The notes beneath the pieces were generated by a model that did no database searches, was not told where the DNA came from, and saw only the letters and a program-made list of their open reading frames with translations. Shown here in pieces: positions 1-64,000 of a DNA stretch of 64,000 bases. A program made the translations under genes and the position numbers. This DNA comes from Zygnema circumcarinatum SAG 698-1b (taxonomy: Eukaryota > Plantae > Zygnematophyceae), in assembly GCA_037447605.1 (NCBI GenBank), contig CM074818.1, positions 1,562,617-1,626,616 of the forward strand. The letters run 5' to 3'. The stretch's first letter is position 1. The number at the start of each line of letters is the position of its first letter.

Positions 1-3000
1 GTAAGTTAAGGCGAGCAATGGCATCTTGATGTTCGAGTCGGGCCACCAACAGAGGGGTCAACCCTGACACTGCCAATGCTGCATTCAAACGAACAGATTT
101 TCTGCACATGTGCAAAGCAAACAGCCCGACGAGTTAACACAAAAACCCCAACTTCCACTCCCCACCCTTCTTCCATCAATCACATACAACCGTCTCTGCA
201 AAGACCACTCTCTTGCAGTGCAGGACAAGCTTCACTCACGTCATCATCTTCAGAAAGGGCTCGAGAATATGGACAAAGGTGGGGCCGGAGCAGGATTGGA
301 AGTAGGCGACCAAACGGTCCAAAGAGTCTCTCCTTAGCAGCAACTGCTCCACTCTCCTCTGCTCGCTATCATGGGCGAGACAAACCGCAAGGGAGTCCAA
401 AGCAGTGGGAGCCCAAAAGCTATCTTTCAAAAGGACAAGGTAGAGCTCAATGGCGCCATGCATTCTCAGCTGCTCCCTTGTGATTCTTGTCGCGTGGGCC
501 ATATCGCAAAGGAGAGGGAGAGCAAACTGGTTAAGGGACGATTCGGAGGTGATGATTTGGACTAAGTGGGAGACAATGCCGGCTTCGGCAGCAAGCTCTT
601 GCCTCCGCTTGTTCACCTTGCAGAGGTTGTACAATGAACTGAGAACCTGAAACTCACCAACATTCACACAGAGCAGCAATTACATAACCGCTTCACTGCC
701 GAACCCGAAGACCCAGAAACGTCTGCACCACCTTGCTGTCCATTGGAGCGTTGACCCTCCCTCTCCTCCCTCCCCTCCCTCCCCTCCCTCCCCTCCCTCC
801 CCTCCCTCCCTCCCTCCCCTCACTCCCCTACCTCCCCTCCCTCCCCTCCCTCCCCTCCCTCCCCNNNNNNNNNNCCTCCCTCCCTCCCTCTCTCTATCAC
901 TCTTCGTCTCTCTACCCTCTGCATGGGGATGAGGAAGTTGGGAGAACCCACCTGCTTGTGTATCTCTGCCAAATGCTGTCCTCCGTGTCTCTCAAGGAAA
1001 GGCACAAGGTTCTCTATGGCTTCAGCGCGTTGTAACGGCTCTAAACAGTGAGGGTCCGAGCTCAGCTGTCGGATGCAACGGAGCACCTGCAGATGAAGGC
1101 AAAACCAATTCTTCAACCGCTGCCAAAACTGTGCGTAACAAATTTCGATTTGAAACAAATCAAACAGCAAGTGCACCATTTGGGCCAGTTGTGAGTTTCT
1201 CCTTTCATTCTCTTGCTTTTTTATCCCTCTCCTCTCCGTCCTCGCTCTCACTTCGCCTCTCCTTCCTCTACTCCCTCACCCCACTCTCCCTCACTCTCCC
1301 TCTCTCCCCTTGTCCCCACCCCTCCCTTAATGTGCTTTGCAGTCGTCAGGCTGATCTCTTCCAATTCTGATCAAATCAGTACAACATGATAGTCCAATTC
1401 AACTCGCACACCACTTAACGAGCCCAAAAGTAAGATCTTCATGCTTTCGCACACACCTTCACAAGGACCGCCGCATCTAAATGGTCAAGCAGGTCCAACA
1501 GCCGTCTGAGTATGCTCTGACTGCAAAATTGGTCCTTCACATAATCATCTCCTCTAGCCATTTCCACCAGCACTCCTGCTGCCATACTTAGATAGAGATT
1601 CTCCTCATTTGGGTTGCCAGAAGCCCTCCTTGAAGACGACATACTGTTCGGTCTGCTGTTCCTTTCCAGCCCTGCACTCGAAGAACTGGAAGTGCTGGCT
1701 ACCGTACAGTTTCCAGACTTGCTTCTGATCAATCTTCGGCCGGCAGCACTACCTCTCCCTCCACTCCCTCTGGAGGAGTGACCTTCCATGGACCCATTTT
1801 CTCGCATTTCAAGGCCACCTCGGAGAGGAAGATGAGAGTTGCTTCCTGCACAAGCAATAAACTATCTCATCGCTGTTACAGGAGGCTGTGGAGATCTCCA
1901 GAATAAGAGAAGAGCTGTGCACTTTGTGTGAGGTTTGCATCAGTTTTACTGCAGGAGAGGAAACTGAAACACGATGGGAGAGATGACCGAAGAAGTTGCT
2001 GTGAATAGAAGGTACAGTTGAGAGAACACTGACGAGATAATATACCAAGGGTAAAAAATGTAAGCTTTAGGAAGCCAAGCGAATACAAGTCGACTGTTTT
2101 CTCACCCGTCGGATGTGGTCCATTGCTAGCATCAAAATCAGAGTCCATTGCCATTTCCGGCCAATGTCTCCACCGATTGGGAGGTGTGAGAGAGCCATGC
2201 TCTTGTTCGTGCCGCCATGCTGCCATGCTATGCATCACATTCACAAGCCGCAATAATATGCCACTTTTTGCAAAGGTCCGGCAAAAGTCGTTCCGCATTG
2301 TTGGGCCTTGAAAGTCCAAAACACGCACTATACAATCAATAGCCATGTAGACAAGCTCCCTGCAATCAACCACCCCCAAGTAAGCTTCAAAAAAAAAAGC
2401 CCAAATTCTAGACCTCTGCTGCTTACTGCATGGGCTCAGTGGGTCCATATTGAGCCGTTTCCTGCTCTTATCTCTCCTCCCACAAAACCTTGCCACGCAT
2501 ACACGTTTTTTTTTTTTTTTTTAGGAGCTTTTCCTGAGCAATCAGCAATTTCAAAAGGAAGCATGAAAGGGCCTTTTCGGATCGTACCTATATTTGACAA
2601 AGTCGGGCTCCAAGAAGCCCACCAAAACCGGTAATCCTCGGCACGAAATTAGCATTTGAAGAGTAAGCGGGCTGAAAGCCAAAAAGAATCCCCAACAATC
2701 CCAAATTCAAAGAAGGTGAAACTAAGGGCAAGGTTTGCTGCTAAGCTAACAAGTCCTCAATTCAAAACAAACCTCAAACTTCCTCATGTTGAACGACCTA
2801 ATGTGAAGAAAAGTCACCTGTTCTGACAAATCTGATGCGCAAATTGGGCCACTTGTAATCGCAGGTCCAGTCTTGATCGTTCGGCGGATGCGAATCCAAG
2901 CACAGTCGGAATCTGCAAAAGCAAAAGCATGCTCTTGTTCAACACTTCAGAAGAGTTAGTAATAGACATCACAAGATTACATGAAAGTCCTATTCTTCAC

Positions 3001-5356
3001 CAGGAAATGTTTACGATGGGCAACTCTACGACACCAAACCTAGGTACATATGAGCATTTTCCAAAGAAAAAAATCGTTTCATTTGCAGAAAAGAACATCT
3101 CATCATACAGACAGAAGTGCGAGCCTGACTTTAAATGACTGGATAAATGTTCGACCAGAAAAAGGATGCCCAGTTAGAGGCATGACAGTCCAGTAAAAAA
3201 AAAAAAATTGAACATAGGAATAGCCAACGGCAATTACAAAGCCTTATAGCTCTTAAGCAGCTATGCAAGCTCCCTTAGAAACGTGTCACACATGGAGCGA
3301 ATCATGAAAAGAAAATTCCGCCCCATATCCACTGTAGGCTTGCCCTCATTCCGGAAACTCACCAGCCCAAGCAAGCAGAGCTTTTCTTGCATTTCAACGT
3401 TCCCCACCATGATCTGATTTATGAGCATCAGCACTGCTACAAGGACCTGCAGCAACCCCCCATTCTCTACTCCCTAGTCAGCCTCGCCTGCAAAACCACC
3501 AATCTCAACATGACTGTGAAAATGTTCACACAAATCAGCACATGAGTATGCTCCAAACAATATTGAACTGACTGGTTGTTCGATATAAAGGAGCAGTTAA
3601 AAACCTTCTGATTGGAATTCTCTCCCTCCAGCATCTCCGTCAGAGCTGTTGTTCCATGCTGCAGTAAAAGCTGTTCCTTCTGTTCCGGTTCCGCCCTTAA
3701 GTGTTCCGAAAGCTGATGACAAGCTTGCAGCACATCTTCGTCGGACCTCTGAACCCTCAGCTCAAGAAGGAGGCGAACCAATTCCGTAGACTGCACATGC
3801 TCCATAAACCCACAATCAAAAAAGTCCTCCTTCAGCTACACATTAGGAGAAACAATCCAAACAAGACAATTTTCGTTTGTCCAAGCAATGGTGTGGTAGT
3901 GAGCAAGGCAATGTAGAGGTTGGTTTAGTTTTGGGGTTTGAAGAGAGGCAAGGTTTTCTTCGGAGCAGCTATCCTCACCTGCCGACCTCGAGAATCTCTT
4001 CCCATGAAAGGAGCGTCCACTCCCTGCATGTCCCTCCCTCTCAGAGTTACAGAATGAGAAACTGAGGGTCCATTTGTGAACTTAATTTCTTTCGAACGAA
4101 GTACTGGACTAAGCTTTGTATGGATATGAATTGCAGGGCGGATGCTACTGAAATGCAAAATTCTCTCATGCATGATGAGAATGATGGAGAAGAGACAAAC
4201 CCAGCTATGACAATTCTACATCAGTACCTCTGTTAGTTAGTAGCAATTGATCAGGAATATTTGTATTACAGTAAAAAAGATACTAAGGTATAAGGCCGCA
4301 CATGTAGCATAAGCACCTTGGACTTGGGCCATGTACCGATTGCGTAAGTCTATATATACATAAAGTGTAACTGAGTGCGTCTGAGATATGAAACCAATGT
4401 TGCTTTGGAATGCAGATCTTTCGTGATTTGAAAAGCTACGATGTCTACTACACTAACTTAATATACTTGACGACAACATGTTCAGAGATTTCTTCAGTTA
4501 GCACCATAGAACGCGTCAGCAGAGTATTGAGTATGAGAGGATACTATGGTAAACGACACAAAGTTAGAAAGAGACATTGGAGTAGCAGGCAAGTGAAAAC
4601 AAACAACAGCATGTCATTGACGTGCATCTGAAAGCTCAAAATCGCAGCAAGAACTCCATAACCAAGACCGTACATTCATGATCCCCAAAGCTTCACAACT
4701 CGACAGAATCGTGAAATGGACGAGAATTCAACCCACCATCATTGCCTGCGATTCTGCAATAGCCGCATCCAAGACCTGGCTAGAAGCACCGCCATCTAGT
4801 GACACCGCACGCTCAAGCCTGCCACGTGTCGCTCTCCCATTGGATCCAAAACTCCCTAAAGGTCGAGGTGGCACTTCCCTATTGCCCGGCGGCTCCTCTA
4901 CAGGAGCAGCATCCACTATATCGGCTAAAACTGCATCAGCATAGTCCATTGAATGCTTTCTAGAAGACTTTCTCCCCGGTACATTCATCGATCGGGTCCC
5001 CTGCCAAACAATCCGACTATATAAGTCCGTAGTTTTCTCGGCTGAGGAATGAGAGTAGCATGCTAAGTTCACTGGGCATTATGAAAGTGAGACAAGACTT
5101 GAAAACATGGATAGGGGGGGTAAGGGGAGGGGAGGGAGGGGGGAGAGAGGTTAAGAGAGGGGGAAGGGGGAGGGAGGGGGAGGGAGGGGGGCAGAGAGAC
5201 AAAGAGATAGTGAAAGAGTGGGAGAGAGAGACAGGTGTTGGAGGGGGAGGATGAGGGGGAGAAAGAGGAAAAGATAGAGAGAGGGCGAGAGAGAGAGAAA
5301 GAGAGAGAGAGAGGGGGAGAGGACGAGAGAGGGAGAGAGGGAGAGAGAGAGAGAGG

Positions 5357-5410
<54 letters not shown>

Positions 5411-8400
5411 AGACATTGGAGGGTCTTGCCACATGACTAACCTTGACTTGCTTCTCGACAAAAACTTGATTTTTTTTCCGCGGTGTTGGGCCAGTCTCTC
5501 CTGGAAATTCCTCAATTCCTTGTCTGGAGGATACTGCCCCTCCATAGTCTCCCATTCGCTTATCAACAACAACTGCTTCGAGCTTCCCTCCATTAGGGAC
5601 CGGCCGTTCGGCAGAAGATGTAGCACGATATTTGCTCCCATTAGACGTCCAAGAAATCCCATTTGAGCCTCCCTCCAAAGTGGAATTTCGAGAGAGGTCC
5701 GGAGAACTGCGTGCTCCTACAACTGCTCCTCTCTCTGAATGCTGCTGAGAAGTAAAGGAATTTGTTTGAGAGCGAGGAGGGCGAGGAGCAGCATCATCAG
5801 AGTTTGCTCGACGATGAGAGGGAATCACTGCTCCATTAACTACCGGCTGCATGAATCTCGGGGTTTGTGTTTGTGACAAAGTAGCTCCCTTGTCTCCACT
5901 TGTCTCCAAAGCTCTCACTTCGTTTGCACTTGCACTCCTTTCCATGCTCCCGTCCTGCTCTCCTACCACTCCCCACCAATCACTTAGTGGGAACTTTCAC
6001 TTGGCGAGGAAAAGGGGACTCTTTCTAGTAAGCATTGTGCAGCTTCTGACTTGTATCGAGTGAGAGATAGCAGACTCAAGGCAATGACTTAGAACACACG
6101 ACATGAATGCAGGGGCAGAAAGAGAGAGGAGGGAGCCCACGTGAGTACTACTGCGAGTGAGTTCGGGTGTGACTGCCTTCTCCACTGAAGGCCTAATTAT
6201 CTCCGGACTGCCATTCAGCTCCGCATCTCCAATGGTCCTTTCCACCACTGTTGAGACATCCTCCGGGACATAGCTGCAGGTCTCAAAAACCCCATCATAA
6301 TTTCTTTTCAGAGGTTCTATGTGAGCGGTTATATGACCTTTCTCGACACAGGAGCTGAGATTGGTGCACTCTTAACAGCCTTCTTGGAGAGAAAAATGCA
6401 GAATAATAGGGCAGGGATACATTAACAAACGAGGAAGGAATGCAGACCATACCTAATGCGCCCACTTGATCTCACAAGAGAAGATCGTATTGCCCGTCGG
6501 CTGTTACGAATCCATGGATGCCGAAGGAGAGAAGCTGCATCCGGCCTCTGCTTTGCATCCTGTATTGAGAAGAAGGGGCAGCTTCAGAAGATATTGGGAG
6601 AGGTCGCACTCTAACACCGCTAAACAGGAAAATGCAGCTAAAAGTAAAATAATACAACATCGCTGTCAGTTGAGAAGAAATTACTTTATGAAAACATTGA
6701 AGAAGGAAGTCGGTGAGGTCAGTTGAAAGGTCGTCTGGGAGAGGAGGGGTGCCATTCTGCGTAGACAAACGAATCGTTATTACTGCGTTCACAGTTCTAG
6801 AACAAGCGAGTAGAACGCAAAACTGAAAGAGACAAAGGCAACGTGATATGCTGCTGGTCAATATGATTTACGATGGCAATAGTGTATGTATGTCTGTCAT
6901 GCACACTCGACGAGTGAGTGGTTCAGCCTTTCGCCACCTGCACTATACGGAAGAGGGCAGACATGGGCTGCAGGTTGAAGTAGGGGGGGACACAGGTAAG
7001 CAGCTCAATGACTGTGCATCCAACACTCCATATGTCAGATGCCGCACTCACGCCCGACATCAATATAACCTGTGATAAATTCAACACATTCCGAATGTAA
7101 GATGGAAGTTCATCCTCACAGATGGGTGTGTCTGATTAAGTCATCGCAAGCTTTGAAGAAAAAAGATACAATCAACGTGCCCTCCCCCCACCCCCCACCC
7201 CCCTTTCCTTCAACACCTCCCCGCAAATGCGAGAGGGCAATAAACATGACCACCTGCATCACATGGAGGCCCAAGATTCCAGTAACCCAAAGCAGCATAC
7301 TTCGAGTGCAGAACTAATAGAAAACGAAACAATCATCGCCACAAAGCCACCAATACAATTGACCCAGCTAACTAAGATACTACCACCCAGCTGCGGGAAT
7401 AGCATAAAGATAAGATAGGCCCCATGCTCTTGAACATTGATTCTTGAACACATAGTTTAAGTGCCACAAGTGTGACTTCGCCTGCTTGCAAAGGATGAGG
7501 CAAAATGTACCTCAGGGGCCATCCAATAAGGTGTTCCCACAACATCAGGCGCATTCTCATCTGCTTCCGTCAGCTTCGTAGCTACTCCAAAGTCGGCCAG
7601 CTTCACTAGTCCCTGATGCACAGGAAGCCATGGAGGAAACAGAAGCAAAGATTTAACTTTGTTTCACTCAGTTGCCTAACCATCGTGTGCCAATCGCAGG
7701 GCAAAACGAGTGTCATGGAGAACTATCTATAATGTGTGTTCGAGAAGATTAACAACGTATTTGTTATATGACATAAGTGTAGCACGCGAGGCTTACAGGC
7801 GTATAACCTAAAACTACGTGCATGAACAGGATACGCAATACAGATCAATGGAATCCGCCAAAGATCCACAAATTGTCTATTTTGCATACAATAGATGTGG
7901 TTGAAAGCAAGACGTGCATTACAACCTTACTTCGACATAGCGGCTTGGAATGAAAGTACTTAAGCGTCTGTACAAGGTGATATGACTAGTGAATGATGGA
8001 TGAGGGCAAGGGTGAAGCCATTGCAGCACTTCTATGGCTCCGTAAAATGCTACCAGAAACAAGCTACAAATGATGTTACGTAAAACAGAAGCTTGTTCCA
8101 ATCAATTGTACCATCTGACGAAATGGTGACGAATACTGCACATTCTCAACTTTGAAACTGCTTCCCAAGCCGTGTTACAATTCTGGACTATTCTTATAGT
8201 GCTAATATGAAAGTCTGGAGAAATCAGAAGAACTGTTCGGAAGTCAACATCCCCACTCTAACCTATATTGCAGCTACAACTCGGTTCCCAATCCTTCCCG
8301 CGTGATCAAACTAACTCAGAACTCATGCATCATAAATGACTTATTATTGTTCGAGAGGTGAAATATTAGTACGTAAATGCCTTTCATATGCCGCATTGTA

Positions 8401-9539
8401 GTACTCAATAAGCACCAACTCGTTTAGAGAGTTATTTGGTCGATATTGTAGATGCTCTTCAGGCCCTCCTTGGACGGGCCCCTCTGAAGGTGTATGAAGC
8501 TTGTTTTTCAAAGCAAGGGATGGCAGAACACCCACTATCTTACAAACCCACCTCTTTAGTTGTCAAGATATTCGCCCCCTTGATGTCACGATGAATGACT
8601 CCCTGCTCGTGAAGATACACAAGGCCCTCCAGAACCTGAGCCGACCCCAGTGATGTAACTGCTTCAGCTCCTTCGCCAAATGCATGCGTAGCTTACTACA
8701 ATTCAGCCTTCTTGACGGTTTCCATCCTGCATTATATGCTAAAATCTTTACGTAAAGTAGCAGAAGCAATGTGTATCGGGCCAAACAGATGCTCAAGTTA
8801 AAAATATATCACATTTGCTGTGGTCAACAAACTTGTGAGCTTACATACACATAGATCCGACACTCATGGACTACTCTACCTGTGTGATGTAAATAGCCAC
8901 CAAAGATTCTGGGAAGGCTCCAAACTTGGTCGGTTTAATGATACTCGCAAGTGAACCGTTTTCGACAAACCTGAGCACTCGCTCGCCCATGCGCAAAACA
9001 TGGAAAAGTTTATACTCATAACAATATAAAGAAGAAAACGGCACAGCAGTACCTGGCGTTTCACCAAATGTAAGTTGCCTTTTTGAGTTTCACTCAATTC
9101 ACAACATTTAGTAAGTCTTGCAAGAGGAGGGTCTTGCACTTTTGTCATTAGCGGTAGAGGGAGGACATGGGTAGGCAGTTGGTCTCGTGGAAATAAGAGT
9201 ACTCACTCGAGAAAGATGTAGAGATGAGACTTTGTTTTGTATGAGCCCAAATATTTGACAATGTTTTTGTGGTTGAGGTTCTGCACGCCGATTGATTACA
9301 CAAGATGAAGGAGCTTCACATGCAAATGGTAAAGGACAGTGCCCAGCTCCAAAGGCGAAATTGCGGAGGGCCTGACACTATTTAAATATGTGCGCTTTGC
9401 AGTAATCTGACGTTCCACATTGAAATTCAAAGCATAGAGAGAGACAAGGAGAGAGGGAAGGGGAGAGGGGGAGAGGCAGATTCTAGTGCACGCGCGGGAG
9501 GATGCCCTTCTTCAAGTTTGGGGGGGAGGGGGGGAATAC

Positions 9540-9579
<40 letters not shown>

Positions 9580-10239
9580 CGAGGGAGGGGTGGGGGCAGG
9601 GGAAAGCGATGCACAATCCTGCAGAATACTGAGGACAGCCCAAAAACAAGGCATTTGGGACGGCGAGCTTGCCTTGAGAAGGTCAATCTCGGACTGCACA
9701 CAACAAGAGCAGGAGGCGACAAGTTAGGGCAACGCGCTCCACAACTACTCAACAACTCGCGCTTCTCCTTAAAGACATGCACCAGGCAATGCTGGAGCAG
9801 CAAAAAGAAGGATGTTTCATAAGACAGCTGTCACATTTGATCAGCCAGGCTACATTCCCTGCGGTCAGTCTAATTTTTATACCTCAGTGCATTGGTAGAG
9901 CTCTAAGAAGCCATACCATGATGTTGCTGAGGTCCCCCGGCGAGATGTTCTCCAGCGACACCTGCTTGATTGCCACAAAGTCGCCATTTTGCAAGTCGAC
10001 TCCCTTATACACGCGTCCATGGGCTCCCTTCCCGAGCTCTTCTCCTAAAAGCTGCACCAGCAACGCATATCCGACACCGTCTCTCAAATGCGAGCCTTAC
10101 ATCCCTCAACTCTCGCCCCTTCCATGCAAGCCATGCCCACAATCAAGGAATGCCGGGCGGTGTACGCGCAGACACTCACATATTTGTCATTCAATGTCTT
10201 CGATTTCTGGAAGTGCGAGGCTGCGACCTGGCGAGACAT
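1..10239 (-). CDS. MAP3KE: MAP3K epsilon (CDC15/Cdc7/SepH-like) protein kinase with C-terminal ARM repeats; multi-exon, 3' end off the window
   Basis: Exon 1 (10239-10180) [20 protein letters not shown], then [85 protein letters not shown], and ARM-region exons ([20 protein letters not shown]...[10 protein letters not shown]; [16 protein letters not shown] at the edge). Matches plant MAP3Ke as I recall it; exons are bounded by GT/GC..AG. Confidence 0.95.
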
Positions 10240-10247
10240 GTCACTGT

Positions 10248-10285
10248 AACCCTAATTCTAACCTAACCCTAATTCTAACCCTAAA
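10248..10285. repeat. Telomere-like (AACCCT/AATTCT) tract in the putative 5'UTR intron of MAP3Ke, directly upstream of the acceptor
   Basis: aaccctaattctaacctaaccctaattctaaccctaaaa; the minus strand reads ...TTAGGGTTACAG|TGACATG. Confidence 0.7.
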
Positions 10286-10760
10286 AAGAAGCCCTCATTG
10301 CAGGCCGAGCAGTGTGCAGGCCCCCTCCTGCAACTGCAGGCCACTCCTGCTGACCCTTCCAAGGCAAAAGCAAAAAAGAGACTCCCTCGGCGGACGCTGC
10401 GGACGCTGGTACCTTGCTGGTCCCGCAACGGGACGCGCCCCCTCATGAATGCGACCAACCCTGCCGTCGTATTTCCCATAGGGCAGTGGATCTCCACGCT
10501 GGCAGTGGATTCTTAGGATCAACGTGGGTAGATTTCTCCGCTCATTGGCTGGACGGCGCCATGCCGTCGGTTCCACTGGTCGGTGGATCCTGGATTCTGC
10601 CCTGCCGGCAGGCGGTTGGGCCTCGCGGCGGTTTGCCGGCAGGCGGGACAAGCACTCGAACGAGGGAGGGAGGGGCGGAGGAAAGTCTTCAAACCTTCAA
10701 ATTTCATTACCGTACCGTAATATTTTGTTCGTACTGTACTTTATGCTTTCAAACGTTGTT

Positions 10761-11078
10761 GGTCCTTTGGGACCAGTTCTTCGTGGTTTCCCATGTTGAC
10801 TTTGTCCATGTTGTACATTTGATGGCCTCGCCATCGTGAGACCAATGCCGCTTCCCACTTCTCAATGTTGTTTTTGGGAGGGCGAAAACGTGTGCGTTGC
10901 ATGGCTTAAGCCTGCTTTACCTTCTTGAAGAGTAAGAGATGTGGCATTGATCTCACGATGGTGAGGCCATCAAATGTACATGGACAACATCAGCATCGGG
11001 AGCCACGAGGAACTGGTCGCTAAGGAGGACAAAAGGAGAAAGCTAGAGCGGAAAGCTACGCCTCAGATCAACAACGCA
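10761..11078. mobile_element. Inverted pair of the dispersed ~180-bp repeat family (forward copy 10761-10855, reverse copy 10939-11078, ~83-bp spacer)
   Basis: GGTCCTTTGGGACCAGTTCTTCGTGG...GATGGCCTCGCCATCGTGAGACCAATGCCGCTTCC, followed by its reverse complement GTGGCATTGATCTCACGATGGTGAGGCCATCAAATGTACATGGAC...CCACGAGGAACTGGTCGC. Confidence 0.8.
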
Positions 11079-11577
11079 GGAACGTTCGTGATACTCCACT
11101 TTGAGATTGAGCAGGTTCTTGCCTCCTCCATCGCCTCGGCCGCCTCCAAAGGCACCCTAAATGCTCGGCCTACGATAGCCAATGCTGACCAATGCTGACG
11201 GTTCAAGTTGTTGGTTGGTTAGTCGGTTAGTTAGTTGGTTTGTTTGTAGATTCCCTTCGGGCTTGGTTGTCATTTTGAAGTCATTAGTTAGGAGTGATCC
11301 CTCCTACAAGGAGGCACAGGGCGAGGAACCGTCTGCATGTACTGTAGTCGATTTACTGACTACTTTCAAGCAGAGTTTAACTGTTATCTGATCATTACCA
11401 ATACCGTCCATATAAACATTCGAAAGTTTACATTTTTATTCCTCTGCTACTTCATAGTTTCGCACATACAAACAATGTCCCACCATTCACCGTAAGAAAG
11501 AATGACCGTACGTACATCGCATTTCTTGCCCTGCATTGTGCCACCTGTTCCACTAAAGCATCCGAGAAGGTCAGCCT

Positions 11578-14500
11578 CTACACAGCGGCGGCTTTCTGAG
11601 CACTTCGCAAGGCGTCCATTGCCTTCGCCGGTTGGTTTCCATGGAGCAAACTGGTGCCGTCAAATCGACGATAAAGGCCTCGGAACGCATCGTCTTGACA
11701 TGCAGACCGGAGTAGCTGGAGATCGATCTGCGAACGGGAAAACAAAGACAGATACTCTCACATAAGGGCGCTCACTTCCTCAATACTTTCTCTCTCCCTC
11801 TCTCCTCTTTCCTTTTCTCCGTTCTCTTCACTCCTCTACTCTCTCCCGTCTCACTCTTTCCCACCTCGTTCTCTCCCCTTACTCTTCCCCTCTCTTCCCT
11901 CCCCATCTTCACTCCCCCACTCCTCTCTCTCTCTCCTCTTTCTCGAGCATGTGGTTTAATCCGATACAACGCGTAGAGGGGAGAGAGAGAGAGAGAGGAT
12001 GAGGGGACAAAGAGAGGGGACGGGAAAGGGGAGAGAAAGTGACGGGCAAGAGAGAGAGTGCAGTGCATGCACTGCACTGCACTGCATTGCTCTACTATCC
12101 CCCACTCTGCTCTGCTCTCCTACGCCCTCCCCCCCTTCCCTTCTCCCCTCCTCTTCTCTACCTCCTCTCCCTCTCTTTTTGCCCTCTCTCTCTCTCTGGC
12201 GCTTTTTTTCTCTCTCTCTCTCTCTCTCCCTCCCTTCTCTTCCTCTTTTCAGCTTTGAGAAAGTCGTCCGCTTTCGTATAGTAGTCTACAGATACTCTCA
12301 AACAACAGGGATAGTTAGGAACCTCGGGAACCGATGGTGCCCGAAGGCGAAGATCACATCGGTGCACGTGAAGCGCTGTCATGGCTCTCCCGCTCACCTG
12401 AACTCCAATGTCCCCATGGATTGTATTGAACTTGCTTAATTGTTCAACCAAGCACCAATCATACCTACCAGGCTACATAAGCCATACACATTGTTAAGTT
12501 GAAACGATTCTTCTGATATGCATAATTTGGTGTATGTAGACCCTATCGCACTCATCCATATCACCTGCTTACTTCAAAAACTGCGACCCCATGTTCAACC
12601 CATTCCGCTTGCAGAGTTTGCTACTGTCCGAATTCCGTAAATACAGCAGTACCATACATCTTACATTTGGCATTTCAAGAGTGGAGTTCTTTAAACTGAC
12701 CGAGGAGAGCATCTGCAGAAAAGCCTCTGGGCGGAGGGTGCCCTCCATGCAGTCCTGCACGCCCGTGAAGCGCAGCGCCACCACGTCCTCCTCCGGACGG
12801 GGGCGGCTCCCCGCCACGGCTGCCGGCCAGGGGCCGCGGTGGACAGAGGCTTCTAGAAGCCTCTTTCGCAAATCCACCTTCTGCTAAGCGTTATGTGTGT
12901 GTGAGGGAGGGAGAGGGAGGGAGGGAGNNNNNNNNNNGAGGGAGGGAGGGAGAGGGGGAGAGGGGGAGGGAGGGAGGGAGGGAGGGAGGGAGGGACGGAC
13001 GGACGAAGGGAGAGAGGGATACCACTCGTTCTACAGGCGGCAAAACAATTAGGGCAGGCGAGAATTTGGAGCGGGGGTTGTCGAGCAAACGAATAGGAAG
13101 CATTATGAACAATGGAAATGATGAGACAGAATGAAAGTGTGTAAGAAACAGAGAGGTACGCGCTACATGGGTTGACGTGCCTTTTCCTTCTTTTTGTTGT
13201 GGCTGCTCATGAGGGCCTCAAACGCGGTAAGATGGAGAACATCTTGGACCCAGTTCTCAGCCTCTTCAGCCGAGACCCTCTCGCCCTCCACTCTCACTGC
13301 CACAAGATACTCCGCTGCATAAAGCAGCTGCACCAACGTACAGACAAGGAATAGCGAAGCCTATCTGTCAAGGTGACATCTTGCAGTTTCGACTCCAGCT
13401 TCACGAATAGAGACCCAAATTTCTACAGCATCTACAGCAGGCAGAACGTGACGTTTCAGATGATAGGACGGAGGAGGAGAGGGAATGAGGGAGGGGGAGG
13501 AGGGGGGGGGGGGCGACGTCTAGCGGGAGATGGAAGGGAAGAGGCGTAGAGGGAAAGTTTGCATTCCAAACCTTAGAAAGTGATTCAGTCATTCGACCAT
13601 CGGCTCGTCGAAGGCGAACGTTCTCCAGCTTCTCAATGGAGATTTCAGAAGGAAGCTGCGGAGTTCAACACCGCCAAACATGGTTGTGAGCGACAACAAG
13701 TAGTAGATGATAATAGCACGCCCTTCACAGGTAGCAGAGATGACATGTAGAGCCCCTCTAAATGTTTCTTCTGCGTTAGAGCGTTTGTAAAGTTTAAGGT
13801 AGTTTAGGGCATGGAAAGGTCAAAAAAGTGCAACACCTGCTCAGCCAGGCGGCTGCGAAAGGAGGGCAATGAGATGGGCAGAGTGAGGTCGATGTCCACC
13901 AACTGCATTCATTTCAGGAGAAACGCAGAGAAAGCATATGATTCGATAAAAAATGAGAGGTACGTTAACTGCAAGTGAATACCCTCTCGAGTTTTAAACA
14001 GCCGGAAAACAATACATACAAATGGAACGTGGACATAGCTTTCTCGCTTAAAGCCCACTCCAATTGAGGCCCTTATTCATCTTGTTTAGACTTTTTTGTT
14101 TAAAAAAGTCAATTGCTACCTCACACGAGCTGGTGTAGCCGAGAGGTAGAGGTTGAGCGCTTGAAATTCGCGGTAGCGAGTGGAAGCTGTAGAGCGGTAT
14201 TCCCACAGATGCCACAAGTACAGGGCGATCCAAATCAAGGCATTTTTGGTGGCTCAAAGGGACTAAGAAAAAGAAGAAGAAGAAGACGAAGACGAATCAA
14301 GAATCTCAGGAGTATCGTTTCATTCACTCTCCCCCCACCCCCCCTCCCTCCTCTCCTCTTGTTTCTATCTTTTCCCCATTCCCCCTTTTGTTTGGTCCGG
14401 CTTCCTACCCCTGATCGTAGCTCACAGGGAGAGCTGCCCGTCGAAGCGCTCTGTCTATAAGCCTCATCATGTCCAGGTGGCCAATCAGAGCCATGCTCCC

Positions 14501-17500
14501 CTCCTTGCTGTACTGAACCCTCACACGCTGAAATGTCCGCCCTCCCATGTCTTCTGATACCCTCGTCACCAGACTGACCGAGCATGTATAGATAAATATA
14601 TGTAAGGTATATATATCGTATAGAATCCTACAATCCAAGGACTTTCCTGTAATGTAAGGGCCTGCCCTGAACAAAGGCCAGAACTATGCGTGCACGCATG
14701 CCCGCTTCTTAAACATAATGAAGAGAAAAGGAAAATGAATTTGAAAAGGGACAAATACCGACTTTGGAAGGCAGCTGCACTATGCATTTGTGCTAAACAG
14801 AGAGAAAAAAGGGAGTTGTTTACCTGTGCCCGATAGGAGTTTGGCTTAAAGTCGCCCTCAAACTTGGGCACTTCCGGGATATCCGCTACCACTGACTCCA
14901 TGCATGCCCCACAGTTCTGGTTTGAGAGATGAGTGTGCAGTTTCCTTGTGCACACACAGGAATTACGCATACCAAGACAATTCGTAAATCAGCGGCTTAA
15001 TAAGTCGTAGAGTATATACATAAACAAGATAGCACAGTTGGGACTTCCTTTCCGTACTCTTAACTGAAATGATTTGCTCCAGATATTTTTCCCAATGAGT
15101 ACATCACCTCCAAGACAAAACTCGACAGTCAATCGACTTCTCATCGCATCGACCTCTCCCTTCCCCTCTCTCTCTCTCTCTCTCTCCCTCTCCCCCACCT
15201 TCTATATAACATACCATTGTCTCCAAAGTCGTCCCCACAGACTCCGCACTTGGAGCACACTCCACTGTGGGAGCAGTCAGAAACTGTGGCGGCTTCCAGG
15301 GCCCGCTGAAGGTCAGCCTTTAGCCACCACTTGGCCACCCCGGTCTGCAGATGCACACACACGGATATAGTTGAAAGGTTCCCAAGTAGGGAGTAGTAGA
15401 TTACGGCACTCTAAAAAGATTAAAGTCTGTGCCAGTTCATGCTTTTGCAGGCCCACCACACCGCATAACAATGCACAACAGTCAACCATCGAAAATTGAT
15501 AACCGATCAGGCGTTTATATTATCAAAATGCATGTAAATCTTCCGAGCTTTTTGTTAAATGACCCCCCAATAATTTACACGGCTCTGCAAGTCACGCTTA
15601 TATGAGGATTATCAGGTTCCAAGCCTGACCACCACCCCCAACCTCCTTTATGTTACTCCTTCATGTACAATTATGTGGTGGATTTTTTTTGGGGGGTAGC
15701 GGGAAGGATGACAGAAGAGAGAGGGAGAGCGGAGAGAGTGAGAGAGTATACGTCAATGATATCCCATGGAAGAGGGGAATCGAGGCGCGGATCCGCCAAG
15801 TCTCCGCGATCAAGCCGGCCTTTCCCTCCCTCTCCTTGCCCGCGATACCTCCCATCTCCAAGTGCCTCCATCACATTCCACTCGCCATCTTCTATCTGAC
15901 ATGACATGCCGCACCTCATCAGTTTCATGCATGCAACATGTGGGACAAATAACTAGGAAGCAAGGATGAGGTTGCGTGTGATATAGAATTTTAGGGTTCT
16001 TAGGGTTTCTAGGGTTTTGGGAGAGGAGGGGAGAGGAGAGGAGAGGGGAGAGTGTGGGTTTCGAAGCAGACTTGGCGATACTTCCATGCAAGGCCCGCCT
16101 CCTCCATGGCCTGCGACCAGCTCTGGAAGCAGCTCTCCGTACTTCCCCACCTGCAGGCCCGGCAGAGGGAGGGATTAAGGAGACATGCGTTCCATGTGGG
16201 ATTGTTATGAAATGAGTTCAATTCCATCAGTTACCATATATGTTCCTTGCCCTGCGTGTTTGGTTCATGAAAAAACAAAATCTCAAGTTTGACAGCCAAA
16301 GCATGACATAGTGCATGGGACCCAAATCCCGAAGACCCCATACCATGCATCATTGGTTGCTCCCAGCTCCCACGCCCTCCTCATTACTTTGCCGAGACTG
16401 CGATCCCCTCGACCTATGAAATCCTCCATGGCTGAAAGCTGCAGCCACAAAAGCTAAAAGGATAAGCCAATTCAAGAAGAAAGAGGGCTGACATTGTCAG
16501 CCAAGATCTTCACAGCTCCCTACCCTTTCTCTCTCGGTATCCTTTTCGGTAGAAATGTATGACCCACCTTAGTGTCAGTGAAGCTGTACTTGACTTGCCA
16601 CATGCGATCGAACTCCTTCTTTAGAAGCTTCTGTTTTCTTGTGAATTCGGATGTGGACACGCTGTGCCTGCAAGAAGCCTCTCAGTGGAAGAAATTTAGA
16701 TGTATTTTCGGGGTTTGTTTCTTTATAATTTTCGCTGCCAATTTATTTTTAGGATACTTTCTTGAAGTCCTCCTCTTCTCATGAAGAAGGAGCAGTTGGT
16801 ACTGACGAAGAAGCTGCATGTTGGCAGGCCCAGGGAAGCTTCAATATGGGGAAGAATATTGAAGGAGAGAAAGGAGAGAGGAGAGATGTGAAAAGGAAAG
16901 TGAAGAGAGGGCAGTGGAGACGAAATGAAAAAGAAGCTGAGAAACAGGTAGAGGGAGAAGAGACGAGGGGAGAGTAACACAGACACGAAAGGCGAGGAGG
17001 AGGGAGGCGAGGGGAGGAAAAGGGAAGGGAGAGACAGAGAACGGGCGAAGAGAGGGGAAAGGGGGACAGGATGGAGGGCAAGGAGAGGAGGAGGAGGGGG
17101 CGAATGGGAGAACGGAAAATTTATCTCCTGAAGGTAATCATCTGAGCAGAGGACAAGCCCTTCGAGTCCATTAAACTCGGTAGGGATTCAAGTCATTCAA
17201 CAGAAAAAAAAAAAAAAAAAAAAGACATCTCAAAAAAAATCTCAGTTTCATCTCGGAGTTCGAAGAGCGCCCATGTGCACGTGAGGCAGAAGCTGGTTGT
17301 CATTTCAAGCTTGAGAGGCTGAGGAAATCGCAGGAAGGAGGGGAGGAGAAGGCAGGGAGGGAGAGGAAGGAGATGGGAAAGAGGACGAAGCACAGGCGAA
17401 AGGAGAGAGGAGGCCGGAGAGACGAGGCGGGTGGAGGAAAGGAGAAAGGAGGGAGGAAGGTAAGAATGAAACGAAGGACAGGAGAATAAACGAGAGAAGG

Positions 17501-20500
17501 AGAGAAGAAGGGGAGACGATGGCCTACCACTGAAAGGGCGTGTGCGGCTTTGGAGTGAAGTTGGAGATGGTGAGCCGCACGGCTAAGTGCTGCTTCCCTC
17601 TGCGGCAGTGACCTTGAAGCCACTGCACAGGGAGAGAGAGAGAGAGAGGGAGAGGGAGAGAGAGAGAGAGAGGGGGAGAGAGAGAGAGAGAAAGTGAGAG
17701 GAGCTTCCGGCACCATTGCGTGAGCCGACTTCTTTATGGTTGGCATCACTTTAGGCAAATTGGCATTGCTTCTCTGCTATAAAAAATTCAGTGGAGCAAA
17801 AACTAATAATAGATTGCAAGTTTGGTATTATTCGGCCATGGAAAAAAATTGCGAAAATGTCTGAGCTATTTGCAAGAAGCGGTTGTAAGGGATTTGTAGC
17901 ATACCTTTATCGTCTTCGCTATGCCCAAGACATCTTCATCGGTTTCGCCGGGCAGGCCAATCATGAAGTAGAGTTTGACCTGAGATTGTGCAGTTATAAA
18001 GGATTTAGAAACTATCCATGCAATCTGTGTTCCGTCACTTAACAGTCCACCATCTTGCACTCGTAGTAGATAAAAAAAATTACAAAAAAATCTAAAATGA
18101 ATGACAACATGGTGCAGGTATCATTTGTCAGCCCACGCATCATCCATACGTGATGTACCCATAGCATGTATGATTCGAAAAAGGACTAGAACGAGCACTA
18201 CAAGCACTCCTGCGTACTGAGCAGACCCATGTTCTAGGAGTAGGAGATGCATAACAATGCCCCACGACTAAGGAAAGGCCTGCTGGCAGCTTCGCCTCAA
18301 TTCTTTGAAGGGGTCGATAGAACAGCTAATTTCTAGAAGTAGAGCTTTAGAGTGTTGTGGGTTTTGCGCATTCAAAGGCTTCAGAAGGGAAAACGAAGGG
18401 GCAGCACCTGCCGCCATCCTTTGTCCCACGCTTTCTTCACACCGCGCAAGAGCTCCTCGTCTGTTAAGCCCTGCCAGTGAACCCTGCACAAGTCAGCCCC
18501 TCTCTCTCTTCTCTACCTCTACCTCTACCTCTCCCCTCCTCCCATCTTTCATCTGTTTCTCCTTCTCTTTCTTTCGCCTCAAATTCTTCCAGTGGAGGCC
18601 AGGAATCTCTTCACCTTATTGATGATGTCACGCATGCGTTGAGTCCCGGCTTCCGGAGCGAAGGTGAGGGAGCCCTGCATGGAGATCAAATAATCACACG
18701 AAATAGAATGGCCGTATTGCCTTAAAAAAAACGATTGAATAGGACAAGGTGAGCATTTTGCATGAGGCTGCCTGCAGCGTATGGGAGAGAGTGGGAAGGA
18801 GAAAGGGGAAGGAACGGCGGTAGGGAGAAAGAGAGGAAGAGCGAACTGAAGGACGAGAGCAGAGGGAGCCAGAGGAGAGTGGTGTGGGAGAGAGACGAGA
18901 GAACGATGGAGGGAGGGACGGACGGACTGTTGGAGAGGAGTCGACAAAGGGGCGCAGAGAGAGAGAGGGAGGAGAATGAGGAGACAGCGAGAGAGAAAGA
19001 GCTAGGAGATAGAGAGATGGTGGCCGAGAGAGAGAATAGAGACAGAGAGAGAGCTGGTGGCAGAAAGGCAGGGAACACAACTCAGGGAAAAGGGTGGGAT
19101 GAGATATGAGAGAGAGAATGGGAATGAGGGAGGAATGGAAGGAAGGCGGTGAGGTAAGGGGAGAGAAAGAAAAATAGAGAGGCAACGAGAGACAGAGAGG
19201 TAGAGAGGGAGGGAGGGAGAGAGAGGGAGGGGGAGGAAGATCAGAAATATAGACCTGACGGGTACCCCCGATGATGTTTGCAATGTCATCATTGAATCGG
19301 TCAACTCGCTGACTAGGCAACGATAAAGAAATTGGCACGTCTTTCAACCGGTTTTTGATCTGCGCATTACATTCAGCAAAACATTCTCAGTTACATCTAT
19401 ACGTACCACACAATCATATTATTTGTCATATTAGTATTAATGCTATTATTATAATATAAGTGCTTACCCCGATGCCGACTGCCGGCAAAGCGAGGTAGTC
19501 AGAGCAGCTGAGAGAAAGCAGAGAGAATTCCGTATAGCCCGTCTTCCTGCTCCAGGACCAAAGCATGTCAATGTTTGAAGGGGGTGGAATATTGAAATTC
19601 GAGGGGAAAAAAACGAGAATTAAGGGACAGGAACGAAAACTCTACAGGTGAACCGCTCTAAGCAAACAGCAAACAGCAAACACTGCTGAGGCCGAAATTT
19701 CATTGGCTTAGGCAGCAGTTAACATGGAACCAGTCTCAGTTGAACTTCTTCAATGTTAATATCTTATTGCACGCATGAGAGTCATTTTTTACAGCACTTA
19801 AAGAAAGAAGTAAAACATAAGACAATTTTAATAAGGAGGATAGTCAGTTAAGAAGGTGCAATTTCTTCCATTGCAGGCATACCGCATTCCTTCCTGAACC
19901 GCTTCAATGACCCGTTCCGGCTCCACATCTCGTGCAGGTCGTGTGAGCATGCCGGCTGAATCCCACTCCCCTTCTCCCTTATTCATCCCTAGCAGGCTCT
20001 AAAGCAACAGGAAATGCATATCTGAACCTTTGAACTCACCACCGTCTTCCCCTCTCACTCTCTCTCCCTCACTCCCTCTCTCCCGCTTACTCTCTTTGTG
20101 CTGTTCAAGAGTGAGGAGGAGCAGAACTCACGCTGGCAGAATCGACACCCACGCGTGCACCCTCTGCGAATTTCAACGGTGAGGCGATCATGCACTGTAG
20201 CCCCCTTCCATCCCCACTTCCGTCAAATGTATAGAAAACCCACAAAAGAATGAATATAATTACGTACGCACAGCAATCATATGCAGCAAGAAACAAACCC
20301 AAGCAAGAACATAAACTCTAAGCCGTGAATCGGGGCTTTCCAGGTTCACATGCGAGCAGGCCCACCTGTCTCCACATAAGGCACGAGGCCTATCTGCTGC
20401 ATAGGATCTGGCTGCAAGCCGCACCATCAAGCTGCAAAACTTAGTTAATAATCTATGGAGGCCCCACGATCCTTTCAGCTTATACAAGGCACGATTCGGA

Positions 20501-23500
20501 TATGACAAACAGACTCAGGTAATGCTTGTGGCAGTCCGTACACAGCTTAGGGCAAACAGTTCAGCTCTACCGGCCACTGCAGGAGTTTATTTTTGAGTTT
20601 TTTGAAAAGGAAACAGATCAAGAACGCAGCTCGCTTTGTACCATGGAGACACGCCGCAAAACGCGTTCCGGCACTCCTTCATAGAGAGGAAAAACCGCCC
20701 CTCCCCAACTGCATTTTCCATACACCAAACCCTCACTTGAGCTGATCCATGAGCCCCTGCTTGTAGCCGGGAACCAATAAACAACTCTGCCGTCTGTGTT
20801 CTCATCGTGCATACGAAAAGTGAAAGCCCTTTCCTCCTCCCCTCCTCTCTTCTCCCACTCCTCTTCCCTGCAGCAGCTCTCACCCTGGCAGATGCTCGTA
20901 TAGTTGGGGCACATAAACCCCTTTGACTGACTGGGCCAGTCGCAGCAGGGTGGCGTGACGTGACAGCCCATCTGCAACACAGCTTTCAAGGCAGCGCCCG
21001 ATCTCCGGTAGACAGTCCTGCCACCCATGTCCTCTTCAGTAAGCATAAATTTCAGAGCTTGAAGTCTTTTTCGAGAGAACGAGGTTGATGAGGAGCCCAA
21101 CTCTCCGATGTTGAGAGATGGCATTGTGGTGCTTTCGTGGAATTTCGAAAAATCGTTTCGTTTATATTATTTTAGATAAATCTCAGAAGCCTTCCCGGAC
21201 AAGACCCTGCTTGGGGTCAGCTACATATGATCGAGGAGGACAAGCAGAGCGGCTTACCTCCCCATCTCCGATTGCGAAATAGTCGAAAAAGTCCGAGAAT
21301 GGCTCTGGATTGGAAGTTGCTGTAGGCCCACCTGTAGGCGCCCATGCTCAAACTGCAGTTCAGCACAACCTTCAATCACCTAAATTGCGCACACGCATCA
21401 TACACGCCTCTTTCTCATACTTTTCCCTCTCTCTTTCACAGGCATCGAAATAGAAAGGATTCATATAAAGCATCTCAAACGGCTAATTGTGCAACGCAGC
21501 TCGTTCAAATAATACCAGTTCTTCTCCTTTGGGCTCTGTTGTCTAACCAAAAGAAACCATCCTGCTCACTCAAACGTTTGGCATGTTTTCATTGTTGAGG
21601 GCTTACCAGCTGAGACGATGGGAGCTTACCAGCAAAAATTAAGGGCCAGCTGCCCTTCTCTACATCCCAGGGCCGGTCATTGGCCTCCTGTCTCTCCGCC
21701 CAGGAGATGGGAATTCTCGCCTGCTTCAGCATCTCCAGTACGTTGGTACCCCCCAGCTCATAGCTGCACAGCCCATATAGAATTCTTGACGGGTGCATGC
21801 TAGACCAATGCCACTTGGCTGAAGTGAGCTTAGCTTAAGGTAACTTCACAAAAGGAAAGTTTTGCCAAAAGCCTGCAATATTGGAATCAGAGGGAGAGTG
21901 GTCAAGCCCCTCGATTAAAGGGCTGGTGACCCAATTTCTTTCCTCAAAGAGAAAAAATAGGTGAAGTAAGGTGACCTGAGACTGAAGCCAACAGTGTGAA
22001 AGTCTCGGAGAGGACGCCGCGACTCCAATGCAAAAAGGGGCTGCGATTGTGAGCAGGAGCAGGGAGTGAGGGCCCAATAGACTGCCTCAGTTGAGGCTTT
22101 TTAGTTTCTTGCATGTACTTAAGATTCAAACCCTGAAGCCTGAACCCTGATTTAAACCCTGAAGTCCTAAAGATATTGAGTGGTTACCAGATCATAGCGT
22201 TGTAGACAGGCAGTCATGTCTGCCTCAACGAAGTAGCACCGATCGCAGAGAAGATTGAGCGTTTCATTCAGCACCTGCGTTCAGGAATCTGAGAGATCAA
22301 TATTTGAAACCAATATTCACTGAGGTGGCTTTCTCTAGCGAAACAGCGGCATCATCCTACTGATAATAATGCATAAAGGATAACTGACTTTTTTCATACA
22401 AGAATAAACACGGGGCTAATGTCAAGTATGAAGTTGCTGTATGCAAGAATCTTGAGATGTCGTGCCCCGGTTTTCGTTTTTGTTTAGAATGACTTACTAA
22501 AGTATGTTTTAAGAGGGAAAAGAGACACGATAAAGAAACCATAAAAGTAATCAAAGCTCCGCTTTCATAGGCCAACGGCTTGTACAGATTTGAACGAGAG
22601 GGTCTTACCGTGTAGAGTAGAATGTGGCCTAAATTGCTCGCTCCGACCTGTATGAATGGAGCAGCCCAACACACGAAAAATAAGTGAAACAGAAGACGGA
22701 AGCAAATAAACAATTTTAAATACATGAATAGATAAATTAAAAACCAAGTAAATAGACAAACAGAGAAACTGGTTAATTATTTAAATATAAAGAAATATCA
22801 AAAACGAAGAGAAACCATTCCTCCAATTCAAAATTTCAGATGCAAATGTAATCCATAATGATGACGGAATAGGGACTCACACAACATCTAAAGCAAGTTG
22901 AAGTGCATTGACTCAAGAACATCCTGCTTTTACATATTACATAAAATTCACCAAAAAATATTTTTTTTCTAGCAAGAGGATAAGAGGAGGGAGACAACAA
23001 ACTTCATAAATTTCTGGATACGCCAAACAGAAGCGCACGGCAGCAGAGTTCCAGGGCTTGTGGATCGATCCAAATTCGTTGCCCAAATAGCGAGCAGGTT
23101 TCTGCAGCCTGGCACCAAGCAAAACGGAAGAAAACCCTAAAATCTTGAAGCAATAGCAAATACTCGCAGATTTGAAGTCAGAACTGGCTGCGTTGAAGTG
23201 ACATTGGAAGGATTATGCAGCTCCAAGGACTAGGCGAGGACGGGGAGAAAACTTACTTGACCCATTCATGCATGGGGATGCCATCTATGGCTGCCTCTGT
23301 TGTCTGTGATGACTTTTTGAATGACGTTTGAACAGTGAGAGGAGCGGCAGGAGCAGTTTCTGCAGCTTGGCAAGCAGGAGAGAGAGAAGGAGAGGACTTC
23401 GGCCGGCGACTGGGAGGTCGGAGAGTGAGGAGCGAGAGGGAGGGGAACAAGGAGCAGCCACGGCGCATTGCAGGGCGAGCTGAGGGGGAGCAGGAACATG

Positions 23501-23633
23501 AAGGAGACATAGATGGAAACGCTTCACTTCGCGATACATTAGAGCTACGACTTGTATAGCATGGACTGGAGAATGACGCCATGGCGGTCATGGCAACAGG
23601 GGGAGCAGGGCGCGACAAGACGAAGGCCGCCAT
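11578..23633 (-). CDS. Plastid-targeted TIGR03960-family (B12-binding-type) radical SAM protein fused to a C-terminal DUF2344/TIGR03936-type domain; many exons
   Basis: Ser/Ala/Pro/Arg-rich exon 1 (transit-peptide-like). Then QKPARYLGNEFGS..FCLAYPEIYEVGASNLGHILLY; SYELGGTNVLEML; LVPYVETVHDRLTVEIRRGCTRGCRFCQPGMLTRPARDV (CxxxCxxC, exon 20194-20132); FSLLSLSCSDY; SLPSQRVDRF; LTFAPEAGTQRMRDIINK; KLYFMIGLPGETDEDV; SNFTPKPHTPFQW; DCSHSGVCSKCGVC; then RVQYSKEGSMALIGHLDMMRLIDRALRRAALPVSY and PRISSAQPLPLGYTSSCE (DUF2344-like). The last exon (11727-11578) is in frame but less certain. Confidence 0.9.
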
Positions 23634-24084
23634 GGCTGGTGCTGCAGGGCCGTGGCTTGCCCTTTCCCTTGCTCCCGCTCCATGTGGAATGTTGACAGTT
23701 CCGTCAACGAAAACAGTCTCATGTGCCTGTTTGTTGTTGAACTACAGTGGCGTGAATCTCACGCACGGCAGTTGCGTAGGGCGGTCACACGTGTCATCGG
23801 AAACATCATCGCCTATCCAACATCATCGTTCAACATCATCGTCAACATCATCCATCGACATTAGGACTTGGTGAATCCTTGATCCTTGGAAAGATGTTGA
23901 TGGGTTTCGACCGTATGTTTTTCCAAAACAAGTATATTTTTCACGTAAATCTACTCTTTTTGCAAAGTACTTTTTTTTAAACATTTTAATATGAAATTCT
24001 GAACACGCACTCTTGACCAAAATATCTTCGCGACATCCATTTCTTTATCCAAGCGGTGATGTCAGGCCAGGGGGCTGCTACCGA

Positions 24085-24308
24085 ATCCAACGGTTTGAAC
24101 ATCACGTGAATGAGTCCACGTGGCACATCCAACGGTAGTTACCTTCTGAAATCTCCATCGAAGGTCGAATGGCACGCGAGTCTTCGTGGCAAATCCAACG
24201 GCCAATTTTCTTACACGTGGCACATCCAACGGGCAGCGTCCTGCAATCTCGCACGCTGCTATCCAACGGTCAATTAGCTGATGCGTGTCTACATGGCATA
24301 TTCAACGG
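24085..24308. promoter_or_regulatory. Array of six ATYCAACGG (MSA-like, AACGG core) motifs interleaved with G-boxes, upstream of the radical SAM gene
   Basis: ATCCAACGG at 24085, 24127, 24193, 24224 and 24261; ATTCAACGG at 24300; CACGTG at 24103, 24117 and 24214. Confidence 0.5.
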
Positions 24309-24350
24309 TTCCTGGAATCTCGCTAAACTTCCAACATTCCTATTTTCCTA

Positions 24351-25330
24351 GGTCATTTGTGAAAGGTTGGTTCCTCGTGGTTCCCCATGTCGATTTTGTC
24401 CATGTACATTGGATGGCATCACCATCGTGAGGCCACATCCAATCTCTCGTTTCTCCCAGCATCTGGAGAGAATGGAATGGGAATGAATTGGTAATGTGGC
24501 ATTGGTCTCACGATGGCCATGCCATCCCATATACATGGACAAAAACAACATAGAGAACCTCCAATGGCAGATCCAGGATTTTCGCAGAGGGAGGACTAAG
24601 CCCACTTTCAGCATAATTAACATAAGATAAGGTTAGAAAATTTTGATTTTTTAAATTCTGCGGAGGGGCTAAGCTCCCCCAACTTGTATATGTAGGTCCG
24701 CAACTGAAAACCACGAGGAGCGAATGGGTTACAGAGGATCCGAAGACCTTCCATATGACAAGTCATTTATTGGAGACTTTCGAGAATTTCCTTCGTGGTT
24801 CCCCATGCTGCATTTGTTCATGTACATTTGATGGCCTAACCATCTAGAGTTCAATGCCATTTTACTTTCCTAATTCGCCCGACAGCCTTACTAAATTGAT
24901 TTGGCCATGTGTTAAGTATGACCCGCCCTATTGCATGTACAACAAGAATTCCACGTTCTCACTGCCAAATGAATTCGTAAATAATAATCTTCACTGTTCA
25001 TGACTTTCATTTGTGCAACTGCATGGTAGAGATAGAACAACTTGCAAGGATCTCGCCGAAGTGGATCAGGAGTCAAAGGCTGCCATGGAGCAGGTTCGAG
25101 CCATGCAAAGGGTCCCAGACGGAAGAGGAGGAGGAGCCCCAAGATATAACGAGTGTGGCAAGAGGCATCGCTAGCTATGTTGAAAGGCGCCTCTTGCACT
25201 AGCAACAGATGCATACTAGGTCTGAGAAAATGGCATTGAACTCACAATGGCGATGAGGCCATGAAATGTACATGGACAAAAGCAGCATGGGGAACCACGA
25301 GGAGCTAACTGGTCGCAAAGGACCACTAAG
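24351..25330. mobile_element. Cluster of the ~180-bp repeat family in alternating orientation: F 24351-24440, R 24495-24750, F 24790-24860, R 25231-25330
   Basis: Each copy carries the core CGTGGTTCCCCATG...TTGTCCATGTACATT.GATGG-n5-CCATC.TGAG..CAATGCCA or its reverse complement. Confidence 0.8.
24562..24706. mobile_element. 145-bp degenerate MITE (CAG-type TIRs, probable 8-bp TSD, hAT-like) nested in a repeat copy
   Basis: Ends are CAATGGCAGATCCA...TAGGTCCGCAACTG (9/14 inverted match). Flanks AGAACCTC and AAAACCAC are 6/8 identical, and the host repeat resumes in register (GAGGAG...GGATCC.AAG) after the insert. Confidence 0.6.
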
Positions 25331-26387
25331 GTTACTAAAGGATACTAAACTTGTTTGCTTGCCTCATGTAAATTCTGAATGAGGGCGTTCAAGTCTTAAA
25401 GGAATCAAAGAATGTCTTGTTCATATATTCTTACAAAACGTATGCCGGTACTTGAAAGCATATCTAGTTATCTCCGCTTATCGGCTACAAGTTATATCCG
25501 CTATTATTATTGAATGTTTTGAAGTATACACATCCCCTTCCTCCCAGTTAAACAAAACCCAATCCGAATGCTCTTTACGACATACAAAGACAAAACAGAT
25601 TCCTGCTTACCTTTCTTCTCCACTCCCCCTCAACAGCAATTACTTCTTTGATACATAACATGATACAAGGAGTAAGCAATAATGTAGGCTTAAAAAAGTT
25701 CTTAGTGGTTCAAAAGCAAGCTATGAAGTCGAGTTACTATTAGTAAGAAAAAAAACGACCTAATTTAAGTTGAAATCAACAATAGCAACTAAAAAACCAG
25801 CGGAAAAATGATAAAAGTTGAAGATTGCAAAAACTAAGAAAAAACGAAAGCTATACCTCCTTGGTGTTTTCTAAAACACACCCATTTAAGATATTTCAAA
25901 TGAATAACTACATCTCTCTGTACTAGTGTTAATTTCGTTAACTAAGAACCAAGAATGAGTCACAGAATCTTCGCAGCCCCTCCCCCCACTTCTACCCCTC
26001 TCCCCTCCCCCTCCTCTCCTTCCTCTCCCTCCCCCCTTCTGCCCCTCTCCCTCCTCTCCCTCTTCTCACTCCTCTCCCTCCCCCCGTCTGCCCCTCTCCC
26101 TCCTCTCCCTCCCCTCTCTCCTCTCCATCCTCTCACTCCTCTCACGCCTCTCCCCCCCCCCTTCTGCCCCTTTCCCCCTCTTCCCCTCTCCCGCCCCTCC
26201 CTCCTTGTCCCTCTCCCCTCCTGCGCCCTCTCCCCCGTTCACACCCCTCCCCCTCTCCTCCTCTCCCCCCTGCACCTCTGCGGCTCCGCTCTTTCTCCCC
26301 CCTTCAGCCCCATTTGCTCCCCCCGGGCACCTCCCTCCTCCCCTCCCCGCCTCCTATGAAAAATTGAAGTTGCAAGCTGAATCCATA

Positions 26388-26561
26388 ACAACGGTGACCT
26401 TCGCGGCTGCTTCTAGGGAGGGCTGCGTTGTTGCGCCTAGGCGTAGTTTTCCGCTCTTAGCTTCTTTCTTTGTGCTTAGGTCCTTCTCCTCGTGGTTCCC
26501 CATGCTGCTTTTGTCCATGTACATTTGATGGCACCGCCATCGTGAGGTCAATGCCACTTCC
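26388..26561 (+). mobile_element. Long (near full-length) forward copy of the dispersed repeat family
   Basis: ACGGTGACCTTCGCGGCTGCTT...GCGTTGTTG...CCGCTCTTAGCTT...GTGCTTAGGTCCTT...CGTGGTTCCCCATG...GATGGCACCGCCATCGTGAGGTCAATGCCACTTCC aligns by eye to the reverse complement of 52320-52500. Confidence 0.8.
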
Positions 26562-26971
26562 CCTTCCCCATAACAACCAAAAAAGGAAAATTCGCAACTC
26601 GTGGTTTCCTTGCTCCGAACTCGACCCGTTTTCTGTGCACCGCCCAACGCGTTCTTTGCCACCCTTTCTCCGTTAGGGCGTCAGATCTGCCACGTGTACA
26701 AATTTGCACACGTGGCGAGTCGTCATTGGACGTTGCCTCCAGTAGTAAAGCTCGCAATGGCGAGGGTCCCTTTGGCGACATTCTCTCACGCTCTGTCCAT
26801 CTTCTCGTTCTCTGTGGGCAGAGAGGAGGGTTCGTCTTGTGGGCTTCAAGCGGGGAAGGTCTGGTATGATTCCTGCTGCTCTCTCTGCAACATGCATTCC
26901 TGTCCATGGAATCCTTTACAAATTTTAGGGTTGGAATCGCCTTTTTTTTCAGAGATCGTCGTGCTCCTGAA

Positions 26972-26999
26972 TAGGGTTAGGGTTAGGGTTAGGGTTAGG
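26972..26999 (+). repeat. (TTAGGG)~4 tract ~135 bp upstream of the VARICOSE ATG
   Basis: tagggttagggttagggttagggttagg. Confidence 0.8.
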
Positions 27000-27132
27000 C
27001 TTGTAGAGGCAGGGTCTTGCCCGTACCTTGTTTTCCTTCACTAATCGAGCTGGAATAAACGCTGAACCTCTTGCTTTTGCTTCTTGCTTTCTGCTTCTGA
27101 AGCGCCGACTCCTGTGCATGCAGAAACTTTAA

Positions 27133-30100
27133 ATGGCAGGAAACTTTGAAAACCACCGCCTGTTCATGAGACCTCCTCCCTCAGCTCCTGCTCTGCAGCC
27201 GCAGCATCAAAGCGCTCCCTTCCCTCACTTCCCCATCTCTGCAAGCTCGCCGCTGCCTCCTCACCTCCAGCAGCTTCAGGGCCCGTATCCAGGGTCGCAG
27301 CAGCAGTCCATGGCGATGCCTCAATACCCCATGCATCTTCACAGCATGGATATGGGGTCTCTGGGGCCCTCTTCTTTAGGACCTCCTTTGGGAGGAAGCC
27401 TCCCTAATGATCCGGGAGGGAGCGCAGCAGCTCCCTCCTTTCATGGCTCCCAGGGTGATCCTCTAACTGGCGCTCGGCTCCTGGCCATGCTTGGAGCTCA
27501 TAACGTGATGGAAAAGGCCCCGACAAGCCTTCCGGGGCCACCTCCTTCGGCTCCTCCTGCTCCTCCTTCTGCTCCAGAGCAGCAGCAAGGAGTGGATGCT
27601 TCTTCAAGTTCTGCCACGGTCATGCCTGAAATAGGTGTAACGCAAAACGTACCTTCAAGTAGCTTCAACAGCAGCAGCATGGCGCCCCCCCCCTCAGCTC
27701 CTGCTACTCCAAGCGCCCCGCATCTATCCTCAGTTCGTGATATCTCTAGCGAGATGGATAATATGGAGAGCCTGAGAAGAAAGCCTGCTTCAGAAAGAGA
27801 TGGAAAAGGGCGAGTCTTAGCAGGGGAGCACATCGTGTATGACATTGATGCGCGTCTTCCAGGGGAGGAGCAGCCACAGTTGGAAGTGACACCAATTACT
27901 GTATACTCTTCAGAGGTAGAGCTGTCCCCCGGTCACAGAGTGGCTGTGAACCATTGTTACATTTGTTACCTCCTTCGAGGCGGAGCCGTTCGGATCCTCA
28001 GCGTCAAGTCCGGGGCCCGTGCCGTACTTCGAGGCCATTCAGAGGTCGGTTTGCAGCCTAATGACAAATATCGCTAGATGCATGTGAATGCTGCCAGTTT
28101 AACAATTGGCTCTTTCTACTTTTATCTTGTCCAAAATTTGAGAGTCAGGTATATCGTTCTTGAGCCTGTTTTTTTTTTTTTTTTTTTGTTAGTGTTGGGA
28201 TTTTGATCGGGTGAGGTTGAGGTGTGGGGCTGCAGAGAGTGATGGACATGGCCTTTTTTGGAGACGATGTGCAACTTTTTGCGAGGTATAATCATTCCAC
28301 GCTCGTGCTGATCCTTAGGCTACCTCACTTTCTGTGAAGCTCATCTAATTTGATCCTTTCCTCTAACAACATAGTGGAAGGCGGTTCACAGTGTCTGTGT
28401 ACAGGGGCGTCTACTAGTACGGCGAATTAGTGAGGGAGTTGGGGAAGATGGCAAGCCTCATATTCAAGACACTGTATTGCTAGCCTTCCAGCTTCAGGGT
28501 CCGTGGGGATCTGAAATTGCTCCACAGCTGTGTTGGCATCCATCATCAGAGGTACAACTCAAGTCTACAACTCACTTCTTACTGTCTGGCTACAGTAGGC
28601 TTGGAAGATTCCTCGTTGCGTGGTTTGAACCCAGAGTTTTGGCATGTCATGTAAGGTTCAAAACAGGATGATATTGACTACTAACAGGATGATATTGACT
28701 GTTTTTTTTTGTTTTTAAATGAAGGACATCCTTTTCGTTGCTTGCCACCAATACCTGCTGTACATATCCATCGGGAGAGTAGGATCTCAATGCCCCAATA
28801 TGACTACGACTTCACTTGTCCCTTGCTCTGTTGAAGCCCCTCCATCCGGTGTGCATGTTTGGCGCGGTCATGAGGGACCCATCGTGTCGTTGGCTCGGCC
28901 CCTATGGCCGAACTTTCTACTTGCAACTCCCTCAAAGGATGGCACTGTAAGTTGTATTAACCACGAAACATTATGCAGAAGCAACATTGTGCAGGGATTG
29001 ACTTGCAACGCGAAGGGAAGCCATCGCCAACATTAACATTAACATCTTAATTTTGTATGTCACGTACGTTACATAAGTAAAGAAGGCATATCCAAAGCAG
29101 GTGATTGAGATGTATTAGTGGCAAATTGCTCGATGATGCTGGAAAGGAAAGGTTTTGAAACGCTTTTTTGAAGGATTTTTTTCATAGGGTAACCAGTTGT
29201 TCATTCTTTTTAACAAAGTTTTGCTGATCGGGAGTCAATACTGTGTTGAGAAATTGTTCGATTGCACCTAAAATCTTCGTATTAGTTTGCTTCCTTCGTA
29301 GTTTTGGGACATATAATTTAGGATATGCTAACAGGATGCTGTCTATTGGCTGTCATGGGCTGCCCCACCTGTTGGACTATATTATAAGATGGGGAATGTT
29401 TTCTATGACTAGTTGTTTTTTGAAGTGGTCGCTGTACTCCTCTGATCCCAAAACTGTCTATGTGTGTCTCTATTGCAGGTGCGCATTTGGGGAGATGGAC
29501 CGCAGGCCCCTTGCCTCTCAATGTTGGTGCCTCATAATGGCCAGCCAGTGTACAGTGCCATCTTTATGCAGGGTCAACCAGGAAACTTACAACAGAAAAT
29601 TCTTGTTACTGGGGTAAGCTGACTGCCTCAAGTCTATTCGAGCATCCTGCTGTTTCTTTCATGATTAGAAGAGCTCCTGTCTTATGCACTTGAATGTGTA
29701 GCCTGAAGTGCAAGGCTGAAAATGAGACACGTACAAGCCTCACCTGTCGTGATGGTAGCGCTTACTTCAGACTATGATATGTGAGCAGGGTCCTATGAAT
29801 CATGAGATCAAATTGTGGGCTCCATCGAATCAAGAAGTTCCACTTTCCTCTCCCAACGAAGGATGGCAATGCATTCATACACTGGACTTCCAAGCTTCTG
29901 CTTCTGGGGGAAAAAGCGCTTTTTCCAATCAGATCCATGTTGTAGAAGACGCAGGACTCATTTTGCTTGCCAATGCGAATAAGTTGGCTGTCTATGCGGT
30001 GCATGTCAGTTTTGGTCCCACTTCAAGGGCAGCTCGCATGGACTATTTGGCAGAGTTTTCTGTCACCATGCCTATATATAGCTTTTCAGCAGCCTTGGAT

Positions 30101-33100
30101 TTGCGAAACGGCTTCCAAGAAAAAGTTCTGCTTAGCTGTGTGCAGTCACAGGGCATTCAACAATACAGCCTTGAGATTAAGAGCTGCCTACCTCCTGAGG
30201 AAGAAAAGGCTGCTTCTATACAGACCCCTAGCAGTGAGCAGGCCAAGACTGAGCGTGTACAAAGTAACTCTCTGTTGGAGTTGGTTCGTAATGCAGCATC
30301 CGGTCCGTTTGGCAGCCCTGTAGATCAAAGGCCACCAAGCATTGTTGGCAGCATAGCAGGAGCAGAGTCTGCAAGCTCTCTTCCTGCAACAGATGTTACG
30401 ACAGTTACATCAGAACCTGCTGTAATGGAAGGCTCAAAACTTAGTGCTTCTTCCACAGAAGGGCCAAAGCACCCATCACTTGAGCCTGTGGATGCAGCCC
30501 CAACTTTAGGAGTGCTGACTGCTGTGCCCCTGAAACCGAATACTGAAGCAGGGGGGGCTGCTGAAACTCTTCAATCTGAAACTATGAGTGACGGACCTGA
30601 AAGCTCACAGGCAGGCTTGCCTGATATGACACCTGGTAGCAAGGGGGAAGAGATGGGTGGAGTTGGCAGACCACGGGAGGGGCAAGGGTCTGCCAAGATG
30701 CAGCTGGTAACACCTATGCAGCTTATGTCACTGGTGGCTCAGGCAGAAGGGAAGTACTCTGCATCTTTGGAAAGCAAGGGAGCTGTGCAAGACAGTGAAG
30801 TTCGGGGAGGTCCGAGAGAAGGTGCTAACGGTAGTCCAGCTGTTTCGCAAGAGAGTGCTTCAGTTCCGCTTCCAGAAGCTGATGCAAAAGATACAATCAA
30901 CACTAGTGAGGCTCCGCAAGAAATTCCGTCCACCGTAACTGTCGATTCCGGCGAGCTCAGAGAAGGAGAAGATGCTGTAAGCAGACAAATGCTGCCACGC
31001 TTTGAAGCGTCCTCGAGTGTGGGAGAGTCTCCTGCACAGCTTCTTGAAGGGCCTACGCTTCCTGAAGGAGCAGAGGGACAAAGTGTTCCTCCGTCTGCTA
31101 GTAGTGCAGGTGTTGGTCCTTCTGCGAAAGGACGGAAGAATAAGAACAAGAGTCCAGTAGTTGCAGGTGCCCCCATTCCCAGCCCACAATCGAATGAAGC
31201 AGCAGTACAAGGATCACCTGCAAGTGGTGATGTGGAAATGGACACTGCTCAATCTGTCAGTTTGGAAGCCTCTAGCAGGGTCCCTTCAGGAGCAGAGAGC
31301 TCCTTGGCCGCACCTTTGGCATCTGTGCAGGAGAGTATTAACCAGGTGAGCTTGCTCAGAAGAAACTAACGACCTAGTTGTCTCGGACGCATGTGGTGTA
31401 GTCATGGATTGGTTTGAGCAACTTATTCTAAGGTCATAAGCATTCAGAGGCCCTTGGCTCTTACATTAGGATGCATGCATTTGATCTTATACGTGCTCAG
31501 TGAACCCATGTGAGACATTGCTAAACATTGCAGAAGATGCCGTCTGTGACTTTCCTCCCAAAAGCAAAGTAAGTGCTGATCAACTGATCAAGGAAATTTA
31601 ATCTATGCAGCTGATGAACATGCAACGGGAGCTCAGCAACAAGGTGGCGATGCTGGTAGCTGTCCCTGTAGCAAAGGAGGGGAAGAGAATAGAGGCTGCC
31701 CTTGGGACCCGGCTCGAAAAGGCCCTGAAAGCACATGCAGATGCACAGTGGGCTCGGCTACAGGAAGATGCAGCTCGCCGGGAAAAGGCAGAGAGGGAGA
31801 GGATGCAGCAGACAGCTTCTGCATTAGCGCGAGAAATACAGCCATTGCTCGAGAAGTCTCTGAAGAAAGAAATCGCAGTAGTGGCTCCATCAATTGCCCG
31901 GCTTGTGCTGCCTCCTTTAGAGACTGCCATTGGATCCGCCACTAGTGAATTGCAGGTGAGAAGGAATACACACTCGGAAATAGGAATTGATCTGCAGGCT
32001 GAAAGTCGCTTTTGTACCTCTGTTTTATGGGGATTCTTATTTTGTTCCCTGCTTGTACTATATACCTGGTGAACCCTGCACAGTCCGTTTGAGGTAAGGT
32101 CGCTGTACATGGAGCAAGGGAAATTTTGGCCTGCAAACTCATTGCAGATTCTTCGATTGTGACTGCAGAAGTTGGGACCGCAGATGGAGAGTACCATTGC
32201 CAATCATTTGGAGACTGTAATCAGTCGACAGGTTGCAGCAGAGTTTCAGACTAGTGTTCGAGCATCGATGCAGGCAAGGACAAATCATCCTGCTCCTGTA
32301 TACTATAGGCTCGTCCAGGTTTCCCTCCCTTTCGACATCCTGCAACTCCTGAAATGTTGACCTCCTTCTTAATTCCCCCCCCCAATCCCCTAATATCCTC
32401 TTGTTTTGTCATGCATTTGGCTGAGACTGTTCTGCCTCTATGCCTCGTTTTCGGTATACAGGAAGCTCTCCGATCGTGTTTCCAAGCTGTGGTAGTCCCG
32501 TCCTTTGAGAGCGCATGCAGAAGCATGTTTGAGCAAATGGACGCTGCTTTACAGAGGGGCCTTTCAGAGCATAGCGCAGCCGCCCAACAGCAGTTGGCGG
32601 CCTCCCACACAGCCTTGGCGGGGTCGTTGCAGGTACAAACAAGATCATACACACACAACCTTAGACTAGTTCCACAGCAGACCGCAGTTTTGCCTACCAT
32701 AGTAGGAAGCAGTAGTAGAAAAAACCAAAAACCAAACCATAGTAAAACCATAGTAGTTTTTGGAACCATAGTCCGATGTCATGTGTGGGAAAACTCAGCT
32801 AGTGGATGCGGTGGTACAGGATTCCATGGCGGCTGCTTCAGCTCTCACCAGCACGCTTCGAGAGGAGGTGATGGAGGGGCAGCGGACACTGATCTCTTTG
32901 GCAGAGTCAGCAGCGGCAGGCAACAAAGTTGCTTTTGGTGTCGGAAAGTCCAATGGAGGCCTTCAAGAAAGGGTGAGTAGGAGGAGGAGAGTGGCTGCTA
33001 CCTTCAGGTTTGAATAAACAGTTTGATTCTCGATGTAGGAACTCTGCTATGCATAGTTGTAGTGCAGATTGAATCAGGCGAGGGACTGTGAAATTCTAAC

Positions 33101-33866
33101 TTCCTTTCGAGTAGGAGTCTGATTTCTTCTCAAGTCCTGAGGTTGTTTCAAGTGGACTTTGTATTGGCAGGGTATGTCTCTGCAGCATGTGGAGGAGTCC
33201 CTCGACCCAACAAGGGAGCTTTCACGGCTGCTAGCAGAGCGCAAATATGAGGCGGCTTTCACCAAGGCACTGTCAGTTTCTGATGTGGCCCTCGTCTCGT
33301 GGCTTTGCTCACAGGTATCCATCTCTCCCCCCCTCTCCCTCTCTCTACCTCTCTACTTTTCTTGATCTTCTCCTGCTTTAAAGGGTAACCCCGATGGCAA
33401 AGAAAGGCGCTATTGCGTGCAGCCGATCTATGATATTTCATGCCTTTCTGTATGGATCCAAACTATTGGTCTTTGTTAAAAAGGTTAGACCGAATTGCCT
33501 CTCTCCGTAAGCTTTGACTAAGCAGTATGTGACTAAGCCGGGGCTATGCTTGCCTTTCGATAGGTGGAGCCTACAACCCTATTTTCCGGAGGGGCAGCCA
33601 TGCTCAGTCAGGGAGTGCTTCTCTCTTTAGTGCAGCAGCTGAGCTTCGAATTAGGGAAGGATACGGAGCGGAAGCTCCTCTGGTTGCGACACGTGGCGCT
33701 TGGCCTGAACCCCTCCCACCCTCAGTTGGCTCCCCATATGAGGCCCATCCTCGAGCAGGTCTACCAAAACCTCCACCACCAATTGCCTCTCTCTAATGAC
33801 GGAATGGCTGGAGAGCTCCGCCTAGTCATTCACCTCGTGAATTCGTTGCTCACTTCCTGCAAGTAA
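27133..33866 (+). CDS. VCS: VARICOSE / enhancer of mRNA decapping 4 (EDC4/Ge-1): Pro-rich N-terminus, WD40, coiled-coil and Ge-1 C-terminal domain; multi-exon
   Basis: GARLLAML; VYDIDARLPGEEQPQLEVTPITVYSS..VAVNHCYICY..RAVLRGHSE; GPMNHEIKLW; ARMDYLAEFSVTMPIYSF; VAKEGKRIEAALG; LDPTRELSRLLAERKYEAAFTKALSVSDVALVSWLCSQ; LSQGVLLSLVQQL...LRLVIHLVNSLLTSCK*. Confidence 0.95.
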
Positions 33867-34686
33867 GGCAGCTTTGAGGGCGTCCTTGCTTTCTTAGGGT
33901 GGCGGTTGAGCTCTCCCTGTTAGCACTAGCAGAGGTGTTTAGGTAATTGCTTTCTTTTGATGGAAGCAGTGGATTCTTTCTTGTAATGCGATTGTTTTGG
34001 TCTCCCTCTCTATTTCTCCCTCTCCCTCTCTCTCTCTTTCTCAGAATCTCTGCCAGAAAGAATACCCCTCCCCCCCCCTCCCTCATTCCCTCCCACTCTC
34101 CCTCCCCTACTCCCACACCCTCCCTCTCTCCGCCCCCCTCTTCCTCCTCTCCCTTCGTTTCTCCCTCCCTCCCTCGCCGTCTACCCCGTCCCTCCCTGCC
34201 TCCCCCCTTTCCCAACCCTTCTCCATCCCTCCCTGCCTCCTCCCACTCCCTCCCCCTCTTCCTCCCCCACTCCCTCCTCTCCCTCAGACTCTCCCCCCCT
34301 CCTCCCTCGCTGTTTCCCCCCCGCCCTCCCNNNNNNNNNNCCCCAACTTGTTTTCCATGGCCTCATCATCGCTGAGATCAATGCAAGTTTCCCCTTCATT
34401 TTCCATACTATCCATCACGGGGTGTCAGACTTCACAAAAACTTTCGAACACAGTTTTGGAAGTCTCCGCCCCCCGAAGATCGCGATATCACCGAAGTACT
34501 CGTTCTGGTCTCAAACTTTCGTACAGTTTTCAAGTCTGACACCCCCTATTGTAACCAATAGACAACGCACGCGGAGCTTGATCCGCCTCTTACGGAAGAA
34601 ATAATCGGAATGCATTAGGGTATAAATGTGGAATTTGTAGAGTGAATGGCTCCACAACACAATAGCCGCACTTACACATATCACGT

Positions 34687-35164
34687 CATGCATGGACACA
34701 TGCATGCATGCATGCGAGGCCTATTCCCATTTACGATTCAAATTCACATGGACACTATGCATGCATGCAGGCGAGGCCTATTCCCATTTACGATTCAAAT
34801 TCACATGGACTATATGCATGCATGTCCTTGTCCCATGCAAGCTCATGCATGTGCACATGCCATGGCCATGGCCGTACATGTACATGCTCACCCCGTTTCA
34901 CATGTGCATAGTTTTACACGAAACTGTTTCCATGGGCGTCCGTCCAGCCCCGTCCAGGCACAGTCGAGCGCAAGCCCTGGCCACGTGGCATTCCCTGATT
35001 GGTCCACGTGGCAGTCTTGGCTTAATCCACGTCCCTCGGGGTCAACCTTGCGCCGACGTTATGCCACGCGTCCCGGTCTCCCTGCTTCTCTGCTTCGCAG
35101 GTGCCAAGCCTGACTCCGATTGGCTCTCGAACCTTCATCACGTGTAAGTCTCCAGTCTGATTGG
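34687..35164 (+). promoter_or_regulatory. RY (CATGCA)-rich tract with a ~57-bp tandem duplication, followed by a G-box/CCAAT cluster, upstream of NDC1
   Basis: Many CATGCA/ATGCATGC; GCGAGGCCTATTCCCATTTACGATTCAAATTCACATGGAC occurs twice (~34713 and ~34770); CACGTG at 34982, 35005 and 35139. Confidence 0.45.
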
Positions 35165-35326
35165 CCCGTGTCTTCCTCCGCATGTGCGAACTTGGTCCTC
35201 TGCCCTCCGCCTTCCTCTCCGAAAGCCTCTCTGAAAGCACAAGATATGGCGCTTGTGTAGGCCTTGATCCTTGCAATGCCTGCAGAAACCCTAGACTTCT
35301 TCCCTGACAGTCTATTTTAAACAGCC

Positions 35327-35483
35327 ATGACTTCCTGCAGCATGCCACGTGTCGCTGCCATGGCGGGCGGAGGGCTTCTTCCTGCACAGCTCCTTGCAGC
35401 CGCCATGGATTCTCCCCGGAGCTCTCTTTTCCTGCACGGACTTCGATGCGCGGTAGGGTTGCATGGTCTCTCTCTCTCTCTAA

Positions 35484-35516
<33 letters not shown>

Positions 35517-38500
35517 GCTCTCTGGCTTTCTCACTCACACTCTATCTTCCTCGTTTCGAGCACTCGTCCACCGTCAATCTCTCTCGCCCCCTTTCATCAC
35601 ATTCTCTCCACTCCCTCTCGCCCTTCCTCACTCTACCTCCGTCTCTCAAAGCCTGGCTCGTCCTCTCGTGTCGCCCCCCCTCCTCTCTTTCTCTTTCCTC
35701 GTTCCCTCCCCCTTTGCCCCAATCCCCTTCCTGTCTCTCCTTCCCTTGGAAAGTCTGACTTTCGAGGCCTCCTTCTCCTCCTCCTCCTTCACCCCTCGCT
35801 CTCGCCCTCTCCCTCTCCCTTTCCAATTCTTTCTCCCTCTCCGTCGCCCTCTCCCTCTCCCTCTCCCTCTCCCTGTCCCTGTCCCTCCTTGGCAGCGCAG
35901 CAGCAGCCAGGGCTGCCAAAAGCAAACTTAGAAGCAGGCGGCCACTGAGGAGAGATTGGGAGAGGGAAGGGGCTTTCGCCTCCTTTCTGTTCTTCTCGAA
36001 GCGCTGTTCTTGGCCTCAGTTTAGCTCTCACAGCAAATTCACTTTCTCACTTCAGAACAAATTTTCGTCTGCAATTTATGGATTACAACCTTGAAAGGGT
36101 TAAAGCACAAAACTTTCATGCCGACACATTTGCATGCCCATCTTTTAGAGTTACTTTATGTTTGTTAAGGTTTTTTTTAGGGTTAATACGCCAGTCTTTC
36201 ACTCTCTCTACTACTCTTCTCCTTGACATCACATTCCGCTATGGCTTTCTTGTCATCCATCAGAGCAGCAGGGAGTACCATCAAATGCTTAAGACCAGCT
36301 CAAAAAGCTTCTGCACCACCCGGGCTACCACTGGCATTGATTCGCAGAAAAAGCTTTCAAGAGGGCAAAGTGGTGCTTTTCAGAGCTTTAGAATCTTAGG
36401 TGGTCCTCGCAGGGGGGCCATGCCGGGGGGGTGGAGGTTTGAGGCGGACCATGGCCGAGTGCTAAGCCATGAAGCTCTTTCCTCCACAGGGAGGGAGGGA
36501 GGGAGAGAGGGAGGAGGGGCGCCACTTGCAGCTGGAGAATGGCAGAGTGGCACTGCACCCAGTTACACTTGGCCGGATCCCGAGGTGCGTCTGTAATGCC
36601 TGGGTTCTCTGTTCCCTCCGCTCTCTCTTTCCCTCACTCTCCCTCAGCCCTCGTCTCCTCCCTCTCCCTCTTCCGCTCCCTCTTCTCCCTCTCCCCTCCC
36701 TCTCCCAAAAAAAAGTACATAACTCAAACTTCTAAAAACTGGAAGCGCTCTTGCAACCTCAAAACCGTCATGCCCTCAGTCTTTCGCGGGATATGGGATG
36801 AGAGTGAAGAGTGAAAGTGGGGTGTGTCCTGAGGCCCTGCAGAGGCCTCGAATTGCAATTTTGGGGGGCGGTTTTGGCGGCCTCTATACAGCCCTCCGCC
36901 TTGAAGCCCTTCTTTGGAAGCCGGAGAAGCGGCCCCAGGCAAGAAATTACTACTGTTCTAGAAGAAAATTAAGTCCATGGATCTAGAAAATCCTAAAGGC
37001 AATTCTTGAAAAAATAAGCAACCCTAAAAGGAGCCCTCATTTTCCTGTAATATAGCTTCTTCAAGGTCGTTAGGTTTCCCGATTTGTTTTCCATTTTTTT
37101 ATTATCTCTTTTCTCCTCATCCTCGTCCAGGTTGTGCTGGTGGACCAATCAGATCGCTTCATATTCAAGCCCCTCCTATATGATATCCTCTCTAAAGGTA
37201 CATAACTTCCTTATGGAAGAGACGCTCTCTCTCCCTCTTCCTCCCTCTCTTTCTTTCTTTCCCCCACTCTCTTCCACACTCCATCTCTGTCTCTCTCCAT
37301 ATTCACTGGACCAAAAAAAGTGCGCTTTCCAATAATACAAACCACCTTTTATTGCTTTTCATTCCTTGCAAGTCGGAACCAGCTTGAAAGTTCCTTCTGA
37401 CCGTCAACCCTAAAATCCCAAGAGGTGCCCTGAAACCCTATAGCCCAGGAAAGAGCTCAACAAAAGCCCCCTCCAAACTTACCCACCAAGAAACCTTGTC
37501 TTCAAATTGACAAACCTTCTTGCATCTTAGGACTTGCCCTCAAAATCCTTCACCCTAAGCCCTGTACAACATGAGCCTTCGATCCTCCCAAACCCTCAAA
37601 CCTGAACCCTCGCAAACCCTAAAACCTGATCCTCCTAAACCCTGAAACCTGAACCCTCGCAAACCCTAAAAACGCAAGATTAGCTGGCCCGGCCTGCAGA
37701 GGTGGATGAGTGGGAAATTGCTCCGCGTTTCACCGACCTCCTCGCGGGGACGGAGGTCCAATTTCTGCGCGGCTCCGTCAAGAGCGTGTTCCCGGGAAGG
37801 GCTCAACAGGCAGAGGATGGGAAACCACGAGTTGTGCTCGACGACGGATTGGAACTGAACTGCGACTGGTGGGAGGGGTTCTCCGTTGTACTGTTTTTGG
37901 GTGTTCTATGTGTTTTGAAGGGGGAGCACCGTGGGAGTTTTGTTTCGGGGAATGGGAGGGAGAGAGAGGGGGAGAGAGAGAGAGAGAAGCCTTTTTACTT
38001 TCGCCATTATAGGGCGTGAACATCAATAGAAAAAACAAAGTCATGATGTTGTTGCTGAACAACCCTTTATGTGACCTTCATTACATATTGTAGGTCGCCT
38101 TTACACGTTCAGGTCAAGTTCCTTGTTAAAATGATGGTTTCTATTCTTGCTTGTGCCTGTTCCAGGCTCGTGCTGGCCCTTGGGGCGGAGGTCCGCAGGG
38201 AGAATGTACCCGGAGCGGAGGAGCACGCGCAGGCCTTCGCCACGCTGGAGGACGCACTGGTGAGGGGGCAGGGGTTAGGGTTGAGGGGTTAGGGTTGAGG
38301 GGTTAGGGTTGAGGGGTTAGGGTTGAGGGGTTAGGGTTGAGGGGGTTAGGGTTGAGGGGTTAGGGTTGAGGGGTTAGGGTTGAGGTTTAGGGTTAGGGTT
38401 GAGGGGTTAGGGTTGAGGGTTGAGGGTTAGGGTTGAGGGGTTAGGGTTGAGGGGTTAGGGTTGAGGGGTTAGGGTTGAGGGTTGATGGGTTAGGGTTGAG

Positions 38501-40830
38501 GGGTTAGGGTTGAGGGGTTAGGGTTCGTGAGGGGTTAGGGTGGGGGTTAAGTGAGGGGTTAGGAGTTGAGGGGGAGCTAGAGACGTGAGGGTTAGGGTTG
38601 AGGGGTTAGGGTTGAGAGGGGTTAGGGTTGAGGGGGTTAGGGTTGAGGGGTTAGGGTTGAGGGGTTAGGGTTGAGGGGTTAGGGTTGAGGGGTTAGGATT
38701 CAGTGTAAGCGTTAGGGTTGGCCTCTCTATCTTCTCCTCACACACCGTTTTTTTTCCCCCACTCCCCTCCTCACCTTGCCCTCCAATCTCTTCCACCCAC
38801 TCCGCCTCCCTTGCTCCCCTAACCTTTCTCCCCTTCCCTCCCTCCCTCCCTCCCTCCCTCCCTTCCCTCCCTCCCTCCCTCCCTCCCCAGGCGACCGAGC
38901 GCAAGCTGCGCGTGTTAGAGCGCATCTCCGCGTCCACCAAGCGAGTCGTCCGCGTGGCCGTTGTGGGCGGCGGGTATTCCGGGGCGGAGCTGGCGGCCAC
39001 CGTGGCGCAGCGCCTGGGGGGGAGGGGGAGGGTGCAGGTAAGCCCTAATGGTGCAACCCTAATTCTGTGGATCATGTTTCGGCTAACCCTAATTTCATTC
39101 TGGAAACTCTTAAGTCTGTGGATGACTAACCCTTATTTCGATCTGCCAACTGTAATTCTGTGGATCCTATTTCTGTTAACCCGAATTTTTATTCTGGAAA
39201 CGCAAAGTATGTGAATTGCTTAACCCTAATTTCGTTTTGGCGACTCTAATTCTGTGGATTCTGTTTGTGCTAACCCTAATTTTGTTCTGCCAACGCTAAG
39301 TCTGTGGATCCTCTGGCTTGGAAACGGGCGATTTGTGAAGTTTCAATACCTAGGAATATCAGAATCAAACCCTAATTTCTGAACCTATACTACGAGGGGC
39401 TAACAGCTGTTGAATTGAGTAGTGGACCTTCGCAGATCATTGATCCCGCAAACGATATTATTGCTTCTGCAGCCGAGGGGACCAGGGAAGCTGCCAGGAA
39501 GGTGCGGTTCTCTGGCACGGGGCTACCTTCAGGAGGGGCTTTCATTAGGGTTGTGGGAGGTGTAGGGTTTGTGATTCTTTGCTCCTTATTTTTTTTCAAA
39601 GGGATTTTGGATTTACTTAAGCATATTCTGGGAGATAGAACCATTCCATGTTGATGTTTCATTGGCTTCTTTGTGTCTCTTAAGACTTTCTTCAACTGTG
39701 AAGTCAAATATATAACTTACTTTCATGATTATTTCAGTAATCCCAAACCCTAATCCAACGCTAATCCTAACCCTAACCCTAATCCTAACCCTAATCCTAA
39801 CCCTAACCCTTATCCTAATCCTAACCCTAACCCTAAACTTCGCCTCCAGGTGCTGACTTCTCGCCAAGTCGAACTCCTCCTCGGCTTCAGAGTGCAATCA
39901 GTGACGGGAGTGGAGAAGGGAGAGAATGGTGTGACGTCATCATCCTCTTCATCTGAATCTCCTTATTATTCCTCAGAAACTGAATCCGCAAATGAGGGAG
40001 GAGCTGTTTTGAACCTGATTGATTCTGCCGGAACTTCAAGCCATGTAACTGCAGACCTCGTTCTATGGACTGTCGGTGTCCGTGCAAACATTCCGTTGGG
40101 AACAACGGAACGGAGAGATCCTCCGTTTCCTACAACGGGACGGGGCCAAGCACAGACAGAGAGCACTCTACGTGTGGAGGGATACAGTAACGTGTTCGCA
40201 CTTGGAGACTCTGCTGCCTTTATAGATGAGACCGGTAAACCACTAGCGAGTACAGCTCAGGTGAGACAAGAAGCTTGAAATTTGAGGCTTTTGGAACCCT
40301 GGAAAACTTCTCTGTTTGGAAGAGTATGTAGGGTGACACGTGTCATTGTTTGGTTGGTTGCAGGTTGCCTTCCAGCAGGCCGACTATGCAGCATGGAACC
40401 TCTGGGGGTCGATCAATAACAGACCATTGCTTCCGTTTAGGTACAGCCTTTGTAAAACTGTATGCCCTAAAAGTGTATAAATCTGCATGAATCTTACCTG
40501 GATGATATTTGGACTAGAAACTCTACGAGCACCATATTTTCTCCTTGAGATCGTGAATGTATGCATGTAGGCGCTTACTGGACTTCGTCATAAAGAGAAG
40601 TGAAGCACTTCATCAGTTTATATTACAGGCTCAGCATGGCTCCATACACACGAGGGTGCAGCTGGAAGGTTGGTGATGTTTGACTTCATCATGTTGAACT
40701 TGGTGATGGGCAGATACCAACATTTGGGAAACATGATGACCTTGGGAACAAGCGATGGGGCGGTTTCCATCGGATTCATCGATGGAATCACCATAGAAGG
40801 CCCGATCGCTCATGCTTGCTCAGCGTTTCT
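35327..40830 (+). CDS. NDC1: Alternative NAD(P)H:quinone oxidoreductase C1 (type II NDH; demethylphylloquinone reductase); 3' end lost in the 100-N gap; first exon tentative
   Basis: SYTWPDPE|RPRIAILGGGFGGLYTALRLEALLWKPEKRPQ|VVLVDQSDRFIFKPLLYD; VDEWEIAPRFTDLL; LVLALGAE; VAVVGGGYSGAELAATVAQRL; ADLVLWTVG; VFALGDSA..STAQ|VAFQQADYAAWNLWGSINNRPLLPFR|YQHLGNMMTLG. Exon 35327-35452 splices in phase 0 to 36264 and gives a transit-peptide-like N-terminus. Confidence 0.9.
38271..38697 (+). repeat. Intronic telomere-derived minisatellite (GGGGTTAGGGTTGA)n, ~30 units
   Basis: Directly visible tandem array that begins about 10 bp after the GT donor at 38260 in NDC1. Confidence 0.9.
39745..39838 (+). repeat. 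(AACCCT/AATCCT)n telomere-like tract immediately before an NDC1 acceptor
   Basis: aaaccctaatccaacgctaatcctaaccctaaccctaatcctaaccct...aaccctaaccctaaacttcgcctccag|GTG. Confidence 0.85.
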
Positions 40831-40930
40831 NNNNNNNNNNNNNNNNNNNNNNNNNNNNNNNNNNNNNNNNNNNNNNNNNNNNNNNNNNNNNNNNNNNNNN
40901 NNNNNNNNNNNNNNNNNNNNNNNNNNNNNN
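40831..40930. other. Scaffold gap (100 N); the NDC1 3' end and TIM22 5' end are missing
   Basis: Run of N; the coding sequences on both sides are incomplete. Confidence 0.95.
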
Positions 40931-41295
40931 CCCCATCTCCCTCCCCTCCCTCCTCCCTCCCCATCTCCCTCCCGCTGTCCCTCCCATCTCCCTCCCCCCT
41001 CCCCCTCCCCCCTCCCCCTCCCTCCCTCCCTCCCCCGTCCCCTGTCCCCCGTCCCTCCCTCCCTCCCCTGTCCCTCCCTCCCTCCCTCCCTCCCTCCCTC
41101 CCCCGTCCCTCCCTCCCTCCCTCCCTCCCCTTCCCCTCCTCCCTCCCTCCCTCCCTCCCCCTCCCTCCTCCCTCCCTCCCCCTATCTTCCTTCCTTCTCC
41201 TCCCTCCCCCATCTCCCTCCCGCCGTCCCTCCCCATCTCCCTCCCTCCCTCCCTCCCTCCCCCATCTCCTCCCGCCGTCCCCCCTCCCCCCTCAG

Positions 41296-42107
41296 CGTGA
41301 AGGCTAGGCGGGGCGGCAGTGCAGGCGGCATGGCGGGCATGTTCTTTGGGATGCTCTTCGGGTCGCTTGAGCAGCCTCTCCACGCGGAGCAGATGACCAC
41401 GCGGCAGCTTCTCGTGGACGGCGCCAAAAGCATGGCCTCGCGGAGCCTGCACATGGGCCGCACCTTCGCCATCATGGGGGCCATCTATGCCGGCTCCGAG
41501 TGCGTAGTAGAGAAGGTTAGCCCTAAAAATGAACCCTAAACATCGGTAAACCCTAAAAGTTAACTCGTATATCTAACCCTAAAACTGAACCCTAAAAGTC
41601 TAATGGTGCTAGAATGGCTTGAAAGATTTCATTAAGAAGGCACAGGAGAGATGGTAGTAGCGAAGAAAGATGTGTTGTTATCCACCATGTATGGCATGTT
41701 GAGGATGTTGGAGCTCATGTCGGGCCATGCAGGCGCGAGCCAAGCATGACATTTTTAATGCCGCCGCAGCAGGATGCATGACCGGCGGCTTGCTATCAGC
41801 GAGAGGTATGCCAATGCCTCGTATATTTCCTTACCTTTTTCAAGGATTTTAGGGTTTCAAGTTCTTCGGGGGCTTATGCAACCATTATGTTGTCCTCCTG
41901 AATGACGCATTGTTTGATTTTGTTTTGTTTCTCAACAAATAAGCAAAGAATGTAAAGGATAGTATTGCCCTGGCCCTTGCCGTGTACTGATTTTGCAAGA
42001 TACTCGTTTCGGTTGCAGCGGGGCCGCAAGCAGCGCTTTGGGGGTGCGCGGGCTTTGCCACATTTTCAGTTGCGATCGAAAAATTTATGGAAAGATACCA
42101 AGAATAA
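41296..42107 (+). CDS. TIM22: Mitochondrial inner membrane translocase TIM22 (Tim17/22/23 family), 5'-partial; exons ~41296-41515, 41733-41805 and 42019-42107
   Basis: GGMAGMFFGMLFGSLEQPLHAEQMTTRQ..GAKSMASRS..RTFAIMGAIYAGSECVVEK|ARAKHDIFNAAAAGCMTGGLLSAR|AGPQAALWGCAGFATFSVAIEKFMERYQE*. Confidence 0.9.
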
Positions 42108-43277
42108 AACATAATGAAAAAAAAGAGAATATTAGTTTATCCCATTTTTTTTTCCTTGCCCTACTCCTTTCTCCCTTCAGCCCTTCCTGGACCCTCCCCT
42201 CCCCCTCCCCCTCCCCCACATTTTTGTTTTTCTTTTTTCGGGTTTTCCCCAAAGTGGCTCAAAAGGAGAGTGTCAGAAGAAGATTCGATCAATCATTTAT
42301 CTTTCTTTGGAACGTTGGCAGTTAGTCTGTGAGTTCGTGGAGAACCCAAAACCCTGATGAGCCTTAACCCTACCTTTCCTTAATAACCCTCCGGTCTTTG
42401 AAACTCTAAAAGCCCTTAATTACGTCAAAGCACTACAACCCGCCCGCAAAAAAAAAAAAAAAAAAACTCCACATGGGTGTCCGTGATTATTTAATTACGA
42501 CAGCAGCAGCCGAGTCAAAGGGGTCGCTCGACTTGGTTGGTCAGAACCTATTTTGGATCACTTTTGGTTCGAAGAGTTTTGGAGGTTTAAAGCTTTTGGA
42601 GAGAAATTTTGACACATTATTGTTGTTTAGGATTTTAGGAGTACACGTATTGAAGCACGAGGCGAAGGTCTTTTGTTTCAAGAAGAACGACGACAGGGTA
42701 GGCGGCTGGGGTGGCTGTAGGGTTCAGAGCAGTTTGACAGCAGACAAGGCAAAGGGATCGAGGGTCTAGTAGGGTTCTCTCTCTGAGGAGGACTTCAACT
42801 TGCTGCTGCTGAGCAAGAAAGCAGGGGGAAGAAGCGGGGTAAAGCTGGAGAGTGAGGACGAGAGAGACAGAGAATATGAGAGAGGGGGAGGAGACAAGAG
42901 AGAGAGAGAGAGAATGGTGAGGGAGTGGGCTTCCTTGCTATCGCGGACCATTTCACAAATCAACATGACTGGACAGGACAGTTGAATAAAGAACCCACGA
43001 ATCCATTCATTCAAGAACGACGAATTCATTCCCCGCCCCCAAAAAACGAAAGATTTCCTTCAAAATCAGCCTCCTACCTGCTCAGAGCTGCAGCAGGCCC
43101 ATTACATTTATAACCTCCACCCTCTTACAATGCAGCCCCATTTGCCATTTCGACTCAGCTGGAGCCTTTCTCGAGCACCGCGGCTGCCGTCTCTCACCCT
43201 GTCCTTCAACCTTATATCCCTCCTACTTTCCTCTGCGCTCCGTCTCCCTTTCGCCTTTCTCCTCCTCCATTCAGCCC

Positions 43278-45272
43278 TTACAAGGTGCGGCCCACAGTCC
43301 AGACTCGGATCTTTCCGTCGGTGTATCCTGAGTACAGAGTGCTTCCGTCTGCGCTCCAGTTCAGGCTTGTGCAGTAGGGAGTCTGAAATCCAAACCCCGA
43401 AAGAGTTAACTTCAAGAAGGACAAAAGGACGAACTAGGAAAGAACCGCATTTGAAAGAAGAAGAGAGAAAAAACCCATTGAACTAAGCAATTATAGAAGG
43501 AGGTACAGGGTGGGGCATGCATTGACCTTAGGTACTGCGGGAAATAGACATGCCTAAGCATGACCAGGGTCAGGGAGAAATGGGGGGGGGTGGGGGGGAG
43601 AGGGGGAGTGGGGTTGAGAGACTGAAAAAGAGGGAGAGAAGAGAGAGATAGAGAGAGGGAGAGAAGGGAGAGAGAGGGATAACGAGTGAGGGGGAGAGAG
43701 CCCACATATGGGCGTAAAGACGTGCTTCAAAACTTAAGGTTTACGATGGGCAAGGGAAATCTAACGGGAACGGCGATTGCATTAACCCTAATTCAGTAAG
43801 CACATAACCCTAAACAGCCTACGATAAGTGTCCCGTGCCAATTTTTTCTAAAGCAGGAAAAATTTCACAAGCCGCTCAAAATCTTCAGGAAGATGTCCCT
43901 CGGATTCAAAACATTTGAGCACATTCACTCAGTCAACAATTGGTAAGTCCTATTTCCGCTTTTCTTAAAAATATGTGAAATGATCAGCACTCCGTCACTC
44001 TTGCAATACTGCAGCTTAAGGGCAGAATATAGAGGAGGCAGTAGGCTTTATGAGAGTCGGGATTGAAACAGGGGAAAGAGAGAGCGGCAGAAGAGGGAGA
44101 AAGTGAGGCGACTACGACAAGGACGTGAAGCCCAGTGAATGAGAGAGAGAGAATGAGAGACACACACAGCGCCAGGGACAGCGAGAGGACGGCGGACTCA
44201 CAGAGAGTGGAAACGAGAGAGAGAGTGGAGAGAGTCACAGAGAGTCACAGAGAGGGTGGAAGGGAGAGAAAGAGGAGAGGAGAGCGAGACAGAGAAAGGA
44301 GCGAGAGCGTGACAGAGAGTCACCTTGAAAGAAAGTGAGAGAAAGAGAGAAAGAAGGAAGAAGGAAGAGGAAGATAGAGAGAGAAGGAGAGAGAGGGAGA
44401 GAGAGAAAGAGAGCTACCTGAGCCTTGGCAGTTCGTTCCGGGAAGTCCGGCACGAGCGTGTCCACGGGGCTCTTGCTCTCCAGGTCCCAAATTTTGATGC
44501 AGGACTGCGTGGCTGCGCAGAGCCAGTAGCGGTTGGGGCTGAAGCAGAGCGCGTGGATGATGTCGCCCGCGTCCAGCGAGTACAGGCGCTTGCCCTCCGC
44601 AAACTCCCACAGCATCGCCACGCCGTCCTTGCCTCCACTCGCGCACAGAGAGCCGTCGGGAGAGACAGTCACAGTGTTAATGTAGCCGGTATGTCCGACC
44701 AGGTTCGTGCGGAGCTTGCAGTTGGTCAAGTTCCAGACCTTCACTACCTTGTCCCACCCTCCGGAAACTATGATAGGGTGCGTGTTAACGGGGGAGAAGC
44801 GGACGCAGCTGACCCACCCTGTGTGGGCCTCCTGCTCCTGAATGGTGTACTTGCACTCGCCCAGAGTGTTCCAGAGCTTGATGCTGCGGTCCCTGGACCC
44901 AGAAACGATCTGCCTGTTGTCAACGGAGAAGGCTACGCTGAGCACATCCTTAGAGTGACCCACAAAGCGGCGAGTGGTGCTTCCGGAATTCAAGTCCCAG
45001 AGGCGGAGAGTGCCATCCCAGGAGCCCGAGAGAGCGAACTGTCCGTCAGATGAGATGACCACGTCCTGCACGAAGCCGCCATGGCCGGTGAGGCGGCGGC
45101 GGGCATAGCCATAGTTTCCCTGGTCTCCTTCCTTGGTCAGATTCCACACTATGACTGACTTGTCGCGGGAGGAGGAGAGGATCATGTCCGAGTTGTCGAG
45201 GGGGCAGGCTATGGAGGTCACCCAGTCGCTGTGACCCTTCAGGGTCCCTCGGAGGGTCAGCTGCTCCGCCAT
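43278..45272 (-). CDS. RACK1: RACK1 (receptor for activated C kinase 1, WD40 ribosomal protein); exons 45272-44418 and 43382-43278
   Basis: [22 protein letters not shown]...[34 protein letters not shown]...[25 protein letters not shown]|[34 protein letters not shown]. Confidence 0.98.
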
Positions 45273-45357
45273 GGCTGCTGCTGAAGCTGCCACGTGGCAG
45301 CCTGCGGGAGAGGGTGCGGGAGAGCGGAGGGAGGCGCCTCGCTGAAAGAGGTCGGAA

Positions 45358-45366
45358 TTAGGGTTT
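45358..45366 (-). promoter_or_regulatory. Telo-box (AAACCCTAA) ~86 bp upstream of the RACK1 ATG
   Basis: TTAGGGTTT on the + strand; telo-boxes are typical of plant translation-machinery genes. Confidence 0.55.
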
Positions 45367-45387
45367 GGGGCGGCTTTGGAGAGTGCC

Positions 45388-47907
45388 GCACGTGTGATGG
45401 AGGGCAACGATTGGAAGAAATTGGGCAAGATGGACGACCAGGATTCGGGGAGGAAAAAGAATCGACGGTGGAGATTGGGAAGTGAAAACGGAACTAGTCT
45501 GGCGTTGAACCGTTCTATGTGGTAGCCGAGGACAGTTGAACGCTTTGTTGCATGTTTACATGTGTCGTAACGGTCACTGTAACGTTCGATTTATGCTGTT
45601 CAACGGGACTGCGACACATGTGTACAATGTGTAAGGCTACGATTTGATATCTTCGGGAGGATCAGACTCTCAGAAACGTTTCATAGGAACGAAATCGGTA
45701 TCAGTAACGATGAATAGTAAGTATGCTGTGAAAATGGAGAGTCAAGTACTGCTTTCAGAAAAGCATGTGATTGTTTTCAAATCAAATCCGGAGTAGGTCG
45801 GATCATAAGATTTCAACCCATCAGGGAGGTTGAAATGTCTCTGAACGTCTGAGAACACAATTTTTGAGAATTGTTCTTATGTTCAACACTAATCGATTCG
45901 ATGAAATTGAGAATGAGGTCTGTAGGTTTGGAACCGTTTTTCAGTTTCAAGAACATTCGAGCTTTTCTCAGAGCGCTGTTTATTGCCGGTACTCCCCTCA
46001 GATGTTTGATTTCAGCCAATTGCGGCTCAGGGTTACGACAAAGGAATTGGACAGATTCGGATTCAACTCTTCACACGTTCAATGGCGACCAAAACGATGT
46101 TCGATTGAACAAAAAAAATTAACTACTTTTTCAATACCAAAACTTTCAAGCTGCCAATCCAAAACTCTATATCCTGCCACATCAAAATCATCTCCGCCCC
46201 CCCTTGAGCGCGTCAATCTCAGACTCTCCAATTGCATATACCCGATAAGCAAGCAAAACAATCTCCCCTGCTATAAATATCGCCTACGCCTACAAAAGAT
46301 CCAAAACCGGGTCACAAAATGCACAAGCAGCGCGCCCCACACCCATGAACCTCTCCCTCCCTCCCTCCCTCCCTCCAGGCACCTTAATACCCTCTACGGC
46401 CCTGAACCCTACCCTTACCCCGTCCATAGGCGCAGGTCAAAAGAATGTGCTCTGCCGAGCCAAGCAGCCGCAAGCTGCTCAAATCCTCTTGTTCACATCC
46501 CTACACTTTTCTACACCTCTACTACACATTTCTCATAGTCGGGAACGCCGCTCGCTTTTGCTCGGGCGTGCCCTCCTCAGCGAAGCCCCAACCATTATGT
46601 TCCAAAATTTATGCTTACAAAAAATGGGTTGGGGGGGGGGGGGGNNNNNNNNNNGCACGTGTGATGGAGGGCAACGATTGGAAGAAATTGGGCAAGATGG
46701 ACGACCAGGATTCGGGGAGGAAAAAGAATCGACGGTGGAGATTGGGAAGTGAAAACGGAACTAGTCTGGCGTTGAACCGTTCTATGTGGTAGCCGAGGAC
46801 AGTTGAACGCTTTGTTGCATGTTTACATGTGTCGTAACGGTCACTGTAACGTTCGATTTATGCTGTTCAACGGGACTGCGACACATGTGTACAATGTGTA
46901 AGGCTACGATTTGATATCTTCGGGAGGATCAGACTCTCAGAAACGTTTCATAGGAACGAAATCGGTATCAGTAACGATGAATAGTAAGTATGCTGTGAAA
47001 ATGGAGAGTCAAGTACTGCTTTCAGAAAAGCATGTGATTGTTTTCAAATCAAATCCGGAGTAGGTCGGATCATAAGATTTCAACCCATCAGGGAGGTTGA
47101 AATGTCTCTGAACGTCTGAGAACACAATTTTTGAGAATTGTTCTTATGTTCAACACTAATCGATTCGATGAAATTGAGAATGAGGTCTGTAGGTTTGGAA
47201 CCGTTTTTCAGTTTCAAGAACATTCGAGCTTTTCTCAGAGCGCTGTTTATTGCCGGTACTCCCCTCAGATGTTTGATTTCAGCCAATTGCGGCTCAGGGT
47301 TACGACAAAGGAATTGGACAGATTCGGATTCAACTCTTCACACGTTCAATGGCGACCAAAACGATGTTCGATTGAACAAAAAAAATTAACTACTTTTTCA
47401 ATACCAAAACTTTCAAGCTGCCAATCCAAAACTCTATATCCTGCCACATCAAAATCATCTCCGCCCCCCCTTGAGCGCGTCAATCTCAGACTCTCCAATT
47501 GCATATACCCGATAAGCAAGCAAAACAATCTCCCCTGCTATAAATATCGCCTACGCCTACAAAAGATCCAAAACCGGGTCACAAAATGCACAAGCAGCGC
47601 GCCCCACACCCATGAACCTCTCCCTCCCTCCCTCCCTCCCTCCAGGCACCTTAATACCCTCTACGGCCCTGAACCCTACCCTTACCCCGTCCATAGGCGC
47701 AGGTCAAAAGAATGTGCTCTGCCGAGCCAAGCAGCCGCAAGCTGCTCAAATCCTCTTGTTCACATCCCTACACTTTTCTACACCTCTACTACACATTTCT
47801 CATAGTCGGGAACGCCGCTCGCTTTTGCTCGGGCGTGCCCTCCTCAGCGAAGCCCCAACCATTATGTTCCAAAATTTATGCTTACAAAAAATGGGTTGGG
47901 GGGGGGG
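45388..47907. repeat. Apparently identical tandem duplication (45388-46644 and 46655-47907, offset 1,267 bp) around a 10-N gap; probable assembly artefact
   Basis: Both copies start GCACGTGTGATGGAGGGC and end in a poly-G run; identical ORFs at 45813/47080 and 45864/47131. Confidence 0.9.
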
Positions 47908-48070
47908 TGTATGGGGCTATGTGGCAGGGGCATAGAGTACAGGCAGCAGCGCTCCCACACGGCCCTGCCACAGCCACTGCTCTTTGAGCAAGTATTGACA
48001 GTAAGGGCAGGCGTATGGTTTTCCGCGTAAAAGCAATATACTTTCAGACGGGTAGATAGTACAGCGGGTC

Positions 48071-49746
48071 CTATGAGAGCAGAGGTAGGAGGGAGCGGGA
48101 GGCAGGCTCTGCTCTGGCAGCCCAGTCGGGAATGCACATTCCGAGGTCACTTCTCAGCATGGCTCCTGCACCACATGGGAGGGAAAGAAATCCATCAGCA
48201 TATTGAAGACTTCTTTTTCACTCTCTCGTCCTCTCTCCGTCCCTCTCTCAACACCTAAAATGGGCACCCCCACCCTATCCAAATCACCTTCCAATCAAAC
48301 GAGTAGGACTGCATCTTCCACCCACAACGTAATCATCATTGCACATAAGATGCTAAATTCTTGCATACTTGGAAAAAAACACAATCACTCGTGAAATAAC
48401 ACATCCACAAACCTGCAAAATCCTGTGCTTGTTGTCCCGGTGCTGGCGACACGGGCGGCATGAAAGGGCCTGAGTGCGCCGTTAAGCGCCGGGCAACGGG
48501 GGCTACAAGGGGAGGGCTGCCCCCCCCCTGCAATCCCATGCAGCTGTCAAGGGAGGTGGTCATACTGTCCCCCACAGCTGCACAGCCTGCAGATGAAGGG
48601 CTGCTGCCAAAGCCTTGCCTGTGCTGACTCTGTGGTCTGCTTACCGAGTTCCCAGGAACAGCCATGGGCTCGGCAGTCCACATGTGACAGGCGTTGCTGA
48701 TGTGGTTGACCGGCACGTTATTGCCAAACATTCCGTTATTAGTCATCAAATGAGGTATGTGGGAGTTTGCAGCCTGTTGATAGGAGGCTTGATATGCTGC
48801 TGCTGCTGACGCCGCACCGCCCATGGCGGCCATATGACTCACTGGGTTTGGCATGGGGGCCATGGCTAGAGGCCAGTAGGCCATGGCGGAAGCATCCATC
48901 ATCGGAAAGGAGAAGGCCGACATGGCTGTGGGGCCGCCTCCCCCTGCACGATTCATGTTTGGCATCACAGAGGAAGGGGGCAGCCCCGGAGATGGGGGGC
49001 CAAGGGGGTTCGGACTGAGGCGAGTGGAGGAGGCGGGCGCAGAAGGAGGAGCGGAAGTGGAGGAGAGAGAACCGAAGCAGCTGGTGGGAGTGCCTCCTTT
49101 AAGGACACTCTCCACGGCCGCCTCACACAGGTGCCATTGGCCTGACCAGAGCAGGCCCGCAGACCCGTACACGGGATTGATGGTTCGGCCGCAGGCTTCA
49201 TACAGGAGGGACTGGAACAGTGCTGCACCATGCATCCCACATGCACATCATGCGAAAAAAATAAGTCTCCATATGTCTGCGATTCTTGCAGTTGCTGCGA
49301 CCTTCTCATTGCAAAGCAAACAAAACATCGCTACATCCCTTTAAAACCTGCCAAAACGCACAAGTACGAACTCCATTCACCTTCACTTCCATATTCCAAC
49401 TATATACAAGAAAGGAACTACGAACTACGAAAGCACACCAGGCCCTCTCTGGGTCCAAAAATTCCACCACCGATTCAAACGCGTGTACAGAGAAAGAGAG
49501 ATAGAGGGCGAGAGAGAGCAAGAGAGAGAGAGGGAGAGAGAAGGAGAGTTAGGTCATCTCACCTGGCCTCTGCGCCTCATTCACTGCCGAAATGAAGCCC
49601 ATGAGCCCCGCCCGACCGAAGAACTTGGCGAGAAAGAGAGTGGCGTGGCCCTGCGCATCGGAGCCCTCCACCGCCGCTAGACACGGCCGGAGCAGGCACG
49701 ACTCGCTGCAGCCCTTGCGCAGCACTCGGCAGCCATTGCAGCTCAT
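48071..49746 (-). CDS. LBD: Class II LOB-domain (LBD37-42-like) transcription factor; exons 49746-49563, 49222-48413 and probably 48165-48071
   Basis: [44 protein letters not shown]|[43 protein letters not shown] is the class II LOB signature. The putative last exon ends ...SDLGMC...SRSLLPLLS*. Confidence 0.93.
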
Positions 49747-52319
49747 CCCTCCCTACAGCAAATACTGGCTCCCTGCACTCTATAGAGGCTGCCAAGATGG
49801 ATCCTTTTCAGCTCCAAGACTGGTTCTTTCTTCACTTCGGGTGTCTTTCTTGCTTTTCTGGAAATATGAGACGGCGTTTCTCACAGCCTGCATTCCAAAG
49901 CACCCGGTTTTGGCGTTCAGATTGCGTGCTGCGACAGGCTTGAATGCAGATTGCCGGAAAGCTGGAAGAGGGCTGGACACATGATCAAGGTGTGGAGATG
50001 GTTCGAAGCATTTGAGGACAGCATCCGGATACCTAATCTCTTGCAGTGGCTAACCAAGACGCCTTAAAGCTGGTTAGGTGATCGAAAGTGCAGCCTTGAA
50101 GTGTGCTATATACCGCCCTGGCGGGCTTAATGCTCACCAGCGACCTCAAGAAGCGAATCAACCTTTCAGAACACTCTCCAAAACCCTTCCTTTCAGGTTT
50201 TAGCGTTTTCAATTGTTCAGACTGCAACGCCTTCCACATGTGTCGGACAAGGAGAGGCTTACCACCGATGCTGCATCAGCGCTTGCTGCAAGCTCCTCCT
50301 CCTCCTCTTGTCTCCCTCCCCCCTGCCTTCCTCCTCACCTCCCTGTCTATCTACCACCTCTCCGACCCTTTCCTCAACAGGTACGTACAGATCTTCACCG
50401 CCTTATTCCCGTGCTTCCCTCCACTGCGAATTTGATGACAGAGAGCGAGAGAACGAGAGGAAGATAGAGAGTGAACGCGAGAGAGGTAGAGGGGAGGAGC
50501 GCAGGAGAGGGACAGCGATGAAGTACCTCCCCCTAGCAAGATTCTACCCTAAGCCTTAACGATGGAGGTACAGTGCACAGTAGAGAGTGTGAAGGAGAGG
50601 GAGAGAGCAATAGCGAGAGAGAGAGCGAACGACGAGAGAGGGGGAGAGAGAGAGTGGAGGCCCCCTGCAGCGCCCTGTCCTCCTGTTCATGTACTAAACC
50701 GTCCAAACATTGGCAACCTGCAGGAGGGCGTGCCAACCATTGGACATTCACAAGAAACAAAGTTCAGAACCAGTACTCGTATTTCCACGAAATTCACTTA
50801 AAATAAAAGTTGCGAAGTACGTTTTCGAACTTTTGCAAGCGTGTTGCCAACGGTTGGCGCGCCCCAGTTTGCGGGGCCCCATTTTTAGGGAACGGTCCTC
50901 GGATCGCGGCCGCGTCCAAATTTTTTGCGTTCGGAAAAAAGAAAGGACGGAAGGGAATCCGGGCGCGCCACGTGGCGGGCTGCAAGGGAACGGGCGATTC
51001 CTGGCCGTCGGATGTCTGCAGGGGCCTTTGGGGGCAGATGGGACGGCCAGGATGCGCCGGCGGAGAGATAATCCGCGCGCGACCTGACGTGGGTCGATAA
51101 GCCGGGTTGACTGCGCCTCTCTGGGAGAGCCTGCCACGTGGTGAAACCTAAAAAAATTCAAATTTCAAAAACAAAATAAACATAAAAATCAAATTCTATT
51201 ATTTTGTAGAATTTAATAAAATTTAAGCAAAATTGTGCACTTGCACCCCGTTTGTGCCCTACATGTACCCCATATGGACCCCATTTGTACTCTATTTATA
51301 CCCCGTTTGTACCCCTTTCAGGGGCCCGTTTAAAATAAACTTATCGATTTTTGCAGATCGGATTTTTCCCGTTCTGAGGATATATCTCCGAGCGCTTTTG
51401 CGAGATGTTGGGAACCCACAGGCCAATCAGAGCCAGGAATGACACGTGTAAGACTGCTGACATGGCAGTCCGGGACGCCTCCCTGGGGCACGGATAGACG
51501 TGTTGGCGACACGTGCCAATGACGTGGAGTGGAGCGCTCTGATTGGTCAGGATCGCGGCAGTTTTGGAGGCACCCGGGGGAGGTCGCATGTGGACATTTC
51601 GCACGTGCGAATGTTTGGCAGGCAGCCCATACAATTACGTCGCTGCAGCTCTTTTTTTTTTTTTTGGGGGGGGTCAGAAAAAAGAATCGTTTTTTATTAT
51701 CGTAGAAGGGGGAAAAAGGAGGAAGGGGGGGGGAGGGGGGGGGTAGGTTTAAAAGGTGTGCATTTAGACAAAGACGTTGTGTAAGTAGTAATTGCCTTTT
51801 TCTATTTGAATTTAAATTTTACGAAAGCGTTTTGCTATTTGAATTAAAAATGTAAAGAAAGATGTAAGGACGGCTGGAACTGATTACAGAAATAAAAATG
51901 CGCGACGACTGGCGATCCGAAGATAGCGGCCCTTCACTGGCGTTTTTTTTTTTCCGGCTGGGGGGGAGCCAATGGGGGCTTGACACGTGGTTACGTCCTG
52001 CCACCTGTGCCAATAAGGGATCGACACGTGGTGGGGTCACGCTTACATTCGGGGCAGGGTATGCGATGGGTCGCTGGAGCGAGATTCGACAGTTGGACGC
52101 TTTGATGACTGGGCCGCCTCAAATCCCTCCATAAAGTCACACGCATTCTTTGTAAAGACATGTACCTTAGCACATGCAGATTGCGCTTTCTGATAAATTC
52201 ACGTTTCTCAAAATAGGCTTGGTTGAATAAAGTCATACATATTGATAAAGACATGTAACCTGATAAAGTCACATATCTTCATAACACGCCTTGCCATTTT
52301 CCCTCAATACGAAACAGAG

Positions 52320-52500
52320 GATGTGGCATTGATCTAACGATTGCGATGCCATCAAATGTGCATGGACAAAACTAGCATGGGGAACCACGCGAAACTGGTC
52401 GCAAAGGACCTAAGCACAAAAGAAACAAGCTAGGAGCGGAAAGATACGCCTAAGCTCAACAACGCAACCTTTCCCCCAAGCAGCAGCGAAGGTCACCGAT
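52320..52500 (-). mobile_element. Long reverse-orientation copy of the dispersed repeat family
   Basis: GATGTGGCATTGATCTAACGATTGCGATGCCATCAAATGTGCATGGACAAAACTAGCATGGGGAACCACG...GGACCTAAGCACAAA...CAACAACGCA...CGAAGGTCACCG. Confidence 0.8.
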
Positions 52501-53004
52501 GTGGCACATCACTGAGAATGAGTGGTGTAAGTTCACCGGCACGGTCACCAAAGGTTGAATAAGTCGTATAGTTTGATAAAGTGCTATATTCTGGTAGACT
52601 CGTTACTTTAATAAAGTCATATGTATAGGTAGATATCTATATATAGACACAAGAGCTTACAAAATGTTTGTGTGTGTGCCACGACTAACAGACTAACCGA
52701 CTTGTTTTTATTCAAACAATCGAGCATCACCAGCGACCCACATCCCCAACAACATCACATCATCCTCATCATCACCGCTGAGGTGACCAACATCAACACT
52801 TTCCCCCCTCATGACGATCTGCCAAAACTGAAAAGACAGATTTGAGTTGGTTTTTCCACAATGACTCAGCTCCTCTACCCACTGCTTTGAGATAATGAGC
52901 ACCAAACCTCCTCCGCACCCAAAAAAAAGGCCAGCACACGCGAGTGAGTGCCCGCGGAGCAAACCCTCCTGTTGTGTTTCCATTTCCGTTTCATTTTCTC
53001 TTTT

Positions 53005-56000
53005 TCATTGTAGCTGACCTCTGAGGGGAGAGAGATGAAGCATGAGCAGAGCCGCATGTGCTGAGAGCTGATCGGCCAGCTCCACGCTCACCATGGCTGC
53101 CATCTCCCGAGCAGTCAGACGCACCCTCGCCTGCTCCCCCTCCCTCTCCCTCTCCCTCTCCCTAGAGGACCTGACTGACTGGTCGGCCGCAGTTCCACCC
53201 CCCAATGCTATTTTCATGCTTTTGGCTGCCTCCAGCACTCTGGCAGCCACGCTGGCAGGGCTTTCTATGTGGGCAGACGTTTCTGCCACGTCAGCGTCCC
53301 TTTGTGCCTACATGAGGTAGTGCCAGCCCTAATAGCCCAGTTTAGCAGACAGCTCTAAAAAGGGATTAGCAAAGCCCCAAAAAAACAATTCAGCAGACAG
53401 CCAAAAAAACCCAAGAAGCATGTGTAAGATGCACGTTTACTCAGATTAACCAGAAAGAAATCAACTATTCTTACGAGTAGAAGTGTCCATAGCTTGCTCA
53501 CCTTTGCCAACTCATATCGCAGTTTCTGTACTGAAAGAGCGCATTGATGCATACTCTCTATCCCCTCCAACAGCATCGTGTTATCCACTCGCAGCCTGCC
53601 AAGCCTTGCCATGCATCCACATCAGTCCATACTCCTCAAGGGGATTTCACCTCTTACTTGCAAGGGCTAGGTTACAAAGTTAGCTATTTTCATTCAGCTA
53701 TTCAGACTTTGGAAAGGGTAGAGATAACCAGGGATTAGAGAAACAGTATTTCCGGAGGGGAGTTTCTTGGGTCCCTCAGACCCTTAGGTTTGTCAAAGCT
53801 GCTGGGGTTAGGAGAAGGGCCCGTTTCCTTTACAAACAACAGCAGCAGCATCACCAGTACCTTTAGAGGGAGGATTCTAAAGTTTTACGACCTTCAACAC
53901 TTGTAAAGTCTGGTATGCCTTCAGAGCTTTGGATGTTTAGATCAGTTAAAGTATGATCCAGTAAATGAAACCGGACCTGGAGAGAACTCTACTCTACGAC
54001 TCTCCTCGAAATTTCTGATTTCATTGCTTTTTGAGGTTTCTCGAAAAGTCCGACCTGGCAACAATTGACTGCTCTGACGAAGTCCCTCCTCCCACTGTCT
54101 CCCGCCCACTCGCCGACCGTGTGAGCCATGTTGTAATGTAGTTTCCCCCAGGTGGTAGGGAGGGTTGAGACCGAGAAGAAGGAGTCGAATTCGTCAAGGA
54201 CATAGTGCGGTGTGAGGCGAGAGAATCTTGACTTGATGAGTTGGCGAAGTGAGGAGTAAGATTGGCTCCCAACCAGGAGGCAGCCAACATGCGGCCACCC
54301 AGTTTGGTAGTTCGGTGCTGCTGTAGCTCCTCCTCTAACTCTCTGCTTTAACCACAATATTCCCCAAAGGAATTCCGCTTTCTCCCCCTTCAACAATAGC
54401 CTGAACATTCACAATGATGATGGCTGGGATTCTGGGGCCGCTACATCTCAGTTTAAGCCTATTGGATATGAGTGATGCAGCAAAGGGGTTGAGAAAAGCT
54501 GAGGTTTGGCGACAGGAAAGAGGAAAGCTGAGAGTGGTGAAAGGCAGTGTATGAGAAATTGGATACTAATCCTTCTCCTTCTTGAGATTGACCTGAAACA
54601 CCTTCATTATGAAGCTGCGGAATAGGCAAACTTCCAGGAAAATGCCTGCCTGCCTCGCCCTCAGTAATCATTGATGGCTCACTTTTGATGATGTTCGAGA
54701 TCGCCGATTTTCGCCCGCAAGTCGGCTACCAGCATGAAGGCGTTCACCTTCTCTTCCGCTACCTGCTTGCACTCCCACCCCTCAAGAACATGCTGACTGA
54801 CAAGAGAGAGAGGGGGAGAGAGAGAGAGAGAGAGAGAATACCAACTCATTTAACGTACTTATAAGTTATCTGCTGCATTTGAACTTTTTTGAGTACAACA
54901 CTAAGAACATGCCCGCCTAACGGAGTGTTCAGGATAGACACTTTTGCAGAGATCATCGAGTGATTTACAACTAAAAAAAAATCCAGAGAAATAGGATATG
55001 GGCTGCAATCGAAGGGAGTTTCAGTTAACCTACCCGGCTAAGCTTGAGTCGAAAGTCTTCTATCTGCTCCTGCAATCCGGCCATACTACGCATCTCTAAT
55101 AGGTGGCGCTCTTCTTGCTGCGATAAAAAGAGCAATGCCGAGACCTGCACCAAGAGATTTGAGTAGAGAGCGAGAGCAAAATGGAAGAAAGTGAGTCAAT
55201 GAAGGTGATTGCTTCTTGTTTGGAAGGGGTGGGGGGGGGGGGGAGAGTGTAAGAAGTGGAACTGATCCCTTCGCAGTAATTCACACCATACAGACTAGGA
55301 TCGATATTCAGTCAGCTTAAGAGCAATTCTTGGATAGATTGCTAAGATTAATGGGATGATCCAATTCTCATGAGTTAGTGGGTACAACCGGTACCATATT
55401 ACATCACAAACTGCACTTCTAGATAACCTAATTCAGGATTTACCTTTTCCTGCATGGCCTGGGCCAAGACATTGCGGCTTTCTTCATCTTCTGCAGTTCT
55501 TGCTTGAAGCCGCAAACCCATAGAATCATCCGACCCCTGCCTCACAGCCCATATAGAACAAGCCTTAGCCATCAGCTTCAAGTATTTTAAAGTTCTGACA
55601 AACCAGTCATGTTTTTGGATCTGGGCCTTTCATGAACAGACCTATGTCAGCTGATAAAGACTGGAAGGAAAACGTACTGCCAGTGATGGTAATGAATTGC
55701 CCATTTCAATAACTGACTCTACTTGTGACTTTGAAGCACATGCCAAGCTTATGAGACAGGCTACAGGTCCATTAAAAATATAATGTAAAGAAGAAGAATG
55801 CTCATATGAAAAAATGGCTCAGCTCAAAAGACCCCAAAACAAAATTGCAGCTTGAAATCACCCGTCTCACCTCCGATGAACTGTACATCTGATCTCGTTC
55901 AGCCTTTGCCAGTGCCTGGGAAGTAAGCCTCAGTTGCTCTTCCAAAGATTCTCTCGCTCTAACACATCTATCTCTCTCGTTCTCTACTAACTCCTCAGCT

Positions 56001-58704
56001 TCACGGCTACTCCTAATGGCAGCCTGCTCCAATGTCAACTGCACTTGTCGCAGCAAATGCTCCGCTGAGGCCGATATATTTTGTCTCCCGGTATCTAGCA
56101 GGAGGGAAATCTGGAATCTCGCATCTCGTTGCTGACATTTAAACTCTGCTACCTCCCGGCGGACTTGCTCTTTCAGTTGAACCTGCCTCAACAACATTCA
56201 TGGCAATGGACTGTCGAAATTTTGTCAAAGTCTAGAAAATGGAAACACCTTAGGCATATCCCCTCAACAAATTTTGTTCGTTTATTTGTTTGCTTTTAGT
56301 GACTACAAGTAAACGGCAGGCAAAACACTTGAGTGACAGAGGCGTGAACACAACAATGAGGATGGAGATGATAAAGGAAAGACTTGGCTCTATGGGACCC
56401 ACCAAAGCTGCTGAAGTCGATGCTGCGCTTTGTTCAGCCGCTCGCCTTGCGTTAATCACCTGCAGATAAGCAAACGCAATCAAAGTTGGGGCTCAAAATG
56501 CTGAAACAAAATAGAGAAGAAAGAAGTGAGAAATGAACACACTGTAATGAACAAACTGTAAACTTTGCACCTGGAATGGGTTGTAAACCTTGATAGGATA
56601 GGCAGCTCAGGCACTGCAACTGCAAGCTTTCTTGCAGTCAAGGTTGATCTCAGAGATATATCAATGTGAGACCTCAGAAGGAGTAGATTCAGAGGACACT
56701 CACCTCTTCGAGGTCTGCTCCAGCATTTGCCTTCGCTGCTTGGAAACTCTCCAGTCTTGCTCTCATTTCTTCCTGCACCAATGGCCAACATCCTTCCTGT
56801 TACAGCCGTATGCTTTGATGCAATCTTTCGTTGTATTGTTTCCAACAATAGTTTTAAGCTTCATGTTGGCCCTATTCATAACTAGGGATCAGAAAATGCC
56901 ACTGCCTATGTCTACCAGGGGACTGCAAAAATGCCCATTTGCATGCGCTTGAATGAAGGCTCGACCACTCCTCGACTTGCCTCTCATAGATTAGTGTTCC
57001 TCCATGCATTGACTATAGGAAAGCCTTTGATGCAAGGCAATTTCAGCTTCTTGTTATTGACTGTTCGTCACAAAACCTCTTTCTGACTGTTCCGATCCTT
57101 TGAAAGGACCGGGATGGAAAGCAACATAGTTTATAAGAGAACCCAGCGACTTACCAGTTCCTCTTCAAGAAGCGCCAACTTTGAGCTGTTATTATCTTCA
57201 TTCGGGCCCAAATCACCACCACAAGGGGGGCAAAAGAGAGGTCCTTTCTCGGCTTCAAGCAACAGAGCAGCAGCCATATCTCTGGCCTGCAAGGATGCTG
57301 CCTCTCCCGTTGAAGAGGCAACTCTGCCACTGATACTCAACTGGGCCCATACACATTGCAACGCCTGCATGCAGGAAATACAAGTTTTTCTTTCAATGTT
57401 TTCTCTTTCATCAATATAACTTTTATTCTTTTATCAATATCTCTTTCTTGCATATCTCGTTCATGGTACAGTTTCTTTGTGAAACTGTACTTACATGCCA
57501 GCAGGTGCAAATGTCCCTTTTTAATTTTATTCCTTTGCATGCAATTTGACATTGGGCACAATATCCACTTTATGGGAAAGCTTGCACGAGACAATTTAGC
57601 GGCTCCCAGTGTTGATCGATGAATTACAAAGCAGCACAGCCCAAGGCTGTAAAAAATTACATACGTCACAGAACTTGGTGAGCTTGATAACAAGGTCAAA
57701 TGTATTGACATGGCCATATCCATAAAAGCTGCTGCTCTCGCTTACTCACTCCCATTGCTCCCCCAATTTCTCCACTTACCAACCTCCTATACAACAAAAT
57801 AACCATTCCCTGTCAACTGCAATACATGCGCTACACTTTGAAGGACGTATGGGTGCACCTTCTTTAAATCATCTCCTAAGGCTGTTACAGATGCCAACTC
57901 GATCTCCCTTTGAGCCTGATCTTCTTCAAGCTGCTTGCATTTGTGCTCCAACTCTTGCACCCTGCCCGTTCCACATTCTCAAATTATGTAGTTTTACTTA
58001 TGTACTTGTACTTGTACTTATGTACTTCCCAGGAAACCAAACAGTTCCAACGAGCATGCAATTCTACGAAGGCCTTCTTTCCACTACAAAGAAAGCGACT
58101 TTTGGTTAACCACCCTCAGCGACATACCGAGCCTGCAAACCGTCTCTTGTGAGAAGCACAGCTTGCAAGTCATCTCCCACTGTCTCCACCTGCAATCAAA
58201 CCGCAGCAAGCAGCCCAATTTGATAAAGGTTTAGACTTTTACATGGGAAAAATTGAAAAACACAAAAACTGCAAAAGTAGATTGACTGCGACACATATCA
58301 TGATGGCAGACCATAGCCACTTTCAAGACGAACAGAAAATAGCAGGCAAAGCCTGCTACAGAAAAAGGTCAGAAGCAGTAAACTACGATCTCAGCTTGTT
58401 GAAATTGGACAGCATAATCCCCCCACCTCCAGAAGTTAAACGCAGTATCCAAAACAATCACTCTAAAGCTAAACAACAATATAATTCATTTCACGATTTC
58501 TTTTCCATCGTTTTACATCTGAGATATAGATGGCACAAGTAGAAAGTTTTGACAAAAGAAAAAAGACGATGACCTCCAAAAGCGCTTCATCTCGCTCCGC
58601 TAAAGCCGTCACAACTTGCGTTTGGTAAAACCTCACATCATTCTCAAGGCGCTTCACCTATGGGCACAAGCGAAGCCACAAAAGAGTCATGAGAGAGGGA
58701 AAAG

Positions 58705-58739
<35 letters not shown>

Positions 58740-60144
58740 GTGAGAAAACAGTTAGTCCTATCGAAGTGCATCACAAACACAAGTTTTGGCATACGAGATG
58801 TTCAGACTCTCTGCAATGTCCGCTAGAACCATTCCAAATCTTATGTCATTCTTCAGCAGTTCAGTCTTCCTCAATATTGGCGGCAGCTTAAGCAAGCCAT
58901 TTAATGCCTGGTATCTGTAATGCATTCCTTGCACACACGCTTGATCTCAGATATTTGAGAGGGATGCAAAAAGAGCAATGCAACCATGCAAACGGTGGCA
59001 ACTGATTGCAGCATTGACTGGCTTGAAGGGTGGGAAAACTGAAGTACATACTTTATCTAGTTGAGCCTTCAAGCTTGCTGTAGCGGACTCCTGCCACCAG
59101 GACCCCCCTGTATTCGCACAGTGAACAACAGCACAAGCTCAAGAAATGAACCGCCCTCCAATTCCGTATCACCAGAACGGCCCAGTTGCCGTTTAGAGCC
59201 CATAATAAATAATCTCATGAATTGATACAATCTTTCTCCGTCCTTATTGCATGCATGAGAGCAATGATTTCAATGTTTGATTGCAATATTCCATTTGCTG
59301 GTCGAGTGCTGCGATGAAGTACTTAGGCAATGCAATCACCTTAGATTTTTGAACACCCGTTAAATCATGTTGCAGGTCTGCATAGTCCATGGTCAGAGAA
59401 GCTACTTTGTTGCGACATGCTGCCAACTCCTCTTCCAAACCTGCAACTCTGAAGCTCAGCCGAAAAGATCTGTTATTATTCACAACGTGCACAGATGCGC
59501 ACACCGACTCACAAGTACAAGAAACCTTGTGCGCTAAATTACAGAACTTTCTCTCCGCTTCCTATTCATGAACGCAAAGTTAAAAATGGACCCAAACGGA
59601 AATCAATCAGCAGACACTGCTCGAGAGGAAGAAAATCAGTCGAAATGATACATGAAGAAGAAGAACAAGACCAACTGATAGGGTGTCGCTTCTTGCATAC
59701 TTGCGGGCTTGCAGCCGTGCCATGATGTCCGTTCCTGAGCAACCTGACTGCTGCTTACAAAGCATCTCCACATCGTTTTGAAGGTCTTTTCGCTCTGAAA
59801 CAAAAAAGTGAAAAATGCAGAAATGCACCAGAAATTTTCCAGTTCTTAAGCAGCAGGAACACGAGGATAGAGTGCTATAACAATGAGTCATCATAATTAA
59901 GGGCCCTACAACAGTACTATCCTCACTGTCATACAGCTCATAGTTCTAGAATGCAGGCAAAGTAGTTTTGAACACGCATTTGTGCGTTTATAACATAATC
60001 ATTCGGATGCAAGATGATACATAAGAGTGTGTCTTCCCTACCTTATCATAGATATTATTTTTTATTTAGGGAAAAGTGCTTCACACCTGCTTCCAGCTGC
60101 GCAATTTTCAAGGCCATCTCCTCCATTTTTCGACTTGCATCCAT
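53005..60144 (-). CDS. Plant coiled-coil protein resembling Arabidopsis MEE13 / 'myosin heavy chain-related'; multi-exon
   Basis: MDASRKMEEMALKIAQLEA|ERKDLQNDVEMLCKQQSG..MARLQAR; VAGLEEEL; LENDVRFYQTQVVTALAERDEALLE; VLAQAMQEKV; ARLGRLRVDNTMLLEGIESM; EAAKSMKIALGG. The motif order matches my recollection of the MEE13 family; internal exon borders were not all resolved. Confidence 0.75.
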
Positions 60145-60738
60145 TCTTCCAATTTCATCCAAGCCAGAAAACCGAAAAAAACTCATGCAAAAACATCGAA
60201 CTGTTTCCAGAAAGCAACAGATGATTCCTCTCAATCGTAAACGGAAGTGGCATTGATCTCACGATGGTGAGGCCCTCTCAATTAGTTTCATAATATTATC
60301 TGTAGTTTTCGCCAGTTGTAGCTTTCAAATGTGAACCTTTTGCAGGAGAGGGAACGCTGGCGATTCTCGAACGTTGCAACCAACGGCAAAGTAAGCTTCT
60401 TGGACACCCGTCTCGCCTGTGAGAGGACGATTTGGACGACAGTACTTTGTATTCACGGACGCTTTCCGTCTGGGTAAAGTCAATCAAGTCACTTTTTTTC
60501 GTGTGCAGGACTGATGGACTGTTGTGACTGTGATTGCAGTCAGCAGAACACAGAGAGGGTGGTGGGGGGGTATCATGGCTGAGGTCATTTGGGAGTGGCG
60601 GTTTTTCTGAGTTTAAAATATTGATATTGTGGAGGGAGTCTGTGTTCAGCATCTGTGAAAGATTTTAGCTTTGTTGCAGACTGCATATCGACTGCACTTC
60701 ATTGGAAACGTGGTGGCAACTGAGCGGAGGAGGCAGCA
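60145..60738. promoter_or_regulatory. Short (~595 bp) divergent intergenic region shared by the MEE13-like gene and CTR9/VIP6
   Basis: ATG on the minus strand at 60144 and ATG on the plus strand at 60739. Confidence 0.6.
60236..60273 (-). mobile_element. 38-bp terminal fragment of the repeat family flanked by a 9-bp direct repeat (CCTCTCAAT)
   Basis: CCTCTCAAT[CGTAAACGGAAGTGGCATTGATCTCACGATGGTGAGGC]CCTCTCAAT. Confidence 0.65.
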
Positions 60739-63700
60739 ATGGCGACAAACAGATCGATTTTCATTCCTGTACAGAACTCTGCAGAAAAAGTCGAAGTATT
60801 TGTGGATCAGCTGCCGAATCACAACGATGTCTTGGATTTACTGAAGGCTGAGCAAGCCCCGCTGGATATCTGGCTCGCTTTTGCTGTAAGTTGTTCTCCT
60901 CAGTAATTCCTCCTCACATTCTGTCATTTTAAACGGTTATATCAAATATTTTCTACTTTATTAATTCACTCCAAACTCTGGATTTGCGAGTTCTTCAGTA
61001 AACTTCAATTAGCCCTTTCTTGAAAACGGAAGAGCTCGGGACAGCAGGTTGGAGTCTTTACTAGTGGGAAAAGAAAGGGTCTTGCACTTTTCATGTAGAA
61101 AGAAGTGATTTGCTTGAATATTGGTAGAGATAGTTTTCCTGCGATGGTTTTGCAGGTTTTTCCTTGCTGCCATTGTTATACTTCTGATACTTACTCGGTA
61201 CTCTCTTTGAACAGCGTGAATATTTCAAGCGAGGGAAGATTGATTCGTTTCTGGAGGTTCTACAAGAAGGTTCTGGCCCAGGTGAGTGCTGTTTATCTTC
61301 TCCGAGAATGCAAGCCACGTCGTCAGCTCATGGTTGTCAGAATCAATTCTTATAGAAACAAAAGAGCTCCACCGTAGTCACTAGTTAGTTATTAGTTGTT
61401 AGTCAATAGTTTGTCAAGTCCACACTTTCAAGGTCGATATGACGGGAATGTGTCCGAGCGAATGAGAAAAAGCTTTCACATAAAGTAGCATAAACCTAAA
61501 TTTAAACGTGGGACACATGCTGCACTTGTCCATTGGAAGGACTGGAAACATTTACACCACCTCAAAACTTGTTTAATTGTTTAAAAAGAAGGCATTCCCT
61601 TTCTCTTGTTATAGTTCACTTGACAGTGCCATTTGTGAAGTGCACTCTTCGAGGAAATGTTCGCTTAATCCCTTTATCGTAAGGCGAATTGGTGATGACC
61701 TAAACAGAAGTGAGATTGCCAACTTGATATTATGTGATTGAGGAGCAGATACCACAACATCAGAATGCAATTGGTGTGAAAAAGCTTAATGGAATATGGA
61801 CGAGCAATTGTGGACACTTCCCGCTTAGGTTACTTCAGGTTCTCGTGGACAGCATGTGACAGAAAGTTTGGCCATGTTGGCCTATATCCTAAAACCGCAA
61901 ACCTTCATATCGTCCTGCAGAGGTGGATGAATTCTACAGCGATGTAAAATATGAGCGCATAGCGATTCTCAACGCCTTAGGAGCATACTACACCAACTTG
62001 GGCAAAACCAACAAGAGACAGAGAGATGAGTATTTTATCAAGGCTGTTGACTTCTACAATAAAGCGTCACGCATTGACTCTCACGAGCTCACCACATGGA
62101 TTGGCAAAGGTGAGGCTCTCACCGTGTAGCTTCCTCTTGTACGATAAATAATGCTATAAAGCCAAACTGGAGGCTCTGGTGAATATGATTCCGTTTGCTG
62201 CACATGGAGGGTGCCCAATTTCAGTGACTTGACGAATCGAAGGAAGGGAAGCTGGTTATGAATTTGGTTAAATAGGATGTTTGAGGGTGTAACAGGACAG
62301 CTGCAATTGGCAAAAGGTGATTGGGAGCAATCTGCGGAAATGTTTAACATCGTATTGCAAGAGCATCCCAATCATGTCGCTGCGCTCCTTGCTCAGGTGC
62401 TTGTGTCTACCATTTACGTTCGTCAAGCACATTTGTTTTGTGATTCCGAAGCCTTTTGCCCTCTTCGATATTTTGTATCTAGTCGAATGTACTTGTTTCT
62501 TGTGCATCTGAAGAAGACCCGATGTTACTATTCAATCAATGTCATATGACTGTGTTTACACCTGCCATGTACAGGCTTGTGTACTTTTCAACAAAGGAAA
62601 AATACGTGAGGCACTCGCAAATTATAAGGTGATATATATTCTCTTGTTTGCGCCTTCTGGCATTGCATGAAAACTTGCAAGTGTGGTAGAACATACTAAT
62701 GATTGATATTACGAGGTAGACAGTGCAGATATGTCCAGCAAGAAATAGTACGCGCCTTGTCAATTTACTTGTCTGAATCTTGCAACTATGTGTTCCTCTG
62801 CGCAGAAAGTGTTGCAGGTGCATCCACGCTGCACAGCTGCAGTGCGCCTTGGTATTGGTTTGTGCCACTATCGGCTCCGTTTGAGTACTCCCGATCGCGC
62901 TGATTTCCACGCTGCCAAGGCTCGCCAAGCCTTTGAACGAGTGCTGCAGGTGGAGATTGCTGTTCGATTCGACCCTTGAATGAATGAAGCTCGCTGTTTC
63001 GTGGCAGTCGTTTGCCTGAATCCATGTGTTGAAATTTGTTTCTCTGTCAAACAGCAAGACTGGAACACATGGGGCTAACACTTTAGCCTCTCATCCTCTC
63101 TGGGATGATCACTTGATGATAATGTTGATGCAAGCCTGAGAGCTCGTGTTAGGAGGGTGCAGTTGGAGCCGGACAATGTGGAGGGATTGGTGGCCCTGGC
63201 CATGTTGGATATCAACAGTGACGATGGTAAGCGTCAGCTTTTCTTTGTGGAAAACCTCTAATACCTACATAGATTCCATGTTGTGTATATTATTTATAGC
63301 GATGGCTTGCTGGGAATAAGATAGTTTGATTGAGAAGCTTTACAGAGGAGGTTCGGGCTTATATCCAGCCGGTACTGGCAAGGTAAAGGACGATCCCACT
63401 CAGCATTGTGCCATCATGTGTAGTAGGTCTGGACAAAATCAATCCCGCTTATTCAAGGAGAGGGATGACTGGCTATCCACTTCGGAGTGGTTGATTTGTG
63501 TACCATCTCGTAAACAAACAGTGTCACTATCGGGATGGATTTAGGCTGAGCGCTTAGGATGTTGTGGATGCAAGTCTATGGCACCTTCATTTCATCCTCT
63601 CTTGTGGCTTGCATTTCGGCAGTGGAGGTTGTTCAAAAGGCCATTGAGAGGATGAGGCGTGCATTTGAGGCATATCCTTACAATGCCATGGCCCTGAACC

Positions 63701-64000
63701 ATTTGGCAAACCACTATCTCTTCACCGGCCAACATCAGCTTGTAGAAGGCCTAATGGATGCAGCCCTGACCTGCACAAATCACAGCAACATGCGCTCTGA
63801 AAGCTACTACCACTTAGCACGTTCGTTCCATGCAAAGGTATGTCTTTGTACTCCTGGGCGATTTGTATTTACTGCACGAGGGGAGAATAAATTTTCGCCA
63901 AACGGATTGTGGACGTTGTGTGTTTGGTATTAGAGGCTGAACAACTGCATTCTCTTGGAGTTGAGGATATGGTAACTGTATAAGAGAGGAATTCCAGATT
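60739..64000 (+). CDS. CTR9: CTR9/VIP6/ELF8 TPR subunit of the PAF1 complex, 5' part; continues off the window
   Basis: MATNRSIFIPVQNSAEKVEVFVDQLP..DVLDLLKAEQAPLDIWLAFA|REYFKRGK..LQEGSGPEVDEFYSDVKYERIAILNALGAYY; TWIGKGQLQLAKG; AAVRLGIGLC; AMALNHLANHYLFTGQHQLVE..SESYYHLARSFHAK. Confidence 0.95.

Follow-up and report, generated by a model that had tools for sequence, protein, structure and literature searches.

A radical SAM-DUF2344 protein encoded by an intact nuclear gene of cyanobacterial plastid ancestry in Zygnema circumcarinatum: a candidate RNA-directed partner of RNase E/G

The window analyzed here, a stretch of 64,000 nucleotides from contig CM074818.1 of the streptophyte alga Zygnema circumcarinatum SAG 698-1b (positions 1,562,617 to 1,626,616), contains an intact, intron-rich nuclear gene, and phylogenetic analysis of its predicted protein traces the gene back to the cyanobacterium that gave rise to the plastid. 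We propose, at about an even chance for the proposal as a whole, that the product is imported into the plastid and is a radical SAM enzyme that acts on RNA in concert with RNase E/G, its most likely target being plastid RNA and not the plastid wall.

Results

The gene lies on the minus strand and, in a homolog-guided model of 32 exons, runs from the ATG at 23633 to the TAG at 11580-11578 (Table 1), reproducing exactly the limits given in an earlier note that had read the locus, from its letters, as an intact, spliced nuclear gene. The coding sequence of 3249 nt encodes 1082 amino acids with no internal stops; the start codon is the first in-frame ATG following an upstream stop, exon 1 ends at a GTAAGT donor, and 30 of the 31 introns are GT-AG, the remaining one being GC-AG, with a donor (AAG/GCACGT) that had the top homology score among all in-frame donors of exon 29. 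Both cysteine motifs picked out earlier, CTRGCRFC and CSHSGVCSKCGVC, were located on this strand.

An assembly gap (N, 12928-12937) falls within a (GAGG/GGGA)n repeat of intron 29 (13180-12884). Since the exons flanking it align to consecutive residues (...973/974...) of the closest match of the window protein, EukProt transcript P0207 (72% identity), the gap is intronic, so that the reading frame across it is irrelevant and the coding sequence is complete; what it affects is the length of intron 29, and the acceptor of exon 30 is either 12883 or 12880, a difference of one amino acid.

That the locus might instead be no working plant gene, but contaminating bacterial DNA, a gene recently acquired by horizontal transfer or a pseudogene in decay, is extremely improbable. 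The bacterial type of the family, and nothing further, speaks for it, and against it stand 31 spliceosomal introns with canonical sites, a eukaryotic gene neighborhood (RACK1 and a LOB-domain exon), the place of the protein within a eukaryote-only clade matching green-lineage relationships, and a 3249-nt frame that is open throughout and retains 137 of 137 conserved family residues (44 invariant and 93 near-invariant across 66 homologs); on these grounds, contamination and pseudogene were both rejected. An Rfam scan of the window returned no RNA families.

Table 1. Exon model of the window gene, with the motifs and profile matches assigned to each part
Feature	Position	Strand	Content
Exon 1	23257..23633	-	aa 1-125; start codon; extension rich in Ser, Ala, Pro and Arg (putative plastid transit peptide)
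Exon 2	23003..23108	-	aa 126-161; conserved core begins (KPARYLGNE...); TIGR03960 6-43, E 1e-8; 86% identity to P0207
Exon 3	22609..22647	-	Start of N-terminal Radical_SAM_N2 domain; junction solver, GT-AG
Exon 4	22188..22274	-	Homolog-guided junction model
Exon 5	21976..22040	-	TIGR03960 profile 81-105
Exon 6	21630..21763	-	PF19864 57-92; TIGR03960 105-133
Exon 7	21258..21331	-	GGPTATSNPEP...GDGE motif, Rossmann-like N-domain; PF19864 92-117, 29.7 bits; 96% identity to P0207
Exon 8	20884..21017	-	TIGR03960 167-202
Exon 9	20642..20708	-	Homolog-guided junction model
Exon 10	20366..20411	-	Homolog-guided junction model
Exon 11	20132..20194	-	CTRGCRFC cluster motif, aa 389-396; TIGR03960 249-272; PF04055; 100% identity to P0207
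CTRGCRFC motif	20136..20159	-	Within exon 11
Exon 12	19883..19955	-	Homolog-guided junction model
Exon 13	19468..19546	-	TIGR03960 294-316
Exon 14	19255..19359	-	TIGR03960 320-355
Exon 15	18615..18674	-	LTFAPEAGTQR motif; TIGR03960 356-376
Exon 16	18408..18470	-	TIGR03960 373-398
Exon 17	17905..17979	-	KLYFMIGLPGETD motif; radical SAM core end; TIGR03960 385-422; PF04055 142-165
Exon 18	17528..17622	-	TIGR03960 433-459
Exon 19	16568..16667	-	Homolog-guided junction model
Exon 20	16344..16438	-	TIGR03960 492-529
Exon 21	16072..16150	-	Homolog-guided junction model
Exon 22	15752..15895	-	Gly/Arg-rich insert; low-pLDDT segment in the ortholog's model
Exon 23	15215..15344	-	Four-cysteine motif, aa 744-756, near-invariant in family; TIGR03960 561-597
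CSHSGVCSKCGVC motif	15237..15275	-	Within exon 23
Exon 24	14824..14891	-	Inter-domain linker
Exon 25	14409..14527	-	DUF2344/TIGR03936 begins (GHLD...RRAALP); PF10105 1-40, 55.8 bits (cut-off 23.8); TIGR03936 1-40
Exon 26	14120..14186	-	DUF2344; PF10105 41-81; TIGR03936 41-74
Exon 27	13837..13902	-	DUF2344; small, missed by tblastn, read from sequence; P0207 residues 876-897; GT-AG
Exon 28	13572..13655	-	DUF2344; homolog-guided junction model
Exon 29	13181..13327	-	DUF2344; ends at GC donor AAG/GCACGT
Intron 29	12884..13180	-	GC-AG; contains N gap 12928-12937 in (GGGA)n microsatellite
Exon 30	12701..12883	-	DUF2344; acceptor 12883 or 12880, adjacent AG sites
Exon 31	12323..12397	-	DUF2344 end
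Exon 32	11578..11727	-	Conserved C-terminal tail and TAG 11580-11578; 61% identity to P0207 C-terminus

The encoded protein consists, in order, of a 128-residue N-terminal extension, a Rossmann-like N-domain (PF19864), a radical SAM core, a CX5CX2CX2C motif and DUF2344/TIGR03936. Cyanobacterial homologs lack the extension, and the first 60 residues of the window protein are 25% Ser, 15% Ala, 13% Pro and 10% Arg, with one acidic and six basic residues. This Ser/Ala/Pro/Arg-rich, low-acidic make-up agrees with the transit-peptide-like character that had been attributed to exon 1, and by composition alone the extension is a putative plastid transit peptide.

The window protein was scanned exon by exon, the joined model being used for homolog alignment and trees, while whole-protein HMM scores and the fold were taken from the ortholog P0207 standing in for it. 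The exon pieces are colinear with TIGR03960 (positions 6-597 of 605; 14 pieces match this profile alone, in profile order) and then with TIGR03936 (1-74), with further matches to PF19864, PF04055 and PF10105, and this order bears out the fusion of TIGR03960 and DUF2344 claimed in the earlier note. For TIGR03960 (cut-off 462.3 bits), P0207 scores 528 and the cyanobacterial P0214 574; for TIGR03936 (NCBIfam cut-off 71.9 bits), the exons give 54.7 and 18 and P0207 140.8. Exon 25 alone exceeds the PF10105 cut-off, placing DUF2344/TIGR03936 in the protein, and exon 26 adds 21.7 bits, while PF04055 is weak exon-wise (15 and 13 bits) and reaches 68.8 in P0207 against a cut-off of 29.5. The CX3CX2C signature of the radical SAM superfamily is present as CTRGCRFC. 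This triad and the post-core CX5CX2CX2C are the only conserved cysteines of the family, and DUF2344 has invariant residues of its own (K, H-x-D and E).

Domain order, CX3CX2C, the four-cysteine motif and conserved residues are common to the window protein and bacterial TIGR03960/TIGR03936 proteins. Cyanobacterial TIGR03960-DUF2344 proteins are 57-59% identical to it, and the fused architecture, described earlier as typical of cyanobacteria, is shared by all full-length cyanobacterial loci that were sampled; in contrast to these, the window gene is nuclear, is split into 32 exons, and encodes the 128-residue extension and a C-terminal tail of ~50 residues. The family also extends to many other bacterial phyla, green algae and Euglena. 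The "B12-binding" annotation named in the earlier note is indeed the label in NCBIfam, and, in line with the description of the family as uncharacterized, a literature search yielded no paper on it except a remark in a Pfam-clan study, which lists "PseudoU_synth_1+DUF2344" among the Pfam splits of the pseudouridine synthase domain (PMC7955657).

Homologs were found in Chlamydomonas, Volvox, Chlorella, Ulva, Closterium, Chlorokybus, Mesostigma and Euglena, and in the trees those of green algae and Euglena make up a single clade nested within Cyanobacteria, where the window protein falls among the streptophyte algae. FastTree (97 rows) placed the eukaryote clade (support 100) within Cyanobacteriota (100), with Melainabacteria as sister, and IQ-TREE (LG+F+G4, 44 rows) recovered the same nodes at 100/100, grouping the window protein with P0207 (99.3/100) next to Closterium (100/100). 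An endosymbiont origin, as had been claimed, is thus upheld by the nesting of the eukaryote clade, and the 31 introns and the cyanobacterial tree position together point to endosymbiotic descent.

Members of the family are already in databases as hypothetical proteins, for example CHLRE_09g390801v5 of Chlamydomonas reinhardtii. The green-algal orthologs and Euglena EG_transcript_2742, at 58-72% identity to the window protein, share with it the combination of PF19864, PF04055 and PF10105 and the N-terminal extension; none of them carries an annotation beyond "hypothetical" or "Radical SAM core domain-containing," and the window protein is another species' ortholog of them. Database searches returned no land-plant homolog, mosses, liverworts and lycophytes included, from a database that yields land-plant RACK1; the gene was apparently kept through the streptophyte algae and lost in land plants.

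Bacterial synteny was scanned at 80 loci, of which 69 were informative, and one further locus (L083) was fetched separately. In 47 of the 69, drawn from at least seven named phyla, the next gene downstream in the same orientation encodes RNase E/G, with a median gap of about 280 nt; the cyanobacterial order is gene, rne, rnhB, and 11 of the 30 informative cyanobacterial loci lack the RNase E/G adjacency. In the examined parts of the window itself, no RNase E/G gene was seen. Both bacterial neighbors named in the earlier note, rodA/mrdA and RNase E/G, exist in bacterial loci, and we treat gene order as no more than circumstantial evidence.

The earlier note had left two functional options, RNA modification and plastid peptidoglycan or envelope biology, and of these the first gained from the RNase E/G adjacency and the fold described below, while the second lost ground. 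A role in the biology of the plastid's peptidoglycan, envelope or division could appeal to mreC-PBP2-rodA directly upstream in L062, L067, L076 and L083, yet besides L083 this neighborhood turns up in just 3 of the 80 scanned loci, against 47 with RNase E/G, and in many bacteria rng itself adjoins the mre operon, a possible explanation of the adjacency. Moreover, Chlamydomonas, Volvox, Chlorella, Ulva and Euglena, which are not known to have a plastid wall, all carry the gene, and the searches returned no homolog from the mosses, liverworts and lycophytes whose RACK1 proteins the same database yields, although these plants keep plastid peptidoglycan genes; nor did Foldseek on the P0207 model reveal any wall-enzyme likeness in the fold. 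We consider this role very improbable.

An AlphaFold model of P0207:125-1123 (pLDDT 90.2, pTM 0.88) was searched against the PDB with Foldseek. The top match is MgmA (9ccb; E 3e-12, TM 0.67), with TsrM, CysS, TokK and OxsB among the further top matches. Class B radical SAM enzymes thereby supply the best folds for the N-domain and core (MgmA, TsrM [6wte], CysS and TokK; E 3e-12 to 1e-7), as well as the best secondary HMM matches (TIGR04013, TIGR04014, TIGR04190 and BzaD), and the GG...PEP...GDGE pattern of the N-domain is a likeness of the same kind. Class B methylases, however, lack a pseudouridine-synthase-like domain, and PF02310 found no match in P0207, P0214 or P0184 even at E<=1, their N-domain being PF19864; the class B fold of the N-domain and core is thus found on the P0207 model, and the PF02310 domain is not. 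AprD4, which is not known to use cobalamin, matches the model about as well as the class B enzymes, and because AprD4 and MiaB (TM 0.59) score like cobalamin enzymes, fold alone does not decide class B membership. We assign a small chance to the reading that the protein truly depends on cobalamin and methylates plastid RNA, or changes it in some other way, which would imply an unrecognized use of B12 in green-algal plastids.

The family also resembles MiaB and RimO (fold E 4e-9, sequence E about 1e-5) in its plan of a Rossmann-like N-domain, a radical SAM core and a C-terminal domain for substrate binding, with a putative second metal site. Its N-domain has no conserved cysteines, so that the UPF0004-type cluster is absent, and its C-terminal domain is the pseudouridine-synthase-like DUF2344 instead of TRAM; MiaB-type membership was rejected on the missing N-domain cysteines.

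In the P0207 model, DUF2344 adopts the pseudouridine-synthase fold, matching TruA (1dj0/1vs3; E 3e-7, TM 0.56-0.58, about 290 columns) as well as PUS3 and Pus1, the three together ranging from E 3e-7 to 1e-5 and from TM 0.5 to 0.58, whereas sequence similarity to TruA, Pus1 and PUS3 is negligible. A low-confidence hhalign alignment with E. coli TruA (probability 7%) sets the catalytic Asp (GRTD) opposite PLPLG, and DUF2344 is probably not a working pseudouridine synthase. From the fold alone, we infer that it may bind RNA.

The same results bear on an alternative in which the enzyme would modify a protein, RNase E/G and a ribosomal protein being candidates, with DUF2344 as a protein- or RNP-docking module. 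MgmA, the best structural and sequence neighbor among solved structures, is a protein glutamine C-methylase acting on methyl-coenzyme M reductase, RimO, which modifies ribosomal protein S12, also matches, DUF2344 seems to lack the catalytic Asp of pseudouridine synthases, and the conserved neighbor RNase E/G could itself be the substrate; on the other side, the pseudouridine-synthase fold is elsewhere known as a catalytic fold that binds RNA, and the match to the tRNA enzyme MiaB is roughly as good as those to the protein-modifying enzymes. On balance, a protein substrate seems unlikely, if worth keeping in view.

Discussion

Two results lead us to favor an RNA-directed role: RNase E/G lies downstream in 47 of the 69 informative loci, and the ortholog's model shows a pseudouridine-synthase fold for DUF2344. 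In the mechanism we propose, the protein would be imported into the plastid, where its pseudouridine-synthase-like domain would dock an RNA (rRNA, tRNA or a substrate of RNase E/G). Cleaving SAM to a 5'-deoxyadenosyl radical, the radical SAM core would bring about C-H functionalization of a nucleotide, methylation being the most probable chemistry, as the catalytic half finds its nearest matches, by sequence as well as by fold, among the class B methylases with a cobalamin domain. An auxiliary metal center (Fe-S or Zn) may sit at the four-cysteine motif, and the enzyme would share a pathway with RNase E/G, in RNA processing or ribosome maturation.

With this proposal, a widespread and strongly conserved family gains a concrete, testable hypothesis, that of an RNA-directed radical SAM enzyme acting with RNase E/G, for which the Chlamydomonas ortholog and model cyanobacteria offer tractable organisms. 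For plant evolution, the gene is an endosymbiont gene retained in streptophyte algae and apparently lost in land plants. Should cobalamin use prove true, the plastid enzyme would join the short list of algal B12-dependent enzymes, and the apparent land-plant absence would be part of a general loss of B12-dependent enzymes. If the cobalamin-dependent enzyme also acts on plastid RNA, its relatives in bacteria would stand for a new RNA modification linked with RNase E/G.

A scan of genome contigs with the DUF2344 exon alone gave no confirmed relative, but an alignment query succeeded. A single-exon query of the representative library, with matches at <=60% identity only, led to full-length homologs such as P0055.

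Gene structure and conservation

The window is eukaryotic DNA of about 48% GC, with abundant CT/GA microsatellites and five N gaps. The gene model was guided by alignment of the window to the closest full-length homolog, P0207 (a 1123-aa EukProt transcript), with the in-frame GT/GC...AG pairs that best fit this homolog chosen as junctions, while one 66-nt exon and four C-terminal junctions were read directly from the sequence. It comprises 32 exons and a coding sequence of 3249 nt, encoding 1082 residues with no internal stop, and its introns are GT-AG in 30 cases and GC-AG in one. Start and stop coincide with the gene limits proposed in the earlier note, and the two motifs quoted there, CTRGCRFC and CSHSGVCSKCGVC, were both located on the minus strand.

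Features of the window
Feature	Position	Strand	Remark
Radical SAM gene	11578-23633	-	ATG at 23633, TAG at 11580-11578
CTRGCRFC motif	20136-20159	-	
CSHSGVCSKCGVC motif	15237-15275	-	second, four-cysteine motif
Exon 22	15752-15895	-	Gly/Arg-rich insert, aa ~673-720
Intron 29	13180-12884	-	
Assembly gap	12928-12937		within (GAGG/GGGA)n array
CT/GA-rich introns	11760-12260, 12900-13020, 17300-17700, 18700-19250	-	
RACK1, large first coding exon	44418-45272	-	WD40, small ribosomal subunit protein; by protein identity
LOB-type open frame	48336-49232	-	first ~40 residues match C-terminal part of LOB domain (PF03195, 28.6 bits)
Long open frames	29774-31369, 27133-28077	+	531 and 314 aa, without Pfam match
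Further N gaps	865-874, 34331-34340, 40831-40930, 46645-46654		

One assembly gap falls within intron 29. The donor of the preceding exon (AAG/GCACGT) has the top homology score among all in-frame donors against four homologs, and P0207 continues without a break from residue 973 to residue 974 across the intron; hence no coding sequence is hidden in the gap, and since it is intronic, the reading frame across it is irrelevant. The acceptor lies at 12883 or 12880, adjacent sites that differ by one residue, and the gap also leaves the intron length uncertain. The gap was caused by one of the intronic microsatellites, which give rise to long but spurious Ser/Leu/Pro-rich reading frames.

When minus-strand open stretches were scanned separately, the NCBIfam matches were to TIGR03960 alone, in strict profile order over positions 6 to 597 of 605, after which TIGR03936 positions 1-74 were matched. 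Pfam returned PF19864 (Radical_SAM_N2), PF04055 and PF10105 (DUF2344), the last scoring 55.8 bits on the first DUF2344 exon by itself against a cut-off of 23.8. The TIGR03960 and DUF2344 assignments of the earlier note hold exon by exon, colinear with the profiles.

Aligned with 66 homologs of algal, cyanobacterial and other bacterial origin, the model lacks none of the 44 invariant or 93 near-invariant residues. Identity is 72% to P0207, 64% to Closterium, 58% to Chlamydomonas, 57-59% to cyanobacteria and 35% to Vampirovibrio. The four cysteines of the second motif are near-invariant across the family, which suggests an auxiliary metal site. A MiaB-type cluster was excluded, as the N-domain has no conserved cysteine in the homolog alignment. 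Exon 22 encodes a Gly/Arg-rich insert (RYRGQGEGGKGRLDRG...) that further homologs from algae and cyanobacteria have as well, and the P0207 model predicts disorder there; RGG-like stretches frequently contact RNA.

Distribution and origin

A representative-library search with a single exon recovered full-length homologs, with which two further searches were made. The same three-domain architecture occurs in green algae (Chlamydomonas CHLRE_09g390801v5, Volvox, Chlorella, Micractinium, Ulva, Botryococcus, Tetraselmis, Acetabularia, Pedinophyceae and marine prasinophyte-like sequences), in the streptophyte algae Closterium, Chlorokybus and Mesostigma, in Euglena, and in hundreds of cyanobacteria at 55-61% identity. 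Database entries label these homologs hypothetical, 'Radical SAM core domain-containing' or 'TIGR03960 family B12-binding radical SAM protein', and we found no literature on the green-algal orthologs. The gene is a new member of a known, uncharacterised family, and public databases already list its orthologs from green algae as unnamed proteins.

No land-plant homolog appeared among the best 120 matches of either full-length-homolog search, where a land-plant ortholog would be expected to outrank cyanobacterial matches; as a control, a search of the same database with the neighbouring RACK1 does yield proteins from Riccia, Diphasiastrum, Selaginella, conifers and angiosperms.

An alignment-based genome scan covered 37 cyanobacterial loci and 43 of other phyla. 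Every full-length cyanobacterial locus carries the fusion, as do loci of Melainabacteria, Thermodesulfobacteriota, Myxococcota, Ignavibacteriota and others; Bacillota, Chloroflexota and Actinomycetota carry both parts as separate adjoining genes. It is thus typical of cyanobacteria, as the earlier note states, though not exclusive to them.

Trees built with FastTree (97 rows, 838 columns) and IQ-TREE (LG+F+G4; 44 rows, 847 columns) agree, and in both the eukaryotic sequences fall into one clade (support 100) that branches from inside Cyanobacteriota (100), with Melainabacteria as sister. The nearest neighbour of the window protein is P0207 (99); Closterium and P0270, a further homolog, join next (100), all within a streptophyte group. 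This placement bears out the proposed endosymbiotic origin. Plastid targeting, also proposed, is probable: the 128-aa N-terminal extension has transit-peptide composition and no cyanobacterial counterpart, so import into the plastid is likely.

Two locus labels disagree with their placement. L025 (CALRUP020000010.1, labelled as an Acidovorax caeni MAG) carries a picocyanobacterium-type copy followed by rne-rnhB and falls within the Synechococcus/Cyanobium clade, and its contig is probably cyanobacterial DNA placed in the wrong bin; L020 has the label Gloeobacteraceae but groups with Nostoc.

Fold, gene order and predicted function

P0207 served as the fold proxy (confident AlphaFold model of residues 125-1123, pLDDT 90.2, pTM 0.88). 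Its N-domain and core have cobalamin enzymes as their nearest folds, with MgmA (9ccb) the best match (E 3e-12, TM 0.67), followed by TsrM, CysS, TokK and OxsB, all cobalamin-dependent; MiaB and AprD4 reach similar fold scores. Secondary HMM matches were exclusively to cobalamin-domain radical SAM families, and PDB profile matches were, in order, MgmA, then RimO and MiaB. Pfam does not call the N-domain as B12-binding. Land plants have lost B12-dependent enzymes, and their apparent loss of this gene forms a parallel that is suggestive only.

The C-terminal domain resembles the pseudouridine synthases TruA, PUS3 and Pus1 (E 3e-7, TM 0.56-0.58), and DUF2344 is listed as part of the pseudouridine synthase domain in a Pfam-clan paper (PMC7955657). 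The TruA-type catalytic Asp is seemingly not conserved in DUF2344, in a weak alignment, and we therefore interpret this domain as one that probably docks RNA, not as a working pseudouridine synthase.

In 47 of the 69 informative loci, which represent at least seven named phyla, the next gene downstream encodes RNase E/G and is on the same strand, and the cyanobacterial order is gene, RNase E/G, then RNase HII. A role in plastid peptidoglycan, one of the alternatives in the earlier note, finds no such backing, because mreC-PBP2-rodA lies upstream in only three of the 80 scanned loci and in L083, a bacterial locus fetched separately, the gene is found across the chlorophytes and in Euglena, and neither search had a bryophyte or lycophyte homolog among its best 120 matches. 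On the combined evidence of fold, sequence and gene order, the favoured reading is a radical SAM enzyme that acts on RNA and is tied to the RNA processing that depends on RNase E/G. The value of this reading is that it sharpens a testable hypothesis about an orphan enzyme of very wide distribution, and does not lie in the locus per se.

Neighbouring genes in the window

The RACK1 protein is closest to that of Mesotaenium endlicherianum (92% identity), followed by Riccia (86%) and Closterium (82-83%), and its open frame continues into an intron past ...TAKAQ. Judging by its domain match, the LOB-type frame is probably a single exon from a gene for an LBD transcription factor, a family of streptophyte type. 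RACK1 and this frame point to a streptophyte alga, probably of zygnematophyte grade, as the source of the DNA. The two long plus-strand frames could be lineage-specific genes or repeat-derived.
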